Assembly: GCA_002383485.1 (NCBI GenBank)
Contig: DFYY01000012.1
Coordinates: forward strand, 37,717-101,716
Direction of reading: 5' to 3'
Source of the DNA: Bacteroidales bacterium UBA4070
Lineage (GTDB): Bacteria; Bacteroidota; Bacteroidia; Bacteroidales; VadinHA17
DNA length: 64,000 nt
The notes under the pieces were generated by a model. The model saw only the letters and a program-made list of their open reading frames with translations. It was not told the DNA's origin and ran no database searches. Positions 1-64,000 of this stretch are shown one piece after another (positions within the stretch are counted from its first letter, which is position 1; every line of letters begins with the position of its first letter). The translations under genes were made by a program, and so were the position numbers.

Positions 1-1
1 T

Positions 2-319
2 GTTGACCTGGTTCTTACAGGCCATGATCACACCTATGCACGCGGAATGATAGTGCCTGATTCTGCTGATATGAAAGTCAAGACGGCCGGTACGGTATAT
101 GTCGTCTCTGTAAGCGGATCCAAACAGTACAAGCAGGATGCAAAGCAATGGTGGCAAGTCGGGATGACCAACACCCAACTGTGGCAGGCGGTGACCGTTG
201 ACGGTGATCGTCTTTCCTACCGGGCATATGATGCAACAGGAAGGGTTGCCGACCAGTTCACCATAACCAGGATGAAGGATGGCAGAAAGAAGTTCGCCGT
301 TCAGCCACCGAAAGAATAA
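2..319 (+). CDS. metallophosphoesterase, C-terminal fragment (5' end lies outside the window)
   Basis: Frame 2 is open from the window edge. Translation begins VDLVLTGHDHTYARG (GHDH metallophosphatase motif). Stop TAA at 317-319. Confidence 0.7.
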   Translation, partial: VDLVLTGHDHTYARGMIVPDSADMKVKTAGTVYVVSVSGSKQYKQDAKQWWQVGMTNTQLWQAVTVDGDRLSYRAYDATGRVADQFTITRMKDGRKKFAVQPPKE

Positions 320-334
320 GATAAAAAGAAATGC

Positions 335-2065
335 ATGAAAAACCTGAATCTTACAACGGTAATTCTGATTGCTGCTCTTCTTACCCTGTCTTGCGGAAGG
401 GATGAGAGCAAGATTGAGATATATGCAACAACGGACCTGCATGGCATGCTGCTGCCCTTTGACAATACCGAGGGAGAGGCAACTGACGCTTCACTTGCCA
501 ACCTGGCTTCCCTGGTCAGTGAGGGAGACAGGGAGAGTATCATCCTTCTTGACAATGGCGACATACTGCAGGGTGATCCGCTTGCCTATTACTACAATTT
601 TGTTGACACAGCGCAACCCCATATCATTGCTGATATCCTTAATCACCTGAAATATGACGCAGCCACCGTGGGAAATCATGATATTGAAGCGGGTCATCCG
701 GTCTATGACAGGGTGCGACGTGAATACAACTTTCCGTTGCTTGCTGCGAACGCTGTGGACATCAACACCGGTGAACCATATTTTGAACCTTTTACGGTAA
801 TAAAGCGGAATGGGATGAAGATCGTGGTTTTTGGTCTCATCACACCTTCAGTGCCCCGTTGGCTCCCTGAGTCGCTCTATCGCGGCATCAGGTTCGAAAA
901 CATGGTTGCAACTGCCAGGAAGTGGATGCCTGTGATGCTCGAAGAGGAACCGGACCTGGTAATTGGGCTTTTCCACTCCGGTCTTGGCGACGAAAGAGAC
1001 AGGGGGGATGATGAGAACAGCTCCCTCTCCGTTGCCATGAATGTTCCGGGCTTTGATGTTGTTTTCTGCGGACATGACCACAGGCAGGATATAAAGGAGG
1101 TATTCAACAGTGCAGGGGAGAAGGTTCTTGTTCTTGACGGCGGCAGTCGTGCAGAGGCACTCATGAACGTTACTGTAACCATGGAGAAGCAGGCTGGCAG
1201 CAAAAGAAACAGTGTTGTCAGTGGCAGGATCATACCAATGAACAGTCTGCCGGCTTCGGCTGAATTTCTCGGGAGATATGCGCCTGTATCGCAAAAACTT
1301 AAGGAATATACATCGGAAGTCATTGGTCGTTCTACAGCGAGTGCCACAACACGTGATGCCTTCTTTGGCCCTTCGGCTTTTGTTGATCTGATTCACCTCA
1401 TGCAGCTTGAACTTACCGGAGCCCGGATTTCGATGGCATCCCCGCTCTCCTTTGACCAGCAGATTGATGAGGGTGATCTGCGGATCAGGGATATGTACCG
1501 GCTTTACAGGTTTGAGAACTTTCTCTATACCGTTAATATGACCGGGGGGGAGATAGACCGCCATCTTGAGCATGCGGCAGGTCAGTGGTTCACAACAATG
1601 ACTGACGGTGACAGTTATATGCTGAACTACAGGCTGGATGACAGCGGTGCTCCCGTCATGGTCAACGGCACGGCCAGGCTGCGCAACCCTTCCTATAACT
1701 TCGAATCCGCCATGGGAATAATTTACACTGTGGATGTCAGCAAGCCTCAGGGTGCCAGGGTTAATATCACTTCGCTGAGCGATGGCACCCCCTTCAGCCA
1801 CAGCACCAACTACACGGTGGCTGTAAACTCTTACCGTGCCAATGGCGGCGGCGGGCATTTCCCGGCAGCCGGCATAACCGGGAAGGAGCTGGAGAGTAGG
1901 ATCATCACCACCACCGAAAGAGATCTGCGTCACTATATGACTGAATGGATCCGGAGCAAGGGGACAATCAGTCCCGCTCCGCTGAGTGAATGGAAGATCA
2001 TTCCGGAAGAGTGGGCTGCGAAAGCCGAAAAGCGTGAGCGTAAGCTGCTGTTTGGTTCTAACTGA
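335..2065 (+). CDS. bifunctional metallophosphatase / 5'-nucleotidase family lipoprotein
   Basis: 576 aa. Lipoprotein-like N-terminus (LLTLSCG). Metallophosphatase motifs TTDLHG, DNGDILQGD, GNHD and GHDH, followed by a long C-terminal substrate-binding-type domain. Confidence 0.85.
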   Translation: MKNLNLTTVILIAALLTLSCGRDESKIEIYATTDLHGMLLPFDNTEGEATDASLANLASLVSEGDRESIILLDNGDILQGDPLAYYYNFVDTAQPHIIADILNHLKYDAATVGNHDIEAGHPVYDRVRREYNFPLLAANAVDINTGEPYFEPFTVIKRNGMKIVVFGLITPSVPRWLPESLYRGIRFENMVATARKWMPVMLEEEPDLVIGLFHSGLGDERDRGDDENSSLSVAMNVPGFDVVFCGHDHRQDIKEVFNSAGEKVLVLDGGSRAEALMNVTVTMEKQAGSKRNSVVSGRIIPMNSLPASAEFLGRYAPVSQKLKEYTSEVIGRSTASATTRDAFFGPSAFVDLIHLMQLELTGARISMASPLSFDQQIDEGDLRIRDMYRLYRFENFLYTVNMTGGEIDRHLEHAAGQWFTTMTDGDSYMLNYRLDDSGAPVMVNGTARLRNPSYNFESAMGIIYTVDVSKPQGARVNITSLSDGTPFSHSTNYTVAVNSYRANGGGGHFPAAGITGKELESRIITTTERDLRHYMTEWIRSKGTISPAPLSEWKIIPEEWAAKAEKRERKLLFGSN

Positions 2066-2313
2066 AAATTATTATTACATGAAGATATTTTTGAAATTTG
2101 GTGCCGATGCCCTTATTGTCCTGATTCTGACATTTGCAGGCAGCCTCAGGCAAATCAACAGGCATTGTCTGCACCAGTTCGCTCACTGATGCCACACCCG
2201 CTGCATTTTCGGCACACGTGCCTCTTCGGTATGACTACCGTGCAATCGCCGGATGGTATGACGGAACTTTTTCACGATTTTATAAGACTGTTGTCACTGA
2301 ATAAAAAATATAA

Positions 2314-2940
2314 ATGAAAAGTGTTGACCCGGATAATGACGGTAACATGCTGCCGCTGGTTGAGGAGTTCTACTCCGTGCAGGGCGAGGGATGCAATACA
2401 GGCAAGGCAGCCTATTTTATAAGGGTTGGAGGGTGCGATATCTGCTGCAGCTGGTGTGACACGAAATATGCCTGGGATGCTGCGCTGCATCCGCTGGTAC
2501 CGGTGGAATCAATAGTGTCAAATGTGATTGCATCCGGAGCAGACTCTGTAGTGGTTACCGGCGGAGAGCCCCTGATGTGGAACATGGATCCACTCTGCAG
2601 GCAGCTCAGGACAGAAGAAATAAAAACCTTTCTGGAAACATCAGGCGCCTATCCTCTTACAGGCTCCTGGGACTGGATCACCCTCTCGCCAAAGAAGGGA
2701 TCGCCGCCGCTGCCCGGGATATGGCCACTGGCTGATGAACTGAAGGTTGTAATCCAGTATGGCATTGATTTTGAGGATGCCGAGGTATACAGGCAGAAAA
2801 CGGGACCCGGATGCCAGCTGCTGCTGCAGCCGGAATGGAGCAGGTACAGTGAGATAATAGGCGTGATAACTGAGTATGTTAAAAAGCATCCTGAATGGAG
2901 AGTCTCGCTGCAGGCACATAAATTTATGCATATTCCCTGA
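2314..2940 (+). CDS. queE: 7-carboxy-7-deazaguanine synthase (radical SAM)
   Basis: 208 aa. EEFYSVQGEG, the radical-SAM cluster CDICCSWCDTKY and a C-terminal SLQAHKFMHIP are QueE hallmarks. Confidence 0.85.
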   Translation: MKSVDPDNDGNMLPLVEEFYSVQGEGCNTGKAAYFIRVGGCDICCSWCDTKYAWDAALHPLVPVESIVSNVIASGADSVVVTGGEPLMWNMDPLCRQLRTEEIKTFLETSGAYPLTGSWDWITLSPKKGSPPLPGIWPLADELKVVIQYGIDFEDAEVYRQKTGPGCQLLLQPEWSRYSEIIGVITEYVKKHPEWRVSLQAHKFMHIP

Positions 2941-4896
2941 ATGGGTTTAAGAACTACAATATTTACAATGGCTCTGACCATGCTGCTGACCCAGTTAACA
3001 AGCGGCCAGAATTTTCATACCCGCTCCAACAGGGCTCTCAAATACTATCATCAGGGCAAGCGGGATTATGAATTCCTCTATTATGACCGTGCTGAAAGTA
3101 ATCTTAAACTGGCAGTGGAAGAGGACAACCGCTTCTATGAGGCTCACATAATGCTTGGCCAGCTCTATACTGATACAGGCGACTGGGAGAAGTCGGTGAC
3201 ACATTACCGCTCTGCAGTAAGAATAGATTCTCTCTACTTTACACCGGCTCTCTTCAGCCTGGGCAGGGCTGAGCTCAGGACGGGGAGATATTTCGATGCG
3301 CTGAACCACCTTGAGGCTTACCTCAAACAACCGGGCGTGACGCCAAAGCTCAGGGTTGAGGCGGAGAAGATGATAGCAAGCTGTCGTTTCGCCCTGACTT
3401 TCCCTTCGTCGCTCTATGAGATGGAGCCTGTAAGCGCCGGCGATTCGGTAAATACCGTTCTGGATGAGTACTGGCCATCAGTCACAGGTGACGGACAGCA
3501 ACTGATCTTCACTCGTGAGGTAAAGCGGGCAGCAGGTTATGGCCGCGATTACAATCGTGACAGGCAGGAAGACTTTTACGTCAGCAGGTGGGTGGCTGAC
3601 GGTTACTGGGGCACGGCCCGTAATGCCGGGGCACCGCTGAACACATCAGGGAACGAAGGGGCACAGTCTATCTCCTCTGACGGCAGATATATGTTCTTCA
3701 CTGCCTGCGACCGGAATGACGGACAGGGCAGGTGTGACATCTACTTTTCTTCAAATGACGGCAACCGGTGGTCACCCGGATTGAATCTCGGCCCGCCTGT
3801 CAACTCTGCATACTGGGAGTCCCAGCCTTCGATCAGCCCAAACGGAAATATGCTCTTTTTTGTCAGCAACAGACCTGGTGGCATGGGAGGCATGGATATA
3901 TGGTATTCTACCCGCGGCAGCGACGGAAAGTGGAGTAAGCCTGTTAACCCGGGTAAGGCCATCAATACCACGGGCGACGAATTTTCGCCCTTTATCTACT
4001 TCAATGGGCGGACACTTTATTTTTCATCCAATGGACGTGAATCCTTCGGGGGACATGACATTTATGTCACTACCCTGGCGCGTGACTCTGGCTGGACAAC
4101 GCCGGAGAATCTCGGACCTCCGGTGAATACTCCGGCGGATGAAACCGGTCTTGTCATAGAATCATCAGGCAGAAGAGCCTATTTCTCCTCAGTCCGGAAT
4201 AAGGATAAAGGCAAGGACATCTATTATCTTGATCTTCCGGAATCGGTTCAGCCTGAGCCTGTTTCATATTTCAGGGGTAAGGTGATTGATAAAGCGTCGG
4301 GCCAGCCTATCACAGCCAGGTATGAGCTTTCAGACCTGACCAGGAGGGCCGGGGTAATAAACTCGGTCACAGACAGCAGGGGAGAGTTCTTTGTATGCCT
4401 GCCCCAGGGAAGTAGCTACGGACTGAATGTAACAGCCCCGGGTTACATGATATTCTCCGAGAACTTTGACTTCGTCGAAGGTTATACATCCTCGGAACCT
4501 TACCTCAAGACAATCGCCCTGAACAGAGTAAGAAAAGGCGAATTCATGAGGATGTACAATGTGTTTTATGATACCGACTCATGGGAGTTGCTGGAGTCAT
4601 CACTGCCGGAGCTGACACAGCTGCTTGAATTTCTGAATGTCAACCCGACAGTTGTCATAGAGATTGGTGGTCACACTGATTCGGACGGAAGTGAAGAACA
4701 TAACCAGCGGCTTTCAGAAAGAAGAGCAGATTCGGTAAGGGAATTTCTGATAAAGAGGGGCATTGACGGTGAGAGGATCTTTTCTCATGGTTATGGCGAG
4801 ACCACTCCTGTGGCTGACAATATAACACCAGCCGGCAGGAAGCTCAACAGACGGACTGAAATCACGATCCTGTCTGAAGGTACAATCAGGAAATAA
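2941..4896 (+). CDS. OmpA-family protein with N-terminal TPR and TolB-like (PD40/WD40-like) beta-propeller repeats
   Basis: 651 aa with a signal peptide. Repeated motifs of the type E..PS.SPDG..L.F.S.R and GG.DIY. C-terminal OmpA motif GHTDSDGSEEHNQRLSERRADSV. Confidence 0.85.
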   Translation: MGLRTTIFTMALTMLLTQLTSGQNFHTRSNRALKYYHQGKRDYEFLYYDRAESNLKLAVEEDNRFYEAHIMLGQLYTDTGDWEKSVTHYRSAVRIDSLYFTPALFSLGRAELRTGRYFDALNHLEAYLKQPGVTPKLRVEAEKMIASCRFALTFPSSLYEMEPVSAGDSVNTVLDEYWPSVTGDGQQLIFTREVKRAAGYGRDYNRDRQEDFYVSRWVADGYWGTARNAGAPLNTSGNEGAQSISSDGRYMFFTACDRNDGQGRCDIYFSSNDGNRWSPGLNLGPPVNSAYWESQPSISPNGNMLFFVSNRPGGMGGMDIWYSTRGSDGKWSKPVNPGKAINTTGDEFSPFIYFNGRTLYFSSNGRESFGGHDIYVTTLARDSGWTTPENLGPPVNTPADETGLVIESSGRRAYFSSVRNKDKGKDIYYLDLPESVQPEPVSYFRGKVIDKASGQPITARYELSDLTRRAGVINSVTDSRGEFFVCLPQGSSYGLNVTAPGYMIFSENFDFVEGYTSSEPYLKTIALNRVRKGEFMRMYNVFYDTDSWELLESSLPELTQLLEFLNVNPTVVIEIGGHTDSDGSEEHNQRLSERRADSVREFLIKRGIDGERIFSHGYGETTPVADNITPAGRKLNRRTEITILSEGTIRK

Positions 4897-4947
4897 CCTG
4901 TCACGGTTGATGCAGGCAGCTTTTTGCTGCCACAGTGAAATCACAAA

Positions 4948-4978
4948 GGAGGGGGATATGCTCCGCCCTCCTTCTTTT
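4948..4978. terminator. candidate bidirectional intrinsic terminator between convergent genes
   Basis: GGAGGG (4948-4953) pairs with CCCTCC (4966-4971) and is followed by TTCTTTT. It sits between the OmpA-family stop (4896) and the kinase stop (5010). Confidence 0.4.
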
Positions 4979-5009
4979 ATCAATCAGACATTTGTAGACC
5001 TTCAGAGAA

Positions 5010-5825
5010 TCAGATTGCTATCTTATTCTCCGAAGAGGAACCGGTAAGTATTTTCAAGCCGGGACTTTCCTTTGCTGGTAATGAAACAAATACGGATGTA
5101 CCTCCTGCTTCGTTTGTCTCAACCCTGATAGAGCCATCCATTGCAAGAATAAGATTTCTGGCCAGGATTAAATTCATAGCGGAATAGGTATCCTGACTTT
5201 CGGAATGTTGGATCTCAGGATTGTCGGAAAGCAGCAGATCACTGCTTCTGGGGTAACCCTGGCCAGAATCTTTTACGTAAAATGTTGTCTTCTCATCACT
5301 GTATGTGCACCCCACCTTTATAAACCCTGAAAAAGTGTGGTCAAGTGCATCACGGAAGAGATTACTGACTATTCTTGTTGTCCGTGCAGCATCTATCTTC
5401 AGCATAAGCCTGTCAGGCAGGTTGTCTTCCTGTATCAGAACGACATTGTCGCGTCCCTTTTTCCTCATGAAAACCCTGAAATCAGAGGTAAGTGACTCGA
5501 AAAGTCTTGTGATGTCGGTCTCACGCAGGCTCTCCCTTGTTGCTCCGGTCTCGAGGACCGCCGTGTCAAAGAAATTCTCAAACAACCCGACCAGCTGTTC
5601 GCATGAGGAGATGATCTGCTCTGAGAACTCTCTTTTTTCATTGTCACTGAATCTCTCGTTGTTCATAAGATAAGAGAAGGCTACAATGGAGTTCATCTGA
5701 GTTCTTACCTCATGTGATACGCCTGCAAGTATATTTGGTTTATTGATCATTTTGTTCAGTTTTTCCTGCCCTGTCGCCACTGCCGAACCCATCTCATGCC
5801 AATTATTGCGAAGAATCTCGAACAT
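5010..5825 (-). CDS. soluble histidine-kinase-like protein (HisKA + HATPase_c, atypical ATP-lid)
   Basis: 271 aa with no TM or sensor domain. H-box SHEVRTQMNSI and G1-like DSGQG are present. The N-box reads NLFRDAL and the G2 box (GxGLGL) is not recognisable. It lies 18 nt downstream of the anti-sigma-like gene. Confidence 0.7.
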   Translation of the reverse strand: MFEILRNNWHEMGSAVATGQEKLNKMINKPNILAGVSHEVRTQMNSIVAFSYLMNNERFSDNEKREFSEQIISSCEQLVGLFENFFDTAVLETGATRESLRETDITRLFESLTSDFRVFMRKKGRDNVVLIQEDNLPDRLMLKIDAARTTRIVSNLFRDALDHTFSGFIKVGCTYSDEKTTFYVKDSGQGYPRSSDLLLSDNPEIQHSESQDTYSAMNLILARNLILAMDGSIRVETNEAGGTSVFVSLPAKESPGLKILTGSSSENKIAI

Positions 5826-5843
5826 ATGAACAGATTTACTCTT

Positions 5844-6590
5844 TTATTTTAATTTGCGTGACAGCCTGGCAGCCTGCCTCTTGTACCTGCTTTCCGATGC
5901 AGCTATCGACCTGAACTGGCTCAAGGCTTTTTCCCGGTTGCCGGTCATCATGTAGCAGAGTCCCAGATACCATTCCGCATCTTCAAGATAAAGGTTGTCA
6001 TTGTGCTCTATGACGCGTGAGAAGGAACCGCTGGCTACCGGGTAATTCTTAACCTCCATGTTGGCCATACCGTGCATGAAGACCGATTCCATATCATTCC
6101 GGTCCGAGTTGATAATCTGTTCAAGGAATATAATGGCCTTCTCATATTCCTTTGCGGAGTAGGAGGCTATGGCGTTTTCCATCAATGCATTTCCTTCACC
6201 TGATGCTGACCTCACAGCCCCCGGGGATTCATACCTTGTATAACTGGAGGCATAGAGCTGCTCAGGCGATGTCCCGGGCTTCAGCTCCAGGTATATGGCG
6301 CTGGAAATAAGTGCTATAAGGGCAACGGCAGCAGCATACCTGGCACCCTTTACTATTATACCGCGCAGAGGTACGGCAGCACGTTTTTTCCTGCCTATCA
6401 CGCTGAGCTTGCTCCTCAGTTCCATTACCTGCCTGTTTGCAAGGATCTCATCGGTCCTTCGCCTTAGATTCACTTCCCTTGCCAGCTCCGGATCCTTCGC
6501 CATCTCGCCTGCAAGCCATTCACGGCCTGCTCTGTCAGCCCGGCCTCCAAGCCAGTCTTCAATGGCATTGTTGACATTCTTTGTCTTCAT
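5844..6590 (-). CDS. single-pass membrane TPR protein, putative anti-sigma factor
   Basis: 248 aa. Charged N-terminal domain of about 80 aa (AIEDWLGG...DPELAREV), one TM segment (YAAAVALIALISSAIYL) and a C-terminal TPR-like region of about 145 aa. Confidence 0.55.
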   Translation of the reverse strand: MKTKNVNNAIEDWLGGRADRAGREWLAGEMAKDPELAREVNLRRRTDEILANRQVMELRSKLSVIGRKKRAAVPLRGIIVKGARYAAAVALIALISSAIYLELKPGTSPEQLYASSYTRYESPGAVRSASGEGNALMENAIASYSAKEYEKAIIFLEQIINSDRNDMESVFMHGMANMEVKNYPVASGSFSRVIEHNDNLYLEDAEWYLGLCYMMTGNREKALSQFRSIAASESRYKRQAARLSRKLK

Positions 6591-6778
6591 CTTGATATTA
6601 TTATTTCACACTTATAAAAAACTACCCGTCAGTTAGTTTATTACAATCAGCCCGTTACCTTCAGGGCGCCTTACTATGGGGCGCATACGCTCCCGGATGA
6701 ACGGCCGGCTCTGCCTCAGGCAGATCCTTCCACGTCAATATATATACCTGCCGGCTCACACCGGCACAGTCATTTGAT

Positions 6779-6916
6779 TCAGATCTCGATTATCACCGGA
6801 GGCCTGGTAGGTTCAATACCCGTATTGCTTCTGCCGCCGTTGCCGCCGCGAATATTTATCATTTCCTCGTTTGAAAGAACAAATTCAGTGAAGTTTTCGA
6901 TTGTCAGGGTTTTCAT
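6779..6916 (-). CDS. double-glycine (GG) leader peptide precursor, 45 aa
   Basis: Manual reverse-complement translation gives MKTLTIENFTEFVLSNEEMINIRGG / NGGRSNTGIEPTRPPVIIEI, then stop. LSNEEMINIRGG fits the LSxxELxxIxGG leader consensus. The gene is too short for the supplied ORF track. Confidence 0.7.
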   Translation of the reverse strand: MKTLTIENFTEFVLSNEEMINIRGGNGGRSNTGIEPTRPPVIIEI

Positions 6917-7127
6917 GTTTTCAAGAATTAAATTGTTATGTCAGGATTTAATTGGTGTTTATACCGTACATGTCAGAAGATGTCGTTTTGTGACACGAAA
7001 AAATCAACTTTTTTTCAAAAAAAATGCAACATACTGAAATACAGGTCTGTATAAAATGTAAAATATTGCTGTCACTTTAACGGATTGTTTTATACTTTTA
7101 CCGACGGAAGAGAGAAGAACCATTTTG

Positions 7128-10100
7128 ATGAGCCTGGGGGCACGTATAGTATCCATTCCTTTCCTGCTTTTTGCTGTTTTATGCGGATTACCTGCAATAG
7201 CGCTCGGAACCTGGCATCCGGGTAAAGAGGTTATTGAAGGAACAGTAATAGGGGAGAAGAGACTGAGGGAGTTGACGGACTCACTCTCTGTTCTGTTGGA
7301 GACGGGATCTGACGCGCCGGGCAAGGCTGAGATGGCATCAGAGATAGAAGCCATTATTTCCGGCGACGTTATTAAGGATACCCTTCTGCTGTCTGATGCT
7401 TATTATTTTTTGGGTGTTCAGCATTATCAGTCGAACCGTTTCGCTAAAGCCTTTGACTGTTTCAGTATCTCAGTATTTTACAGGGAGCGACTCTCGCTGT
7501 CAGACAGGAGATATGCCAACGGGCTGGCAAATATGGCTGTGTCACTTTTAAAGACAGGTGATTACATGCGTGCATCAGTGCTGGGGACAAAGGCACTTGA
7601 GGCAAAGCGGGCAATCTCGGGCAGTGACTCATCAGGTCTGGTGACCAATTACGTTAACCTGGCCAGTATCAACCTTGAGTTGAATGAAACAGACAGCGCC
7701 ATTGAAAGGGCAGAGGCCGGGCTGAGGATTGCCAAGCTCTACCCCGATGCGGTACCGGTGAAGGTAATAGCCGACCTGTATCATGTAATAGGACTCGGTC
7801 TTTACCGTAGCCAGGAATACAACAAATCCCTGGCTTACTGTGGGGAGGCTCTCAGGATGTACGAAAAGGATCCGGCTGCCAGCGTTGACTCGAGGATATT
7901 GATGCACAATACCATGGCCCAGGTTCACCGACGGATGGGTCAGCCCCGGGAGGCTGAGGCACAATTTCTCAAGGGCCTTGCAATCAGGGATAGCCAGAAT
8001 ACCCAGGATAAATTTCTGCTTTACATAAACTATGCGGGTTTTCTGATCCGCAACGGACGTGCAGCCGAGGGAGAGCAGGTCCTGAAGTCGGGGCTGGACC
8101 AGGTAAGCAATGCATTCGGTCCGGATAGCCGTGAATATTACATGATGCTTGCCTCGGCCGCGGAACTGGTATACGATGACCCTGAAGACAGGGACCGGGC
8201 CATAGCCATTTATGATAAGTGTCTTGAATATGTTCGCCAGAATCCCTGGGATCATTCAATGGGAAAATTTATCCTTGCCAGGTACGCCAGGGAACTTTCA
8301 GATGCCGGGAGGTATGCCAGGGTTATTGATCTGACGGATTACCTTGCTGCTGACACCATGGCGGCAGATGCCGTCTCTGAGGAAGACTTCTTCCTGCTGG
8401 GATTGAGGTATGAGGCTTTGAATACGCTTGCCGGCAGAAGAAACAACACTGATCTTCTCAGGCAGGCTGTAGCCACCGGACGAAGGATCACTTCCCTGTA
8501 TGACCGGCAAAGGCTTGAGATGAGTGAGGAGGATAGCAGGACCAGCCTAAGCTCTTCGGCCAGGGGTATCTATACCGGCTTAATTGAGAACTATGCTGCT
8601 CTCTATGAGAGCAATGGTGACCGTGAATCGCTGGAGGGTCTGTTCGAATACGCCGAGAGGAGTAAGGTTGCCGGTTTCCTGGCATCAATGAGGGAACTGA
8701 ACGCTGCCCGGTTCTCGCTGCCGGAGGAGCTGACTGAGCTTGAGGCAGGTATCCGCAGTGAGATAGGGTTATACAGGGAACTGATGACCACGGAAAGGCT
8801 TAAAGCAGTGCCTGACACCCAGCGGCTGGCCACCTGGGAGAGCGTAACCTTCAGGCTGCATCGCTCCCGAGACTCGCTTGTGAACATCTTTGAACAGGAT
8901 TATCCGGCTTACTACAACCTGAAATTCAGGAACGAAGTAACCCCGCTGCGTGATGTCGGCAAAGTCATCGGACAGAGGGCAAACCTTCTAAGCTATGTTC
9001 TTACTCAGGACAGGCTTTACATCTTTGTTGCCAACCACAGGAGGAGCGAGGTGATAAAAAAGGATATTGACTCCTCCTTCTTCACATTGCTTACACGTTT
9101 TCGCGAGATGGTGTCAACACCACCTGACCCAAGCGGTTCACGTGCCCCGTTCAACGAATACATGGATCTGGCTTACAGCCTTTACCGTATACTCCTTGAG
9201 CCGGCTGAACCTTTTCTTGCCGGCGATAAGATAGTCATCTCTCCGGATAACCTCCTTTCCTACCTGCCCTTCGAAACGCTTGTAACCGAAGAGTTCCGCA
9301 GTCCCGGTCTGCTCTACCGCGAGGCACCCTTCGCCCTTAAGAAATACCGGTTTTCCTATATCTACAGCGTGACCCTTTCGTCAGAGACGTTACAGCGAAG
9401 CAGAAGCCTGAGCAACAGGCTGATAGCCTTTGCTCCGTCCTATGAGGGAGTTGAGATAGATGATTCCCTCCTTGTATCATGGCCATCCCTCAGGGGAGAG
9501 ATACATGAGCTGCCCTACGCCATTATGGAGGCTGAAGATGTTGTTAATCAGTGCGGAGGGCGGGCCTTTACAGGGGCTGAAGCCAGTGAGGGAGCCTTTA
9601 AGCGCGAAGTAAAGAACTACAAGATCATACACCTGGCCATGCACACGCTGGTTGATGACAGCAGACCTGCATTCTCCAGGATGCTCTTCACTCCAAGCGG
9701 TGGTGACACCGAGGACGGCATGCTTAATACCTATGAGGTATACAGCCTGCCGATCAAGGCAATGATGGTGGTACTCAGCTCCTGCAATACCGGGTCAGGG
9801 ATGCTGGTGAACGGGGAGGGCATACTGAGCCTGGCACGCGGTTTCCTTTATGCCGGAAGCCGTTCGGCAGTGATGTCAATGTGGGCTGTGGATGACATAT
9901 CTGCCTCGGAGGTAATTCACTCCTTCTACAGGAATCTGAGAAGCGGGCAGACCAAAAGCTCTGCACTCCGCAACGCCAGGCTGAGCTACCTGGAAGATGC
10001 ACTTCAGAGAAGGTCTCATCCCTACTACTGGTCTGCGCTTGTGATATACGGCGACGATACGCCGCTGTGGTATAACAGGGTAAAACTCTACACAGGGATC

Positions 10101-10163
10101 CTCTTCTTTATGCTTGTGGCGACGCTGCTATTTGCATTGGTCTACAAAGGACCGAGGTCCTGA
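7128..10163 (+). CDS. TPR repeat + CHAT domain (caspase-like) protein with N-terminal signal peptide and C-terminal TM anchor
   Basis: About 1011 aa counted from ATG 7128 (a TTG lies at 7125). Hydrophobic N-terminus ends in AIALG. There is a long TPR region. CHAT motifs are IIHLAMHTLVD (His), VVLSSCNTGSG (Cys) and HPYYWSALVIYGD. The C-terminal TM is GILFFMLVATLLFALVY followed by KGPRS. Confidence 0.85.
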   Translation: MSLGARIVSIPFLLFAVLCGLPAIALGTWHPGKEVIEGTVIGEKRLRELTDSLSVLLETGSDAPGKAEMASEIEAIISGDVIKDTLLLSDAYYFLGVQHYQSNRFAKAFDCFSISVFYRERLSLSDRRYANGLANMAVSLLKTGDYMRASVLGTKALEAKRAISGSDSSGLVTNYVNLASINLELNETDSAIERAEAGLRIAKLYPDAVPVKVIADLYHVIGLGLYRSQEYNKSLAYCGEALRMYEKDPAASVDSRILMHNTMAQVHRRMGQPREAEAQFLKGLAIRDSQNTQDKFLLYINYAGFLIRNGRAAEGEQVLKSGLDQVSNAFGPDSREYYMMLASAAELVYDDPEDRDRAIAIYDKCLEYVRQNPWDHSMGKFILARYARELSDAGRYARVIDLTDYLAADTMAADAVSEEDFFLLGLRYEALNTLAGRRNNTDLLRQAVATGRRITSLYDRQRLEMSEEDSRTSLSSSARGIYTGLIENYAALYESNGDRESLEGLFEYAERSKVAGFLASMRELNAARFSLPEELTELEAGIRSEIGLYRELMTTERLKAVPDTQRLATWESVTFRLHRSRDSLVNIFEQDYPAYYNLKFRNEVTPLRDVGKVIGQRANLLSYVLTQDRLYIFVANHRRSEVIKKDIDSSFFTLLTRFREMVSTPPDPSGSRAPFNEYMDLAYSLYRILLEPAEPFLAGDKIVISPDNLLSYLPFETLVTEEFRSPGLLYREAPFALKKYRFSYIYSVTLSSETLQRSRSLSNRLIAFAPSYEGVEIDDSLLVSWPSLRGEIHELPYAIMEAEDVVNQCGGRAFTGAEASEGAFKREVKNYKIIHLAMHTLVDDSRPAFSRMLFTPSGGDTEDGMLNTYEVYSLPIKAMMVVLSSCNTGSGMLVNGEGILSLARGFLYAGSRSAVMSMWAVDDISASEVIHSFYRNLRSGQTKSSALRNARLSYLEDALQRRSHPYYWSALVIYGDDTPLWYNRVKLYTGILFFMLVATLLFALVYKGPRS

Positions 10164-10708
10164 TACTCCGTATCTGTTTTTATGATCTCCATCAATGCTT
10201 CCTTGCAGAGGTATTTTTTTCTTCTGGCGTAATCTTCATTCTTAAAACCCATCCTGCGTGCAATCTCCTCATAGGAAAGACCCTCTCCGAAAAGGGTCAG
10301 TATCACCTGACAATCCTCTCCCAGCAGGGCATAGGAGCGGGTGACTATCTGCTCCAGCAGGGCACTGTTTGCCTCTTCTGCTTCAGCATTGTCTTCCGGG
10401 TCAGCCGTGATAGACACCAGCCTTGAACGGTATCTGAGCTGGCTGTTCCATACGTTGCGTGCCACACCGAAGAAATATCCCTTCAGGTCTGTGGTAAGCC
10501 TGAACCCGTCACCTGTGACCTGTTTGTAGATTATGACCACCGTTTCCTGGAGCACCTCATGTGCATCATCATCCGATCCGCTGTTTTTGCTGACGTGATC
10601 ACGGATCATTTCGAAATATGCTTCGTAGAGGTAGGTAAGAATCCTGTTGTCCTGCCTCCTGATACCATCAACGATGTCAGCGTCCGAAAACTTTCTGAAT
10701 AATCCCAA
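10142..10708 (-). CDS. sigma-70 family (ECF-like) RNA polymerase sigma factor
   Basis: 188 aa with a region-2-like N-terminal half, an acidic linker and a region-4 HTH (LSYEEIARRMGFKNEDYARRKKYLCKEAL). The only upstream in-frame start is TTG at 10708. The 3' end overlaps the CHAT gene by 22 nt. Confidence 0.75.
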   Translation of the reverse strand: MGLFRKFSDADIVDGIRRQDNRILTYLYEAYFEMIRDHVSKNSGSDDDAHEVLQETVVIIYKQVTGDGFRLTTDLKGYFFGVARNVWNSQLRYRSRLVSITADPEDNAEAEEANSALLEQIVTRSYALLGEDCQVILTLFGEGLSYEEIARRMGFKNEDYARRKKYLCKEALMEIIKTDTEYQDLGPL

Positions 10709-10725
10709 GCAAGCGGTTTAATAGG

Positions 10726-10733
10726 CAAATATA
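10726..10733 (-). promoter_or_regulatory. candidate Bacteroidota -7 promoter box (TATATTTG) for the sigma factor gene
   Basis: The minus strand reads TATATTTG (TAnnTTTG consensus) 18 nt upstream of the TTG start. Confidence 0.35.
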
Positions 10734-10849
10734 CAATTTCCGCAATCGATTACTGAAAAAAGGAGTTTGGCACAAATTCAACAGCCCTGCCTCAAGCAGG
10801 TAAATAATTGGATATATTTACGGGTTCAAACTTCCACTCTGCAGGTTCA

Positions 10850-13036
10850 ATGGCATATCCTTTCGTAAGGCAATATGATGCAATGGATTGCGGGCCGGCA
10901 TGCATAAGCATGGTAGCCCTGAGTCACGGCAAGCGCCTGTCCCTTGAGACAATCCGGAAGAGAGCATGGATCACCCGTGAGGGAGTCTCTTTACTCGGAC
11001 TGAAAACGGCTGCCGAGAGCATCGGGTTCAGGGCGGCAGGAGTGAAGATACCTTTCAGCAGGCTTGTAAATGATGCTCCGATGCCATGCATTGTGCACTG
11101 GCGGCAGAACCACTTTATTGTGGTTAACAGGGTGAGCAGCAAGACTGTATGGGTGAGTGATCCGGCCATTGGCAGGCTGAAGATGACCCATGACGAGTTT
11201 CTGGAGGGATGGTTGCCTGGCGAGGGTGGTGAAGAACCCACCGGGCTTGCACTGCTGCTGGAGCCGGGCCCCACTTTTGCCGCGTTGCAGGATGACCCTC
11301 CGCCAAAGGGGGGATTTGAATTCCTGTTACCCTATCTGAAACCATACCACCGGCAGATAGTGCTGCTTATTCTCGGATTGATACTGTCGGGTGGCATCCA
11401 GCTTCTTTTTCCCTTCATGACCCAGGCCATCATTGACAGGGGGATTGCTGGCCGTGACATAAGTTTCATATGGCTCATTCTTGCAGGTCAGCTGGCCCTG
11501 ACACTTGGCAGGCTGGCTGTCGAGTTCACCAGGGGATGGCTCATTCTTCACGCAGGATCGCGACTGAACATCACAATCGTTTCGGATTTCCTGGCGAGGC
11601 TGATGGGTCTGCCCATTGCATACTTTGACACGAAGCTTAACGGAGACATTCTGCAACGCATTGATGACAACAGCAGGATAGAGAGTTACCTGACATCTTC
11701 GAGCCTTGCCATTCTCTTCTCGCTCTTCAACTTCATTGTCTTCGGAGTGGTTCTGGGCATATACAGTCTTAAGGTTCTGCTTGTTTTCCTGGCCGGCACT
11801 GCCCTTTACGTACTGTATGTGACTCTCTTCATGCCGGCCAGGGAGAGGCTTGACAACATCCGTTTCATGCAGATGGCTGAGGCTGGCAACCGGATGATAA
11901 ACATAGTGAACGGCATGCAGGAGATAAAACTGGCAGGCAATGAAGCCTCCAACAGGAGGGAGTGGGAATCGATGCAGAAAGAGATCTATGCCACCCGTGT
12001 GCGCGGACTCCGTATCATGCAGTTTCAGACTGCGGGAGGAACGCTTATTCACGAATCAGTAAACATCATTATCACGGTTATATCGGCCACGCTGGTTATC
12101 AACGGTTCACTGACCCTCGGCATGATGCTTGCCGTGCAGTTCATAACGGGGCAGCTTAACGGTCCGGTATCACAGATTGTCAGCTTCATGAGAGCTACCC
12201 AGGATGCACAGATAAGCCTCGGAAGACTGGCGGAGGTGCATGCCATGGAACCGGAGGAGGCGGAGGGGAGGAATGGAGAGTCTGAGATGCCTGAAAAAGC
12301 AGATATTGAGATAAGTAACCTTTCTTTCCAGTATGAGGGTCCCGGCTCTCCCTGGGTTCTGCGGAACCTGGACCTGGTCATCCCGGCCGGGAAGATCACT
12401 GCCGTGGTGGGTGAGAGTGGTTCGGGTAAGACCACGCTCCTGAAGATGCTGCTTGGATACTATCCTCCTGCCGGGGGATGCATAACAGTGGGGGGAAGGC
12501 AACTTGACGGAATAAGCATCTCTTCGCTGCGGCGAAACACAGGCGCCGTGATGCAGGAAGGATACATCTTTCCGGATACGATACTCGGTAACATTGCTCC
12601 GGGTGAGGATAACCCGGATATTGACAGTGTGGCCGAGGCTGTGAAAGTGGCCAGCCTGAAACAGCTTCTGGACGAACTCCCTTCAGGCCTGCAGACCCGT
12701 GTGGGACAGGGCGGCCACGGACTCAGCCAGGGACAGCGGCAACGCATTCTCATAGCCAGGGTGGTTTACAAGCAGCCCTCCCTGCTGCTTCTCGATGAAG
12801 CCACCAGTGCCCTTGATGCCTCAAATGAAAGAATGATTGTTGAGAATCTTGCCGGGTTCTATGCCGGCAGGACGGCGGTCATCGTGGCTCACAGGCTGAG
12901 CACGGTACGGCATGCTGACAGAATCGTGGTGCTTGAAGGCGGAAGAGTGACAGAGTCCGGTTCCCACGCCGAACTCGCTGCGCTTAAGGGGACCTATTAC
13001 AGGCTCATAAAAGATCAGCTTGAGCTTGGACGCTGA
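10850..13036 (+). CDS. peptidase C39 domain-containing ABC transporter (bacteriocin/peptide exporter type)
   Basis: C39 residues are intact: QYDAMDCGPACI (Cys), QNHFIVV (His), VSDPA (Asp). Six-TM ABC membrane domain. Walker A GESGSGKTT, signature LSQGQRQR, Walker B LLLLDEATSALD. ATG 10850 is preferred over TTG 10808. Confidence 0.9.
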   Translation: MAYPFVRQYDAMDCGPACISMVALSHGKRLSLETIRKRAWITREGVSLLGLKTAAESIGFRAAGVKIPFSRLVNDAPMPCIVHWRQNHFIVVNRVSSKTVWVSDPAIGRLKMTHDEFLEGWLPGEGGEEPTGLALLLEPGPTFAALQDDPPPKGGFEFLLPYLKPYHRQIVLLILGLILSGGIQLLFPFMTQAIIDRGIAGRDISFIWLILAGQLALTLGRLAVEFTRGWLILHAGSRLNITIVSDFLARLMGLPIAYFDTKLNGDILQRIDDNSRIESYLTSSSLAILFSLFNFIVFGVVLGIYSLKVLLVFLAGTALYVLYVTLFMPARERLDNIRFMQMAEAGNRMINIVNGMQEIKLAGNEASNRREWESMQKEIYATRVRGLRIMQFQTAGGTLIHESVNIIITVISATLVINGSLTLGMMLAVQFITGQLNGPVSQIVSFMRATQDAQISLGRLAEVHAMEPEEAEGRNGESEMPEKADIEISNLSFQYEGPGSPWVLRNLDLVIPAGKITAVVGESGSGKTTLLKMLLGYYPPAGGCITVGGRQLDGISISSLRRNTGAVMQEGYIFPDTILGNIAPGEDNPDIDSVAEAVKVASLKQLLDELPSGLQTRVGQGGHGLSQGQRQRILIARVVYKQPSLLLLDEATSALDASNERMIVENLAGFYAGRTAVIVAHRLSTVRHADRIVVLEGGRVTESGSHAELAALKGTYYRLIKDQLELGR

Positions 13037-13045
13037 CTTTTTGCC

Positions 13046-13228
13046 TTACTTCTTCCCGGAATATGGTTCGTAATCATCAGGCTGATCCCTGAGGCCGCCT
13101 CTCTTTCCAAAACCAGTACCCGGTTTTCCGGTTAAACCGTCATTTTTTTTCTTCGCGTACTTGCGATAGAGTGAAAAGCCGGCGAAGACAAAAGCTGCCG
13201 CCAGGATTATGTAGTCTTTGTTTTCCAT
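13046..13228 (-). CDS. small membrane protein, 60 aa (hypothetical)
   Basis: Internal ATG of the 109-aa track ORF. Translation is MENKDYIILAAAFVFAGFSLY followed by a Lys/Gly-rich tail. One TM segment. Confidence 0.4.
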   Translation of the reverse strand: MENKDYIILAAAFVFAGFSLYRKYAKKKNDGLTGKPGTGFGKRGGLRDQPDDYEPYSGKK

Positions 13229-13411
13229 AGGTAAATGACCTGAAACTTGAATGACAAATTTAAGCATTTTGGAGATTGACCGGAGCCGCATTTCATTTAA
13301 ATGTTGTATTGGTTTGAGTTTTACCAATAATCCATTATTTTCGTGGTTTGAAAAATGGAGGGGAATTGCATGCAATCCTTCTTTGTATGAAGCACTGAAG
13401 AAAAGGGATTA

Positions 13412-15526
13412 ATGATGACTACAAAAAATCCGGGAGATTCTGTTCATGATGAACAATTCGACGGAACTGAAAAGGCCGCCGAATCTACGCAAGAGACAAA
13501 TGATGCTGAAGCTTTGCCTGTAATGCCGGCGGATGACCTCCGCACAGGGGATGATGAGACCCGCATGGAAACCATAGAGGCTGACGAGACTGAAGTTGCC
13601 GAACAGTCCGAAGAACAGACTGCAACAGCTGAAGATGCCGAAGAACAGGCTGCAACAGCTGAACAGACCGAAGAAATTACTGCAACAGCTGAAAATGCCG
13701 AAGAACAGGCTGCAACAGCTGAACAGGGCAAAGAGGAGACTGTTGTTGCTGAACGGGCTGAGGAAGAATCGGTCAACTATGACGAGATCGAACTGCCTCC
13801 GGTGGATTACAGCGGTTTCTCAAGAAAGGATCTGGTGGAGACACTGGCCCTGATAGTTGAGAACAGACCACCGGCAGAGATCATTGACGATGTTGCCCGC
13901 ATCAAGGAGTTCTTCTACAAGAAGACGAAGGCAGAGTTCAATGAAAAGCGGCTGAATTTTGCGAAGGAAGGAGGTAACATAGAGGATTACAAATCCGAGC
14001 CGGATGAACTGGAAAACAGGATAAAGGGGATCCTGGAGACTTACCGCAACCGCAGGAGTGATTTCAACAGGATACAGGAAAGCGAAAAGCAGGATAACCT
14101 GCGCAGGAAGCTTGAGATAATCGAACAGATAAAGGATCTGGTCAACCGCGAGGAAGCCATAAACAAGACCTTTCAGGAGTTTCGCAACCTGCAGAGCGCA
14201 TGGCATAACACGGGCATTGTTCCTCAGACAGCCGTCAAGGATCTGTGGGAGAACTATCACCACAGCGTGGAGATGTTCTATGATTACATCAAGATCAACC
14301 GTGAGCTCAGAGACCTTGACCTGAGGAAGAACCTCGAGTCCAAGATAGTTCTCTGTGAAAAGGCAGAGGAACTCCTGATGGAGCCCAACGCCGTTACAGC
14401 GTTCAAGCTTCTCCAGGATTACCATAACCAATGGCGGGAGATCGGTCCGGTACCGCATGAGAACAAGAACGATGTCTGGGAGCGCTTTCGCGAAGCCACA
14501 ACCAAGGTAAACAAGAGGCACCATGAGTACTTTGAGAAACAAAAGGATGACCAGAAGAAGAACCTCGATGCAAAAACTGCCCTCTGCGAAAAGGTAGAAG
14601 AGATTGCTGCAGGCGAAATACTCACTTTTGCCGATTTCAAGGAAAAATCCGATGCCATTCTTGAGTGTCAGAAGCTCTGGAAGACAATCGGTTTCGCCCC
14701 GAAGAAGCACAACAACAAGATATACCAGCGGTTCAGGACCGCCTGCGACAGCTTCTTTGAGAAGAAGCGCACATTCTTTGCCGACAGCAAAGAGATACAG
14801 GTAAAGAACCTTCAGATCAAGACAGAACTATGCCTCAAGGCTGAAGCCCTTCAGGAGAGCACTGACTGGAAAGAGACCTCCGAAATGCTCATCCGGCTTC
14901 AGAAGGAGTGGAAGGAGACTGGACCGGTGCCGAAAAAATATTCAGAGAAAATATGGAAACGGTTCCGTAAGGCATGTGACACCTTCTTTACAAGGAAGTC
15001 TGAATATTTTGCCGGCAGGGATACTTCATACGAAGACAACCTGAAATCCAAGCTGGCAATCATCGAAGAGCTCGAGGCCTTTGACCCGGGTGATGACATG
15101 AAGGCAGGCTTTGAAAAGCTTAAGGATATCCAGAAACGGTGGACTGAGATCGGTTATGTTCCCTTCAACAGGAAGGAGGAGATAGCATGGCGTTACAAGG
15201 AGGCTCTCAATAAGAAGTTTGACAAACTGAAGCTTGATGACGAGGACAAGAATATCCTTCGGTACAGGAGCAAGGTAGACAATGCCAGATCCAATCCCCG
15301 TGCCGCCAGTAAGGTGAGAAACGAGCGCGAGAAGTTCTACAGCAGGATCAAACAGTTGGAGAGTGATATTGTTCTCTGGGAAAACAATATCGGGTTCTTT
15401 GCCAAATCGGCCAAAGCTGACACCATGATCAAAGAGGTTGAGGAGAAAATTGCAGAAGCTAAGAGAAACATCAAGATTCTCGAAGAGAAGGTAAAGCTGA
15501 TTGACAACTCGATGTACGAAGATTAG
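13412..15526 (+). CDS. DUF349 repeat protein with acidic repetitive N-terminus
   Basis: 704 aa. At least five repeats of the type W(K/R)E.GP.P.....(I/V)W.RFR.ACD.FF, for example KIYQRFRTACDSFF and KIWKRFRKACDTFF. Confidence 0.8.
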   Translation: MMTTKNPGDSVHDEQFDGTEKAAESTQETNDAEALPVMPADDLRTGDDETRMETIEADETEVAEQSEEQTATAEDAEEQAATAEQTEEITATAENAEEQAATAEQGKEETVVAERAEEESVNYDEIELPPVDYSGFSRKDLVETLALIVENRPPAEIIDDVARIKEFFYKKTKAEFNEKRLNFAKEGGNIEDYKSEPDELENRIKGILETYRNRRSDFNRIQESEKQDNLRRKLEIIEQIKDLVNREEAINKTFQEFRNLQSAWHNTGIVPQTAVKDLWENYHHSVEMFYDYIKINRELRDLDLRKNLESKIVLCEKAEELLMEPNAVTAFKLLQDYHNQWREIGPVPHENKNDVWERFREATTKVNKRHHEYFEKQKDDQKKNLDAKTALCEKVEEIAAGEILTFADFKEKSDAILECQKLWKTIGFAPKKHNNKIYQRFRTACDSFFEKKRTFFADSKEIQVKNLQIKTELCLKAEALQESTDWKETSEMLIRLQKEWKETGPVPKKYSEKIWKRFRKACDTFFTRKSEYFAGRDTSYEDNLKSKLAIIEELEAFDPGDDMKAGFEKLKDIQKRWTEIGYVPFNRKEEIAWRYKEALNKKFDKLKLDDEDKNILRYRSKVDNARSNPRAASKVRNEREKFYSRIKQLESDIVLWENNIGFFAKSAKADTMIKEVEEKIAEAKRNIKILEEKVKLIDNSMYED
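13621..13740 (+). repeat. in-frame tandem repeat, 2 x 60 nt (30-nt sub-period), encoding TATAE(D/N)AEEQAATAEQ
   Basis: Segments 13621-13680 and 13681-13740 align directly, with 45 of the first 46 nt identical. The repeat lies inside the DUF349 gene. Confidence 0.9.
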
Positions 15527-15563
15527 TATTTCTCACTCCCGATAAGAAAAAAAAGGATCAGCT

Positions 15564-17207
15564 GTGACGGATGTAAAATATATTTTTGTTACCGGCGGAG
15601 TTACCTCTTCACTGGGCAAGGGGATTATTTCCGCCTCCCTTGCGAAACTGCTGCAGGCTCGAGGTTATTCTGTCACCATCCAGAAGCTTGATCCCTATAT
15701 AAATGTTGATCCCGGCACGCTGAATCCCTACGAGCACGGTGAGTGTTTCGTTACTGTAGATGGGGCGGAGACCGATCTTGATCTTGGTCATTATGAACGT
15801 TTTCTGAACGTTCATACAACACAGGCCAACAATGTCACTACAGGCAGAATTTACCAGTCCGTAATCAATAAGGAGCGGAAGGGTGATTACCTTGGCAAGA
15901 CCGTTCAGGTCATTCCTCATATCACCGATGAGATAAAGCGGAGTATTAAGCTCGTCGGTTCCGGAGGAAGTTACGAGATAGTAATCACGGAGATCGGCGG
16001 GACGGTTGGCGACATTGAATCGCTGCCCTACATAGAAGCCGTAAGGCAGCTGCGCTGGGAGCTTGGTCCTCAGAACTGCATCGTCATTCATCTTACGCTT
16101 GTGCCTTTCCTTCATGCTTCCGGAGAGTTGAAGACAAAGCCCACGCAGCATTCAGTCAAGATGCTGCTGGAGGAGGGAATTCAGCCTGACGTCCTGGTAC
16201 TCAGAACCGAACATCCCCTCACCGATGACCTCAGAAGGAAGGTTGCGCTCTTCTGCAACGTCGAAGCCGGAGCCGTGGTTGAGTCAATAGACGTCTCAAC
16301 GATCTACGAGGTGCCCATCCGCATGCAGAAGGAGATGCTTGACCAGACGGTTCTGCGCAAGCTGGGTCTGCCTGCAGGTGAAGAGCCCCCGCTTTTAGAG
16401 TGGAAAGAGTTCCTTCACAAGCTTAAAAATCCTTCGCACAGGCTGAAAGTGGCCCTTGTCGGCAAGTATGTCGAGCTGGCTGACGCCTACAAATCGATCA
16501 CTGAAGCATTTGTACATGCAGGTGCTGCCAACGAGGCAGCTGTTGAACTGACAATGATCCACTCGGAGGAGATCACTGAAAACAACTTTATTGAAAGACT
16601 GGCAGGATTTGACGGGATTGTGGTTGCGCCGGGGTTCGGTTCACGCGGTATTGAGGGAAAGATACTGACAGTTAACTATGCACGCACGAATGACATACCT
16701 TTCCTGGGAATCTGCCTGGGCATGCAATGCGCCGTGATAGAATTTGCACGGAATGTGCTGGGTCTGGAAGGTGCACACTCCACTGAGATAAATCCCAAGG
16801 CAAAGCATCCCGTCATTGATCTTATGGAGGAACAGAAGAGTGTGACGGAGAAGGGCGGCACAATGAGGCTTGGCAGCTACAGTTGCGAGCTGCTGCACGG
16901 CTCCGAATCATGGAAATGCTACAGGAAAGAGGAGGTGGCAGAACGGCACCGCCACAGGTACGAATTCAATAACAAATATCTGGCAGACTTTCGCAGTGCC
17001 GGCATGCTTCCGTGCGGTACCAATCCGCAATCGGGGCTTGTTGAGATCATGGAGATCCCGTCTCACAGCTGGTTCGTAGGAGTACAATTTCACCCAGAAT
17101 ACAGCAGCACCGTGGTGAAGCCTCATCCTCTATTCGTGGGATTTGTCAGGGCCTGCATCAAAAAAAAAGCAACAATAGATAAAAGGGAAAAAAAGACTAA
17201 TGGATAG
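15564..17207 (+). CDS. pyrG: CTP synthase
   Basis: 547 aa. [17 protein letters not shown]-terminus, GATase active site GICLGMQ, and [11 protein letters not shown] start. Confidence 0.95.
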
Positions 17208-19176
17208 GAATACAGTTACCGGCATCATACTTATTTTTCTGATCTTTCTCGGCTTCAGTCTGTATAACAATCACAGGACCGGGAAATTTTTCGAAGCTGA
17301 AACGGAATATGCAGACTCTCTGTACGCTGCCGGAAATTATGACGAGGCACGGGAGTCATACATCAGGGCGCTGAACTTCAAGCCCAAAGATCAGCCCACC
17401 ATCAATAAGGTGATGGAGCTCAACACCAGGCTCGGCCTCAGAACGGAGACCCCTCAGATACAGGCGGCAACAGTCACCTCTGACACCGCTGCCACTGCTT
17501 CAGCCATGCCTGTCCCTGTGACAGACAGCAATGCCTACGGAGTCTTTTCAGCCCGCGTCACCGGAGAAGAAGGGTTATATACTCTGGAAAATGACCTGAT
17601 GGTAATGAAAGTCTCTGCCAGTGGCGGTAAGCCATATTCGGTGATGCTGAAGAATTACACAACACATGACGGACGGCCTGTTGTACTCTTTGACGGTGAC
17701 TCAACTGTGTTCGGATTCAAATTCTTTACTGTAGACAATAAACCCATCAGGACTGATGAGCTTTATTTTGCCCCGGTGGACTATAACGGCACAGTAACGG
17801 CGACCAGCGGACCGGCCAGTCTGACAATGAGGCTCGAGGCCGCCAGCGGTGGCTATATTGACTATATCTATACAATGCTCCCCGGGGAGTACATGGTCAA
17901 TTTTGAGTCCAGGTTCAGCGGACTTGCCCCGGTGATACCTGCAAATACCACTTCGATGGCTCTTGACTGGAAGATGTATATTCCGCAGCAGGAGAAGGGA
18001 AGGCAGAATGAGGATATGTACACCGGACTGAAGTATAAGGTCTATCAGGAGGGTGTGGAGGACCTTGGCGGTGTGCGGATGCAGAGGCAGAAAAAGGATG
18101 TGGTATCGGAAAGCCTGATGAAGACTGACTGGATAGCATACAAGGATCAGTTCTTCTCCTCTGTTGTCATTGCGGAAGACTTCTTCATCAATGCTGCAGT
18201 CAAATCAACCAATGCCAACCCGACATCGAAATACCTGAGGTTCTTCGAGTCTGAGATAGGTGTTCCTTACACCCACGGTGACAACAGTACCGTGAACATG
18301 AAGTTCTATTTCGGCCCCAACAGCTTCACGCTCATGAAGAAGTATGATATGCAGCTTGAAGAGCTTGTATTCCTTGGCCGGAACATAATACGTTGGATCA
18401 ACCAGTTTGTGATTATCCCGATCTTCAATGTGCTGGATAACTTTATTGTCAATTACGGACTGATAATCCTGATCCTGACCCTCATAATCAAGGCTGTCCT
18501 ATTCCCGCTTACGCACAAGTCGTTTATCAGTCAGGCCAAGATGAGGGTGATGAAGCCGATGGTTGACGAGCTTGCGAAAAAGTATCCGAAGCAGGAGGAT
18601 GCCATGAAGAAGCAGCAGGCTACCATGGATCTCTACAAGAAGGCCGGTGTAAGCCCGATGGGAGGATGTCTGCCTATGTTGCTTCAGATGCCTATCCTCT
18701 TTGCCATGTTCCGTTTCTTCCCCACCTCCATAGAGCTGAGGCACCAGGGATTTCTCTGGGCAAAGGACCTGTCAACCTACGACAGCATACTTGATCTTCC
18801 CTTCACCATACCTATGTACGGTGACCATGTAAGTCTCTTCACCCTGCTAATGACCGCATCGACACTCATATCAACCAAGATCACCAATCCGTCAGGCGGC
18901 CAGGAACAGATGCCGGGGATGAAGACGATGATGTACCTTATGCCTGTGATGTTCATGCTCATACTGAACAACTTCTCAGCCGGTCTTACATATTATTACT
19001 TCCTTGCTAACGTAATTACGATTATCCAGACTCAGGTGTCACGCCGTTTCGTAAATGAGAATGAGATACTTAAGAAGATTGAAGAAAACAGGAAGAAGCC
19101 TGTGAAAAAATCAAAGTGGCAGCAGCGTCTTGAAGAGGCTTCGAAGCGCGGCGGACGCCCCTTGCCTAAAAAATAG
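17200..19176 (+). CDS. yidC: membrane protein insertase YidC
   Basis: 658 aa. N-terminal TM, large periplasmic domain, and a conserved C-terminal core ([35 protein letters not shown]). Confidence 0.9.
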
Positions 19177-19275
19177 TCTGCAAAAACTGCTTTTCAACAT
19201 TTTTTAACATTTTACTGCTAAAGTTCCATGTTTCTAAAAAAATAAAGCTAATTTCGTGCTTTAATTTTAAATGAA

Positions 19276-20316
19276 ATGGGGAAAAAGGTTAAAAACAAAG
19301 ACATTGCCGCAAGACTAGGTCTTTCAGGCACATTAGTATCATTAGTGCTGAACAATAAGGCAGATCAGCACGGAATCAAGAAAGAAACACAGGAGAGGGT
19401 GCTTGCAGTGGCGAAGCAGATGGGCTATTTCAATGCTGCTGCCGAGAAGGGTGAGACGGTACCGGCGGAGGAGAAGCCCGGGATCATCGGAATGGTGGTT
19501 CCCTCGATGAATGATCCGTTCATCTATGAGATTACCCCGTACCTGCAAAAGGCTTTCTCAAGTATAGGCCTTGGATTTTCAGTCTTTACCAGGGATCCGG
19601 ACGACATGCGTTTCAACAGGCTGACAACCTCACTGAAAAAGTTTTTCAGCGGAATGATCCTGGTTGGTAACGCAGCGGATGACAACGTGGTAAGAGCACT
19701 GAACCGTGACTCATACCCGGTTGTTTTGCTTGAGAAGAGCATAAAGAGGATGAGGCTTAATACTGTCTGCTCAGACAGGATTGCCGGTGCCGCCATAATG
19801 ACACAGCATCTCACATCACTCGGGCTTAAGAATCTTCTGATAATCTCAGGAGAGGATTCCGCTTCATACGACAAGGAGATGCTGGAGGAGCTCAGAAATT
19901 CGACTAAGAAGTCCAAAAACTTTGATTCGGTGCACTTTACCGTTGCTGAGCTGCCGAAAGCCGGGGATAAGTTTGATTTTACAGCGATAGAGAATTTCCT
20001 GAGACCACCACACAGGAGTGATGCAATCATTGTGCTTAATTCCCCGCTGGTATTCCCGCTTTACCTGGCACTGCAGGCCAAGAATATACGGATACCGCAG
20101 GATGTGGCACTTGTCTCCATGGAAGACGGAATTGGTTTTGACCTTCTGACCACTCCGGTCACCAGGTTGCGCAGACCCCTGGCAGCTATGTCACTCAAGG
20201 TTGCCAACATCATCTGGTCCGAGGTCAAGAATAAGGGCAAGAGCAAATATAAGCGCCAGGTCAACATGGCTCCCGAGCTTCTTATCAGGAGCAGTTGCGG
20301 CTCTTATCAAAAATAA
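19276..20316 (+). CDS. LacI family transcriptional regulator
   Basis: 346 aa. N-terminal HTH (IAARLGLSGTLVSLVLNNK) plus a periplasmic-binding-protein-like effector domain. Confidence 0.8.
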   Translation: MGKKVKNKDIAARLGLSGTLVSLVLNNKADQHGIKKETQERVLAVAKQMGYFNAAAEKGETVPAEEKPGIIGMVVPSMNDPFIYEITPYLQKAFSSIGLGFSVFTRDPDDMRFNRLTTSLKKFFSGMILVGNAADDNVVRALNRDSYPVVLLEKSIKRMRLNTVCSDRIAGAAIMTQHLTSLGLKNLLIISGEDSASYDKEMLEELRNSTKKSKNFDSVHFTVAELPKAGDKFDFTAIENFLRPPHRSDAIIVLNSPLVFPLYLALQAKNIRIPQDVALVSMEDGIGFDLLTTPVTRLRRPLAAMSLKVANIIWSEVKNKGKSKYKRQVNMAPELLIRSSCGSYQK

Positions 20317-20322
20317 TGTTCA

Positions 20323-22944
20323 ATGATTTGGATCATCAGGCTGCCGGCTTTATTGATCATGGCAGTGCTGCTCTCATGCAGCGGAAGTCATCTTATTGAT
20401 GACAACTCTTTGCGAAAAGCAATAACTGACGACTTCAGGTCGCGGTCTGAGATTCACGGAACTGTCCGCAGTGATCTGTTCGGCATGGCTGACACCATAA
20501 GGGATAGTGAACTGCGTGAGGCTGTAATCTTCCTGCTTGCATACATGCCACTGAGCGATATGGCTGTATATGAACCGGATTACCTGGCGGCCAATGCCTC
20601 CACTGCCATTCGTTCAAGGAACGAGATGCCATGGGGAGAGAAAGTCCCGGTTGATATCTTCCTGAATTTTGTTCTTCCGACGCGGGTAAACAATGAGAAC
20701 CCTGATGACTTCAGGACTGTGTATTACACCGAACTGAAGGATCGTGTTCAGGGATTGGGTGCCATGGAGGCCGCACTTGAAATAAACAGGTGGTGTCATG
20801 AGAAGGTTGCCTACCAGGCTGCCGATTCACGCACATCATCACCCCTGGCTACGATGCTGTCTGCCCGGGGACGGTGCGGTGAGGAATCCACATTCACGGT
20901 ATCCGCCCTTCGGGCAGTGTGCATACCGGCACGACAGGTATACACGCCGCGCTGGGCGCATACAAATGACAATCACGCATGGGTTGAGTTCTGGATTGAC
21001 GGTGCATGGCATTATCTTGGAGCTTGCGAGCCAGAGCCTGTGCCGGACCGCGGATGGTTCACGGAACCGGCCAGGAGAGCAATGCTGGTTCACACGAACG
21101 CCTTCGGCTATTATGGAGGAGATGAAAGGGTTATCAGGAAGGAACGGCTATTTACCGAGATAAATACCCTCGGGCGCTACGCTGAGACCAAAGAGCTGAA
21201 GGTCAGAGTGAAGGATACCTCCGGCAAACTGGTCCGGGGTGCCATGGCCGGATACTTGCTTTACAACTATGCGGAGTTTTATCCTCTTGCCAGGCTGGAA
21301 TGTGACAGCAGTGGCGAGTGCAGCCTCCTCACCGGATTCGGTACTCTGCTGATCTGGGCTGATGACGGGGAACAATCCGGTTTTGTGCTGGCATCTCCCT
21401 CAGATACAATTGTCGAAGTTACAATAGATTCTGAATTCCGGACAACGCCTTTCACTGAATTTCTCCTGGCACCACCGGTTCCTGAGCCATTTCCGGGTAT
21501 TGATCCTGAGCAAGTGCGGATAAATAATAAGTTACTCAGAAGGGGCGACAGCATCAGACAATCATACATAAATACATGGATGGCGGATATCAGCGCAGAG
21601 GATATTGCACATGAAGCAGGTCTTCAGGCTGAAACCGTAAGCCGGCTGCTGACGTCATCTATGGGCAATTACAGGGCTGTGGCCGGGTTTATTGAAGGAG
21701 CAGGAGAGAGGGCCGGACTGGCTACCCGGATACTTGAAAACATTTCCGGTAAGGACCTTCGGGACACACCTGCCGCTGTGCTTGCCGATCACCTTGCAAA
21801 TGCACCTGAACCGGCGCCGGGAACAGATACCGCACTGTATGACAGATATGTACTGTCACCCAGAATCTCTGACGAACTGCTGTCGGCCTTCAGGACTGCA
21901 TTCCGGGATCTGCCATCAGACCTGACGGAGTCATTCCGGACCGATCCTTCCTCTGCAGTGGCATGGATTGATACGGCTATTGTGATAACTGATACTGAGA
22001 ACCATTATGCCACACCTCTGATTCCTGCCGGGGTACTGAGGCTCAGAATAGCTGACAGTCACTCCAGGGATATATTTTTTGTGGCTCTTTGCCGCAGCCT
22101 CGGCATCCCCTCACGGCTCTCCCCGGGAATGCGAAGGCCCCAATACCATATGGCCGGAGAATGGCATGACGTGCGGTTTGACGGGGAGCCAGGGTCATCT
22201 GAAACACCAGCCTTCATCACCTTTATAAATGAATCCCGCATGGACGGGTCAGCGGAACCGGAGTATCATGTCAATTTCACGCTTGCACTCTGTGAGAAAG
22301 GCAGGTTCAGGACCATTGATTACGGATACGGAAAGAAAATCAGTGACATGACTGAACGCATTCCCCTTGACCCGGGGACCTATATGCTTACAATCGGAAA
22401 CAGGAATGATGCCGGCAACGTTATGACCTCGGTCACATTCCTGGAACTTAATCCCGGAGAAGATCTGCCGGTAAAGGTTATCATCCCTGATTTTCCTGAA
22501 GAAAACGCCGCAGGATTCTCTATAAGTCTTGATCACACACTGACCTCCGTGTCAGGGGCAAAGGCCCCGCTGGATTCAATCTCCGGCAGAGGAGTGGTAC
22601 TGGTCTGGATCGAACCGGGAAGGGAACCAACAAGGCACCTTCTGAATGATATACCGGCTCTGAAACATGAATTTGACAGTTGGGGAGGGTGGTTTGTATT
22701 TCTCACAGATCCGGAAAGAACTCCGGGTGGATATAACCCTGAATCTGTTACAGGCACTCCGGTGAATGCATTTTTTGCTACTGATCCGGGGTTGGAGTTC
22801 CTGTCAACGGTTCCCGGGAAAAAACCTGAAGAGAGACTATGGCCGGTAGTCCTCTATTGCGACGGAGCCGGAAAAGTTCTCTTCTCATCCGAGGGATACC
22901 GGATCGGTACAGGCCAGCTCTTGCTCAGGAAAATCAGAAACTGA
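20323..22944 (+). CDS. transglutaminase-core (PNGase-like) lipoprotein with degenerate thioredoxin-like C-terminal domain
   Basis: 873 aa. Lipobox LLSCSG. Transglutaminase-fold motif ARGRCGEESTF...DNHAWVEFW. The C-terminal segment VVLVWIEPGREPTRHLLNDIPALKHEF resembles a TlpA-like fold that lacks CxxC. Confidence 0.65.
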   Translation: MIWIIRLPALLIMAVLLSCSGSHLIDDNSLRKAITDDFRSRSEIHGTVRSDLFGMADTIRDSELREAVIFLLAYMPLSDMAVYEPDYLAANASTAIRSRNEMPWGEKVPVDIFLNFVLPTRVNNENPDDFRTVYYTELKDRVQGLGAMEAALEINRWCHEKVAYQAADSRTSSPLATMLSARGRCGEESTFTVSALRAVCIPARQVYTPRWAHTNDNHAWVEFWIDGAWHYLGACEPEPVPDRGWFTEPARRAMLVHTNAFGYYGGDERVIRKERLFTEINTLGRYAETKELKVRVKDTSGKLVRGAMAGYLLYNYAEFYPLARLECDSSGECSLLTGFGTLLIWADDGEQSGFVLASPSDTIVEVTIDSEFRTTPFTEFLLAPPVPEPFPGIDPEQVRINNKLLRRGDSIRQSYINTWMADISAEDIAHEAGLQAETVSRLLTSSMGNYRAVAGFIEGAGERAGLATRILENISGKDLRDTPAAVLADHLANAPEPAPGTDTALYDRYVLSPRISDELLSAFRTAFRDLPSDLTESFRTDPSSAVAWIDTAIVITDTENHYATPLIPAGVLRLRIADSHSRDIFFVALCRSLGIPSRLSPGMRRPQYHMAGEWHDVRFDGEPGSSETPAFITFINESRMDGSAEPEYHVNFTLALCEKGRFRTIDYGYGKKISDMTERIPLDPGTYMLTIGNRNDAGNVMTSVTFLELNPGEDLPVKVIIPDFPEENAAGFSISLDHTLTSVSGAKAPLDSISGRGVVLVWIEPGREPTRHLLNDIPALKHEFDSWGGWFVFLTDPERTPGGYNPESVTGTPVNAFFATDPGLEFLSTVPGKKPEERLWPVVLYCDGAGKVLFSSEGYRIGTGQLLLRKIRN

Positions 22945-22950
22945 ATCTAT

Positions 22951-25143
22951 ATGAAAAGTCTCTTTCCGGTTGTTGCATCCGCGATGATGGCAATGGTGTC
23001 ATGCACGTCACCCTCACAGGGTGATCTCACACAGTTTGTTGATCCTTTCATCGGCACGGCTGCCCACGGTCATGTCTTCCCCGGTGCGACCACTCCGTTC
23101 GGCATGGTGCAGCTCAGTCCCGACAACGGTACTTCAGGATGGGACTGGTGCTCGGGGTATAACTATTCTGACTCACTCATTGCAGGCTTCAGTCATACCC
23201 ATCTCAGCGGCACCGGGATTGGCGACCTGTGTGACATTTTATTTTTGCCATCTATGCATACATTCAGTCTCACTTTGCCTGACAGTACATATTCACTGGC
23301 GAAGCTGAACAGGACCCTCTTTTCACATGAGGCGGAGCAGGCCTGTCCGGGTTATTATGCCGTAGCCCTTTCCAGTGGGGTTGATGCAGAGCTGACAGCC
23401 ACACCCCGTTGTGGTGTTCAGAGGTATACCGCGGTCATGGATGGTATCATGAGCGTTTTGGTAGACCTTGGCTTTGCCATTAACTGGGACAGGCCTGTGG
23501 ATTGCAGGCTTGAGTGGGATGGTCGCACTCTTGCCGGCAGGCGCATCTCTGCCGGATGGGCTGAGAAACAGTATCTCTTTTTCTCCTCGGAGTTTTCAGC
23601 GAAGCCTGAATCTGTCACCATGGTTGATGCAGGAACCATCACCGGTGCAACAGAGGCAGAAGGCCGCAATATAGCCTGCATCCTTACTTTCGGGATGAAG
23701 AAGGGGGAGGAACTGATCATCCGTACCGGTCTTTCCGCTGTGGATGAGTCCGGTGCAAAGAATAACCTGGCAACTGAGATGACCGGCTGGGATTTTGCCG
23801 GAGTAGCGGCGGCAGCCCGGCAGGCATGGCAGAAGCGCCTTCAGGTAATCCGAGCCGAATCAACTGACTCCGCACTTCTCCGGGTGTTCTACACCTCATT
23901 GTACCATACTATGATCGCACCAAATCTTTACAATGACACAGATGGCAGGTACAGGGGCACTGACGGAGGAATACACAATGCCGAAGGATTTACCAATTAT
24001 ACTGTCTTCTCACTCTGGGACACATACCGTGCCGCCCATCCGCTTTTTACAATTACCGTTCCTGAGATGGTGCCGGACTTCATCAATACAATGCTCAACA
24101 TCAGGGAAGAGCAGGGGAAGTTGCCCGTATGGTCGTTGGCCGGCAATGAAACCAACTGCATGATCGGCTACCATGCCGTACCGGTGCTGGCAGATGCCGT
24201 ACACAAGAAATTTACCGGTTTTGATTATGGGGCAGCTCTTGACGCATCTGTCCATTCGGCCTCGCTTGACTTTCGCGGGCTGGATCATTACCGCAATTTT
24301 GGATATATACCATCCGAACTGGAGAATGAATCTGTGGCCAAGACTATGGAGTACAGCATTGATGACTGGTGTATCTCACAGATGGCATCAGACATGGGTA
24401 TGCAGGATCTGGCCTCCCGGTTCCAGGAGAGGTCACGAAATTACCGTAACCTGTTTGACATCACTATCCTTTTTGTCAGGGGCAGGATGAGTGACGGAAC
24501 CTGGAGACCTGATTTTGATCCGCTCTACTCTCATCACACCCGTTCAGACTTTACGGAGGGCAACGGATGGCAGTACTCCTGGCTCGCACCTCATGACGTT
24601 GACGGACTGATATCACTCTTCGGAGGGAAGGAGGTCTTTCTCCACAGGCTCGATTCTCTTTTCACTGTAAATGAAGAGGTTAAGGGAGAAAACCGCTCAC
24701 CTGACATCAGCGGACTGATTGGTCAGTATGCTCACGGGAACGAACCGTCGCATCATATCGCCTACTTTTTTACTATGGCCGGTGCACCGGAAAGGACTGA
24801 AACGATGGTGCGCAGGATCATGAATGAGATGTACACAGACGCAAAGGATGGTATATGCGGGAACGAGGACTGCGGTCAGATGTCAGCCTGGTATGTCTTC
24901 TCCGCCATGGGTTTCTACCCGGTCAACCCGGCTGACGGCCGTTTCATCATTGGGAGTCCCGTACTGGACAGGGCCTCTGTGACACTTCCCGGAGGGAAGC
25001 AGTTCACCGTTGTTGCAGAGGGCAACTCTCCGTCCGCCGTCAATGTTTCTTCACTTTTTTTCAACGGAGAGAAGCTTGAGCGCAACTATATAACCTATGA
25101 GGAGGTTATGGCCGGCGGGGAGCTCAGATTCGTGATGAAATAA
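22951..25143 (+). CDS. GH92 family glycoside hydrolase (alpha-mannosidase type) lipoprotein
   Basis: 730 aa. Lipobox MVSCTS. GH92 motifs FVDPFIGT..GHVFPGATTPFGMVQLSPD and HGNEPSHHIAYFF. Confidence 0.9.
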   Translation: MKSLFPVVASAMMAMVSCTSPSQGDLTQFVDPFIGTAAHGHVFPGATTPFGMVQLSPDNGTSGWDWCSGYNYSDSLIAGFSHTHLSGTGIGDLCDILFLPSMHTFSLTLPDSTYSLAKLNRTLFSHEAEQACPGYYAVALSSGVDAELTATPRCGVQRYTAVMDGIMSVLVDLGFAINWDRPVDCRLEWDGRTLAGRRISAGWAEKQYLFFSSEFSAKPESVTMVDAGTITGATEAEGRNIACILTFGMKKGEELIIRTGLSAVDESGAKNNLATEMTGWDFAGVAAAARQAWQKRLQVIRAESTDSALLRVFYTSLYHTMIAPNLYNDTDGRYRGTDGGIHNAEGFTNYTVFSLWDTYRAAHPLFTITVPEMVPDFINTMLNIREEQGKLPVWSLAGNETNCMIGYHAVPVLADAVHKKFTGFDYGAALDASVHSASLDFRGLDHYRNFGYIPSELENESVAKTMEYSIDDWCISQMASDMGMQDLASRFQERSRNYRNLFDITILFVRGRMSDGTWRPDFDPLYSHHTRSDFTEGNGWQYSWLAPHDVDGLISLFGGKEVFLHRLDSLFTVNEEVKGENRSPDISGLIGQYAHGNEPSHHIAYFFTMAGAPERTETMVRRIMNEMYTDAKDGICGNEDCGQMSAWYVFSAMGFYPVNPADGRFIIGSPVLDRASVTLPGGKQFTVVAEGNSPSAVNVSSLFFNGEKLERNYITYEEVMAGGELRFVMK

Positions 25144-25199
25144 CCAGCCTGTTATCACATTGTTGATAATTATTAGGGATAATTATCGCTCCTGAGTAT

Positions 25200-25207
25200 T
25201 ACCTTTG
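25200..25207 (+). promoter_or_regulatory. candidate -7 promoter box (TACCTTTG) driving the B12 riboswitch operon
   Basis: Matches TAnnTTTG and ends 5 nt before the riboswitch P1 stem. Confidence 0.45.
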
Positions 25208-25212
25208 TCTTA

Positions 25213-25396
25213 TTCTGGTGCTGCCGGTATTTCGGCAGTGAAAAGGGAACCCTGTGAGAATCAGGGACAGTACCCGCTGCTGTGAAGCCCGTTCCGTCGC
25301 AAGACGGATCATTACAGCCGGAATTCCCGCCACTGTTCGCCATCTGGCGGACGGGAAGGCCCGGTTAGTAGGGATGAGTCAGAAGACCTGCCAGAA
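25213..25396 (+). promoter_or_regulatory. cobalamin (B12) riboswitch
   Basis: P1 stem TTCTGG (25213-25218) pairs with CCAGAA (25391-25396). Conserved core elements are GTGAAAAGGGAACCCTGTGAGAATCAGGGACAGTACCCGCTGCTGT, GCCACTG, GGGAAGGC and the B12-box-like AGTCAGAAGACCTGCC. It sits directly upstream of a TonB-dependent receptor. Confidence 0.88.
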
Positions 25397-25432
25397 GGTA
25401 TCCTGTTGAAGGAGCTTTCGGGAATAAAAGTC

Positions 25433-27427
25433 ATGATAAAGAGGTTATCAGCCTATATCATCCCTGCGTCTCTGAGACGCCTGCCGCTTTCAGCGGTTGC
25501 AGCAATGCTGCTTGTTCTTGTTCCGTTTACCGTAGGTGCGCAGGACATTTTCAGCGAGGATACTGTAAATATAAATGCAGTCACCGTCACTGCCCGGGCG
25601 GCAGCACGGGTTACCCCATATACTGTGGTAGAGATTGACCCTGATCTGATTTCACGCCGTAAGGGAGATGACATGGCAACACTGCTTCAGTCTTCAAGCC
25701 TGCTATATGTAAAACGGTACGGTAATCACGGACTGGCATCAGTTTCAGTCAGGGGGCTTTCAGGCAGCCACACCCTTGTGACCTGGAACGGAATGCCGGT
25801 CAACGCACCCGGCAATGGATACAGTGACTTCACGGTTATCCCGGTTGTGGCAGCTTCGTCAGTACAGATCACATCAGGCGGCTCTGACCTGAATGACCTT
25901 TCCGGCTACCTTGGAGGCAAGGTGGAACTCTCCTCAAAGCCGCTCTTCGGGTCAGGAACTGAAGCCTCGATGAGCCTCAGTGCAGGGAGCTACGGTGACT
26001 ATGGCTCGTCGGCAGTGCTTACGCCGGGCGGGACTAATTTATCTGTCAGGGCCGGCGGATGGGCAAATAAATCACGAAACGATTTTCTCTTCATCAACCG
26101 TGATGCACCGGGAGGAGAGGCACTCATGCGAAGAACCAACGCAGCCTTCTCATCCGGAGGTTTTACAGGTGATATTTTTTACCGGACTGATTACTCCAGG
26201 ATAAGCATGCATGTCTGGTTCAGCGACACGGAACGCGAGCTTCCCGGGCCGGTGACAACGGTACAGCAGGATTTCAACGAGAGGCAGACCGACAGGTCTT
26301 TCAGAGGCGTGGTTAATTATTCACTGGAGCATGGAAGACTCACTGCTGATGTAACAGCCGGCGGTCAGTGTGAGTTCAACAGGTATTACCACATGGTAAC
26401 ATCATACAACGGCGACAACAGCTCGTCATCTGCAATTATAAGGGCGAAGGTTGCTCTGAGGGTCACTCAGAATACCTCGTTGGAATTTCGTGCCGGAGAC
26501 AGCTACGAAAAAGCAGTCACCCTGAGCTACGACGGAGCGGAGATCCGGAATCTGATTTCATTCTCGGTGGCAGGCAGGTCAAATCCCCTGCCGAGGCTGA
26601 ATCTCCTTCTGCAGGCCAGGCAGACGGCAGTGACTGGAATGAAAGTCTCCCCAGAGTTTACTGCAGGGGCTTCATGGCTCATGACCCCCGGCGGTGAGCA
26701 CCTTCTTAAGGCGAGCCTTAGCCGTAATTCCCGGCTTCCGTGCCTTAATGATCTCTATTGGATCCCCGGAGGAAACCCTGACCTCGTTCCTGAGAATGCT
26801 GCAGGAGGGGAAGTCTCCTGGTCTTTCCTCAGGGTATGGCCGTCGGGATCACGGGGCAACTTCGACCTGACTCTTCACGGTTCTCATGTGAACAATCTCA
26901 TACAGTGGGTGCCCGGACAATCGGGACTATGGCAGGCGGAGAATGTAAGGGACGTTAACATCGCCGGGGCAGAAGCCAGGGTTGGAAGGGATCTTTCAAT
27001 CCGAAACTGGATCCTGCGCGGAGTATTCAACTACTCCTTCGCCCGATCGGTTGTTGCCGCTACTGAAGTTGCCAACGACAGGTCACCAGGGCGTCAGCTT
27101 ATCTATGCGCCGTTACATCATGCCAACCTGAATCTCGGAGCCACGGGAAAATGGTTCAGGACAGGCCTTACAGCAGCATGGGAGAGCAGACGCTATACCA
27201 CCTCAGACAACAGCGAGTGGCTGCCAGGATCCCTCATGACTGATGCCTTTGCCGGAGCAGATTTCAGGACAGGTGCAGCAGGATGGAGAGCGGAGATTGC
27301 AGTAAACAACCTCCCCGGACTGGCCACCGAGAGCGTGAGAAACTACCCGATGCCACTCAGAACATTTAAAATAAAACTAACGCTGACCTGGTCAGAAAAA
27401 AAGAAAAAAGATGAAACACGTGATTAA
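25433..27427 (+). CDS. TonB-dependent receptor, BtuB-like (riboswitch-controlled)
   Basis: Signal peptide, then plug-domain motifs (ATLLQSSSLLYVKRYG, SVRGLSGSHTLVTWNGMPVN) and a long beta-barrel. ATG 25433 is preferred over TTG 25406. Confidence 0.85.
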   Translation: MIKRLSAYIIPASLRRLPLSAVAAMLLVLVPFTVGAQDIFSEDTVNINAVTVTARAAARVTPYTVVEIDPDLISRRKGDDMATLLQSSSLLYVKRYGNHGLASVSVRGLSGSHTLVTWNGMPVNAPGNGYSDFTVIPVVAASSVQITSGGSDLNDLSGYLGGKVELSSKPLFGSGTEASMSLSAGSYGDYGSSAVLTPGGTNLSVRAGGWANKSRNDFLFINRDAPGGEALMRRTNAAFSSGGFTGDIFYRTDYSRISMHVWFSDTERELPGPVTTVQQDFNERQTDRSFRGVVNYSLEHGRLTADVTAGGQCEFNRYYHMVTSYNGDNSSSSAIIRAKVALRVTQNTSLEFRAGDSYEKAVTLSYDGAEIRNLISFSVAGRSNPLPRLNLLLQARQTAVTGMKVSPEFTAGASWLMTPGGEHLLKASLSRNSRLPCLNDLYWIPGGNPDLVPENAAGGEVSWSFLRVWPSGSRGNFDLTLHGSHVNNLIQWVPGQSGLWQAENVRDVNIAGAEARVGRDLSIRNWILRGVFNYSFARSVVAATEVANDRSPGRQLIYAPLHHANLNLGATGKWFRTGLTAAWESRRYTTSDNSEWLPGSLMTDAFAGADFRTGAAGWRAEIAVNNLPGLATESVRNYPMPLRTFKIKLTLTWSEKKKKDETRD

Positions 27428-28436
27428 AACCCTAGTCCTTATTGCCCTTGCGCTTCAGATATCCTGTGAACCAGCAGAGAATCCGTCGCTTTTTCCCCGG
27501 GGAGAGGGCATTTTCCTCCTGAATGAGGGGAACTTCAATGCCGGAAACGGGTCGGTTTCGTTTTACAGCACTGAAACCAGACAAATTTACAATGACCTGT
27601 TCAGTGCAGAGAACAAGAGGGCTCTTGGGGATATTCCCTCCTTCATGGCTGTTGACGGGAACAGGGGATTCATCGTAGTAAACAACTCAGGAACCGTTGA
27701 GGCTGTGGATCTGTTAACGATGGAGAGCCTTGGAACCGTCACCGGGCTTAGTTCGCCCAGGCAGATGGTTATTGACGGCAACAACGGTTATGTCAGCAGC
27801 CTTACGGAAGATGAGATTACAGTGATCGATCTTGAGAAGACAGAGAAGTCTGGAAAGCTGGAGATCGGGTCAGCCTCGGAGGCAATGGTCATCACCGGCG
27901 GGAGGCTCTTCTCAGCGCACTGGTCCGGCGGAAACAGCATTGTTGTAACCGATCTGGGATCCGGTGATGTCGTGCGGTCAGTTACCGTCGGGCTTGAGCC
28001 TGAAAGCATGGCACTTGACAAAAACGGCAGGCTTTGGGTGCTTTGCACCGGCGGATGGATGGGAGAGGAGATTCCTAGAATCGTCAGAATCAACATGGTA
28101 ACTCTTGAAAAGGAGGCCGAGTTCTTCTTCAGAACGGTCGATGACAATCCCTCCTCCCTGACGCTCAACGAAGCCAGGGATACTCTCTTTTACCTTGACG
28201 AAGGTGTGAGAAGGATGCCGGTTACGGCCGATGAAATGCCCGCCGTGGCATTTATACCTGCCGGTAACAGGCTGTTTTATAAGCTTCTGATAGGTTCTGA
28301 CGGAAAGATATATGTCACTGATGCCATCGACTATCAGCAGAAGGGAGACCTGCTGATCTACAACCGGGAGGGAGAGTTGCTTGACAGCGAACAGGCAGGA
28401 ATTATACCGGGCTTCATGATACAGAGAGTTGATTAA
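27411..28436 (+). CDS. beta-propeller (YncE-like) surface lipoprotein, possible BtuG-type B12-locus accessory protein
   Basis: 341 aa. Lipobox LQISCE. Repetitive beta-strand-rich blades (GN.G.V.., ...V.D...). It occupies the position directly after the BtuB-like receptor. Confidence 0.55.
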   Translation: MKHVIKTLVLIALALQISCEPAENPSLFPRGEGIFLLNEGNFNAGNGSVSFYSTETRQIYNDLFSAENKRALGDIPSFMAVDGNRGFIVVNNSGTVEAVDLLTMESLGTVTGLSSPRQMVIDGNNGYVSSLTEDEITVIDLEKTEKSGKLEIGSASEAMVITGGRLFSAHWSGGNSIVVTDLGSGDVVRSVTVGLEPESMALDKNGRLWVLCTGGWMGEEIPRIVRINMVTLEKEAEFFFRTVDDNPSSLTLNEARDTLFYLDEGVRRMPVTADEMPAVAFIPAGNRLFYKLLIGSDGKIYVTDAIDYQQKGDLLIYNREGELLDSEQAGIIPGFMIQRVD

Positions 28437-28475
28437 CCACTTTTTGACTAATTTTAGTGCTGAAACAAAAAGATA

Positions 28476-30647
28476 TTGAAGGGACGAATACGCATAACCA
28501 GCCTGTGCCTGCTTGCCTCTGCGCTTCTTAGCGGTCAGCCGGAGTTCCCCGTCGGGACTCCTCTGTTCCCGGAGATGCTCATCTGGCACGAGGCTGCGGT
28601 TGATCCCCTGCATGCAGAAGCCATGCGGTCTGTGGAACAGGTGAAGGGTCAGCCCTGGCGGTTTGCCATCCCTGTAGAGGTGGCCTGGGATCCGTCAAAC
28701 TCCGGGTATACTGTTGCATATGGCAATGAAACTGTCTGGGTGCTGCCGGTATCATCAAAAGGTGCGCTGTCACTCAATCTTATCCTTTCACCGTTCAATC
28801 TCCCGGCCGGAGCCTATGTCTATGTTTATGACGATGAGAGGCGTATTGTGAGAGGTGCTTTCACCCGGGAAAGTACGTCAGGCAGGGTATCCATGCCGGT
28901 GATGCCGGTGCCCGGAGAGAGGCTCGTGCTCGAATGTCATTTCCCGGGGTCATCAGTTCCCGAAAATTCAATAGGAGTCAGTCAGGTTGCCCACGACTTT
29001 GCCGGTTTCTTCGGCCCTGACGGTATAAAGGACCTGTATTACGGTCGCTCTGATGACTGCGAGGCAGACCTTAACTGCTCTTCAAATCCCAACTATATGA
29101 CTGCCTCCCGTTCGGTGGTCAGGCTTCTGGTGGATGGATCGGAGCTGTGCACCGGTGTTATGGTCAATAACACCGGAAGCGAATACAAGGCATATGTGCT
29201 TACGGCCAATCACTGCATCGAGACTCCGGATCAGGCAGTGAACACAATTTTCGTGTTCAACTACAAGAGTCCCTGGTGCGATGGGCCTGACATGTCATAC
29301 ATGAATGCCCTCGCAGGATCTGTTCTGCAGGCGGAGAATCCGGACATTGATTTTTCACTCGTGGAACTGAACCAATTTCCTTCGATGGTTTACAGGCCAT
29401 ATTTTGCGGGGTGGGATATTACCACAACACCTCCTTCCAACACCTTCGCCATACATCACCCTGAAGGAGATGTGATGAAGCTCACCATTGACGACAATCC
29501 GCCTATATCAACATCTTACCCGGTTACGGGATTTGTATCGATGGGTTTCTGGCGGGTCCTCAGGTGGGAGAGGGGAACTACTGAACCCGGCTCGTCTGGC
29601 GGGCCACTCTTTGATCAGAACGGCAGAGTCCGAGGTACGCTTACCGGTGGCGGAGCTACATGCGCTGATCCGTCAAATGACTATTTTGCCAAGCTCTCCA
29701 GGATGTTTACAATTACCTCAGTAGCTTCCACACACCTCAGGCCATGGCTGGACCCTGCCGGTACCGGGGCAACGGTCGTCAGCGGGCGTGATCCTTACAG
29801 TTACAACCTGTCAAGATCAGATACCCTGGGAAACATGCCGGCAGATGATCCAGGCAGCACAGATACATATTCTTCGGGCTGGGGTCTCTCAACCGGAAAC
29901 AACTCAGATGGACTCATCAGGTACGCCGAATATATACCCTTTACCGGCAGTGGTGAGATAGCGTGGCTCAGACTCAGTATCTCCGCTTCGGCGTTTCTCT
30001 CAACAGCCGATTCTGTCAGGTTTTATATTTGGGGCGGCGGAGCACAACCCGGGGTGGTACTGGCATCAAAAAGGATGAAGCTTAATGAAATAAAAGGAGG
30101 GACCATTCTTGAGGTGGATTTCGGCAGGACTATCCAGGTGACGGGACCGTTCTATGCCGGTTACAGCGTCTTCTACCGAACCCCGCTTAATCAACAGCAG
30201 CCACAGTTTGCTGTTGCGCACTCTGCGCCGTGGTCAACATCAGCCCAGAATACAGCTTTTTTCAATGACGGCAGTACGTGGAAGCCCTTCACACTTCATC
30301 CCTCATTCCCTATGTCCGTTTCGCTGGGTGTCAAAGCAGTAATGGTAGAAAATTCTGTGTTGAACAATCTGCCTGACCCGGGACTGGAAGGGACAGACCT
30401 GGAGGTCTTTCCCAATCCGTTCAGCACCAGTGTTTATTTCAGGTTCAGGGAGCGAGCTGTGGAGATTGCTTTCATAACTATCTATGACAACGCCGGGAGG
30501 GTTGTTTCAGCAGGAGAATACAGGAATGCTTTTCCGGGTCTGCTGCCTGTCGAACTCGCGGGCCTTGCGCCGGGTATCTATCATTACGGTTTGCAGGCTG
30601 ACAGCCTTTTCTATTCAGGGACCCTGATAAAAGCAGATTCACGGTGA
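28476..30647 (+). CDS. trypsin-like (S1) serine endopeptidase with T9SS C-terminal sorting domain
   Basis: 723 aa with a TTG start and a signal peptide. Catalytic motifs are LTANHC (His), DFSLVEL (Asp) and EPGSSGGPLF (Ser). The C-terminus LEVFPNPFSTSVYFRF...GIYHYGL fits a Por secretion tail. Confidence 0.8.
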   Translation: MKGRIRITSLCLLASALLSGQPEFPVGTPLFPEMLIWHEAAVDPLHAEAMRSVEQVKGQPWRFAIPVEVAWDPSNSGYTVAYGNETVWVLPVSSKGALSLNLILSPFNLPAGAYVYVYDDERRIVRGAFTRESTSGRVSMPVMPVPGERLVLECHFPGSSVPENSIGVSQVAHDFAGFFGPDGIKDLYYGRSDDCEADLNCSSNPNYMTASRSVVRLLVDGSELCTGVMVNNTGSEYKAYVLTANHCIETPDQAVNTIFVFNYKSPWCDGPDMSYMNALAGSVLQAENPDIDFSLVELNQFPSMVYRPYFAGWDITTTPPSNTFAIHHPEGDVMKLTIDDNPPISTSYPVTGFVSMGFWRVLRWERGTTEPGSSGGPLFDQNGRVRGTLTGGGATCADPSNDYFAKLSRMFTITSVASTHLRPWLDPAGTGATVVSGRDPYSYNLSRSDTLGNMPADDPGSTDTYSSGWGLSTGNNSDGLIRYAEYIPFTGSGEIAWLRLSISASAFLSTADSVRFYIWGGGAQPGVVLASKRMKLNEIKGGTILEVDFGRTIQVTGPFYAGYSVFYRTPLNQQQPQFAVAHSAPWSTSAQNTAFFNDGSTWKPFTLHPSFPMSVSLGVKAVMVENSVLNNLPDPGLEGTDLEVFPNPFSTSVYFRFRERAVEIAFITIYDNAGRVVSAGEYRNAFPGLLPVELAGLAPGIYHYGLQADSLFYSGTLIKADSR

Positions 30648-31783
30648 TGAGACTTGCTTTTTTTGTTATTGCGGTGGCATTAACATTCTTATCCTGCCGT
30701 AATGAGAGCACTCGTTCAGGCATTGCGGATGCAGGCAGTTCAGGCATTCCGCAAGGCAGGCTGTCAATTGAAAAAGTACCCGGCGCCACAAGGGTTGCGG
30801 TAAGGGAACCGTGGCAGAATTCTGGAGGAAAAGAGCTTGTATGGTACCTGGTGGCGCGTGATTCAGCACTGCCGCGGGACATTGGCGAAGAACAGGTGAT
30901 ACGGGTTCCGGTCAGGAGAATGATTTGTATGTCAACAACTCATGCTGCAATGATGAGGGCTCTCTCAGCCGATAGTATGATAGTTGGTATTTCCGGTTCA
31001 TCGCTGCTTTATGACTCCCTGTTGCTTGAGAGAACAGGAAGCGGTGGAATTAAGGATGTTGGCTATGAAGGGAATCTTAACAGGGAGCTTGTCATCTCCC
31101 TTGCGCCTGACCTGGTGATGGCGTACGGTGTCGCGGATCCTTCATCGGGAAGCACTGTCAGGCTGGCTGAAGCCGGTGTGAAGGTTTTCTACAATGCCGA
31201 CTACCTCGAGGAGCATCCCCTGAACAGGTGCGCCTGGCTCAGGCTCTTTGGACTGCTTACAGGGAAGGAGGAGATGGCAGACAGCATTGTCATCACTGTT
31301 TCTGACTCATACAGGGAACTGACGACAATGGTGGCAAACGCCGCCGGGAAGAAGCCGGGGGTGCTTCTGGGAGCACCATGGGAGGACGTGTGGTATGTCT
31401 CCCCGGGAAATACATATATAGGTCGTTTGATTGATGATGCCGGCGGAGACTATATCTACAGAGATATGACAGGAAACAATTCAGTGCCGGTATCGGTGGA
31501 ATCAGTATTCCGTAGAGCATCCGGTGCGGAGATATGGATTAATCCCGGCACAGCCGGCAAACTCTCTGATATAGAAGCTGCAGATCACAGGCTGACCTCA
31601 CTTCCGGTCTTCAGCAGCGGACGTGTATGGAATAACCGCGGACGTATCCGCCAGGATGGTGGAAATGACTACTGGGAGAGCGGTGTGGTCAGGCCTGACC
31701 TCCTGCTTAAGGATTTTATCTCAATAATACACCCGGAACTGTTGCCGGATTATGATCCGTATTATTACATCAGACTGGAATGA
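30647..31783 (+). CDS. ABC transporter periplasmic substrate-binding lipoprotein (BtuF/FecB class)
   Basis: Lipobox FLSCRN. The ATG overlaps the upstream TGA (TGATG). The gene precedes a FecCD-type permease and an ATPase. Confidence 0.75.
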   Translation: MRLAFFVIAVALTFLSCRNESTRSGIADAGSSGIPQGRLSIEKVPGATRVAVREPWQNSGGKELVWYLVARDSALPRDIGEEQVIRVPVRRMICMSTTHAAMMRALSADSMIVGISGSSLLYDSLLLERTGSGGIKDVGYEGNLNRELVISLAPDLVMAYGVADPSSGSTVRLAEAGVKVFYNADYLEEHPLNRCAWLRLFGLLTGKEEMADSIVITVSDSYRELTTMVANAAGKKPGVLLGAPWEDVWYVSPGNTYIGRLIDDAGGDYIYRDMTGNNSVPVSVESVFRRASGAEIWINPGTAGKLSDIEAADHRLTSLPVFSSGRVWNNRGRIRQDGGNDYWESGVVRPDLLLKDFISIIHPELLPDYDPYYYIRLE

Positions 31784-32814
31784 GCAGGTCACGCACAAGG
31801 ATTACGTCAGTCATGACCGGACTCACTCTGCTCATGATAATTCTTTTCATGGCCGATCTGTTTCTTGGTAGTACGCGGATGGATTTTGCCGAAGTGCTCA
31901 GGTCACTGTTTGGTCATGGCGATCCGGGTGACGAAATCATCATCATGCAGTTTCGTCTGCCAAAGGCTATCACGGCTGTAATTGCAGGTGTAGGCATGTC
32001 AGTCAGCGGCCTCCTGATGCAGACGCTGTTCAGGAATCCGCTTGCCGGCCCCGATGTGCTGGGTGTCAGCTCCGGAGCCGGCCTGGGAGTGGCCCTGACG
32101 CTGCTGACACTCACACCGCTCTTCACCCTTCCTGAAGGCTCTCTTTTTTCAGGATGGGGTCTGATCCTTGCTGCCTGGGCAGGCGCCGCAGCCGTGATGC
32201 TTATCATTATGACTGTCTCCGCCCGTATGAGAGATATTATGACTGTACTTATTGTCGGGCTGCTGCTCGCCAGCGCAATATCGGCAGTGGTAAGCCTTCT
32301 GCAGTATTTCAGCAACGAGGCTATGCTCAGGACCTATGTCATCTGGACCATGGGAAACCTCGGAAATATATCCTATCCTCAGATCAGGGCGCTGGCGCTG
32401 GCCACAGCAGCAGGCCTTATGATATCCTTCCTGATGGTAAAGCCGCTCAATGCCATGCTGATGGGAGAGACTTTCTCAAGGACCGTGGGGGTGAGAATGG
32501 ATAGGACAAGAATCGTTCTGCTGGCTGCGGCAAGCATCCTTGCCGGCAGCGTTACGGCATTCTGCGGCCCGCTGGCATTCATAGGCGTAGCAGTGCCACA
32601 TATGGCAAGACTGCTTTTCGGCACCACGGACCATCGTACCCTTATGCCCGGAGTGGCACTGTGCGGGGCGGCGACATTACTTCTGAGCGATATAGTCTCC
32701 GGCCTTCCCGGCGGTGGTCAGATCATACCCGTGAATACCGTCACTTCGTTAATTGGAATCCCGGTGGTTCTCTGGATCATCCTGGGCAAGACCGGACTGG
32801 GGAGGAGGTTCTGA
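31780..32814 (+). CDS. FecCD/BtuC-family ABC transporter permease
   Basis: 344 aa and polytopic. Typical motifs include RNPLAGPDVLGVSSGAGLG. It overlaps the upstream gene by 4 nt. Confidence 0.85.
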   Translation: MSRSRTRITSVMTGLTLLMIILFMADLFLGSTRMDFAEVLRSLFGHGDPGDEIIIMQFRLPKAITAVIAGVGMSVSGLLMQTLFRNPLAGPDVLGVSSGAGLGVALTLLTLTPLFTLPEGSLFSGWGLILAAWAGAAAVMLIIMTVSARMRDIMTVLIVGLLLASAISAVVSLLQYFSNEAMLRTYVIWTMGNLGNISYPQIRALALATAAGLMISFLMVKPLNAMLMGETFSRTVGVRMDRTRIVLLAAASILAGSVTAFCGPLAFIGVAVPHMARLLFGTTDHRTLMPGVALCGAATLLLSDIVSGLPGGGQIIPVNTVTSLIGIPVVLWIILGKTGLGRRF

Positions 32815-33824
32815 TGGGAACTGGTATGATAATAGCTGAGACCAACCGCCTTTCTGTCGGTTACCGTAACCGTAACAGGGTCTTCAGGGTGATGGAGGGC
32901 CTTACCCTGAGTGCAAGGCGAGGGGAGCTGGTGGCTCTTATAGGCCGAAACGGAGCAGGCAAGAGCACTCTTCTGCGAACACTGGTGGGGCTTCAGCCTC
33001 CACTGGGAGGCAGCATAGCTCTTGACGGTCATGCTCTTGGCGAAATCGGCCTTTCACAGCTTCCAAAGCTTGTCAGCTTCGCCTCCACGGAGCCGTTTAC
33101 CCTTCATAATATAAGGGTTCGTGATGTGGTCTCACTTGGCCGCTTTCCATATACCAACTGGATAGGTACCCTTACTGACGCGGATGAGGAGGCTGTCGCT
33201 ATCGCCCTGGAGGCAACCGGTCTGTCGGGATTGGAAAACAGAAGCATAGACAGTATCTCCGACGGCGAAAGGCAGCGCACCCTGATTGCCAGGTCACTGG
33301 CACAGGACACCGGGCTGCTGGTGATGGATGAACCAACCGCTTTTCTTGACCTGCCATCGAGGTACGGTATTGTCAGCCTTCTGCGCAGGCTCACAAGGGA
33401 GAAGGGCAAATGTGTCATCTATTCAACTCACGACCTTGACACTGCGATAAATGAGGCTGACAGGATATGGCTTATGACCGGTGACGGTGTCAGTGAAGGG
33501 GCGCCTGAGGATATGATGCTCACCGGCGAGTTTGCCAGGGCCTTCGAAAGTCCGCTGCTCTCGTTCAGCATCACTGACGGCGCATTCAGTTTCGTCAGGA
33601 GCAGGCAGACCGGCATCGCATTGGAGGGGAGAGGCAGGGTGGCAAAAATGACAGTCCGTGCCCTCTCCAGATGCGGTTATACCATAGATTCCCGGGCGCA
33701 GCCTAAAGTAACGATAACGGAAAATTCAGGTTCAGCGGAATGGGTTGTCACAGGCAGCGGTGAAGATAAAAGGTATACCTCACTCTACGACCTGGTAACA
33801 CACCTGCCACAGGCGGATCAGTGA
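32814..33824 (+). CDS. ABC transporter ATP-binding protein (BtuD/FecE class)
   Basis: Internal ATG 32814 (ATGA overlap with the permease stop). Walker A GRNGAGKST, signature SDGERQR, Walker B LLVMDEPTAFLD. Confidence 0.85.
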   Translation: MGTGMIIAETNRLSVGYRNRNRVFRVMEGLTLSARRGELVALIGRNGAGKSTLLRTLVGLQPPLGGSIALDGHALGEIGLSQLPKLVSFASTEPFTLHNIRVRDVVSLGRFPYTNWIGTLTDADEEAVAIALEATGLSGLENRSIDSISDGERQRTLIARSLAQDTGLLVMDEPTAFLDLPSRYGIVSLLRRLTREKGKCVIYSTHDLDTAINEADRIWLMTGDGVSEGAPEDMMLTGEFARAFESPLLSFSITDGAFSFVRSRQTGIALEGRGRVAKMTVRALSRCGYTIDSRAQPKVTITENSGSAEWVVTGSGEDKRYTSLYDLVTHLPQADQ

Positions 33825-35245
33825 ACCCCAAGGATTCGGTAAGCTTCAATGAATGAGGCGACATTCTCCACTCCGAGTCGCTTGGCAATAATCTTCTTGT
33901 TTCTGTCCAGGATATAAATCAGCGGAGTGGATTCAACATTGTAGAAATAGTCAAACCTGCTCATCCTCTGAGGATCCCAGCCGTTAATCCATGTCAGCCC
34001 GTTATCAACTATGTACTTCTCCCATTTTTCTTTGTCATGGTGGGTGCAAACCGCAAAAACCTCTATGCCGGACGCCTTGTTCTTTTCATAGTATTCCTTC
34101 AGCACCGGGGTCGCCTCCTTGCAGTGGCCGCAATCCGGTTCCCAGAAGTAGATAATGGTGAACTCAGCATCAATGTCATATAATGAGACATAATGACCTG
34201 AGAATGAATTCATAAGTAACTCTGTTGCCTTGACGCCAATCAGGTTGGGCCTGATACGGGCGATTCTTTGTTTCAGATCTGAGATATACTCTTCCGAAGC
34301 CCATGGTGCCTTGCCCGCAAGGTAAACCATGTCAGCCAGGTGCACCACTACGGCATCATGGCCCATAATCTCGCTCGAGGCATAACTGTTCATCAGCCAT
34401 ACGGCGACATACTGAAATACGTCAGGGTTGGCTGAGCACTTCTCCAGTAGCCTGTCTGTCTCTTTTATTATTGAATCCGGCATCTGTATCACCACCTGCC
34501 GGAAGAATTGATCAAGCCTGCCGCCAAGGACAGGGCTTCTTATCAGTCCGGGTTCTGAAAAATCAATATTGTCAAAGAAATGTTCCTTATAGTAAAGATA
34601 TGACAGCAGGCGACCAACAGAATCGGGATTATGAGTACCGGGCGGCACACTCGGGGATATTATTTCCACTGGTATCACTGATCTGGCGATGGCACCGAGC
34701 AGGGCACCCCTGTTGGCATCTGCCGTCTCCATGAGGTACTGTTTCATCTTTGCCTCCTGTTCCGCCAGCTCCTTCCTGACGGCTGTCGCTTCCGGGCTTC
34801 CCTGCTGCAGGCCAGTGAGCCTGCCGCTGATCTTCGCTGCCTCCTCCTGCAATGTCTTCCATCTCCTCTGATAAGCCACAAAACGGCTATTCTCGTCAGA
34901 TCCGGTGAAGGACAGCGATGCCACAGGATCATTCATATCGAACCTTACATCGAAATGCTGGTCCTCTCCCAGCAGGAATTCAAAAAACCTGTTGTCAGGA
35001 AGAACAATCATGTATACCCCCGGATTCAGTTTGTCGCTCCCGTAAAACCGGCCTTTACCCTCTTTGTCAGTTGTAATGCTGTCTTTAATAAATTGCTGGT
35101 TTCCAACGTGATAAGCAAGCCTTAATTTGATCTCCGCGGCATTTTCAGGTATTACTGTGATGGAGTGGCCGGGTTGTCCTTCAGCAGGGGCATCTGAAAA
35201 TAAAAGGAGTAGCGTTAGCAGCAGGGCTGAATATATGATCTTCAT
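33818..35245 (-). CDS. TlpA-like thioredoxin-fold protein with N-terminal accessory domain
   Basis: 475 aa with a signal peptide. C-terminal thioredoxin motif IIYFWEPDCGHCKEATP (CxxC). Confidence 0.7.
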   Translation of the reverse strand: MKIIYSALLLTLLLLFSDAPAEGQPGHSITVIPENAAEIKLRLAYHVGNQQFIKDSITTDKEGKGRFYGSDKLNPGVYMIVLPDNRFFEFLLGEDQHFDVRFDMNDPVASLSFTGSDENSRFVAYQRRWKTLQEEAAKISGRLTGLQQGSPEATAVRKELAEQEAKMKQYLMETADANRGALLGAIARSVIPVEIISPSVPPGTHNPDSVGRLLSYLYYKEHFFDNIDFSEPGLIRSPVLGGRLDQFFRQVVIQMPDSIIKETDRLLEKCSANPDVFQYVAVWLMNSYASSEIMGHDAVVVHLADMVYLAGKAPWASEEYISDLKQRIARIRPNLIGVKATELLMNSFSGHYVSLYDIDAEFTIIYFWEPDCGHCKEATPVLKEYYEKNKASGIEVFAVCTHHDKEKWEKYIVDNGLTWINGWDPQRMSRFDYFYNVESTPLIYILDRNKKIIAKRLGVENVASFIEAYRILGVH

Positions 35246-35290
35246 ACGTGAATCGTTTTCCGGAATTTGTCATTACAATTTTCCTGCCAA

Positions 35291-35992
35291 TCAGTGATCC
35301 ATGTCGAGACGGATAATCTCGGCGTAACCGGCGTTTGTGATTATGGCCCTCAGAACGAAATTGAAGCGGTTGATGTCAGTGCACAGGAAGAAGTCTGTTG
35401 GAGGGCTGAAATCAAGATTTTCAGTTCTGAAGAACCGGTTGCCGGACCCTGTCCGGAGCTCCCGGATACTCCCGGTAATGTCAGGTTCTCTTCCCTGAAG
35501 CATATCTTTGATATAGTTTGCGCAAAGGAGATCTTCATCAGCTGATTCCGTTCCCCTGTATCCCATAGCCACCAGGGTGACCTTTTCAGGGCGGAGTGCC
35601 GAGATGTAGGATGCCACTGCTCCGGCGTTTACCAGTCCGGCGCCGATGATTTCGGTGGCACCTGTGGCGCTGAGTATTCCCCTTGTGCCGGCGGTGGTGC
35701 AATGTATCATCGTCTTTCCTGAAAGGTTACCGGTAAGCATTTCGGTAGGGCTGTTGCCGAGGTTGAATCCCGCAGGCTTCTTTTCATCCTGTTCGCCTGC
35801 AATAATAACATCAGCCTTAAGTTTATCCTTAAGTGCAAATGCCTCTGCCGGGGTTGAGACGTCCAAAAGCCGGCTGATTCCGTTGTCAAAGGCATAGCAT
35901 GCGGTACTGAAGGCTCTGAAGACGTCTATGATAACCGTCACGCCCTGAGACTCCTGTGCCCCTTTGATGAACTCCTTTACAGTGATGTCCAT
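35291..35992 (-). CDS. 2-phosphosulfolactate phosphatase (ComB) family protein
   Basis: About 233 aa from the internal ATG. VTVIIDVFRAFSTACYAF resembles the ComB-family N-terminal motif. Function in bacteria is uncertain. Confidence 0.55.
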   Translation of the reverse strand: MDITVKEFIKGAQESQGVTVIIDVFRAFSTACYAFDNGISRLLDVSTPAEAFALKDKLKADVIIAGEQDEKKPAGFNLGNSPTEMLTGNLSGKTMIHCTTAGTRGILSATGATEIIGAGLVNAGAVASYISALRPEKVTLVAMGYRGTESADEDLLCANYIKDMLQGREPDITGSIRELRTGSGNRFFRTENLDFSPPTDFFLCTDINRFNFVLRAIITNAGYAEIIRLDMDH

Positions 35993-36077
35993 ATTGTATT
36001 CTTCAAAGTGTGAAGATAATAATAGTGTTTGAAGATCATTTCTTAAATTTGAGCTCCGGTAAAAAACAAAGAGTCTG

Positions 36078-37412
36078 ATGAGACCCATTTCAACAATAAG
36101 CCAGGCAATTAAAGACCGGGCAGGCCAGAGTCGCAGACTGGTTTCGGAAAGGCTGCATAAATCAATCCCTTTCTGGTTACGTCAGAGGCGTATCTTTTAC
36201 CTTCTTTACAAGGGTATTAAGAAGGACAACATTTACATAAAGGCATCCGCGCTTACATTCTTTACTATTCTGTCCGTCATCCCGATGGTTGCTCTTGCCT
36301 TTGGCATAGCGAAGGGATTCGGGCTTCACGATGAGCTTCGGTCCCAGATAATCATGCAGTTCCACAACCAGGAGCAGGTGATGAACTGGATTCTCGATTT
36401 TGCGAACAATACCCTGGAGCAGACCAGCGGAGGGTGGCTGGCAGGTATAGGTGTTGCCTTTCTGTTTTCGACTGTCGGCCAGTTGCTGAGGTATGTTGAA
36501 AGTACGTTCAATTCCATCTGGAAGGTTAATGAGACAAGGGTTTGGTACCGTCAGGTGACAGACTACCTGGCAGTTATAATCCTGGTTCCGGCACTTTTCA
36601 TTGCATCGAGCAGCGCAACGGTTCTTGCCACCACGCGGCTGAATGAGATTCTGAGCAGTTCTGACATGCTTGAAGGCCTCAAACCGGTTGTATCCTTCCT
36701 TGTCAAGCTCATTCCCTTTATTCTTCTGTGTACTCTGGCAACATCGGCATTTCTTGCAATGCCAAACACGAGGGTCCGGTTCAGGACAGCTATTGTTGCC
36801 GGGCTTCTGGCAGGGATTGCGCTGCAGGTTCTGCAGATTGTATATGTTGAGTCACAGATGGGTCTTACAAGGCTCGGCACTCTGTACGGAAGCTTCGCCG
36901 CCATACCACTTCTGATGGTGTGGATCCAGATGAGCTGGGTGACTTTGCTGATGGGTGCACAGCTATCATATTACCTGCAAAATATTACACGTTACGAGTT
37001 CGAGTTTGATGTCCAGAACGTCTCCCCCCGACAAAAAAAGAGGCTGTCACTGCTTGTTATGCACACGTTGATAAACGATTTTGTAAAGGGAACCAGGCCG
37101 AGAGCGCCTGAGGAGATCTCCCTCGAGCTCAGCCTTCCGGTAAGGACCGTTCATGATTGTCTCGATCTTCTGCACGAAGCCGCCATGGTAACCGAGGTGT
37201 GGAATGAAGAGCAGGAAAAATATGTCTATCAGCCAGCCACCGATATAAACAGAATGACCCTCTCCTTCGTTCTTGACAAGCTTGAATCGTCAGGATCACT
37301 GCACAAGACTGTGATAAACAATGCAGACTACAGGAAGATAGACGCAGCGCTGACGAAGTTCGAAAGTCTCATCGCCACGTCAGAGACAAATATCCTTCTC
37401 AGGGATCTTTAG
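36078..37412 (+). CDS. YihY/BrkB family membrane protein with C-terminal soluble extension
   Basis: 444 aa. Six predicted TM segments (ASALTFFTILSVIPMVALAFG...) and a hydrophilic tail of about 140 aa. Confidence 0.65.
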   Translation: MRPISTISQAIKDRAGQSRRLVSERLHKSIPFWLRQRRIFYLLYKGIKKDNIYIKASALTFFTILSVIPMVALAFGIAKGFGLHDELRSQIIMQFHNQEQVMNWILDFANNTLEQTSGGWLAGIGVAFLFSTVGQLLRYVESTFNSIWKVNETRVWYRQVTDYLAVIILVPALFIASSSATVLATTRLNEILSSSDMLEGLKPVVSFLVKLIPFILLCTLATSAFLAMPNTRVRFRTAIVAGLLAGIALQVLQIVYVESQMGLTRLGTLYGSFAAIPLLMVWIQMSWVTLLMGAQLSYYLQNITRYEFEFDVQNVSPRQKKRLSLLVMHTLINDFVKGTRPRAPEEISLELSLPVRTVHDCLDLLHEAAMVTEVWNEEQEKYVYQPATDINRMTLSFVLDKLESSGSLHKTVINNADYRKIDAALTKFESLIATSETNILLRDL

Positions 37413-37437
37413 ACAGACAGGGCAGCCTGGCTGAAAG

Positions 37438-38139
37438 TTATTTGTTGCGGAAAGGGGAGAGGCGGAACCGTCTTACATACCTTACCAACTCCTCCAGTGA
37501 ATTCCAGTTGTCAAAGAGATAGTGAGGTGCCTCCACTATTATCTGGCGTGTCTCGGGGTGCTCTGACCAGTAGCTGATGAGGTTTGAGGCCCTGAAAACC
37601 CGGTCCTCGGTTCCTATAAGTGAATAGTCCCATACAAAGCCGGTCTGTACCGGTTCCATCATCCGGTTGTAGAGCCATCTGAGCTCGTCATGGAGCGATT
37701 TTTCCGTGCGGGTTGGTATATGATTGCGGTTCAGCTCAAACCTGCTCCTGGTACCAAACAGCCTGAGGTAGAATTTGGCCATGCTGTAATTGGAGATGTT
37801 GTTGAGGGTGGCTTCAAAAATACGGAGTGGGATTCCGTATTTATCGTCGGCCGCCACTGGCGTTCCGTTTATGGCGATAGTGAGATCAGGCTTTATCCCC
37901 ATCTTCCTGCTGTAATATTCAGCAGCCCATACCCCCAGTGACCAGCCGATTACGGTTACGCGCCTGTAGGTCTTCATCTCGGGCAGTATCAGCGGCTCGT
38001 CGGCAGAATAGTTGTAGAAGAGGATGAAGTCGTGATTGTCAGTGCAGAGATTGGAGAAGGCTTTTTCATCGATTCCCCATGTGCCGAAGAGTATTAAGAG
38101 ATCCCTGTTGTTCTCAAATCTTCGGAGGAATGTTTTCAT
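37438..38139 (-). CDS. DUF452 / BioG-like alpha-beta hydrolase (pimeloyl-ACP methyl ester esterase family)
   Basis: About 233 aa from ATG 38139. LLILFGTWGID and the nucleophile elbow VIGWSLGVWAA resemble BioG. No other bio genes are in the window. Confidence 0.5.
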   Translation of the reverse strand: MKTFLRRFENNRDLLILFGTWGIDEKAFSNLCTDNHDFILFYNYSADEPLILPEMKTYRRVTVIGWSLGVWAAEYYSRKMGIKPDLTIAINGTPVAADDKYGIPLRIFEATLNNISNYSMAKFYLRLFGTRSRFELNRNHIPTRTEKSLHDELRWLYNRMMEPVQTGFVWDYSLIGTEDRVFRASNLISYWSEHPETRQIIVEAPHYLFDNWNSLEELVRYVRRFRLSPFRNK

Positions 38140-38156
38140 CAGCGGGTACAAAAGAA

Positions 38157-38332
38157 AAAAGAGGAGAGGGTTACAGTGGTACTTTAAGGAACGGGCTTAT
38201 GAGATAATCCCGGAATCTACTGTCTGATAAAAGGAAGTAACCTATGGTAGTCAGCCTATAGGTCCATGTGAAAGTCAATGTCTGCAATACAATCCTATTG
38301 ATTCCCACAAGTAACCCTTACTCTCCTCTTTT
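38157..38332. repeat. long-range imperfect inverted repeat (18-22 nt arms) enclosing about 136 bp of intergenic DNA
   Basis: The left arm is AAAAGAGGAGAGGGTTAC (38157-38174). The reverse complement of the right arm GTAACCCTTACTCTCCTCTTTT (38311-38332) is AAAAGAGGAGAGTAAGGGTTAC. All 18 left-arm bases match, apart from a 4-nt insertion in the right arm. Confidence 0.6.
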
Positions 38333-38491
38333 ATTTCATGTTTCAACAAATGTAATACATAAAAGAATAAAAAACAAATGTTTTTTTAAAAAAATTAACT
38401 ATCAATTCTGCCCGTTGTTAATTATTCCGGGAATGATTACTTTTAAGCTGATTATCGGATAATTCATTATCCTGAAATTAAACATTTTACT

Positions 38492-39340
38492 ATGATACCT
38501 GAAATAATCAGCATCAGGCATGACGATGGTTCGGGATTCAGGGCCGCCTGGATGGATAACGAGAGCAGCTTTCTGCATCTTCACCCTGAATTCGAGGTTG
38601 TACTGAACATTTCGGGCAACGGTACCCGTGTTGCGGGTGATTCGGCGGAGATTTTTGATCATTATGACCTCGTGATGTACGGGCCTGACCTGAAGCATTT
38701 CTGGAATTTTCACAGGCAGGATGAGAGTGACACGGGCAGGCATGCAATTATGGTGCATTTCAGACGTGATTCCTTTGGTGACAGCCTTCTGTCGCAATTC
38801 GAGATGACTGACATGAGGAGGTTGCTTGAAGAGTCTGTCAGGGGCATTGCCTTCCCGCCGGAAACCGGAAAGGCAGCGGAAGAACCAATGCGCCGCCTGC
38901 TCTCTGAGACAGGCATGAGAAAGATGGTTAGCCTGTTCAGACTGCTTGACATACTCTGCTCTGCACCAAGGTACAAGACACTCTCCGGGGAAAAGCCCGA
39001 TGGCGGCAGTATCATCTCAGACGAACGGCTGACATCAGTCTGTTCCTTTGTCAGGGATAACTTCTACAGGGCCATCCCCGTGAAGGAGGTGGTAGCCCTG
39101 GCGAAGATGAGCCCGCACTCATTCAGTCGATTCTTCTCCAGAAGTACCGGAAGCGGATTCGTAGACTATGTCAACCAGGTACGGACCAACAAAGCCTGCT
39201 ACCTGCTTCGCGAAACCGACCACCAGATAAATGAGATTGTCTTTGAATGCGGTTTTGCAACCGTCTCCAACTTCAACAAGCAGTTCCGTAAGCACTCCGG
39301 AATGTCAGCGCGTGACTACAGGGCTCAGTACAGGAACTGA
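38492..39340 (+). CDS. AraC family transcriptional regulator (cupin + HTH)
   Basis: 282 aa. C-terminal HTH_18 motif ECGFATVSNFNKQFRKHSGMSARDYR. Confidence 0.85.
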   Translation: MIPEIISIRHDDGSGFRAAWMDNESSFLHLHPEFEVVLNISGNGTRVAGDSAEIFDHYDLVMYGPDLKHFWNFHRQDESDTGRHAIMVHFRRDSFGDSLLSQFEMTDMRRLLEESVRGIAFPPETGKAAEEPMRRLLSETGMRKMVSLFRLLDILCSAPRYKTLSGEKPDGGSIISDERLTSVCSFVRDNFYRAIPVKEVVALAKMSPHSFSRFFSRSTGSGFVDYVNQVRTNKACYLLRETDHQINEIVFECGFATVSNFNKQFRKHSGMSARDYRAQYRN

Positions 39341-39415
39341 TTCTCCAGATAAAATAGTCCGTAAGCCTTTGGTTAACGTATGATATTTTTCATAAAGGAG
39401 ATCAATCCCTATTGT

Positions 39416-39423
39416 TAAATTTG
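39416..39423 (+). promoter_or_regulatory. candidate -7 promoter box (TAAATTTG) for the aconitase-family gene pair
   Basis: Matches TAnnTTTG, 30 nt upstream of ATG 39453. Confidence 0.4.
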
Positions 39424-39452
39424 CCTCTGAACCAACAAAAAACATCTCCATC

Positions 39453-41270
39453 ATGGGAATGACAATAACCGAAAAAATCATTGCCGCTCACTCCAGGTAC
39501 GAAACCGTCAGGCCGGGTGACATAGTTGACATAATCATTGACGCCCGTGCCGCCAGGGACTTCGGAGGCGCCAACGTGGTTAAGAACCTCAATGATTATG
39601 GTCTCAGGGTTGATGATCCGGATAAGACGCTCTTCACTTTTGACTGCAACCCTACCGGTTCCGATCAGAAATATGCTGTCAATCAGCATCTATGCAGGCA
39701 GTATGCACGCAATAACGGCATAAAGGTATATGATATCAATGCCGGTATAGGCACTCACCTGCTGATGGAGGAGGGGTACGTGTGGCCGGGATCAACTGCA
39801 ATCTCAACGGATTCCCACGCCAACATCCTCGGAGCTGTGGGAGCTTTCGGTCAGGGTATGGGTGATATGGATATAGCGGCTGCCTGGAACAGCGGACGGG
39901 TATGGTTCAAGGTACCCGGTTCGGTCAGGCTGTCGCTGGAAGGTACCCTGCCCGACAGTGTGACTGCAAAGGATGTTATCCTTAATCTTCTGGGCATTTA
40001 CGGGGCAAATACTCTGCTGGGTTACAGCATCGAGCTCTATGGAGATGCCGTTGACAGGATGAGCCTGGACGAGCGCATCACCATCGCATCAATGGCAACT
40101 GAGATGGGAGCCATTATAATTCTTTTTCCGCCTTCCCCTGAGATATTGGAATACTGCCGGGAGCGTGCCCGTTCACCATTTGAACCAGTTTATGCCGACA
40201 GTGATGCTGTCTATCAGTTATCTGACATCATCGATGTGAGCACTTTCGTGCCGATGGTATCGCGGCCCGGCGAGCCTCATGATACTGTAGGCGTCAAGGA
40301 TATGTCAGTCACCAGGATTGATTCCGCCTTCATCGGAAGCTGCACCAACGGAAGGATTGAAGATATGAGAGTTACGGCTGAAATTCTCAGGGGGAAGAAG
40401 GTTGCTCCCGGGGTTGTTCTCAAGATAGTGCCGGCAACGGATGCAGTCTGGAAGCAGTGTCTTGACGAAGGTCTAATGACAGTGTTCAAGGATGCAGGCG
40501 CCCTTGTCTCAAATGCCGGCTGTGCAGGCTGTGCCGCCGGACAGGTGGGACAGAACGGCAAGGGTGAGGTGACAGTCAGTACCGGTAACAGGAACTTCCC
40601 CGGCAAACAGGGGCAGGGAAGTGTTTTCCTCGCCTCTCCGGCAGTTGTAGCCTCTTCGGCATTGGCTGGTTATATTACCACTCCTGACGCTGTCCCGGCC
40701 ACACCGATAGAAACGCATTATGCCACAGGACAGCCGGCTGCGGCAGCCGCTGCAAGACAGTCTGAGGCCTCTGACAAACCTGTTGTCATTAAGGGAAGGG
40801 TATGGCTGATAGAACGTGACAACATTGACACTGACATGATCTTTCACAACCGCTACCTGGCAATTACCGATATCAGGGAGATGGGTCAGTATGCCTTTGA
40901 CAACCTCGAAGGCTACAAGGATTTTGCAAAGAAAGCGCAGGCCGGTGATATCATCGTTGCCGGTAAAAACTTCGGCAGCGGCAGCTCGCGACAGCAGGCT
41001 GTGGACTGCTTCGTTTCTCTCGGAATCCAGGCAGTCATAGCCCGGTCTTTCGGGGCTATCTATGAAAGAAACGCCATCAATGCTGCCTTCCCGGTGCTTA
41101 CCTGCGAATCTTTTGAAACCGTGGATCTGAAGGACCAGGATGTTATATCAGTCAATCTTCTGACGGGTGAGATAATCAATGAACGCAATGGGATGAAAAC
41201 TTTAATTAATCCATTTTATGATGCACAGTATGAAATATATAAACGTGGAGGTCTGTTAGGTAAAACTTAA
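39453..41270 (+). CDS. fused aconitase-family dehydratase (LeuC-like large domain + LeuD-like small domain), divergent copy
   Basis: 605 aa. Motifs DSHANILG, cluster ligands GSCTNGRIED and GCAGCAAG, an Ala/Pro-rich linker, then a swivel domain (GRVWLIERDNIDTDMI, GKNFGSGSSRQQA). Confidence 0.75.
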   Translation: MGMTITEKIIAAHSRYETVRPGDIVDIIIDARAARDFGGANVVKNLNDYGLRVDDPDKTLFTFDCNPTGSDQKYAVNQHLCRQYARNNGIKVYDINAGIGTHLLMEEGYVWPGSTAISTDSHANILGAVGAFGQGMGDMDIAAAWNSGRVWFKVPGSVRLSLEGTLPDSVTAKDVILNLLGIYGANTLLGYSIELYGDAVDRMSLDERITIASMATEMGAIIILFPPSPEILEYCRERARSPFEPVYADSDAVYQLSDIIDVSTFVPMVSRPGEPHDTVGVKDMSVTRIDSAFIGSCTNGRIEDMRVTAEILRGKKVAPGVVLKIVPATDAVWKQCLDEGLMTVFKDAGALVSNAGCAGCAAGQVGQNGKGEVTVSTGNRNFPGKQGQGSVFLASPAVVASSALAGYITTPDAVPATPIETHYATGQPAAAAAARQSEASDKPVVIKGRVWLIERDNIDTDMIFHNRYLAITDIREMGQYAFDNLEGYKDFAKKAQAGDIIVAGKNFGSGSSRQQAVDCFVSLGIQAVIARSFGAIYERNAINAAFPVLTCESFETVDLKDQDVISVNLLTGEIINERNGMKTLINPFYDAQYEIYKRGGLLGKT

Positions 41271-41276
41271 GAAAAA

Positions 41277-43058
41277 ATGAATATTAAACGAATGACATTT
41301 GTTGAGAAGGTGCTGGGCGCTCCTGAGGGAGCGGTTGTATTCAGGAAGCCTGATCTGATCCTGACACATGACAACACTTCCAGTATTTTTCAGACATTCC
41401 GCAAGATGGGCGGAGAGAAGGTCTCTGACCCTGATCAGATGGTGGTGGTACTGGACCACAATGCGCCTCCTGCTGATGCCAAGCTGGCAACGCAGTACCA
41501 GGATATAAGGAATATTGTCAGTGCACAGGGGATAAAGAAGTTTTATGACTCTGGCCAGGGTATATGTCATCAGATGATGTCCGGTCATGCCCGTCCCGGA
41601 ATGATTATTGTGGGTTCTGACAGTCATACCTGTACGGCAGGGGCATTCAATGCGCTGGCGGCAGGGATAGACCGCACAGAGGCCGCCGGCATCTGGAAAA
41701 GGGGGGAGACATGGTTCCTTGTTCCCCCGTCGATGCGTATCGACCTTACCGGCAGGCTTCGCCCGGGGGTCAGCTCCAAGGACCTGTCGTTATGGATTAT
41801 CGGCATGCTGGGTTCTGACGGGGCCAATTATATGTCCATTGAGTTCCACGGCGAAGGTGTCTCGACACTCAGCGTGAGTGACAGAATGACGGTGGCCAAT
41901 CTTGCCTCCGAGATGGGAGCAAAGAACGCTGTATTCCCGTCAGATGAGGTGCTGCAGAAGTTCATCGGGTCAGATACCCGCGGTGTTTGGGCTGACGATG
42001 GTGCTGAATACCGCTGCCGGATTTCTATTGACCTTACAAAGGTGTTTCCTCTGGTAGCAGCCCCTCATCACGTTGACAACGTAAAGTCTGTTGCCTCTGT
42101 AGCCGGGACCGTGGTGCATGAAGGGCTGATAGGCACCTGCACCAACGGAAGGATTGAAGACCTGAGGAGTGCTGTCTCCGTCTTGCGGGGTGCAAAGGTT
42201 AAACCGGGGTTCCAACTGCATATTATTCCGGCATCCAGGGAGATATACCTGCAGGCTATCAGGGAAGGAATAATTACCGATCTGATTGAGGCGGGAGCCA
42301 ATATACTGAGTCCCAGTTGCGGACCCTGTCTGGGCACCGGACAGGGAATTCCTGCTTCAGGACACACGGTTATCTCAACTGCAAACCGCAACTTCCTGGG
42401 CAGGATGGGCAACAAGGAGGCTTCCATCTATCTTGCTTCACCGGCAACCGTAGCTGCCTCCGCAATTGCCGGTGTGATAACTGACCCGAGGGTAGTAAAG
42501 GGCAAGGATCTCTTCCCGTTCAATCCTCCACAGAGCAAAACCAATACTATCAGTGAGGGAGAAAACCGGAGAGCAGGCAATGTCTGGAACTACTCCGATG
42601 TTGATAACCTGAATACTGACCAGATGTTTGCAGGCAAGCATACATACAGTGTCATGAGCTCTGATGCCCCTGCGATACTGCCTTTGCTTTTCGGCGATTT
42701 CGATCCCTCGTTCAGCAGCAATGCGAAGCCCGGTGACATAATCATGGCAGGAGAAAACTTCGGGTGCGGCAGCTCACGCGAACATCCTTCGGTCGGCCTT
42801 GCTCATCTTGGCATAAGGGCAGTGATAATCAAATCAGTAAACCGTATTTTCTATCGGTCTTCCATCAATCAGGGATTGCCGCTGATAGTGCACAGGGAGG
42901 CTGTTGAAGCCTACAGGCAGGGTGACAGTGTGGAGATCGACTTTGACAATGGCACCCTGAATGTGGGGAACAAACAGTTCACATTTGAACCGTTACCGCC
43001 GGAATTGAAGGCGATCATAGAAAAGAAGGGACTGGTTAACTGGATGAAGAGTGCCTGA
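41277..43058 (+). CDS. fused aconitase-family dehydratase (LeuC-like + LeuD-like), canonical-motif copy
   Basis: 593 aa. Motifs LILTHDNTS, GSDSHTCTAG, GTCTNGRIEDL and SCGPCLGTGQG, then a swivel domain (NVWNYSDVDNLNTDQM, GENFGCGSSREHP). Confidence 0.75.
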   Translation: MNIKRMTFVEKVLGAPEGAVVFRKPDLILTHDNTSSIFQTFRKMGGEKVSDPDQMVVVLDHNAPPADAKLATQYQDIRNIVSAQGIKKFYDSGQGICHQMMSGHARPGMIIVGSDSHTCTAGAFNALAAGIDRTEAAGIWKRGETWFLVPPSMRIDLTGRLRPGVSSKDLSLWIIGMLGSDGANYMSIEFHGEGVSTLSVSDRMTVANLASEMGAKNAVFPSDEVLQKFIGSDTRGVWADDGAEYRCRISIDLTKVFPLVAAPHHVDNVKSVASVAGTVVHEGLIGTCTNGRIEDLRSAVSVLRGAKVKPGFQLHIIPASREIYLQAIREGIITDLIEAGANILSPSCGPCLGTGQGIPASGHTVISTANRNFLGRMGNKEASIYLASPATVAASAIAGVITDPRVVKGKDLFPFNPPQSKTNTISEGENRRAGNVWNYSDVDNLNTDQMFAGKHTYSVMSSDAPAILPLLFGDFDPSFSSNAKPGDIIMAGENFGCGSSREHPSVGLAHLGIRAVIIKSVNRIFYRSSINQGLPLIVHREAVEAYRQGDSVEIDFDNGTLNVGNKQFTFEPLPPELKAIIEKKGLVNWMKSA

Positions 43059-43105
43059 TCGCGGGGCAGGGTGATTATCCCTGTTGTCAAACGGAAAAAT
43101 CTGTT

Positions 43106-43113
43106 TATATTTG
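43106..43113 (+). promoter_or_regulatory. candidate -7 promoter box (TATATTTG) upstream of tRNA-Arg
   Basis: Matches TAnnTTTG, 24 nt upstream of the tRNA 5' end. It is immediately followed by the 7-bp hairpin CCGCGGT/ACCGCGG (43114-43133). Confidence 0.35.
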
Positions 43114-43136
43114 CCGCGGTTTTTAAACCGCGGTAC

Positions 43137-43210
43137 GGTTCCGTAGCTCAGTTGGATAGAGCAACAGCCTTCTAAGCTGTGGGTCGAGCGTTCGAGTCGC
43201 TCCGGAATCA
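43137..43210 (+). tRNA. tRNA-Arg (anticodon TCT)
   Basis: A 74-nt cloverleaf folded by hand. Acceptor GGTTCCG/CGGAATC, D-stem GCTC/GAGC, anticodon stem ACAGC/GCTGT with loop CTTCTAA, T-stem GAGCG/CGCTC with loop TTCGAGT. CCA is not encoded. Confidence 0.92.
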
Positions 43211-43255
43211 CGATAACCGGGATAATTTTCCCCGGTCCTGCATACAACAGGTGGG

Positions 43256-44701
43256 ATGAACACCATAAACTTCAGATCCGTATTTAAGATTATCGGGCTT
43301 ATCCTGCTGATCTCAGCTTTCTCGTTCCTGCTTTGCATGCCTGTAGCTCTTATATACACTGAACCGGTCAGGCCTTTCCTTCTTTCTTTTGTCATTGCGC
43401 TGGTGCCGGGTGCTCTTCTATTCTTTTTACCAGGCAGCCATCTTAATCAAAAGATCACGACTCGTGAGGGATACCTGAGTGTAACATTGGGATGGGTTGT
43501 CCTTGTCCTTTCAGGAACACTTCCATATCTCCTGAGCGGTGAGATAGACAGTGTTGTAAATGCAATATTTGAGAGCGTCTCGGGGTATACCACCACCGGA
43601 GCATCAATACTCACTGATATAGAAATAGTGCCGAAGTCGGTGCTTTTCTGGCGAAGTTTCACACATTGGATAGGAGGTATCGGAATCATACTGCTGGTTA
43701 TCATTATACTGCCGTCACTGAAGGTGGGCGGTTACAACCTCTTTGCAATGGAATCGTCACTTAAGGAGAAAATACTCCCACGAACGAAATCCATAGCCAG
43801 GACTATCTTGCTTATCTACCTTGGACTGACAGTTGCCGAGATTATCCTGCTGACAGCAGGCGGCATGGATCTTTTTGACAGCATCTGTCACTCTTTTGGA
43901 ACCGTTGCAACGGGTGGATTTTCAACAAAAAATACAAGTATTTCAGGTTATTCAGGATACATTCAATATGTAATAACCCTATTCATGTTCCTGGCAGCCA
44001 CCAGTTATGTGGTATTTTACTTTCTCATCAAAAGGGCATTTTTCAGGGTCAGTACAAATGAAGAGTTCCGGTTCTATATCTTCTTTACTACAGCATCTGT
44101 TGTAACCGTGACAATGATCCTGTTTGTCGGTTCAGAAATGTCTTTTGAGGAATCTTTTCGCCATTCTGTATTCCAGGTGGTTTCCACCATATCAACCACA
44201 GGATATGCTACATCGGATTATACTCTCTGGCCTGTTGCTGCCTATGTCCTTATCTTCCTGCTGATTTTTGCAGGCGGATCCACAGGTTCGACAACAGGTG
44301 GGATTAAGATGGCAAGGCATCTGATCTCGCTTAAAAACCTGAGAAACGTTACAGTGAGACTTCAGCACCCAAACGCTGTAATGCCGGTTAAACTTAACGG
44401 CCATTTGGTGCCTGATAATATTAACAGTCTGATAACGGTTTTCATTCAGTTATATGTTCTCATTTTTATCGCAGGAATGATGGTTCTTCTCATTTCAGGC
44501 ATACCTGCGGATGAGGCAGCAGGAGCCTCTGCAGCCTCCCTCTCCTGTGTCGGACCAGGGCTGGGCGCTTCAGGAAATATGGGTAATTTTGAGCATTTCA
44601 ACGGGGTGGCCAAGATGACAATGGTACTGCTGATGATCATCGGCCGTCTTGAGATTTTTACGATCATTGCCCTGTTCACCCGTGCCTTCTGGAAAAAATA
44701 A
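43256..44701 (+). CDS. trkH: TrkH-family potassium uptake protein
   Basis: 481 aa and polytopic. Repeated pore-loop motifs (SGYTTTGAS, ATGGFST, STTGYAT, GSTTGGIK). Confidence 0.85.
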   Translation: MNTINFRSVFKIIGLILLISAFSFLLCMPVALIYTEPVRPFLLSFVIALVPGALLFFLPGSHLNQKITTREGYLSVTLGWVVLVLSGTLPYLLSGEIDSVVNAIFESVSGYTTTGASILTDIEIVPKSVLFWRSFTHWIGGIGIILLVIIILPSLKVGGYNLFAMESSLKEKILPRTKSIARTILLIYLGLTVAEIILLTAGGMDLFDSICHSFGTVATGGFSTKNTSISGYSGYIQYVITLFMFLAATSYVVFYFLIKRAFFRVSTNEEFRFYIFFTTASVVTVTMILFVGSEMSFEESFRHSVFQVVSTISTTGYATSDYTLWPVAAYVLIFLLIFAGGSTGSTTGGIKMARHLISLKNLRNVTVRLQHPNAVMPVKLNGHLVPDNINSLITVFIQLYVLIFIAGMMVLLISGIPADEAAGASAASLSCVGPGLGASGNMGNFEHFNGVAKMTMVLLMIIGRLEIFTIIALFTRAFWKK

Positions 44702-44768
44702 CAGCAAATCTTTCCGGTTTTTGCGTTATTTTTTCTCCTCAATCGCATAAATATGTCAAAAACTCGTT

Positions 44769-44776
44769 TACCTTTG
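44769..44776 (+). promoter_or_regulatory. candidate -7 promoter box (TACCTTTG) for the cold-shock gene
   Basis: Matches TAnnTTTG, 24 nt upstream of ATG 44800. Confidence 0.45.
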
Positions 44777-44799
44777 CATCCAAATAAAAATCATCATTC

Positions 44800-44991
44800 A
44801 TGAATAAAGGAATTGTTAAATTTTTCAATGTTTCCAAGGGTTTTGGATTCATTAAAGACGCCAACTCATCGAAAGAGTATTTTGTGCATTCAACCGGACT
44901 GATCGACAAGATCAAGGAGAATGACGAAGTAACATTTGACCTCCAGGAAGGTAAGAAAGGTTTAAATGCCGTTAATGTAAGACTTGCATAG
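44800..44991 (+). CDS. cold-shock domain protein (CspA family)
   Basis: 63 aa. GIVKFFNVSKGFGFI (RNP1) and YFVHS (RNP2-like). Confidence 0.92.
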   Translation: MNKGIVKFFNVSKGFGFIKDANSSKEYFVHSTGLIDKIKENDEVTFDLQEGKKGLNAVNVRLA

Positions 44992-45023
44992 TTAACAATA
45001 TAATGTACATTTAATGACCTTGG

Positions 45024-45054
45024 TCCCGACATTTCGATGTCGGGATTTTTTTTT
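45024..45054 (+). terminator. rho-independent terminator after the cold-shock gene
   Basis: Perfect 9-bp stem TCCCGACAT / ATGTCGGGA, TTCG loop, followed by T9. Confidence 0.85.
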
Positions 45055-45110
45055 CAGTAAAATTAAAGGAGGCACCTCGCAACCGATGGGTGCCGATTTG
45101 TTTCTGTTAT

Positions 45111-45749
45111 TTACCTGTTCCCGGGTGCAAGACCGAACCGTAATTCGGCAACTCTGCCTATCAGGCCTACAGTTTCATCAATACCAAGCAGTGAAGAGTT
45201 GATGCACAGGTGATATGACTCTGCGGCACCCCATGTTTTACCGCTGAAATAATTATAATAGCCTGATCTTCCCTTGTCAGTACGCTCGATAAGATCCTTT
45301 GCTTTGCCTTCCGTAATATTGTGGCTGGCGGCAATCCGCCTGATGCGATCATTCAGATCAGAGATGATAAAGAGATTAAGGCACTCCTTTTCATCTTTCA
45401 TGACATAGTCGGCACAACGGCCGACAAAGATACAGGATCCCTGGGCTGCAAGCTTCTTCATCACCTCACTCTGTATCCGGAATAGTGACTCATTGCTGAG
45501 GTAGTAATTCGAAAAAAAATCGTCTGTCACTGAGGATCGCATGCCTAGGATTCCGGGAAAGAGGCTGAAGTGCTTCTTTTCGTCGACTCTCTCGAAGAAC
45601 TCCTCCTTTAATCCGCTTTGCTGCGAAGCTATCCGGATCAGTTCCTTGTCGTAGAATGCTATTCCGAGCCTTCCTGACAGCTTCTGACCTATCTCACGTC
45701 CTCCGCTGCCGAGCTGCCTCCCTATCGTTATAACATATCTCTCAGTCAT
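45111..45749 (-). CDS. cytidylate kinase-like family protein (P-loop NTPase)
   Basis: 212 aa. N-terminal ITIGRQLGSGGREIG P-loop-like motif typical of the cytidylate-kinase-like family. Confidence 0.65.
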   Translation of the reverse strand: MTERYVITIGRQLGSGGREIGQKLSGRLGIAFYDKELIRIASQQSGLKEEFFERVDEKKHFSLFPGILGMRSSVTDDFFSNYYLSNESLFRIQSEVMKKLAAQGSCIFVGRCADYVMKDEKECLNLFIISDLNDRIRRIAASHNITEGKAKDLIERTDKGRSGYYNYFSGKTWGAAESYHLCINSSLLGIDETVGLIGRVAELRFGLAPGNR

Positions 45750-45909
45750 ATGCCGTGCGGTTTAACTTCAAACAAATTTAATGTTTTCTTTCGAATTAGT
45801 GGTCAGATGTATCAGACATCAGGTCTCCCCTTACCGGGTGCCGCAAAAAAAATATTAACTTGGCTAAGGCATCCGGATACCGGAATATGATTTTTTCAAA
45901 CATGAATTT

Positions 45910-47412
45910 ATGAAGAGTTACATCCTTGCCCTTGACCAGGGAACAACCAGTTCCAGGGCCATTGTATTTGATTCGATGGGGTTACCCGTTGCATCAGCCC
46001 GGAAAGAGTTCACTCAGATATTCCCGAGACCCGGATGGGTTGAACATAATCCGGATGAGATATGGTCAACACAGGCAGGCGTTGCCGTTGAGGCCCTTAC
46101 ACGGGCAGGTATCGGCAGCGAGCACATTGCAGCTATCGGAATCACAAACCAGAGAGAGACAACCCTGGTCTGGAACAGGAAGACGGGCAAAGCTGTTTAC
46201 AATGCTGTCGTCTGGCAGGACAGACGCACATCGGATTACATTGACCGCTTAAAGGAGGAGGGTCTGGACGGGCTTATCCTGGATAAGACGGGGTTGATAA
46301 TTGATGCTTACTTCTCTGCCACGAAAGTAGGATGGATACTTGATAATGTGGCCGGGGCACGGGAAATGGCTGAAAAGGGAGAACTTGCATTTGGTACAGT
46401 TGATTCATGGCTTATCTGGAACCTTACCGGCGGGAGGCTGCATATTACAGACGTATCCAACGCATCCCGGACGATGTTGTTCAATATTCACTCACTCGAA
46501 TGGGATGATGAGTTGCTTCGAATTTTCAACATACCGGCAGGCGTTCTTCCTGAAGTACGCTCATCAAGTGAGATCTACGGACTCACGGCAGGCACCTTCA
46601 CCTCACCGGTACCCATTGCCGGCATTGCCGGCGACCAGCAGGCTGCTCTCTTCGGTCAGATGTGCATTGACCGAGGGATGGTCAAGAGCACCTATGGAAC
46701 AGGATGTTTCATGATGATGAACACAGGTACCACTCCGGTTTTGTCAGCCAGCAGGCTGCTGACTACCGTTGCCTGGAGAATAGGTGCGAAAACAGAGTAT
46801 GCGCTGGAGGGGAGCATCTTCATTGCCGGCGCCGTGGTTCAGTGGCTCCGCGACAGTCTGGGCATTATCAAAGACTCGACCGAAGTCGAGAAACTGGCAA
46901 GAGAGGTGCATTCATCAGAGGGAGTTTATCTTGTTCCGGCCTTTGCCGGCCTGGGAGCTCCCTACTGGAACCAGCATGCGCGGGGCATTATTACCGGCCT
47001 TACACGCGGCTCCGCCGCCGCCCATATTGCCCGTGCAGCCCTCGAAGGAATTGCCTTCCAGACACATGATGTGTTACTTGCAATGCAGAATGATTCAGGG
47101 TTGAAAATAAATGAATTAAGAGTTGACGGCGGGGCAACTGCAAACAACCTTCTCATGCAGTTCCAGTCAGACATACTGATGTCTGATGTGGTCCGTCCCG
47201 GGATAACCGAGACGACGGCACTTGGTGCTGCCTACCTGGCAGGACTGGCTACGGGGTACTGGGTCAGCATGGACGAGATAAGGGAGCAGTGGCAGGTTGA
47301 GAGACGGTTCACCCCGTCAATGGAACCGGGGGAGAGGGAGAAGCTTCTGCACGGATGGAAACGGGCTGTCAATGCCACCATCACCTGGAGTGACTACAGG
47401 GAAGGCAGTTGA
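45910..47412 (+). CDS. glpK: glycerol kinase
   Basis: 500 aa. [30 protein letters not shown], and the FGGY C-terminal domain. Confidence 0.95.
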
Positions 47413-47547
47413 GGCAAGAGTCAGGAGTTGAATATATGGTTCCTGAGAAGCAGATGAGTTAGCATGGCTGCCCGAAGTCAGCAGGGTCCTGAAGGCATAT
47501 TTCAATATTTCAAAATTTTAGTTAGGTTTATGCCTCAAATCTCAGGC

Positions 47548-48702
47548 ATGAAAAAAATCCTTTTTATACTTGCGGTGCTGTTTATCATCCGCCCGGCTCC
47601 GGCCAGTGCTGAAATAGCTGACAGCACAGATGTGTATTTGATCACCTGCGCGCCTGGAAACGCCAGCTATTCCATATACGGTCATACAGCGCTGCGGATA
47701 GTTATCCGCGGAACAGACTTTGACATGGCTTACAACTGGGGAATCTTTGATTTTTCAACTCCCAACTTTGTATACCGCTTCGCAAAAGGCAAGCTCGATT
47801 ACATGCTTGGGGCCTATCCTTACCAGAGATTCCTTCAGGAATATATCTCCGAGGGAAGGCCGGTCTGGTCACTGAAGCTCAACCTGACAGACACAGAGAA
47901 GGAGAGGCTCTTTACACTGATCAATGAGAACCTGAAGCCGGAGAACGTAAAGTACAGGTATGATTTCTTCTTCGACAACTGTGCAACGAGGGTTCGTGAT
48001 ATTGTTGCTGCAGCGGCAACTGATACCGTCATATTCCCGGAGAAGGAAAAGCTGAAGAGCTTCAGGCAGCTGATTGACCCCCACCAGAAGGTATTGCCGT
48101 GGCTCGATTTCGGGGCGGACATGCTGCTGGGACTGCAGTCGGACCGCAAGGCCACGGTGTCAGATGAGATGTTTCTGCCGCTTTTCCTGAGGGATAATTT
48201 CGCGGCATCGGTGATAGTTCATGACGGAGTTAGTGAACCCCTGACCGGCCCGGTGGAGACTGTTGTTGATTTTCCCCCTTCATCAGCCGGGGCGAAGACC
48301 TGGATGCCTCAGGCAGTCCTGTGGCTGCTGTTTCTCCTGGTGGTCCTGCTGACTTTTGTATTCAGGAGGCCCGGCCTGGAAAAGGGACTGGATTTCGTAC
48401 TTTACTTTATCTACTCCTTAATTGCCATGGTCCTTGTGTTCACGAATATCTTCTCTGACCATGATGCGCTTCACCTGAACCTGCTGTTCCTGGGAATAAA
48501 TATCATTATTCCCGTACTGTTTGTAATGCTGTTTACCCGGAGCAAAGCAGTGAAGCTAAGCAGGCTGGCCCTGACAATTTCTTTTCTCTGGATTCCCGCA
48601 TCACTCATTGCAGGGCAGGGAATAAACCCGGCCCTGGTACCGCTGGTGCTGACGATAATGGTCAGGCTCTTCAGGCACTCGGGATTCGGAAAGGACCTTT
48701 AA
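47548..48702 (+). CDS. DUF4105-like (Lnb N-terminal domain) membrane protein
   Basis: About 384 aa from ATG 47548. Signal peptide, the motif YLITCAPGNASYSIYGHTALRI, and a C-terminal polytopic region. Confidence 0.6.
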   Translation: MKKILFILAVLFIIRPAPASAEIADSTDVYLITCAPGNASYSIYGHTALRIVIRGTDFDMAYNWGIFDFSTPNFVYRFAKGKLDYMLGAYPYQRFLQEYISEGRPVWSLKLNLTDTEKERLFTLINENLKPENVKYRYDFFFDNCATRVRDIVAAAATDTVIFPEKEKLKSFRQLIDPHQKVLPWLDFGADMLLGLQSDRKATVSDEMFLPLFLRDNFAASVIVHDGVSEPLTGPVETVVDFPPSSAGAKTWMPQAVLWLLFLLVVLLTFVFRRPGLEKGLDFVLYFIYSLIAMVLVFTNIFSDHDALHLNLLFLGINIIIPVLFVMLFTRSKAVKLSRLALTISFLWIPASLIAGQGINPALVPLVLTIMVRLFRHSGFGKDL

Positions 48703-48795
48703 CACTTCTTTAACATCATTTAACAAGTTTTTTTGATATCAGAGATGATCTTTGCGAAGCGTTTTTCGCAGAGTAAATACAGATTAACAAAGCAT

Positions 48796-49791
48796 ATGGA
48801 ACACACAACCGACATCAGGCTCCTGAATGAGAAGATCGAAAAGGAGAGTGCATTCGTGGATCTTGTCAGGCAGGAGATCAACAAGGTGATAGTGGGTCAG
48901 CGTCATCTGACGGACTCACTGCTTATAGGCCTGCTCTCAAACGGCCACATTCTGCTGGAGGGCGTTCCGGGCCTGGCAAAGACGCTTGCCATCAAAACCC
49001 TGGCCTCGGTCATAGACACGAAGTTCAGCAGGATACAATTCACGCCTGATCTGCTCCCTGCGGACCTTATCGGGACAATGATCTACAGTCAGAAGAGGGA
49101 GGAATTTGTGGTGCGTAAAGGGCCTGTATTCGCCAACTTCATCCTTGCCGATGAGATCAACCGTTCCCCGGCAAAGGTGCAGAGCGCCTTGCTCGAGGCG
49201 ATGCAGGAGAGACAGGTTACAATCGGCGAACACACATACAAACTTGATGAGCCGTTTATGGTGCTTGCAACGCAGAACCCGATAGAACAGGAGGGTACAT
49301 ATCCTCTCCCCGAAGCACAGGTTGACAGGTTCATGCTCAAGGTGGTGATCACTTACCCTGAAAAGGAGGAGGAGCGGCTCATCATCCGTGAGAACCTGGC
49401 AAGCGAGTTCCCCACGGCAAGGACCATCCTCAAGCCGGAGGACATCATACGTGCCAGAAGCATTGTCAAGGAGGTATACCTCGATGAGAAGATCGAAAAC
49501 TACATCCTCGATATAGTCTTCGCATCACGTCAGCCTGAGAAATTCGGGTTGTCGAAGTTCACCCCGCTTATCTCCTACGGTGCTTCTCCCAGGGCAGGTA
49601 TCAGCCTGGCCATGGCGGCCAAGTCATACGCTTTCATAAGGAGAAGGGGATTCGTCGTTCCGGAGGATGTGCGCTCGCTCTGCGCAGACGTACTGCGCCA
49701 CCGCATAGGGCTGACATACGAGGCAGAAGCGGAGAATATCACACAGGACCAGATCATTGCAGAGATATTAAATACGGTGGAGGTTCCGTAG
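48796..49791 (+). CDS. MoxR-family AAA+ ATPase
   Basis: Walker A LLEGVPGLAKT, Walker B ILADEINR, and sensor motifs. It is the first gene of the Bat-type operon. Confidence 0.9.
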   Translation: MEHTTDIRLLNEKIEKESAFVDLVRQEINKVIVGQRHLTDSLLIGLLSNGHILLEGVPGLAKTLAIKTLASVIDTKFSRIQFTPDLLPADLIGTMIYSQKREEFVVRKGPVFANFILADEINRSPAKVQSALLEAMQERQVTIGEHTYKLDEPFMVLATQNPIEQEGTYPLPEAQVDRFMLKVVITYPEKEEERLIIRENLASEFPTARTILKPEDIIRARSIVKEVYLDEKIENYILDIVFASRQPEKFGLSKFTPLISYGASPRAGISLAMAAKSYAFIRRRGFVVPEDVRSLCADVLRHRIGLTYEAEAENITQDQIIAEILNTVEVP

Positions 49792-49796
49792 CAGAG

Positions 49797-50210
49797 ATGA
49801 GGAAGCTGCTGCTTACACTGACCGCACTTGTGATGCTGGCCCCTGCACAGGCTCAGGAATTCATTGGCCTGACCGGGAAGAAAATCAGGGATGTTATGGC
49901 CAGTGATAACCCCGGTCTGACTCCTGACAACTCCGTGCGGAACAATCTTTTTAGATACCTGAAGTATCACTCTGAGGATGAAAACGAAACATGGCTCATC
50001 TTCCTGGACGACAGGGATCGCTGCAATGGTGTCAGGATAACCGGCAGCATAAAAGGATATGAGGAAGCAATAAAGGAACTGAATGAAAAATACAGGCCCG
50101 AAGGCTTAAATGTATGGACTTACCGGGCCGGACGCGAAATAATAACTGTAATGGTAAAGAAAGATGCGTGGTACTTTACGGTCACGCATGAGCGAATACA
50201 CCATTTGTAA
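49797..50210 (+). CDS. hypothetical secreted protein (137 aa) inserted between MoxR and DUF58 genes
   Basis: Signal peptide MRKLLLTLTALVMLAPAQAQ. Tight spacing (5 nt) on both sides. No recognisable motif. Confidence 0.5.
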   Translation: MRKLLLTLTALVMLAPAQAQEFIGLTGKKIRDVMASDNPGLTPDNSVRNNLFRYLKYHSEDENETWLIFLDDRDRCNGVRITGSIKGYEEAIKELNEKYRPEGLNVWTYRAGREIITVMVKKDAWYFTVTHERIHHL

Positions 50211-50214
50211 GGAA

Positions 50215-51078
50215 ATGGAAACGACTGAGCTGCTGAAGAAAGTCAGGAAGATTGAGATAAGGTCAAGGGGGCTTACACACCAGATCTTTGCAGGGAAGTA
50301 CCACAGTGCCTTCCGAGGAAGGGGTATGGCTTTCAGCGAAGTAAGGGAGTACCAGTTCGGTGATGATATCCGCAGCATTGACTGGAATGTCACAGCAAGG
50401 TTTGGGCATCCCTATGTCAAGATATACGAAGAGGAGAGGGAACTGACTGTCATGCTTATGGTGGATATCAGCCGTTCGGGCGAATTCGGAACGGTGGCCT
50501 CCACCAAGCGGGAGATAATGACGGAGATTGCCGCGGTGCTGGCATATTCGGTAATTGTCAACAATGACAAGGTGGGACTGATGCTCTTTTCCGACAGGGT
50601 TGAAAAGTATATTCCACCCAAGAAAGGCAGGGGGCATATGCTCAGGATCATACGCGAGATGCTCAGTTACGAGCCTCAAGGATCCGGCACCTCTCTGTCA
50701 GAGCCGTTCCGGTACCTGACGAACGTGATGAGAAAGCGCTGCACCGCATTTATCCTTTCTGATTTCATGGCACCCTCCTTCACTGAGGCTCTGCGTATTG
50801 CCTCGGGAAAACATGATCTGGCGGCGCTCAGGATAAGTGACAGGCGGGAGAAGGAACTGCCCGATGTTGGTTTCATGAAGGTAACCGACCCGGAATCGGG
50901 CAGCGAGATGTGGATAGATACTTCTTCCTCCTCTGTCAGACGGGAGTACTCCGCTCAGTGGAAGAAGCATGACGAAGCAGTCTCCGGTGCTTTTGTGAGC
51001 TGCGGTGTGGATGTTGCGACAATTAACACAGGTGAGGACTACATCAAGCCTCTGATTTCACTCTTCAGGCACAGGTAG
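50215..51078 (+). CDS. DUF58 domain protein (MoxR-associated, VWA-like)
   Basis: Motif EVREYQFGDDIRSIDWNVTAR is typical of DUF58. ATG 50215 is chosen to avoid overlap with the upstream gene. Confidence 0.85.
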   Translation: METTELLKKVRKIEIRSRGLTHQIFAGKYHSAFRGRGMAFSEVREYQFGDDIRSIDWNVTARFGHPYVKIYEEERELTVMLMVDISRSGEFGTVASTKREIMTEIAAVLAYSVIVNNDKVGLMLFSDRVEKYIPPKKGRGHMLRIIREMLSYEPQGSGTSLSEPFRYLTNVMRKRCTAFILSDFMAPSFTEALRIASGKHDLAALRISDRREKELPDVGFMKVTDPESGSEMWIDTSSSSVRREYSAQWKKHDEAVSGAFVSCGVDVATINTGEDYIKPLISLFRHR

Positions 51079-51083
51079 GGAAA

Positions 51084-52106
51084 ATGAGAAAGTTTCTGAC
51101 ATTCACCGCGGTTTCATTTATCCTGGTAATAACCCTGCAAGGCCAGGAGATAAAGGTCATATCTGCGCCTGACACATCCGTCATCCTCATCGGTGACCGG
51201 ACGGGATTCACCGTCACTGCCGATATTCCGGCCGGTGTATCGGCAGAAATTAACAGTGCCGGAGATACCCTTGCCGGAAAGATAGTGGTGCTCCGCCGCG
51301 ATCCGAGGGATACGACCCGCCTCACTGACGGTGCCCTGAGGATCACGGACAGGTATCTTATCACCTCATTTGATTCGGGAACATATGCCATCCCTCCGTT
51401 CTTTGCGGAAAGGATTTCGGGCGACAGCCTGATAAGGTATTATTCGGACTACTCATCCCTGAGGGTTCTCAGGCCGGATATAGTGCTGCAGGACACAACT
51501 GATGTGATCTTTGACATAGTTGCTCCGCGTACGGCTCCCGTGACATTCTCCGAGATACTTCCATGGATCATTATTGCGCTGATTGCATCAGCCATGGTCT
51601 ACCTGCTGGCCCGCTTCCTGCCCAGGAATCCCCTTAAGCGCTTCGTAAAGCCCGTTCCGCCTCCCGAGCCGGCTCATATAATCGCCCTGCGTGAACTTCA
51701 GGCTCTTCGTAGCGAGGAACTATGGCAGAAGGGAGAAGTCAAGGAGTATTACTCAAGGCTATCGGATATCCTCAGGAGGTATATTGACAACCGTTACGGC
51801 ATCAGCTCACCGGAGCTCACAACTGATGAAACGGTCAGGATGCTTCACGGGGCTGCCGTGACAACACCCGGTCAGATGGGACTGGTGAAGGAGGTTCTTT
51901 CACTGTCTGATATGGTCAAGTTCGCCAAATATGTTCCGGAGGCAGGGTTGCATGAAACCGTTTACGGTAACGCCCAAAAATTTGTGGAGGAGACAAGGGA
52001 GCCTGAACTGAATCAGGATCAGGTAAGACCTGCAGGGGCCACAACGGAGAATCCTGGAGCCGGCAGCAGAGGCACATCAGGTGAGAAAGGAGGGAAGAAT
52101 GCATAA
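51084..52106 (+). CDS. Bat-operon membrane protein (DUF4381-like position)
   Basis: 340 aa with a signal peptide and one central TM (ILPWIIIALIASAMVYLLARFL). It sits between the DUF58 and BatA genes, as in Bacteroides bat operons. Confidence 0.5.
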   Translation: MRKFLTFTAVSFILVITLQGQEIKVISAPDTSVILIGDRTGFTVTADIPAGVSAEINSAGDTLAGKIVVLRRDPRDTTRLTDGALRITDRYLITSFDSGTYAIPPFFAERISGDSLIRYYSDYSSLRVLRPDIVLQDTTDVIFDIVAPRTAPVTFSEILPWIIIALIASAMVYLLARFLPRNPLKRFVKPVPPPEPAHIIALRELQALRSEELWQKGEVKEYYSRLSDILRRYIDNRYGISSPELTTDETVRMLHGAAVTTPGQMGLVKEVLSLSDMVKFAKYVPEAGLHETVYGNAQKFVEETREPELNQDQVRPAGATTENPGAGSRGTSGEKGGKNA

Positions 52107-53091
52107 CATCGCATTTGAAAACGGGTGGTTCTTATGGTTTCTGCTGGTTATACCGCTGCTGACAGTCTATTATATCTACCGCCAGGGAAAAGCCAGTGCA
52201 CCTGTCACTCTCTCCACGGCCGGATTTCTTGCAGGGGGAAAGAAGACCTTCCGCCACTACCTGAGACATCTTCTCTTTGTGCTAAGGCTTGCAGCGATAG
52301 CGGCGGTTACGGTTGTAATTGCACGGCCGCAGAACGTTGATAAATGGCAGAGTTCAACCACCGAGGGGATAGATATCATTATGGCGCTTGACGTGTCGGG
52401 GTCGATGCTGGCACGTGACTTCAATCCTGACAGGCTGGAGGCTTCGAAGAACGTAGCCACCGAATTCATCAGCGGCAGGCCTTATGACCGGATCGGGCTC
52501 ACCGTATTCAGCGGCGAGAGTTTCACCCAGTGTCCGCTTACCACTGATCACGCGGTTCTCATAAATCTTCTTCGGGAGGTAAAGAGCGGCATCATCGAGG
52601 ATGGCACTGCAATAGGTGTCGGGCTGGCGACGGCAATCAACAGGATCAAGGATTCTGACGCTATCAGCAAGGTTATAATATTGCTTACCGATGGTGTGAA
52701 CAACACCGGTTCAATTGATCCCGTAACGGCTGCCGAGATTGCAAAAACATTTGGCATAAGGGTTTACACAGTAGGTGTGGGAAGCATGGGATATGCTGAT
52801 TACCCGGTGCAGACCCCGTTTGGAATGAGGTATCAGAAGATGCAGGTTGAGATTGATGAAGCCCTGCTGCAGAGGATAGCTGAGATGACCGGAGGGCAGT
52901 ATTTCAGGGCTGTTGACAATACGAGCCTGCAGAGGGTATATGCGGAGATAGACAAGCTTGAGAAGTCGAAGATAGAGACCAGAGAGCACAGCAAGCGTGA
53001 GGAGGTCTTCATGCCCTGGGCGCTGGCTGCCTTCATCCTTATCGGGCTTGAGTTGCTGCTGAGGTACCTGTTGATGAAAAACATGTCATAG
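52099..53091 (+). CDS. batA: VWA domain protein BatA
   Basis: N-terminal TMs, MIDAS motif DIIMALDVSGSM, and a C-terminal TM. AGGAGGGA lies upstream of ATG 52099. Confidence 0.8.
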   Translation: MHNIAFENGWFLWFLLVIPLLTVYYIYRQGKASAPVTLSTAGFLAGGKKTFRHYLRHLLFVLRLAAIAAVTVVIARPQNVDKWQSSTTEGIDIIMALDVSGSMLARDFNPDRLEASKNVATEFISGRPYDRIGLTVFSGESFTQCPLTTDHAVLINLLREVKSGIIEDGTAIGVGLATAINRIKDSDAISKVIILLTDGVNNTGSIDPVTAAEIAKTFGIRVYTVGVGSMGYADYPVQTPFGMRYQKMQVEIDEALLQRIAEMTGGQYFRAVDNTSLQRVYAEIDKLEKSKIETREHSKREEVFMPWALAAFILIGLELLLRYLLMKNMS

Positions 53092-53098
53092 AGGGGAT

Positions 53099-54154
53099 AT
53101 GGATACATTCAGATTTGCACAACCTGACATGCTTTACCTGCTTCTCCTGGTGCCGGTGCTGATCCTGGTCTGGATAATCGGCAACAGGCGTCGCAGGCTT
53201 GCGCGGGAACGTTTTTGCGATGCGGAACTGCTCCGTAGATTGTCTCCAGATTATTCGCCGTCACGCATGACTGTCAAGTTTGTGCTGAGGGTACTGGCTC
53301 TCATCATGGCGGTTCTCACCGTAGCGAGGCCACAGTTCGGATCGCGACTTGAAGAGGTTAAGCGTGAAGGAGTTGAAGTGGTCATTGCGCTTGATGTCAG
53401 CAACTCAATGCTTGCGGCAGACATCAGCCCGTCGAGGCTGGAAAGGGCAAAGCAGGCAATCTCACAGCTTGTTGACCAGCTCAGGGAAGACAGGATCGGA
53501 CTGATCCTGTTTGCCGGTGATGCATATACCCAGATACCCATTACAAATGATTACCTCTCGGCGAAGATGTTCCTCTCAACCGCAGGGCCGGATGCCGTAT
53601 CGAAACAGGGAACAGCTATCGGAGCTGCCATTGACCTGGGAATGAGGTCATTCACCCCCGAAAGTGACAGGAGCAAGGCGCTCATAATAATTACTGACGG
53701 CGAAAATCATGAGGATGATGCAGTTGAGAAGGCCCGGGAGGCTACGGGGAAGGGGATTGTGATCCACACCATCGGTATCGGCTCGCCGGACGGATCACCG
53801 ATACCTGTAAAGACCGGTGGAAGGACGGATTACCTGAAGGACAGCCAGGGCAACACTGTCATTTCGAAGCTTGACGAGAAGGGGCTCCGGGAGATAGCCT
53901 CCGTTGCCGGAGGGCGTTATGTCCGGGCCAACAACACGAGCATCGGACTGAATGAAATTTATAATGACATCGGGCGGATGAAGAAGAGCGAGATCAACGC
54001 CATGATGTACACTGAGTATAACGAACAGTTTCTTATCCCTGCTGCACTGCTATTCATTCTGCTCGTGGCAGACCTGCTTACTGCCGACAGGAAGAATAAC
54101 CTTCTCAGGAGACTGGGTATCATTGCAAAGGATTCAAAAATGAAAAGGAAATGA
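53099..54154 (+). CDS. batB: VWA domain protein BatB
   Basis: 351 aa. MIDAS motif VVIALDVSNSM, flanking TM segments. Confidence 0.8.
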   Translation: MDTFRFAQPDMLYLLLLVPVLILVWIIGNRRRRLARERFCDAELLRRLSPDYSPSRMTVKFVLRVLALIMAVLTVARPQFGSRLEEVKREGVEVVIALDVSNSMLAADISPSRLERAKQAISQLVDQLREDRIGLILFAGDAYTQIPITNDYLSAKMFLSTAGPDAVSKQGTAIGAAIDLGMRSFTPESDRSKALIIITDGENHEDDAVEKAREATGKGIVIHTIGIGSPDGSPIPVKTGGRTDYLKDSQGNTVISKLDEKGLREIASVAGGRYVRANNTSIGLNEIYNDIGRMKKSEINAMMYTEYNEQFLIPAALLFILLVADLLTADRKNNLLRRLGIIAKDSKMKRK

Positions 54155-54897
54155 AGGTCAGGGCAACAGCATACAGGATGATTGGTGCAGCCATATGCCT
54201 GGTGATCCTCTCTCCTTCGCTCTACGGACAGGATGAGAGGGAATATATCCGCAAGGGAAACAGGCTTTTCAAAAAAGGAGAATTTGCCGGTAGTGAACGG
54301 ATGTACCGCAGGGCAGAGGAGCAGACCGGGTCAGGAAATGACGCCATCTTCAACCTTGGAGATGCCCTCTACAGACAGAGCCGGTTCAGTGAGGCCTCAG
54401 CAGAATTCAGTCGTGCGGCAAAAACCGGAGAGACAGACTCTCTGAAACGGGCAGACGGATTATATAACCTTGGCAATTCCCTTCTCAAGGAGCAGAAGTT
54501 CAGCGAAAGCATAAGCGCATATATCAGCTCCCTGAAGCTCAATCCGGACAATATGCAGGCCAAATATAATCTCGCCTATGCACAGGACCAGCTGAAGAAG
54601 CAGGAAGAACAGCAACAGCAGGATCAGAACAAGGACCAGGAGCAGGATGGTCAGAATAAAGATCAGCAGGACAAGCAGGATCAGAACAAGGACCAGGAGC
54701 AGAAGGAGAACCAGGATCAGCAGAACGAACAGCAGCAGGATCAGCAACAACAGCAGCAGCAACAGCATTCTGCAATAAGTCGCGAAGACGCAAAGCGGCT
54801 GCTTGATGCCCTTGCTGGCAAAGAAAAGGAGACCCAGGAGAAGGTGCAGCGTGACAAGGCTGCCCAGGCAAAGGTCAGGGTAATCAAAAACTGGTAA
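54151..54897 (+). CDS. batC: TPR protein BatC with Gln/Asp/Lys-rich low-complexity tail
   Basis: 248 aa. TPR repeats followed by QEEQQQQDQNKDQEQDGQNKDQQDKQDQNKDQEQKENQDQQNEQQQDQQQQQQQQH. Confidence 0.75.
   Translation: MKVRATAYRMIGAAICLVILSPSLYGQDEREYIRKGNRLFKKGEFAGSERMYRRAEEQTGSGNDAIFNLGDALYRQSRFSEASAEFSRAAKTGETDSLKRADGLYNLGNSLLKEQKFSESISAYISSLKLNPDNMQAKYNLAYAQDQLKKQEEQQQQDQNKDQEQDGQNKDQQDKQDQNKDQEQKENQDQQNEQQQDQQQQQQQQHSAISREDAKRLLDALAGKEKETQEKVQRDKAAQAKVRVIKNW
54617..54702 (+). repeat. 29-nt exact direct repeat (2 copies, 57-nt period) inside the BatC low-complexity region
   Basis: AGCAGGATCAGAACAAGGACCAGGAGCAG occurs at 54617-54645 and again at 54674-54702. Confidence 0.9.
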
Positions 54898-54908
54898 TTT
54901 TGTCGGTG

Positions 54909-56729
54909 ATGAAGAGCATTCTGACGATATTGATTTTTCTGCTGGCATGCCTGACGGCAACGCCCCAGGAGGTCACACTTACTGTTGATGCACCCGGCAC
55001 AGCGGCCGCCGGCGAACGGTTCAGGGTGATCTATACCATCAACTCAACCGACGGCCAGTTTACACCGCCGAAATTTGACCCGGCATTCACGGTACAGGGC
55101 CCCCAGCAATCGACCAGCCGCAATGTGCAGTGGATCAACGGCGACGTAAAGACCATTGCCACTACCACGCTCATCTATTACGTCACAGTCTCCGCACCGG
55201 GCACATATACCATACCTGCCGCACAATTTGAGACGAAGAAGGCTGTTGTCAGTTCTGCAGAGCGACAGATAGTCATTACTCCCGCCGGTCAGGCAGCTCC
55301 TGCCACAGGCCAGACCCAGGGGCAAGGGCAGACCCGGGCTGCCGGTGATATCCCTTCCGCGGGCACAGATGTCTCGCTAAAGCTTCTGTTCAGTGACCGC
55401 GAGGTCTACGCCGGTGAACCCATAACAGTGACTCTTAAACTTTATACAAGGATCAACCTGTCAGGACTGCAGGAACTGAGGTATCCCGATTTCAAGGGGT
55501 TTCTCCGGGAGGATATCGAGTCTCCCCCGTTGCGTAACCTTGAAACGGAAGTTATTGACGGGGTGCAGTACGGTACCGGTGTTGTGCAGAGACTGGTGCT
55601 CTATCCCCAGATCTCCGGTGAGATACGGATTGATCCTGTCGAGATGACGGTATTGGTGCAGGAACGGACATCGGCGCGTGAGCCTTTCTTTGATGACCCC
55701 TTCTTTGACAGTTTCTTCTCATCGGTCTCCACGGTTCCGAGGAAGGTTGTCACGCAGCCCGTTACAATAAGGGTGATACCGCTGCCGCTGCCCAGGCCGG
55801 CCGACTTTCACGGGGCAGTAGGATCGTTTGTGCTGGAGTCATCACTCTCATCCACAGAGTCGCAACTGAATGACGCCATCACCCTCAAGGTAGTGCTTAA
55901 AGGGTCAGGCAGCCTGAATCTTGCCGGCGAGCCCCTGATCAACTTCCCGCAGGGCATTGAGAAGTACGACCCGAAAGTCACTATTACGAGTACAGGCACC
56001 TCATCGGGAAGCAAGACCTTCGAGTACCTTCTGATACCAAGGAATCCGGGGAAATTTGAGATACCTCCTGTCTCATATACCGTTTTTGATCCGAACCAGG
56101 AGAAATATGTTACGCTGAGGTCCGAAGGATATGAGGTTAATGTATCCGGCACTCCAGGAGGCACGGAGGGTACAGACCCGGTATATATACCAGGAGAGGA
56201 TGTCAAATATCTCGGTCAGGACATACGCTTCATCAGGAACGGAAATGGAAGGCTTGGTACGGCAGCAGCAACACTGGTGACAGAACTTCATTACTGGCTC
56301 TGGTTTGCACTTGCGCTATTCATAACAGCAGTGGTACTGTTGCTCAGGGGTGAGCAGATCAGGCGCAATGCCGATGTGGCAGGTGTGAGAAACCGCAAGG
56401 CTTTGAGAAACGCACGACAGAGGCTTGCCAGGGCAGAGGCACTTCTGAAGGGCGGCAAAAAAGGACAGGTGAATGCCGAGGTTGCAAGAGCTCTCTGGGG
56501 CTATCTGGGAGACAAGCTGCGCATCCCGCCATCAGAAATCACCAGGGACAGGTGTTACGCATTACTGAGGCAGAGAAACACAGGCGAGGAGCTGATCTCT
56601 GAACTGGACAGGATACTCACTGCCACCGAATATTCACAGTATGCCCCCGTATCAGAGGGCGAGAGCCCTGCCGCACTGTGCAAACGGGCTGACTCACTGA
56701 TCAGCAGGCTTGACGATGTTCTGGATTAA
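54909..56729 (+). CDS. batD: BatD-family (oxygen tolerance) protein
   Basis: About 606 aa. Signal peptide, a large extracytoplasmic region, a late TM (YWLWFALALFITAVVLLL) and a cytoplasmic tail. Operon position matches BatD. Confidence 0.7.
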   Translation: MKSILTILIFLLACLTATPQEVTLTVDAPGTAAAGERFRVIYTINSTDGQFTPPKFDPAFTVQGPQQSTSRNVQWINGDVKTIATTTLIYYVTVSAPGTYTIPAAQFETKKAVVSSAERQIVITPAGQAAPATGQTQGQGQTRAAGDIPSAGTDVSLKLLFSDREVYAGEPITVTLKLYTRINLSGLQELRYPDFKGFLREDIESPPLRNLETEVIDGVQYGTGVVQRLVLYPQISGEIRIDPVEMTVLVQERTSAREPFFDDPFFDSFFSSVSTVPRKVVTQPVTIRVIPLPLPRPADFHGAVGSFVLESSLSSTESQLNDAITLKVVLKGSGSLNLAGEPLINFPQGIEKYDPKVTITSTGTSSGSKTFEYLLIPRNPGKFEIPPVSYTVFDPNQEKYVTLRSEGYEVNVSGTPGGTEGTDPVYIPGEDVKYLGQDIRFIRNGNGRLGTAAATLVTELHYWLWFALALFITAVVLLLRGEQIRRNADVAGVRNRKALRNARQRLARAEALLKGGKKGQVNAEVARALWGYLGDKLRIPPSEITRDRCYALLRQRNTGEELISELDRILTATEYSQYAPVSEGESPAALCKRADSLISRLDDVLD

Positions 56730-56737
56730 ACAGAAAG

Positions 56738-57499
56738 ATGATGCGAAGGACTTTGTTGATACAGATAATTCTTTTTGCCGGGCTGCTGAGCCTTGCCGGA
56801 CAGACTCCGGAAGAGCGTTACTCACAGGCTGGCGTACTGTACAGTTCAGGAGACTATTCCGGAGCTGCTGCAATCTACAGGAAACTCTATGAGGAGGGAT
56901 TCAGGAGCGGCGACCTGTTCTACAACACAGGCAACGCCTTCTTCAAGTCGGGTGACAATGCCTCCGCAATTCTGTTCTATGAAAGGGCAAAACTGCTCTC
57001 TCCTGCAGATGAGGATATCGATTACAACCTTCAGATTGCCAGGAGTCGCATCACAGACAGGTTAGAGACCGTGCCGCAACTCTTTTTCGTACGGTGGTTT
57101 GATTTTCTTTCTCTGCTTGCATCAACAAATTTCTGGGCTGTCGGCGCAATTGTGCTGTTCGTGCTGTCGCTGATGTTTGCCGTGCTGTTCCTGACAAGGG
57201 CCCGTGCCCGTGGCCGTCTGCTCTCTTTCTGGCTCTCCCTGGCAACACTGCTGCTCTCCATGTTGCTGATATCGCTGTCAGTGCGTAACAACTCACTGGT
57301 CAATCACAACAGCAGGGCCGTCATCATGTGCAGCATTGTCACCGGGCGCAGCGCCCCCGGCGAAACAGGGAACGAACTCTTTGTGCTTCATTCGGGCACT
57401 ACCGTTACGGTGGAGCAGGAGCTCGGTGAATTCCGCGAAGTCAGGCTCCCTGACGGCAACAAGGGGTGGATAAGGGCCGACTGCATGGAAAAGATATAA
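56738..57499 (+). CDS. batE: TPR + SH3b protein BatE
   Basis: 253 aa. TPR repeats, two TM segments, and a C-terminal SH3-like segment (VTVEQELGEFREVRLPDGNKGWIRADCMEKI). Confidence 0.7.
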   Translation: MMRRTLLIQIILFAGLLSLAGQTPEERYSQAGVLYSSGDYSGAAAIYRKLYEEGFRSGDLFYNTGNAFFKSGDNASAILFYERAKLLSPADEDIDYNLQIARSRITDRLETVPQLFFVRWFDFLSLLASTNFWAVGAIVLFVLSLMFAVLFLTRARARGRLLSFWLSLATLLLSMLLISLSVRNNSLVNHNSRAVIMCSIVTGRSAPGETGNELFVLHSGTTVTVEQELGEFREVRLPDGNKGWIRADCMEKI

Positions 57500-57551
57500 T
57501 CGCATTGCCACATTTTTCATAACTTTCAACCCGGAATCAATTTTTCCGGAC

Positions 57552-57971
57552 ATGAAAGGAAAATTACCGGTAGTTTTATTGGTGCTGCTTGTCATTATGA
57601 CAGGCTGCAAAAAGCGGGACATAACAGCCAAAGGGCCAACTGATGTCCGTATCCATAATCAGACAGGGCAGACTTTAGAGGAGGTTACGGTCACTGTGAC
57701 TGACGATCCTGCATATCTGAAAAGGGTTCATAATTACGGCACTGTTATTCCGGGTGGCTATACGGAATATTTCAGGTTTGACATCGCTCACACCGAAGCC
57801 GACATCACGGTCAGGATTGGTGAGGTGAATTATTCCACGCCGGCAACGCAGTTTGATTACCTTACATACATCGGCCCGGACCGTATTACATACAGGCTGA
57901 CAATCGCTGATCCGGGGAACCGGGTGCTCAACATAGATACTGTTATTGAAGAGCCCATAGACGATCTTTAA
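57552..57971 (+). CDS. hypothetical lipoprotein (139 aa)
   Basis: Lipobox VIMTGCKK. No recognisable motif. Confidence 0.5.
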   Translation: MKGKLPVVLLVLLVIMTGCKKRDITAKGPTDVRIHNQTGQTLEEVTVTVTDDPAYLKRVHNYGTVIPGGYTEYFRFDIAHTEADITVRIGEVNYSTPATQFDYLTYIGPDRITYRLTIADPGNRVLNIDTVIEEPIDDL

Positions 57972-57978
57972 CCCCGGA

Positions 57979-60003
57979 ATGAAAGAGCATATAACCGTCT
58001 GTCCGCGAAACTGTTACAGTACATGCACATTCAGGGTTTTTACTGAAGAGGGCAGGGTGAAGCGCATTTTGCCATACGAGGGGAACCTGGCCACTCCTGA
58101 GGGACCGTGCATCAAGGGACTGGCTTACCTCGAGCGCGAATACTCTCCTGACAGGATAATTTATCCTCTTAAGAGACAGGCTGACGGCTCTTTTGTCCGC
58201 ATTGGTGTGAACGAGGCGCTGAGCATCATCGCTGAAAGGCTGACCACAGCGAGGGAGAGGAGAGGCCCTCATTCGGTGCTTTTCTATAAGGGCAGCGGAT
58301 ATTCAGGACTAAGCAATGATATTGCGGGCAGCTTCTGGAAGCTCTTCGGCGGCGCCACCACGACCTACGGCAACCTGTGCTGGCCTGCTGGTCTCGAGGC
58401 TGTAAGGCTGACCCTGGGTGAGGTGAAGCACAACCTGCCCTGGGACATTGCCAATGCCACACTGATCATTCTCTGGGGCAAGAACTCCGCCGAGACCAAC
58501 GTGCAGGAGATGATCCACATTGAAAAGGCGAGGCAGAAAGGTGCAAGGGTAGTTGTCATTGACCCTCGCCGGACACTAACGGCTGACAAAGCAGACCTGC
58601 TCATCAGGCCCAGACCAGGCACCGACGCTGCCCTGGCCCTGGCAATGGCCCGTGTGATAATTGACCGCGGACTGGCCGATACGGAGTTCATAAACAGGCA
58701 TGTCAATGGTTTTGACGAGTTTGCCTCATCACTTGAGATGACTCCTGATAAAGCTCAGGAGATCACCGGAATACCTGCAAGTGAAATTATCAAACTTGCT
58801 GTGATGGCAGCAGGCGCCGAACGGCTCACCGTCATTGCCGGTTACGGTCTTCAGCGCTACACCAACGGCGGGCAGACAATCAGGTCGATCCTCTCCATCC
58901 CGGTTATTACCGGCATGATTGGCAAAAGCGGTTGCGGGTTCACCTTTGCCAACCTGCAGAGTTACATACTTGACGATGTAAAGGAGCCTCTGAGCTATTA
59001 TCCTGATCCTGTATCCGACAAACCTTTCCGGCGTGCCATCTCTATGGCAACCTTCGGGCCGGACTTTTTTGCGCTGAAGGAACCTGCAATTGAAGTAGCC
59101 TGGATAGAGAGGGGCAACCCGGTTGTACAGCTTCCGGGAAGCAGCGAGGTAAGAAAGGCCCTGGATTCGGTGCTATTTAAAGTTGTCGTTGAGCAGTTCA
59201 TGACTGACACTGCCGCGTTGGCTGACATCATTCTTCCGGCAAAGGGGATCTTTGAGCAGGCTGACGTGGTGGGATCCTACTGGAATCCATATGCCCAGTA
59301 CAAGCCGAGAGTCGCTGATCCACCAGGGGAGGTGCTCCCCGAGAGTGAGATTTACTGGCGACTGGCGCAGATAATAGGCCTTGACGGCCGTGCCGCCGGC
59401 ATCCCGGCTCCGGAGGATTATGACGCATGGCTCACAGAGCGTATCAGCCACACGCCGGGCTTTGTACGTGAGGAACTTATGCAGAAGCCGGTCATTCCTG
59501 ACCAGAACGAGCACCCGGCATACGGAAACATGAAATTTGAGACACCTTCCGGCAGGATAGAACTGAGATCTGACTGGGCCGTGAATCTCTGGGGCGTAAA
59601 CCCTCTTCCAACATATGAGCCACTGAAGGATTTTGGTGAGGAACATCTGCCGCTGAGGCTCATGACTCCGAATATTGCCTCACGGATTCATTCACAGTTC
59701 GGTAACCTGCAGGTTATCAGAAGTGTGGTTGAAGAGCCGGCATGGGAGATATCCGTTGCCGATGCCCGTAGCAGGGGACTGAGGAGCGGTGATATGATCA
59801 GGGTCTTCAACTCCCGGGGCGAGGTCAGGGGAAAGATAAGCGTTTCCGCCCGGGTCAGAAGCGGCAGCCTGGTCTTTCCCAACGGTATCTGGCTTGGTGA
59901 AGGAGGAGGCGTGAACAGGTTAATAGTCCCCTCAGAGACAGATATGGGTCACGGGGCCGCCTTTCACAATACCAGGGTTGATATAGAAAAGCTTGTGCCA
60001 TGA
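57979..60003 (+). CDS. molybdopterin (bis-MGD) oxidoreductase catalytic subunit, no Tat signal
   Basis: 674 aa. N-terminal FeS motif CPRNCYSTC...GPCIKG immediately after Met, with no twin-arginine leader. Typical MopB segments are LWGKNSAETN and VVVIDPRRT, with a C-terminal beta-barrel domain (GDMIRVFNSRGEV). Confidence 0.8.
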   Translation: MKEHITVCPRNCYSTCTFRVFTEEGRVKRILPYEGNLATPEGPCIKGLAYLEREYSPDRIIYPLKRQADGSFVRIGVNEALSIIAERLTTARERRGPHSVLFYKGSGYSGLSNDIAGSFWKLFGGATTTYGNLCWPAGLEAVRLTLGEVKHNLPWDIANATLIILWGKNSAETNVQEMIHIEKARQKGARVVVIDPRRTLTADKADLLIRPRPGTDAALALAMARVIIDRGLADTEFINRHVNGFDEFASSLEMTPDKAQEITGIPASEIIKLAVMAAGAERLTVIAGYGLQRYTNGGQTIRSILSIPVITGMIGKSGCGFTFANLQSYILDDVKEPLSYYPDPVSDKPFRRAISMATFGPDFFALKEPAIEVAWIERGNPVVQLPGSSEVRKALDSVLFKVVVEQFMTDTAALADIILPAKGIFEQADVVGSYWNPYAQYKPRVADPPGEVLPESEIYWRLAQIIGLDGRAAGIPAPEDYDAWLTERISHTPGFVREELMQKPVIPDQNEHPAYGNMKFETPSGRIELRSDWAVNLWGVNPLPTYEPLKDFGEEHLPLRLMTPNIASRIHSQFGNLQVIRSVVEEPAWEISVADARSRGLRSGDMIRVFNSRGEVRGKISVSARVRSGSLVFPNGIWLGEGGGVNRLIVPSETDMGHGAAFHNTRVDIEKLVP

Positions 60004-61379
60004 GGAAGGGATTCATATTTGATGCCGCCCTCTGTGTCAGCTGCAAGGCCTGCAGTGCCGCCTGCATTCTCGAGAACGGGCTTCTGCCAGGCACACGCAG
60101 CCTCTTCGCGTGGAACGGTCACGCACTGCCGCTTGTGAATGTAATCAACCTCTCAATGGCCTGCAACCACTGTGCTGATCCTGCCTGTGCCTCGGGCTGT
60201 CCGGCACTTGCTTATACAATTGGTCCAGACGGTATTGTAATCCATCATCCCGACAGGTGTATGGGGTGCGGCTACTGCACCTGGAGATGCCCCTATGATG
60301 CCCCGAAGATCAATAGTGCCACCGGAATCATCGAGAAATGCCATTTCTGTGCCGACAGGACTACGGAAGGTGTCGGACCGGCCTGCGTGACCGCCTGCCC
60401 TACAGGAGCCCTTAAAATGACCGAAACAGAGGATTTTGACGGTATGCTGCCGGCATGGTTCCCTGACACAGGAATAAAGCCCTCCTTTATTATCAGGAAT
60501 TCTGAAACAGAGAGCAAGCCACATACAGTTCCTTCAGACAATGAAACTCATGAATCAGAGGATGAAGAGCTGTATCCAGGCCGGCTCGCCTCAGAAGACG
60601 CTGTCAGATTGAAGAAGGATTGGAGCCTGGTTTTATTCTCGGTTCTGGTCATTGCAGCTGCGGTTATGCTTGTAATAAGCGGGCTATCCGGCCGGCCGGC
60701 TTTGGCCGGATCGGGATTTTCAGGTATGCTGCCACTGCTGCTGACGGCATGCGCAATGGCTGTCTCGGTAGCTCATCTGGGCAGACCCGGCAGATCATAC
60801 AGGGCAGTTCTCAACGTAATCAGATCACCTCTCAGCCGCGAGATAGCCATGGTGATGCTTCTCGGAGCAGTATCGCTCGTAAGCTGGCTGAAGCCCGGCA
60901 TGATCCCGCTGGCCGTCACGGCAGCAATTGCGGTATTGACGGTCATTGCCGTTGACCTTGTCTATTTTGCCGCTGACAGAAGGTTTTCCCTGCGCCTGCA
61001 TACCGGCCAGGCATTTTTTACCGCACTCTATGCCGTCACATGGTTCACTGAGCCCCGGATACTGTTCATCATTTTCTCAATGCTTGTTGCCGTCTTAGTG
61101 GTGATGAGATACGGATCGGCTGACAGGGGTGAACCGCAGCGCACGCTTTACTACATCAGGGCAATGTCCATTCCTCTTGTATTCCTGCTTATCTACCCGG
61201 GAAACCCTCTTACAGACCTGTTTGCAACCGTACTTTTCTTTGCCGGACTTGTGGCTGACCGGCTGCTATTTTACCTCGATTTCAATCCACCGAACATAAA
61301 GGAGACAATTAAGGAACACTTCAATACAGAATATGAAAAAGAGAGAGATAAAAAGCGTGAGGACTCCGGTCTATCGTGA
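60000..61379 (+). CDS. fused 4Fe-4S ferredoxin (DmsB-like) and DmsC-like polytopic membrane anchor
   Basis: 459 aa. Cys clusters CVSCKACSAAC, CNHCADPAC, CMGCGYCTWRC and CHFCADR...CVTAC, then about 8 hydrophobic helices. It overlaps the upstream gene by 4 nt. Confidence 0.75.
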   Translation: MRKGFIFDAALCVSCKACSAACILENGLLPGTRSLFAWNGHALPLVNVINLSMACNHCADPACASGCPALAYTIGPDGIVIHHPDRCMGCGYCTWRCPYDAPKINSATGIIEKCHFCADRTTEGVGPACVTACPTGALKMTETEDFDGMLPAWFPDTGIKPSFIIRNSETESKPHTVPSDNETHESEDEELYPGRLASEDAVRLKKDWSLVLFSVLVIAAAVMLVISGLSGRPALAGSGFSGMLPLLLTACAMAVSVAHLGRPGRSYRAVLNVIRSPLSREIAMVMLLGAVSLVSWLKPGMIPLAVTAAIAVLTVIAVDLVYFAADRRFSLRLHTGQAFFTALYAVTWFTEPRILFIIFSMLVAVLVVMRYGSADRGEPQRTLYYIRAMSIPLVFLLIYPGNPLTDLFATVLFFAGLVADRLLFYLDFNPPNIKETIKEHFNTEYEKERDKKREDSGLS

Positions 61380-62502
61380 CGCCGGATTTGAACTGCCAAC
61401 AGCTGCAACCACCTCCGGCGCCTTCGCCTCGGAGACAGACCACGAGCGTGAACCTGATCTTTATATCTACTCGAGATACCGTAACCCGACGGTTGTGTCA
61501 GCAGAGGAGTCCGTCATGGCCCTGGAGGGGTGTGAGTGGGCCCTTCTTGCACAATCGGGGATGGCGGCCATTGACATAGCCCTTTCGGTATTCCAGGAGG
61601 CCGGCAGGCAGAGCAACTGGCTTTTCTTTTCGGAGATTTACGGAGGGACTCTCTCTTATATCAGCAGTGTACTGCAGAAGAGACGCGGCATGGAGGTCAG
61701 CTTCTACAGGCCTTCCGGCGGGAGGTATGATTACGACCATCTCGAGAGTGCTCTCTCCAACATCAGGCCTGACATACTCTATTTCGAAACAATCTCCAAT
61801 CCCTTGCTGATTGTGGCTGAAGGCCGCAGGGTTATTGAACTGGGGAAGAAATACGGTGCGAAGGTGATAGTTGACAATACCTTTGCCACACCCATGCTCT
61901 GGAAACCCCTGGATGACGGTGCCGATCTTGTGATACACAGTGCAACCAAGTACCTTTCGGGGCACGGCAACCTGACTGCCGGGGTGATATGCGGCAATGA
62001 CAAAGCGCTGATGCAGAGCGCTGTTGAGTACCGCAAGTTTGTGGGACACATGCTCTCCCCCGATGATGCATACCGGCTGCAGACGCAGATGGCATCCTTT
62101 GAGTTACGGTTCAGTCACCAGTGCTCCAACGCTGCCACGGTGGCTGCCAGGCTGGAGTCGTCGGACAGGGTTGCCGCTGTTCTCTATCCTGGGCTTGAGT
62201 CACATGACACCCATTTGGCAGCCACGGAACTGACCAGCGGAAGAGGCTACGGGGCTATGATCACCTTTGATCTGGCAGGGGCGAATGCGGCTGAGAAGCG
62301 AAAGAACCGCGACCGCTTCATTGCAGCTGTCTATCCGGAAATACGGCTGATACCCACTCTGGGCGATAGTCATACAATACTGATGCCTGTCGAGGCTGTC
62401 TGGGGCTCGAAATATCCCGAACCCGGAATGATCAGAATGTCAATCGGTTTCGAAAAACAGGAAGAACTTACTGAGATAATAAAGCGCGGCCTGAAGGGTT
62501 GA
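61333..62502 (+). CDS. Cys/Met-metabolism PLP-dependent enzyme (cystathionine gamma-synthase / gamma-lyase family)
   Basis: 389 aa. YSRYRNPT, DNTFATP and the PLP-lysine motif HSATKYLSGHG. The start is uncertain (ATG 61333 or GTG 61357); either one overlaps the upstream gene. Confidence 0.8.
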   Translation: MKKREIKSVRTPVYRDAGFELPTAATTSGAFASETDHEREPDLYIYSRYRNPTVVSAEESVMALEGCEWALLAQSGMAAIDIALSVFQEAGRQSNWLFFSEIYGGTLSYISSVLQKRRGMEVSFYRPSGGRYDYDHLESALSNIRPDILYFETISNPLLIVAEGRRVIELGKKYGAKVIVDNTFATPMLWKPLDDGADLVIHSATKYLSGHGNLTAGVICGNDKALMQSAVEYRKFVGHMLSPDDAYRLQTQMASFELRFSHQCSNAATVAARLESSDRVAAVLYPGLESHDTHLAATELTSGRGYGAMITFDLAGANAAEKRKNRDRFIAAVYPEIRLIPTLGDSHTILMPVEAVWGSKYPEPGMIRMSIGFEKQEELTEIIKRGLKG

Positions 62503-62570
62503 TCACCGGTATTTTTCTGTGTTTACGGTGGAATAAATTGTTGAAGCCATTACCGGAAAATTACCGCAAT

Positions 62571-63233
62571 TCACCACTCAATCGGCTCAAGTCCCCTTGC
62601 CCTGAGCCACTCGTTGCATTTGCTGAAGTGAGAGCAGCCGAAGAATCCCCGGTGAGCCGAGAGGGGTGAAGGGTGTACTGTCTGAAGCACAAGGTGTCTT
62701 GACGGATCAATGGAGGCACCCTTGTTTTGAGCATAGGCTCCCCACAGCATGAAGACGAGATTCTCACGGTCGCGGTTAATGAGGCTGATGGCGGCATCGG
62801 TGAACCGTTCCCATCCTCTGTTCTGATGAGATAGCGCCTGGTGGGCCCTTACTGTCAGTATGGCGTTTAGCAGGAGTACTCCCTGTCGCGCCCAGCGTTC
62901 CAGGTTGCCCGATTGCGGGACTGGCACACCGAGGTCGCGGTTCAGTTCCTTGAAGATATTCACAAGGCTGGGAGGAAAAACCGTTCCATCGGTTACCGAG
63001 AAGCAAAGCCCGTGAGCCTGTCCGATGTTATGATATGGATCCTGTCCGATGATCACCACCTTAACCCTGTCGAAGGGGCAGAGATCGAACGCGTTGAATA
63101 TCCTGTTGCCGGGAGGGAAGACCTGGTGTGCGCGGTACTCTTCTCGCACAAAATCAGTCAGTGCAATGAAATACTCCTTCCCGAACTCATCCCGGAGCTT
63201 CTCCTTCCATCCTGTCTCAATCTTTACGTCCAT
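62571..63233 (-). CDS. ung: uracil-DNA glycosylase
   Basis: 220 aa. VVIIGQDPYH, GVLLLN and HPSPLSA motifs. Confidence 0.95.
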   Translation of the reverse strand: MDVKIETGWKEKLRDEFGKEYFIALTDFVREEYRAHQVFPPGNRIFNAFDLCPFDRVKVVIIGQDPYHNIGQAHGLCFSVTDGTVFPPSLVNIFKELNRDLGVPVPQSGNLERWARQGVLLLNAILTVRAHQALSHQNRGWERFTDAAISLINRDRENLVFMLWGAYAQNKGASIDPSRHLVLQTVHPSPLSAHRGFFGCSHFSKCNEWLRARGLEPIEW

Positions 63234-63343
63234 ACTTCATACGCCAATATGCTGTTAAATATATTGTTTTTTCACAGACGTGTAATTACTCCTGATGATT
63301 AGATTAAAATTACATTATATTAGGACCTTGAAATTTGACGGAT

Positions 63344-64000
63344 ATGATTGACCTTCGCAGTGATACAGTGACAAAACCATCGGCCGGCATGCTTGAGTTC
63401 ATGATGAAAGCAAGCGTGGGGGATATGATCTTCGGTGAGGATCCGGCAGTCAATGAGCTTGAACAGATGGCAGCAGATATATTTGGCATGGAAGCTGCTC
63501 TCTTCTGTCCCTCCGGGACAATGACCAACCAGATTGCGATAAAGGCGCATACCAGTCCGGGTGATGAGGTCATCTGCAGCAGGATGGCCCATATCTATCA
63601 GTTTGAGGCAGGCGGTGTGGCCTTCAATTCAGGTGCCTCGGTAGCGCTGATTGACTCTGAAGACGGTACATTCACAGCTGAGGATGTAAAACAGCATATA
63701 AACAATCCTGAAGACTGGCATAAGGCATTCACCAGGCTGGTGGAGGTGGAAAACACCGTCAACAGGGGTGCCGGCGCCTGCTGGGATTTGCAGGAGCTGA
63801 AGCGTATACGGGAGTTGTGTGACAACAGGCACCTCGGCTACCATCTTGACGGCGCCAGGCTTTTCAACGCCATGGCAGCAGACGGCAGTAAGCCTGAAGA
63901 CTACGGCGCACTCTTCGATTCTGTTTCAATATGCCTGTCAAAAGGACTGGGTGCACCTGTAGGGTCTGTGCTGATAGGGAAGAAGGAGATCATTAAGAGA
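63344..64000 (+). CDS. ltaE: low-specificity L-threonine aldolase, N-terminal 219 codons (3' end outside the window)
   Basis: Manual translation from ATG 63344 gives MIDLRSDTVTKPS...GEDPAVNELE...CPSGTMTNQIA...SICLSKGLGAPVGS (PLP lysine). It is open to the window end and absent from the track because no stop falls within the window. Confidence 0.85.
   Translation, partial: MIDLRSDTVTKPSAGMLEFMMKASVGDMIFGEDPAVNELEQMAADIFGMEAALFCPSGTMTNQIAIKAHTSPGDEVICSRMAHIYQFEAGGVAFNSGASVALIDSEDGTFTAEDVKQHINNPEDWHKAFTRLVEVENTVNRGAGACWDLQELKRIRELCDNRHLGYHLDGARLFNAMAADGSKPEDYGALFDSVSICLSKGLGAPVGSVLIGKKEIIKR

Follow-up and report, generated by a model that had tools for sequence, protein, structure and literature searches.

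Do six neighboring genes in a 64-kb stretch of Bacteroidales DNA (the window) form a functional unit, and if so, how might the unit work? The original prediction, made from the sequence alone, was that the genes at 5010-13036 make up a peptide-signaling and regulated-proteolysis module. We found every open reading frame (ORF) where it had been placed, and both the coordinates and the domain calls were borne out by an ORF check and by Pfam (Table 1). All six genes were also called by gene callers on identical public contigs, with the 45-amino-acid ORF not being called on one contig. We found no paper on this system of a sigma factor, an anti-sigma factor, a CHAT protein, a peptide, an exporter, and a kinase. 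The cassette is conserved in uncultured Bacteroidales and is apparently undescribed. It resembles a gene switch under peptide control, and we infer its working mode below.

Table 1. Genes and other features of the cassette, with their positions in the window.
Feature	Position	Strand	Details
Soluble histidine-kinase-like protein (DHp + catalytic ATPase)	5010..5825	-	271 aa; Pfam HisKA 1.7e-7, HATPase_c 3e-10
TM-TPR protein, probable cognate anti-sigma	5844..6590	-	248 aa; helical N-terminus, single TM helix, C-terminal periplasmic TPR
GC-rich hairpin just 3' of the peptide stop codon	6748..6769	-	GCCGG...CCGGC stem; close-group alignment and predicted fold
GG-leader precursor peptide	6779..6916	-	45 aa; 25-aa leader (MKTLTIENFTEFVLSNEEMINIRGG), 20-aa core (NGGRSNTGIEPTRPPVIIEI)
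Two-block motif upstream of the peptide gene	6967..6996	-	GTGTCACAAA-N12-GACATGTA; conserved in close and far groups
TPR-CHAT caspase-like protease, periplasmic and membrane-tethered (inferred topology)	7128..10163	+	Pfam CHAT 4.4e-53, TPR_12 1.8e-24
ECF-type sigma factor, unnamed subfamily	10142..10708	-	188 aa, TTG start; TIGR02937 47.7 bits (cut-off 42.9)
-7 box upstream of the sigma gene	10726..10733	-	TATATTTG; conserved block in 76 aligned sigma-exporter intergenic regions
-7-like box upstream of the exporter gene	10813..10821	+	TATATTTAC; conserved block GTAAAtATATccA (opposite strand) in the same 76-region alignment
PCAT, C39 peptidase/ABC exporter	10850..13036	+	Pfam Peptidase_C39 1.9e-34, ABC_membrane 8e-32, ABC_tran 8e-30

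The same genes recur around divergent sigma factors

We found the sigma factor in 80 species-level genomes, and in all 80 of them, every part of the block order that is covered by the contig is retained. (These loci were checked for twelve syntenic genes only.) By itself, this synteny is weak evidence, since the flanking housekeeping genes (YidC, PyrG, and DUF349 on one side; OmpA/PD40, a QueE-like protein, and a nucleotidase on the other) are as conserved across the 80 loci as the module is.

What we regard as decisive is that the same six genes appear around divergent sigma factors, in most cases in new flanks. At four loci (L086, L087, L090, and L095), a sigma gene at 36-42% identity is accompanied by a convergent CHAT gene, a GG-leader peptide at the equivalent position, a TM-TPR protein, a kinase-like protein, and PCAT. 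At three of these (L086, L090, and L095), the flanking genes bear no relation to those in the window, and PCAT has been relocated downstream of the kinase gene; the motif upstream of the peptide gene and the convergent layout of the sigma and CHAT genes are retained. L087 keeps the position of PCAT and part of the window's flank. The original prediction had proposed synteny in relatives as a test of the module, and the module passed it. Distant relatives have the set in other flanking contexts, and the gene order goes far beyond what chance would give. Some members of the sigma family have no module around them, and a TPR-CHAT gene adjoins or lies near 8 of the 11 outgroup sigma genes that we examined.

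The cassette encodes a caspase-like protease, an exporter, and a genuine peptide

The CHAT protein (1,011 amino acids) has a signal-like N-terminus, TPR_12 repeats, the CHAT domain, and a C-terminal transmembrane (TM) helix followed by a basic tail (KGPRS). Its catalytic histidine (HLAMH) and cysteine (LSSCNTG) are intact, and invariant in 30 orthologs and in outgroups, which supports the proposed protease. In every module-bearing locus its gene is convergent with the sigma gene, and in the window the 3' ends of the two genes overlap by 22 nt (10142-10163). The sigma factor belongs to a large family, with 1,472 close homologs and 1,976 clusters (at 50% identity) with E < 1e-10. The family's profile matches the structures of ECF sigma factors (SigL, sigma-E, and SigW) over most of their length (E ~ 1e-11), and the family's C-terminus is conserved (...YARRKKYLCKEAL...DP.Y).

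The peptidase-containing ABC transporter (PCAT) has an active C39 domain, a six-TM ABC domain, and an ATPase, and it keeps the catalytic motif (QYDAMDCGPAC, matching QxxxxDCGPAC). It is predicted to cleave the GG leader and to export the peptide. Public gene callers start it either at a TTG at 10808 (742 amino acids) or at the ATG at 10850 (728 amino acids). An HlyD-type adaptor adjoins PCAT in the far-group loci and in L087, L090, and L095. No such adaptor lies beside PCAT in the window or its lineage, which makes the destination of the lineage's peptide uncertain; it may be the periplasm only.

The peptide had been proposed from a single short ORF, and it proved to be a genuine GG-leader gene under selection. 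It is present in all 69 loci with a readable interval between the CHAT and TM-TPR genes, and the differences at the three codon positions have a coding signature (0.10/0.08/0.31 in the leader and 0.20/0.09/0.56 in the C-terminus). The GG leader and the C-terminus (PT[RK]PP[VI]IIE[ILF]) are conserved and the middle is hypervariable. The hairpin that follows the stop codon might act as a terminator or attenuator, separating the peptide gene from the TM-TPR and kinase genes; it has no T-run and was not detected by a terminator scan. L086, L087, and L090 also have a GC-rich inverted repeat downstream of the peptide gene (as read from the unfolded sequence).

The kinase-like protein has no TM segment and no sensor domain. 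Its gene directly follows the TM-TPR gene in nearly all of the lineage's loci (it is absent from L080 and L084), as well as in L086, L087, L090, and L095.

A very probable anti-sigma factor

The TM-TPR protein has one hydrophobic segment (around residues 83-103) and a conserved juxtamembrane YE...RS motif. Its matches in Pfam and PDB are to TPRs only: the N-terminus was not assigned to any recognized anti-sigma domain family by Pfam (for 34 members) or by a profile search of PDB, and a zinc motif is absent. In a low-confidence AF2 model (mean pLDDT of 53), there are four N-terminal helices and the TM helix. Also, within the module, the sigma gene is not adjacent to the TM-TPR gene.

In relatives, similar proteins are encoded beside the sigma factor. 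In a Saprospiraceae MAG (L093), a full-length homolog of the TM-TPR protein lies just 53 nt downstream of a related sigma gene (hhalign 98.3%, E = 1.4e-14). In L092 and L094, proteins that resemble it in the N-terminal domain only (93.8% and 94.9%, respectively) are encoded directly downstream of the sigma gene. In L096, the sigma stop codon lies in a 4-nt overlap with the gene for a 250-amino-acid protein, which is assigned to the TPR type by a faint ANAPC3 match. These pairings support the original prediction of an anti-sigma factor: the TM-TPR protein very probably has this role for the module's sigma.

Of 18 anti-sigma homologs, 17 retain a juxtamembrane arginine (Arg127), and these include the ones that lack TPRs. 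Because P1 specificity varies among known CHAT enzymes, this arginine is at most suggestive as a candidate cleavage site.

A distinct motif lies upstream of the peptide gene

The two-block motif upstream of the peptide gene, which can also be given as TGTCACAAA-N12-GACATGTA, occurs just once in the window. In 63 of 64 loci, a GTCAC directed toward the peptide gene precedes the ATG by 63-108 nt; in the single exception it is at 35 nt, because the start codon was called differently there. A T-tract and TGTCAC[AG] precede the peptide in L087, L090, and L095, and GGTCAC does in L086. In outgroups, the first block alone is conserved and the second block varies. We consider the motif to be a candidate promoter for the module's sigma factor. 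Since its blocks partly form an inverted repeat (TGTCA...TGACA), it could instead be an operator for a dimeric regulator.

The sigma, CHAT, and exporter genes have -7 boxes of the type TAnnTTTG, which is the housekeeping consensus in Bacteroidetes, and do not have the peptide-type motif. The intergenic alignment shows no copy of TGTCAC upstream of the sigma gene, so there is no visible autoregulation of sigma. In the original prediction, the peptide and exporter genes were both under the control of sigma: the special motif makes the peptide gene a candidate target, but the exporter has a housekeeping-type box. Outside the module, we saw no output regulon.

A proposed mechanism and its alternatives

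Our preferred reading, which is tentative (a probability of roughly 0.4), is that the cassette is a split version of the DdvA/DdvS design to which a self-encoded, exported peptide has been added, giving an autoinduction loop. In the closest precedent, DdvA from Myxococcus, to which the original prediction did not refer, the ASD, TM, TPR, and CHAT are on one chain, and CHAT was proposed to be the site-1 protease (PMC11506125). Here, the anti-sigma factor and the periplasmic TPR-CHAT are separate proteins.

In the resting state, the cytoplasmic N-terminal domain of the anti-sigma factor would hold sigma at the membrane. PCAT would cleave and export the GG-leader peptide, in most relatives out of the cell via the adjacent HlyD-type adaptor; in the window's lineage, the peptide might stop at the periplasm. 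The mature peptide would be bound in the periplasm by the TPR domain of either the anti-sigma factor or TPR-CHAT, with its conserved C-terminus as the likely contact. A part as specific ligand or target would fit the peptide's universal presence, its coding signature, its conserved C-terminus and hypervariable middle, its short cysteine-free core, and the motif that only its gene carries; the lanthipeptide cluster of L094 (below) also ties sigma, anti-sigma, and CHAT to peptide production. CHAT would then act as a site-1 protease and cut the anti-sigma factor in the juxtamembrane YE...R-S, and intramembrane and cytoplasmic proteolysis would free sigma. Sigma would transcribe the peptide gene from the TGTCAC motif, and read-through past the hairpin would reach the anti-sigma and kinase-like genes, which would give autoinduction with built-in resetting. 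The kinase-like protein fits no place in a pure scheme of sigma/anti-sigma proteolysis; it may modulate the cytoplasmic side.

The original interpretation thus keeps its module, its anti-sigma factor, and its peptide, and loses, besides the sigma-driven exporter, both of the parallels that it drew. The parallel to ComABCDE (competence) fails at the receptor, given a soluble kinase and the absence of a response regulator, and the likeness to the type III-E CRISPR Craspase is only superficial. The original statement that a CRISPR array and Cas7-11 are absent agrees with our results: scans for arrays and RNA families across all 64 kb, and protein annotation of the ORFs up to ~49 kb, identified no array and no cas gene.

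A somewhat unlikely alternative is that the locus produces a bacteriocin- or RiPP-like effector or another extracellular factor, which sigma and anti-sigma only regulate. CHAT would mature or trim the exported peptide in the periplasm, or would provide immunity, rather than being the site-1 protease for the anti-sigma factor. For example, it might cut at the basic residue before PPVIIEI, and a basic residue before the C-terminal PP is conserved in the close group. The GG leader, the active PCAT, and (in relatives) the HlyD adaptor are the classic export set for bacteriocins and RiPPs; in L094, the sigma/anti-sigma/CHAT trio is part of a class I lanthipeptide cluster that also contains GG-leader precursors, a PCAT, and an adaptor; and the peptide weakly matches the RiPP precursor family TIGR04149 (18.6 bits, under the cut-off of 25). 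However, no module locus contains a modification enzyme. The peptide cores (16-38 amino acids) have no cysteine and are not amphipathic or cationic, and those of L086, L087, L090, and L095 are acidic or Gly/Pro-rich, unlike typical bacteriocins. Furthermore, the window's lineage has lost the adaptor that is needed for outer-membrane secretion, while the rest is under purifying selection. Production would also leave unexplained why a TM-TPR-type protein (in L092, one alike in the N-terminal domain only) and CHAT are associated with sigma in L092 and L096, where the peptide and PCAT are absent.

It is less probable that the TM-TPR protein is a periplasmic TPR receptor that signals through the soluble cytoplasmic kinase to an unlinked response regulator, which would bind the TGTCA...TGACA repeat, and that sigma and CHAT are a separate, co-located pair. 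The inverted repeat in the motif would suit this arrangement, as would the separation of the sigma gene from the TM-TPR gene in the module. Also, the TM-TPR and kinase genes are always adjacent and co-directional (just 18 nt apart in the window), and the kinase retains its ATP-binding boxes (N and G1). But the phospho-acceptor histidine of the H-box is replaced by arginine in 5 of 58 orthologs, and the gene lists for L086, L087, L090, and L095 contain no response regulator within 10 kb on either side of sigma. L093 and L096 lack the kinase and have a TM-TPR-type gene directly after sigma, and sigma and CHAT move along when the module changes its genomic context.

We think it very unlikely that TPR-CHAT and the anti-sigma factor sense a foreign protein in the periplasm (from phage or another external threat) and that sigma activates defense genes elsewhere, with the peptide and PCAT as accessories. 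DdvA/DdvS, the only characterized sigma/anti-sigma pair with a periplasmic TPR-CHAT, does control a CBASS/CRISPR island (PMC11506125), and a degraded copy of the module is near cas1/cas2 in L091. But PADLOC gave only generic ATPase matches for the module's proteins, and neither in the window nor in the other contexts that we examined is the module flanked by defense genes. Unlike typical defense islands, it is surrounded by core housekeeping genes, and none of the related species lacks it.

Finally, the idea that the genes are neighbors only through region-wide conservation of gene order, which the equally syntenic flanks of all 80 loci might suggest, has next to no chance of being correct: it is refuted by L086, L090, and L095, where the set recurs with unrelated flanks, a rearranged exporter, the motif, and convergent sigma and CHAT genes.

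The cassette and its sigma factor

All six ORFs that the original prediction had read from the sequence are present at their positions with the expected domains (see table). Several public metagenome contigs are identical to this region, and independent gene callers called all six genes on them; the calls differ solely in the start of the exporter (742 versus 728 amino acids), and the 45-amino-acid ORF is uncalled on one contig. The C39 domain of the exporter (Peptidase_C39, E = 1.9e-34) has an intact cysteine motif, QxxxxDCGPAC.

Genes of the cassette in the window, and HlyD-type adaptor genes in one far-group lineage locus (L060) and at two distant sigma relatives (L087, L090)
Feature	Position	Strand	Remarks
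Kinase-like protein, 271 aa	5010-5825	-	HisKA and HATPase_c; about 30 residues ahead of the H-box; no hydrophobic segment
TM-TPR protein, 248 aa	5844-6590	-	Charged helical N-terminus, hydrophobic stretch at about 83-103, C-terminal TPRs
GG-leader peptide, 45 aa	6779-6916	-	MKTLTIENFTEFVLSNEEMINIRGG followed by NGGRSNTGIEPTRPPVIIEI
TPR-CHAT protein, 1011 aa	7128-10163	+	Signal-like N-terminus, TPR_12, CHAT (E = 4e-53), C-terminal hydrophobic helix and then KGPRS
Sigma factor, 188 aa	10142-10708	-	22-nt overlap with the 3' end of the CHAT gene
Exporter (PCAT)	10850-13036	+	C39, ABC-membrane, and ATPase domains; catalytic QYDAMDCGPAC
HlyD-type adaptor	L060 6348-7640		
HlyD-type adaptor	L087 6235-7551		
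HlyD-type adaptor	L090 18523-19887		

We classified the sigma factor as an ECF (group IV) sigma-70 factor. It passes the general ECF model TIGR02937 (47.7 bits versus a cut-off of 42.9), and the profile of its family (alignment A6) aligns with four ECF structures (SigL, sigma-E, SigH, and SigW) over most of their length (E = 1e-11 to 1e-10). For the window protein, the Pfam r2 and r4_2 domains score below their gathering scores (20.5 versus 24 and 19.6 versus 25.7); both domains are recorded for many of its relatives. There are 1,472 close homologues, nearly all of which are exactly 188 amino acids long and which are 63-90% identical.

The six genes are retained as a unit

A scan of one genome per species identified 201 sigma relatives, and we analyzed the best 80 of these 201 loci, all of which are from uncultured Bacteroidales and related metagenome-assembled genomes (MAGs). 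As far as the contigs reach, all 80 keep the gene order YidC, PyrG, DUF349, exporter, sigma, CHAT, peptide, TM-TPR, kinase, OmpA/PD40, QueE-like, nucleotidase. This twelve-gene order persists even where the CHAT and TM-TPR proteins are down to 30-35% identity. Because the housekeeping flanks are as conserved as the module itself, synteny within the lineage cannot by itself show functional coupling, so we examined the contexts of distant sigma relatives. These were drawn from an exhaustive search of cluster representatives (1,976 clusters at E < 1e-10); a further profile search with the distant sigma factors returned mostly the same lineage.

In four of the distant loci (L086, L087, L090, and L095), whose sigma factors are 36-42% identical to that of the window, all six module genes are present: a convergent TPR-CHAT gene, a GG-leader ORF of 46-69 amino acids, a TM-TPR protein of about 250 amino acids, a soluble HisKA/HATPase_c protein, and a C39-ABC exporter accompany the sigma gene. 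L087 retains the position of the exporter and part of the window's flank. The flanks of the module in L086, L090, and L095 bear no relation to the window's, and there the exporter has shifted from the sigma side to downstream of the kinase. Since the same set of genes recurs in unrelated flanks with a moved exporter, the set moves and is kept as a unit, which excludes chance juxtaposition. The proposal that these genes form a module thus holds up in the comparison of gene neighborhoods.

In a fifth relative, L091, insertion sequences come after the sigma and CHAT genes: its related module (13586-20582) is cut off after CHAT by elements of the ISL3 and IS66 families, and cas1 and cas2 lie a few kb beyond. 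Separately, the L088 locus (2452-16664) carries a sigma factor of the same family (39% identity) within an apparent integrative mobile element (with integrase, HTH_17, AAA_25, and RadC genes). We found no CHAT, TPR, or PCAT genes in that stretch, so the sigma family is broader than the module.

Two neighbors of the cassette were rejected as parts of it, as both are missing from L086, L090, and L095. One is the QueE-like radical SAM gene, which belongs to the flanking synteny. The other encodes a TPR/PD40/OmpA protein (2941-4896) and is probably outside the module for this reason. This protein, a conserved neighbor of the module in the lineage, resembles PorE of type IX secretion, with a score of 293.8 bits that falls below the cut-off of 600.

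The TM-TPR protein as the anti-sigma factor

The original prediction cast the TM-TPR protein as an anti-sigma factor. Searches for a recognizable anti-sigma domain gave little. The 34 members of the family matched 59 Pfam families at E ≤ 1, and the 25 most frequent of these did not include zf-HC2, RskA, or any other anti-sigma family; one outgroup member had a weak match to zf-HC2 (E = 0.019). The HxxxCxxC zinc motif is absent from residues 1-80 of the window protein and its orthologues, and a profile search of the PDB gave no match outside the TPRs. An AlphaFold2 model built from 51 sequences is poor (mean pLDDT 53); it has four N-terminal helices (pLDDT 46-72) and a transmembrane helix.

Gene order in distant relatives is more informative. 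In the window, the TM-TPR and sigma genes lie 3.5 kb apart and are not coupled, but in some relatives they are. In L093, which is from a Saprospiraceae MAG, a full-length homologue of 259 amino acids lies 53 nt downstream of the related sigma gene (hhalign 98.3%, E = 1.4e-14, over 219 columns). In L092 (93.8%) and L094 (94.9%), the protein encoded beside sigma shares only the N-terminal domain and the transmembrane helix with the TM-TPR protein; its gene overlaps the sigma gene in L092 and begins 10 nt after it in L094. In L096, there is a 4-nt overlap between the sigma stop codon and the gene for a 250-amino-acid protein with a faint TPR-type (ANAPC3) match, and a TPR-CHAT gene lies 2.3 kb away. 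A sigma gene directly followed by the gene for such a protein, as in these four loci, is the canonical arrangement of a sigma/anti-sigma pair. We consider it probable (roughly three chances in four) that the TM-TPR protein is the cognate anti-sigma factor.

Alignment A7 of the anti-sigma homologues also shows a juxtamembrane motif on the outer side, some 25 residues from the membrane: Y-E-x(5-12)-R-[SAG], at residues ~117-128 of the window protein. It is kept in homologues with and without TPRs, and the arginine, Arg127 in the window protein, is present in 17 of 18. This stretch is a plausible candidate for a protease recognition site or a site-1 cleavage site.

A CHAT protease in the putative periplasm-facing position

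The catalytic dyad of the CHAT protein, with its histidine in HLAMH and its cysteine in LSSCN[ST]G, is the same in all 30 orthologues compared and in the outgroups; in the window protein, the cysteine is Cys886. Because the signal peptide and a C-terminal transmembrane helix with a basic tail are kept across the orthologues, the protein is predicted to be periplasmic and tethered to the inner membrane. The CHAT half had no match among PDB sequences at E ≤ 1, so that neither DdvA nor Csx29 nor separase is linked to it by sequence.

A TPR-CHAT gene accompanies eight of the 11 outgroup sigma factors examined. It adjoins the sigma gene in all module loci, where the two genes are always tail-to-tail. 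The two share 4-32 nt at their 3' ends in L086, L087, L090, L091, and the window's close relatives (L006-L059); in L095 there is a 6-nt gap. The overlap could cause transcriptional interference or hold a shared bidirectional terminator. In the close group, the two strands of the overlap (window 10142-10163) encode the C-terminal residues QDLGPL and GPRS, respectively.

A translated peptide gene with its own control region

A GG-leader ORF lies between CHAT and TM-TPR in all 69 loci with a readable interval. Pairwise nucleotide differences by codon position are 0.10/0.08/0.31 for the leader and 0.20/0.09/0.56 for the last 11 codons. As the differences pile up at third codon positions, the ORF is translated and under purifying selection. 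The leader is conserved (VLSNEEMINVRGG; ...LSNEEMINIRGG), and together with the apparently competent C39 exporter it makes the peptide a predicted substrate for processing at the GG motif. The last ten residues are also conserved (PT[RK]PP[VI]IIE[ILF]; the peptides of the lineage's more distant branch end in PP[IV]KI), and the seven or eight residues between leader and C-terminus are hypervariable (entropy 2.5-3.1 bits). Outgroup cores are short, acidic or Gly/Pro-rich, and have no cysteine. Such a pattern is more in keeping with a specific ligand than with a membrane-active bacteriocin.

No modification enzyme lies beside the peptide gene in any module locus. The only radical SAM gene nearby in the window (2314-2940, 208 amino acids) has its best matches, below the cut-offs, to models of QueE (7-carboxy-7-deazaguanine synthase). 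We rejected membership in TIGR04149, a family of radical-SAM-modified GG peptides, as the window peptide scores 18.6 bits (cut-off 25) and has no maturase.

A rival reading takes the peptide for a product instead of a signal. Its main support is L094, where a sigma factor, an anti-sigma factor with the homologous N-terminal domain, and a TPR-CHAT protein with a signal peptide are encoded in one operon within a class I lanthipeptide cluster (1078-14686; split LanB, LanC, PCAT, and adaptor). The cluster has two GG-leader precursors, of 81 and 75 amino acids, which are rich in Cys and Thr. This locus ties the sigma/anti-sigma/CHAT trio to GG-leader peptide production in general. Lantibiotics are known to be autoinduced by sensing of the product, and by analogy the context of the trio in L094 would also fit autoinduction of this kind.

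To compare promoters, we aligned the intergenic regions across loci. TAnnTTTG is the housekeeping -7 consensus of Bacteroidetes. Upstream of the sigma gene there is a conserved box, TATATTTG, which we take to be a -7 box of this type, and similar boxes precede the exporter and CHAT genes. There is no TGTCAC motif upstream of the sigma gene, so it seems to lack a promoter dependent on its own product; not every ECF sigma factor has an autoregulated promoter.

The peptide gene is preceded by a different motif, GTGTCACAAA-N12-GACATGTA, which both branches of the lineage keep and which occurs just once in the 64-kb window. In 63 of 64 loci, the peptide-directed GTCAC precedes the start codon by 63-108 nt; the outlier, at 35 nt, reflects another call of the start codon. 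Among the outgroups, a T-tract and then TGTCAC[AG] precede the peptide gene in L087, L090, and L095, and GGTCAC is found in L086; in these four loci, the second block of the motif is less conserved than the first. Two other candidates were discarded: a CHAT-directed TGTCAC, considered as a shared promoter, has a copy only in the window and its closest relative, and TGGCACAAA upstream of the exporter, which could be read as sigma-54-like, is not conserved.

These comparisons support a control region that is specific to the peptide gene, and the motif may be the promoter recognized by the module's sigma factor. It contains an inverted repeat, and so it could instead be an operator. The original prediction that the sigma factor drives both the peptide and exporter genes is contradicted for the exporter, which has a housekeeping-type box and no special motif.

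Since the distinct motif is found at the peptide gene alone, this gene is the single member of the cassette with a special control region, and the TM-TPR and kinase genes may be transcribed by read-through from the peptide promoter. In the close group, a GC hairpin follows directly after the peptide stop codon, and GC-rich inverted repeats can be read by eye at this position in the outgroup sequences. This first hairpin is the only conserved one in the spacer between the peptide and TM-TPR genes, where a terminator scan found no canonical terminator and the RNA fold had z = -0.8.

The kinase-like protein and the route of export

In the window, the kinase-like gene is 18 nt downstream of TM-TPR, and it comes next after TM-TPR in almost every module locus (L080 and L084 lack it). 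The window protein has both the HisKA and HATPase_c domains and the phospho-acceptor histidine. In five of 58 orthologues, the H-box has SRE for SHE (His to Arg), and the N and G1 (DxGxG) boxes are conserved. These five genes are from far-group species (L060, L061, L064, L075, and L077, at ~14.9-16.0 kb in each locus). With the histidine replaced and the ATP-binding boxes intact, phosphotransfer is perhaps not the conserved function of this protein. In the outgroup module loci, we saw no response regulator within 10 kb on either side of sigma; the lineage loci were checked for the twelve syntenic genes.

HlyD-type adaptors are membrane fusion proteins with which diderms export across the outer membrane. 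Beside the PCAT gene, 23 far-group loci have a gene for such an adaptor, as do L087, L090, and L095. No such gene is present in the 64-kb window, in any close-group locus, or after the exporter of L086; in the window, only about 375 bp (13037-13411) separate the exporter from DUF349. As the adjacent adaptor is missing in the window's lineage, the peptide may be delivered just to the periplasm there, or an unlinked adaptor may serve.

Comparison with characterized systems

We rate the cassette as an ECF sigma/anti-sigma pair with a TPR-CHAT protein: a split, DdvA-like version to which genes for a peptide, an exporter, and a kinase-like protein have been added. The closest characterized system is the DdvS/DdvA pair of Myxococcus, in which the anti-sigma factor itself carries a periplasmic TPR-CHAT domain (PMC11506125). 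Self-cleavage of DdvA is the proposed, unproven site-1 step there, and its signal is unknown (PMC11506125). In both systems, an ECF sigma factor would be held by a single-pass anti-sigma factor, a large TPR-CHAT region (placed in the periplasm from sequence features in the cassette) is tied to the pair, and by analogy CHAT would be the site-1 protease that starts regulated intramembrane proteolysis.

The differences from DdvA are substantial. DdvA is one chain, but the cassette divides these parts between two genes in every locus examined, one encoding an ASD-like region, a transmembrane helix, and short TPRs and the other a signal peptide, TPRs, CHAT, and a transmembrane helix. The cassette has no zinc-binding ASD, its CHAT dyad is complete and invariant, and its CHAT half lacks detectable similarity to PDB chains. 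It adds the GG-leader peptide, PCAT (with the adaptor in relatives), and the soluble kinase-like protein; it has no attached defense island; and its sigma gene converges on CHAT rather than preceding the anti-sigma gene. With two chains and no sequence similarity to DdvA found, we do not place the cassette in the DdvA family.

The sigma-E/RseA/DegS/RseP system of E. coli offers another analogy. There, a periplasmic protease senses a peptide C-terminus and makes the site-1 cut in a single-pass anti-sigma factor, which frees the ECF sigma factor. The conserved C-terminus of the cassette's peptide and the juxtamembrane motif would suit this logic. Unlike DegS, which is a PDZ serine protease, the cassette's enzyme is a clan CD CHAT protein with TPRs, and the candidate activator is a dedicated exported gene product instead of a misfolded outer membrane protein.

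The original prediction also held that the cassette matches neither competence-type quorum sensing nor Craspase, and we agree, as defining features of both are missing. ComC/ComAB/ComDE, BlpC/BlpAB/BlpHR, and LanRK resemble the cassette in having a GG-leader precursor that is cleaved and exported by a C39-ABC transporter. Moreover, the cassette's peptide gene has an inducible-looking promoter and a lineage-variable, pherotype-like core, and a regulatory cassette is found in a lanthipeptide cluster (L094). However, the cassette has neither a membrane histidine-kinase receptor nor a response regulator; its kinase-like protein is soluble and has no transmembrane or sensor domain, the proposed signal would pass by way of an anti-sigma factor and a protease, and the host is diderm.

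Craspase (Cas7-11, the TPR-CHAT protein Csx29, Csx30, and CASP-sigma) likewise links a TPR-CHAT protein to an ECF-type sigma factor and a restraining factor. Craspase is cytoplasmic and RNA-guided, whereas the cassette's CHAT protein has a signal peptide and a membrane anchor, and the cassette has no Cas7-11, Csx30/31, or CRISPR array. As predicted, a scan of the 64 kb found no CRISPR-like array (and no Rfam CRISPR match), and no cas gene is among the annotated ORFs of the window (up to ~49 kb). The sigma factor scores 21.6 bits against the III-E sigma model (cut-off 100).

In heterocyst patterning in Anabaena, the CHAT protease HetF, the C39-ABC exporter HetC, and PatS-type peptides take part in one developmental signaling process; their genes do not form a cassette and are not known to include a sigma/anti-sigma pair. 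The likeness is drawn at the level of domains, with a CHAT protease and a peptidase-ABC exporter alongside a diffusible small peptide. A defense system was dismissed because PADLOC matched nothing in the module beyond generic ATPases. We found no description of the cassette among open-access papers and bioRxiv preprints, and the main text of the ECF reclassification paper does not mention a CHAT-linked ECF group.

Proposed circuit

We infer that CHAT cleaves the anti-sigma factor and that the peptide is sensed. The exported GG-leader peptide would trigger the periplasmic, caspase-like CHAT protease; CHAT would cut the TPR anti-sigma factor and release the ECF sigma factor; and the freed sigma factor would transcribe the peptide gene, giving autoinduction. 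The fullest form of this proposal is that this is the first peptide autoinduction circuit described in Bacteroidota, resembling quorum sensing but wired in a new way (running from the peptide through the CHAT cut to sigma), that the sigma/anti-sigma/CHAT trio is a general sensor of GG-leader RiPP products in the phylum, and that the circuit provides the first natural ligand of a CHAT site-1 protease. We consider this a speculative and rather unlikely claim.

Most ECF sigma groups have no known signal. Here a candidate ligand is encoded beside the sensor, so that five or six cloned genes and a synthetic 20-mer would suffice to test the hypothesis that the caspase-like CHAT protease is the site-1 protease of an anti-sigma factor. 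Should the peptide be the signal, then Bacteroidota have peptide-mediated autoinduction via regulated proteolysis and not via a two-component receptor. If the circuit is correct, it would also supply a CHAT-type site-1 protease with its natural ligand, the step left open for DdvA. The link to lanthipeptides suggests a general type of regulator for GG-leader RiPP loci in Bacteroidota. Current annotations of these genes read only "sigma-70 family," "tetratricopeptide repeat protein," and "CHAT domain protein," and because they are so generic, hundreds of MAG loci are open to re-annotation.

Other features of the window

Besides ordinary chromosomal genes, the annotated part of the window has a cobalamin riboswitch and a tRNA. 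The riboswitch (25199-25409, 98.7 bits) is upstream of an operon for a TonB-dependent receptor and FecCD-type ABC uptake (25406-33824). The 5' part of the DUF349 gene (13601-13742) contains in-frame tandem repeats of 30/60 nt, with about 2.4 copies of the 60-nt unit. Two aconitase-family genes, encoding proteins of 605 and 593 amino acids, are in tandem at 39453-43058.

Follow-up and report, generated by a model that had tools for sequence, protein, structure and literature searches.

Results

The window (the whole 64-kb stretch of DNA that was analysed) carries on its minus strand a small gene for a peptide with a double-glycine (GG) leader, followed by the genes for a membrane TPR protein and a soluble histidine kinase, in that order. 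The initial annotation had seen the linked exporter but missed the ECF sigma factor, the anti-sigma-like TM-TPR protein, the TPR-CHAT protease, the soluble kinase and the ECF-type promoter. The features are as follows:

5010..5825, minus strand: soluble histidine kinase, 271 aa, HisKA and HATPase_c domains
5844..6590, minus strand: TM-TPR protein, 248 aa, anti-sigma-like, with an N-domain predicted to be cytoplasmic, a single TM helix (about residues 80-103) and a TPR domain on the periplasmic side (about residues 105-248)
6746..6770, minus strand: stem-loop, 9 nt past the peptide stop (-14 kcal/mol, z = -2.2)
6779..6916, minus strand: GG-leader precursor peptide gene, 45 codons and stop; leader codons 1-25 (6842-6916), core codons 26-45 (6782-6841)
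6970..6994, minus strand: motif resembling an ECF-type promoter, GTCAC-N15-GACAT (GTCACAAAACGACATCTTCTGACAT), some 78 nt ahead of the peptide ATG
7125..10163, plus strand: TPR-CHAT protease, 1012 aa, with a signal-like N-terminus, a C-terminal TM anchor, and His840 and Cys887
10142..10708, minus strand: ECF-type sigma-70 factor, 188 aa (TIGR02937, 47.7 bits against a cutoff of 42.9)
10726..10733, minus strand: -7 box of the Bacteroidetes housekeeping type, TATATTTG (TAnnTTTG), lying 25 nt ahead of the start codon of the sigma gene
10808..13036, plus strand: ABC exporter with a C39 peptidase domain (PCAT), presumed to remove the leader and export the peptide

Translation of the reverse complement of 6779-6916 gives the leader MKTLTIENFTEFVLSNEEMINIRGG followed by the core NGGRSNTGIEPTRPPVIIEI, identical to the ATG...TGA reading proposed earlier. 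MKTL is the true start because an in-frame TAA lies upstream, and the longer 'MYGIE...' forms of the peptide found in some databases are closed off by the upstream TAA in the window. The gene had been called unlisted, which is correct with respect to the 60-aa ORF track but not beyond it, since public collections already include the identical peptide; its close homologues, for instance MDX9728063.1 and MHC1731520.1, carry the label 'hypothetical protein'. The homologues form 53 clusters at 57-98% identity, nearly all of 43-45 aa. Two of the checks suggested at the outset, conservation of the reading frame and a bias towards synonymous changes, both came out in favour of a gene: the length variants (43, 44, 45 and 48 aa) are every one in frame, and dN/dS is 0.19 overall, 0.15 in the leader, 0.30 in the spacer and 0.055 in the C-terminal decapeptide PTRPPVIIEI, bearing in mind that synonymous sites are close to saturation in this comparison. 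The 45-codon ORF is a real, conserved gene under purifying selection. A spurious ORF or a non-coding regulatory region could be suspected from its very short length, the lack of a Pfam match and the absence of an evident Shine-Dalgarno sequence, a pairing that Bacteroidetes generally do not rely on; the homologue clusters that keep the frame, the in-frame indels and the dN/dS effectively refute this suspicion already, the conserved dedicated promoter and the unstructured 5' leader also speak against it, and we consider it almost certainly wrong.

No second GG-leader ORF was detected elsewhere in the 64 kb by a six-frame regex and tblastn scan. Some 'alternative cores' appeared on identical or near-identical leaders. 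Those of P0051, whose source contig is full of fragmented genes, and P0052, whose tail can be read in frame +1 of the window sequence, are artefacts; that of P0046 comes from a 649-nt contig and is unresolved.

The twelve residues before the predicted cut (LSNEEMINIRGG) meet the GG-leader criteria (hydrophobic residues at -4, -7 and -12, an acidic residue at -8 and a terminal GG), and every leader residue that had been claimed is where it was said to be (L at -12, S at -11, E at -8, M at -7, I at -4, G at -2 and -1). The GG is invariant in 68 diverse relatives. The suggestion that cleavage could occur after a second GG is not supported, since RGG is present in 50 of the 50 intact family members and the second GG in only 19. 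Resemblance to TIGR04149 had also been proposed and is real for the leader, but it goes no further: an HMM search matches residues 1-31 (E 1.3e-3) at 18.6 bits, below the curated cutoff of 25 and in the leader region only, and just 24 of the 68 relatives match the model at E<0.1. The peptide is therefore not a member of that rSAM-RiPP family.

The core begins with a variable spacer (NGGRSNTGIE) and ends in the conserved decapeptide; it is Cys-free and Pro-rich, as had been read from the sequence. Across 82 unique relatives, cores have a median length of 18.5 aa (range 9-33) and contain 20% Pro, with PP in 71, a C-terminal Ile, Leu, Val or Phe in 58 and Cys in only 5. These mature parts are acidic, with a mean net charge of -2, and are non-amphipathic. 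If unmodified, which cannot be shown from sequence, the 20-mer would have a monoisotopic mass of 2119.14 Da and its last ten residues one of 1133.68 Da. The peptide classes coincide with phylogeny. The decapeptide is nearly invariant between species, unlike Gram-positive pheromones, which show pherotype diversity, and this is an observation that stands against a signal function.

The exporter lies 3.9 kb from the peptide gene and can be aligned over its whole length with PCAT1 and ComA (E about 1e-89 for ComA); it matches Peptidase_C39 at 1.9e-34 and is intact, as first described, in its Q-x5-C (VRQYDAMDCG) and H-x15-D (NHF...VSDP) residues. Among the matches listed, 16 of 20 loci have a linked PCAT gene on the upstream side of the sigma gene, and in rearranged loci it comes after the kinase gene; the peptide-PCAT linkage persists in both of these gene orders. 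The 64-kb window contains neither a HlyD nor a TolC partner, and export may therefore end in the periplasm here or use unlinked partners; in more distant relatives a HlyD gene adjoins PCAT. Cleavage after the GG and export of the peptide are inferred.

The promoter motif of the peptide gene has no other copy in the 64-kb window. A generalised pattern, [GA]T[ACT]AC-N15-16-GA[ACT][AT][TA], is expected by chance 0.03 times per 120 nt; among the matches listed, the ECF-type motif is found upstream of the peptide gene in 65/80 loci and, in peptide-less loci of the sigma type, upstream of the sigma gene (14/19). The sigma gene of the window has the TAnnTTTG box, as do 22 of 24 kinase-type loci among the matches listed (expectation 0.04 per 100 nt). 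That the locus sigma factor reads the peptide promoter is an inference. The hairpin past the peptide stop occurs in the same place in related loci, with different sequences, and likely sets the peptide gene apart from the genes that follow, acting as a partial terminator or as a stabiliser. It suggests a surplus of peptide relative to the anti-sigma, a situation more typical of pheromones. The peptide transcript would start a few nt past GACATGTA (around 6960) and end at the hairpin, with weaker read-through into 5844-6590 and 5010-5825.

The TM-TPR protein can be read as anti-sigma-like because its homologues directly follow the sigma gene in 20 loci (among the matches listed; in the window itself they lie apart), zf-HC2 matches occur in 4 of 54 family members and a positively charged flank, read from the sequence, lies N-terminal to the TM helix. 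In the absence of binding data this remains an inference. Its AlphaFold model is of moderate confidence only (pLDDT 62.8) and was not used for fold searches. The kinase has neither a TM helix nor a sensor domain, and no response regulator was found with domain models among ORFs of at least 180 aa in 1-22000, nor among the called genes of related loci. The link between kinase and peptide (below) is therefore unexplained, and any role of the kinase in the circuit is inferred.

The protease matches CHAT (PF12770, 4.4e-53) and TPR_12, with TM segments at residues 1-30 and 986-1010, and its catalytic dyad is invariant wherever a tblastn match covers it (His in 53 loci, Cys in 52). A single-sequence search of PDB sequences with the CHAT protein did not reach DdvA, Csx29 or separase, and the 60 matches listed for a profile of its TPR part were all generic TPR proteins, NprR (4e-9) and Rap included, with no solved TPR-CHAT among them. 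Neither the CHAT nor the TM-TPR protein shows a sequence-level relationship to DdvA or Csx29, which counts against the circuit proposed below. The sigma factor fits the ECF type (sigma-2 and sigma-4 regions only) and has a weak NF041236 match (E 1.7e-4); its gene and the CHAT gene converge and share 22 nt at their 3' ends. PADLOC matched no defence system.

A degenerate DNA pattern scan of GTDB species genomes recovered at least 120 loci, the true number being larger; 125 loci from other Bacteroidota genomes remained after duplicate removal among the matches listed, and the TM-TPR profile has 206 representatives at E<1e-30. In those 125 loci the kinase gene follows the TM-TPR gene in 81 and the sigma gene precedes it in 20, and no locus shows both arrangements. 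A GG peptide is encoded upstream of the TM-TPR gene in 67/67 kinase-type loci versus 0/17 sigma-type loci, among the matches listed. Where the loci listed reach far enough, CHAT is present in 34/34, sigma in 25/25 and PCAT in 16/20; CHAT is also present in the peptide-less sigma-type loci. Synteny is complete in close relatives, and the module parts are kept together in two gene orders and at least two genomic contexts. Part of this co-occurrence is vertical inheritance, because in the large clade with the GTCAC...GACAT promoter the module has constant neighbours, porE-like and queE genes (33/42). The module is widespread in uncultured Bacteroidales, with sample names that point to digesters, fens, sediments and similar habitats. 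A cultured organism, Labilibaculum manganireducens, has the sigma-type module without a peptide.

Discussion

We propose that 6779-6916 encodes the precursor of an exported, Pro-rich signal peptide that belongs to a circuit of a sigma factor, an anti-sigma and a caspase-like protease in an uncultured Bacteroidales. This function is inferred from sequence and context and has not been shown, and we regard the proposal as evenly poised between right and wrong. The C39 exporter would cut after Gly25 and export a 20-residue peptide, Cys-free, acidic and Pro-rich. The locus ECF sigma factor would be made from the housekeeping-type promoter and presumably be kept inactive by the TM-TPR protein, while the peptide, TM-TPR and kinase genes would be driven by the ECF-type promoter. 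In the periplasm, the peptide would most likely be bound via its C-terminus by a TPR domain, either that of the anti-sigma-like protein or that of the TPR-CHAT protease, the identity of the receptor being inferred only. Binding may then trigger a CHAT-dependent, site-1-like inactivation of the anti-sigma, a cleavage that is equally an inference, and the freed sigma factor would transcribe more peptide, anti-sigma and kinase, resulting in autoinduction with built-in negative feedback. A signal-like role had been favoured from the start over a classical bacteriocin or a RiPP, and it still fits better, as far as sequence and context allow.

The sigma/anti-sigma/CHAT system might instead sense another envelope cue, the peptide being merely an exported product and not the input of the system, for example a short unmodified antimicrobial of the class II microcin or bacteroidetocin type, or a peptide that acts on other cells. 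The GG leader, the PCAT and the HlyD protein of relatives are indeed what class II microcins and bacteroidetocins use for their export (PMC12219008). In addition, the ECF-type promoter only shows the peptide to be an output of the sigma factor, and the sigma-type loci, which have no peptide, show that none is needed for the sensing core to work. The mature part is nevertheless short (9-33 aa in the family), acidic and non-amphipathic, each locus has a single peptide copy, and none of the ORFs examined at the locus was recognised as a candidate immunity gene, with the proviso that small ORFs were outside that screen. Toxins usually diversify, whereas purifying selection on the decapeptide is very strong between species. 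The strict co-occurrence of soluble kinase and peptide also points to a regulatory role and not to a toxic one, and we judge the output-only alternatives, taken jointly, to be unlikely.

The peptide could also be a RiPP precursor, whose core would become active only through modification or additional processing by an enzyme that has escaped recognition; the spacer could for instance be trimmed or transpeptidated by the clan-CD CHAT protease, or the core modified by the QueE-like radical-SAM protein. The TIGR04149-like leader would be in line with this, and a second processing site would fit a variable spacer followed by a conserved C-terminus that opens with a conserved [D/E/N]-P; the CHAT dyad is intact and in the same compartment as the peptide. 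The CHAT protein is, however, not a dedicated peptide maturase, because it also occurs in the peptide-less sigma-type loci; moreover, cores rarely contain Cys, and the module has no SPASM, YcaO, LanM, ATP-grasp or methyltransferase gene. The statement that no maturase lies nearby is right for lanthipeptide, YcaO and SPASM enzymes but overlooked a radical-SAM gene (2314-2940), 4 kb from the peptide gene. As a maturase this gene was rejected: it matches only QueE models, has no SPASM domain and is absent from module copies in other contexts. Prior processing by any of these routes, jointly, is quite unlikely in our view. Alternatively, the peptide could be a negative regulator that keeps the protease off, a periplasmic inhibitor or pseudosubstrate of CHAT in the manner of securin and separase, the latter being a TPR-CHAT relative that is controlled by its inhibitor securin (PMC11506125). 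Co-expression with the anti-sigma-like gene from a sigma-dependent promoter is a negative-feedback position, and an extended, Pro-rich core would suit a binder of an active site or a TPR groove. Direct evidence for an inhibitor is nevertheless absent, the excess of peptide over anti-sigma that the hairpin suggests is more typical of a pheromone, and an ATP-driven exporter with a HlyD partner in relatives suggests release past the periplasm; we hold this last possibility to be very unlikely.

Returning to the exported signal, its strongest form would be the first peptide-pheromone circuit of Bacteroidota, in which a PCAT-exported, Pro-rich peptide is read at its C-terminus by periplasmic TPRs, CHAT is switched on, the anti-sigma is removed and the sigma factor amplifies the peptide. 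In this full form the hypothesis is tentative and, as matters stand, somewhat unlikely to be correct. Peptide-based cell-cell signalling is well known in Firmicutes, and we know of no described case in Bacteroidota. If true, the circuit would represent a novel mode of ECF sigma gating and would provide a ligand of the sort that DdvA and other TPR-CHAT anti-sigma systems still lack; what activates periplasmic TPR-CHAT proteases is an open question, the trigger of DdvA being unknown. The candidate ligand is defined (20 aa, or its C-terminal 10 aa), and the promoter, sigma factor, anti-sigma-like protein, protease and ligand are all small enough to be reconstituted, making the circuit directly testable. 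Given that the module is widespread in uncultured Bacteroidales, it may control a common but unknown behaviour in their communities. ORFs below 60 aa that precede TM-TPR genes are systematically worth calling.

No description of the module was found in the literature, and its combination of sigma factor, anti-sigma-like protein, CHAT and GG peptide appears to be undescribed. Parts of it can nonetheless be compared with known systems. TIGR04149 (GG_sam_targ_CFB) precursors have the leader type and the phylum in common with the locus peptide, which differs in its score below the cutoff, its leader-only match, its Cys-free core and the lack of a rSAM/SPASM partner. With bacteroidetocins and class II microcins the locus shares a GG-leader peptide, here predicted to be unmodified, near a PCAT in a Gram-negative, and HlyD in some relatives; in contrast, its mature peptide is acidic and of 20 aa (against about 40-90 aa), no candidate immunity gene was recognised among the ORFs examined, and it has a sigma/anti-sigma module and the selection pattern of a conserved ligand. 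The RRNPP receptors (Rap, NprR, PlcR) also bind short linear signalling peptides through TPR domains, the similarity to the locus being that of generic TPRs only; they work in the cytoplasm and sense peptides that are taken back up after export via the Sec pathway. ECF54, which has CHAT genes in its neighbourhood, was rejected as a match: it is actinobacterial and unrelated.

Two of the known systems contain a TPR-CHAT protein. In type III-E CRISPR systems, Csx29 cleaves Csx30 and an RpoE-like sigma factor is freed. As in the locus, the Csx29 protease (Craspase) is encoded beside an ECF-type sigma factor, but Craspase is cytoplasmic and RNA-triggered, whereas the locus protease is predicted to be periplasmic, with a candidate peptide trigger and no cas genes. 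Csx29 is described as associated with Cas7-11 (PMC10028731). In Myxococcus xanthus, DdvA is the membrane anti-sigma of the ECF sigma factor DdvS and bears a periplasmic TPR-CHAT, proposed as a site-1 protease, that responds to an unknown signal (PMC11506125). An ECF sigma factor, a single-pass membrane protein and a periplasmic TPR-CHAT module are common to both. Unlike DdvA, the locus encodes a candidate signal, its TM-TPR and TPR-CHAT are separate proteins and its CHAT dyad is complete and invariant; no similarity was detected at the sequence level, and the locus carries no CBASS or CRISPR genes and has no PADLOC match.

The peptide itself can be compared with the Gram-positive GG pheromones, such as ComC/CSP (with ComAB and ComDE), BlpC and PlnA. 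The locus departs from these systems in that it belongs to a Gram-negative Bacteroidales, has no polytopic HPK10-type receptor kinase and, among the ORFs and called genes examined, no LytTR response regulator, has instead an ECF sigma factor, a TM-TPR protein, a periplasmic TPR-CHAT protein and a sensor-less soluble kinase, and keeps the active part of its peptide nearly invariant between species. What it has in common with them is a short precursor with an LSxxELxxIxGG leader, a linked C39 ABC exporter (homologous to ComA), a mature peptide that is short and linear and here predicted to be unmodified, and a peptide promoter that is apparently under the control of its own circuit, the logic of autoinduction.

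A conserved double-glycine peptide gene

The minus-strand gene at 6779-6916, proposed in the initial annotation as a double-glycine (GG) leader peptide gene, is confirmed by its translation, by its consensus positions and by 53 clusters of homologues. Its reverse complement reads ATG...TGA and encodes MKTLTIENFTEFVLSNEEMINIRGGNGGRSNTGIEPTRPPVIIEI; the start is that of MKTL, because an in-frame stop just 5' closes the frame. Immediately ahead of the predicted cleavage site, LSNEEMINIRGG matches the double-glycine consensus at -12, -11, -8, -7, -4, -2 and -1. No second GG-leader ORF was found in all 64 kb by a six-frame pattern scan and tblastn with the leader.

A search covering ~5.8 billion proteins recovered homologues with 57-98% identity, nearly always 43-45 aa long; the exact peptide is already in public collections and its close homologues, from Bacteroidales MAGs, are labelled 'hypothetical protein'. 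In the alignment the leader (MKTL..EFVLSNEEMINVRGG) hardly varies; it is followed by NG, by ~8 variable spacer residues and by a strongly conserved C-terminus, with the motif PT[RK]PP[VI][IV]IE[ILVF] in 48 of the 50 intact homologues. Frame conservation and a bias toward synonymous changes had been named as checks, and both bear the gene out: every length variant is in frame, and dN/dS over 20 distinct alleles of 45 codons is 0.19 (leader, 0.15; spacer, 0.30; last ten codons, 0.055), with synonymous sites near saturation. A spurious ORF is effectively excluded.

Three database peptides have an identical or near-identical leader but a different core. P0052 was rejected as a frameshift because its tail is what the window sequence encodes in frame +1, and P0051 was also set aside, its source contig (L008) having many fragmented genes. 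P0046, from a 649-nt ENA contig, has a GG/Cys-containing core, DGGAGIAGGAVFGMGHECAPC.

Genes around the peptide

Features of the peptide locus and its flanks (TM-TPR, anti-sigma-like protein; PCAT, C39 peptidase-containing ABC exporter)
2314-4896 (+): QueE-like radical-SAM and PorE-like TPR/PD40/OmpA genes, flanking the module
5010-5825 (-): histidine kinase, after the TM-TPR gene; 271 aa, without TM helix or sensor domain
5844-6590 (-): TM-TPR protein, downstream of the peptide gene; 248 aa, basic N-domain (predicted cytoplasmic), TM at ~80-103, TPR domain
6779-6916 (-): GG-leader peptide
7125-10163 (+): TPR-CHAT protein, divergent from the peptide gene; 1012 aa, CHAT match 4.4e-53
10142-10708 (-): ECF sigma factor, convergent with the CHAT gene; TIGR02937 above cutoff
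10808-13036 (+): PCAT, divergent from the sigma gene
13046-13228 (-): 60-aa single-TM ORF (MENKDYIILAAAFVFAGFSLYRKY...), convergent with PCAT, without family match

Most of the TPR-CHAT protein should lie in the periplasm, given a signal-like N-terminus and a TM anchor at the C-terminal end; its catalytic dyad is invariant wherever a tblastn match covers it (His840 in 53 loci, Cys887 in 52). The linked C39 exporter had been described as intact, and it does carry the Q/C/H/D residues and aligns end-to-end with PCAT1 and ComA. PADLOC gave no defence-system match.

The 3' ends of the CHAT and sigma genes share 22 nt (10142-10163), as they also do in gene calls of related loci (e.g. 6724-6745 in contig L001); convergent-transcription interference could result. 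In 42 of 65 loci, distant ones included, the C-terminal residues of the kinase are -IAI, and its G2 box looks degenerate (YSAMNLIL vs the usual GxGLGL); the tail may serve as a degron or for docking, or the kinase may be a non-canonical one. For the ORF at 13046-13228, the syntenic contigs L001, L003 and L005 have a called gene of 62-64 aa.

Two locus architectures

Contigs with close peptide homologues show full synteny, housekeeping flanks included, and therefore say little by themselves on functional linkage. A TM-TPR profile, run against 1.84 billion representatives, recovered 206 full-length relatives (E<1e-30), with a TM helix, a TPR domain and the N-terminal motif IERYLxGEMxxxExxWFEKEL in common. 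Scanning GTDB species genomes with a degenerate DNA pattern of the most conserved TM-TPR motif gave at least 120 blocks, mostly 8-kb contig windows; those listed are all from Bacteroidota and nearly all from MAGs, Labilibaculum manganireducens being the sole cultured organism among them.

Of the 125 non-redundant loci listed, 81 have the kinase gene immediately after the TM-TPR gene (kinase-type) and 20 have a sigma gene immediately before it (sigma-type, the order classical for a sigma factor and its anti-sigma); the two arrangements never coincide. All 67 kinase-type loci with enough upstream sequence have a GG-leader ORF in the 800 nt ahead of the TM-TPR gene; none of 17 sigma-type loci does. 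Where the block is long enough, kinase-type loci also carry CHAT (34/34), the sigma gene (25/25) and PCAT (16/20); the four PCAT exceptions belong to a rearranged subtype in which PCAT follows the kinase and precedes an HlyD-family gene.

Part of this co-occurrence is vertical inheritance. The porE-like and queE genes adjoin the module in 33/42 loci of the clade including the window, to ~29-33% TM-TPR identity, a constant flank which argues that the module of this clade occupies one old, vertically inherited chromosomal site. The rearranged subtype sits elsewhere; the parts thus stay together in both gene orders, in two or more contexts and down to 27% TM-TPR identity.

Across the related loci listed, we collected 82 distinct peptides. 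Their leaders have a median of 29 aa and their cores of 18.5 aa (range 9-33), with 20% Pro and a mean net charge of -2; PP occurs in 71 cores and Cys in 5, and 58 end in Ile, Leu, Val or Phe. Typical cores are EGDPIIKPVQPPIII and DAEPILKPSVPPVKI, and ..PTRPPVIIEI in the window clade.

Loci L127, L090 and L070 carry tandem arrays of 2-3 GG-leader ORFs of a different type (e.g. MKTIEILNTKELLQVRGG|GDD...) upstream of TM-TPR homologues. Several ~500-aa relatives (P0183, P0187, P0193 and others), with the TM-TPR unit in the second half and 3-4 matched stretches, look like tandem-duplicated or fused versions of the TM-TPR family. Contig L114, titled 'uncultured Chloroflexia bacterium', carries a complete module of Bacteroidales type (peptide, TM-TPR, kinase and CHAT) and is probably mis-binned or mislabelled.

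Promoters and RNA elements

A conserved element, TTTTTTCGTGTCACAAA-N11-CTGACATGTA (6965-6998), unique in the window, lies ~78 nt upstream of the peptide ATG; each of 59 fetched loci has a single copy, invariably ahead of the peptide gene, and more distant loci have GGGTAACGTTT-N12-GGAATAAAG with unchanged geometry. The generic motif [GA]T[ACT]AC-N15-16-GA[ACT][AT][TA], expected 0.03 times per 120 nt, precedes the peptide gene in 65/80 loci and, among 19 sigma-type loci, the sigma gene in 14. Because ECF sigma factors typically control their own genes, such a motif is what one would expect of a cognate sigma promoter; recognition by the window sigma factor is inferred. Kinase-type sigma genes instead have TAnnTTTG, the Bacteroidetes housekeeping -7 box, 25-30 nt before the start codon (22/24 loci, and 10726-10733 in the window).

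A hairpin follows the peptide stop (6746-6770, -14 kcal/mol, z = -2.2); related loci have one at the equivalent place with different sequences, and the first 60 nt after the gene fold at -8 kcal/mol or better in 49/82 loci. The 5' leader of the peptide mRNA is unstructured. It contains (A)ACCCTGA(A/T)T ~30-40 nt before the ATG (~6930-6945, minus strand), nearly repeating the coding-sequence start ATGAAAACCCTGA (6899-6916, minus strand); the leader copy is present in 42/78 loci and both copies in 26/78. A translational or RNA regulator might bind there.

A proposed autoinducing circuit

The simplest model is an autoinducing exported peptide. The sigma factor would be produced constitutively, with the peptide, TM-TPR and kinase genes behind a promoter of its own putative type. 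The exporter would carry the peptide into the compartment in which the CHAT active site and the two TPR domains are predicted to lie. There a periplasmic TPR domain would bind the conserved C-terminus, allowing the anti-sigma to be removed in a CHAT-dependent way. The TM-TPR family holds the anti-sigma position in peptide-less loci, and a few members match zf-HC2. Peptide cleavage and export, the receptor, the CHAT substrate, the pairing of this sigma factor with the promoter and the part played by the kinase are all inferred.

Autoinduction has its weak points: the kinase is sensor-less, no partner regulator for it was noticed at the locus among the ORFs and genes examined, and the 64-kb window holds no HlyD or TolC gene. 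The peptide might instead be an output-only effector, for example a short microcin-like peptide, which we consider unlikely. A RiPP or doubly processed peptide seems less plausible still. The leader does resemble TIGR04149, as had been suggested (E 1.3e-3, residues 1-31 only), and 24/68 diverse relatives match that model at E<0.1 (best 4.3e-6), but family membership fails (18.6 bits, cutoff 25); Pfam gave no match. The core is free of Cys, as initially read. The annotation had seen no maturase nearby, and SPASM, YcaO and lanthipeptide enzymes were indeed looked for in the neighbourhood and not found, but a radical-SAM ORF is present (2314-2940, plus strand); QueE models are its sole matches, and it is missing from module copies in other genomic contexts. 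Given the sub-cutoff, leader-only match, the Cys-free core, the lack of a maturase and the QueE-only radical-SAM ORF, the peptide is, as judged from sequence, outside the TIGR04149 RiPP family, its leader TIGR04149-like. As to the position of the cut, RGG is universal among the 50 intact homologues and the second GG occurs in just 19, so that the cut is predicted after Gly25 (cleavage itself being inferred) and the suggested alternative 17-mer loses its support. A securin-like inhibitor of the divergently encoded CHAT protein appears slightly more doubtful again. The original interpretation of the peptide gene is supported, with corrections, and autoinduction remains our preferred reading of the module.

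Comparison with known systems

The model has precedents: Csx29 cleaves Csx30, which frees an RpoE-like sigma factor. In M. xanthus, the membrane anti-sigma DdvA has a periplasmic TPR-CHAT domain as its proposed site-1 protease, with an unknown signal (PMC11506125). We found no sequence-level link of the module proteins to DdvA or Csx29, and no description in the full-text literature of a GG peptide with an ECF sigma factor, an anti-sigma-like TPR protein and a TPR-CHAT protein in Bacteroidota. Exported peptides with GG leaders are already known; their coupling to a sigma/TPR/CHAT module and the family of Pro-rich C-terminal motifs appear to be new.
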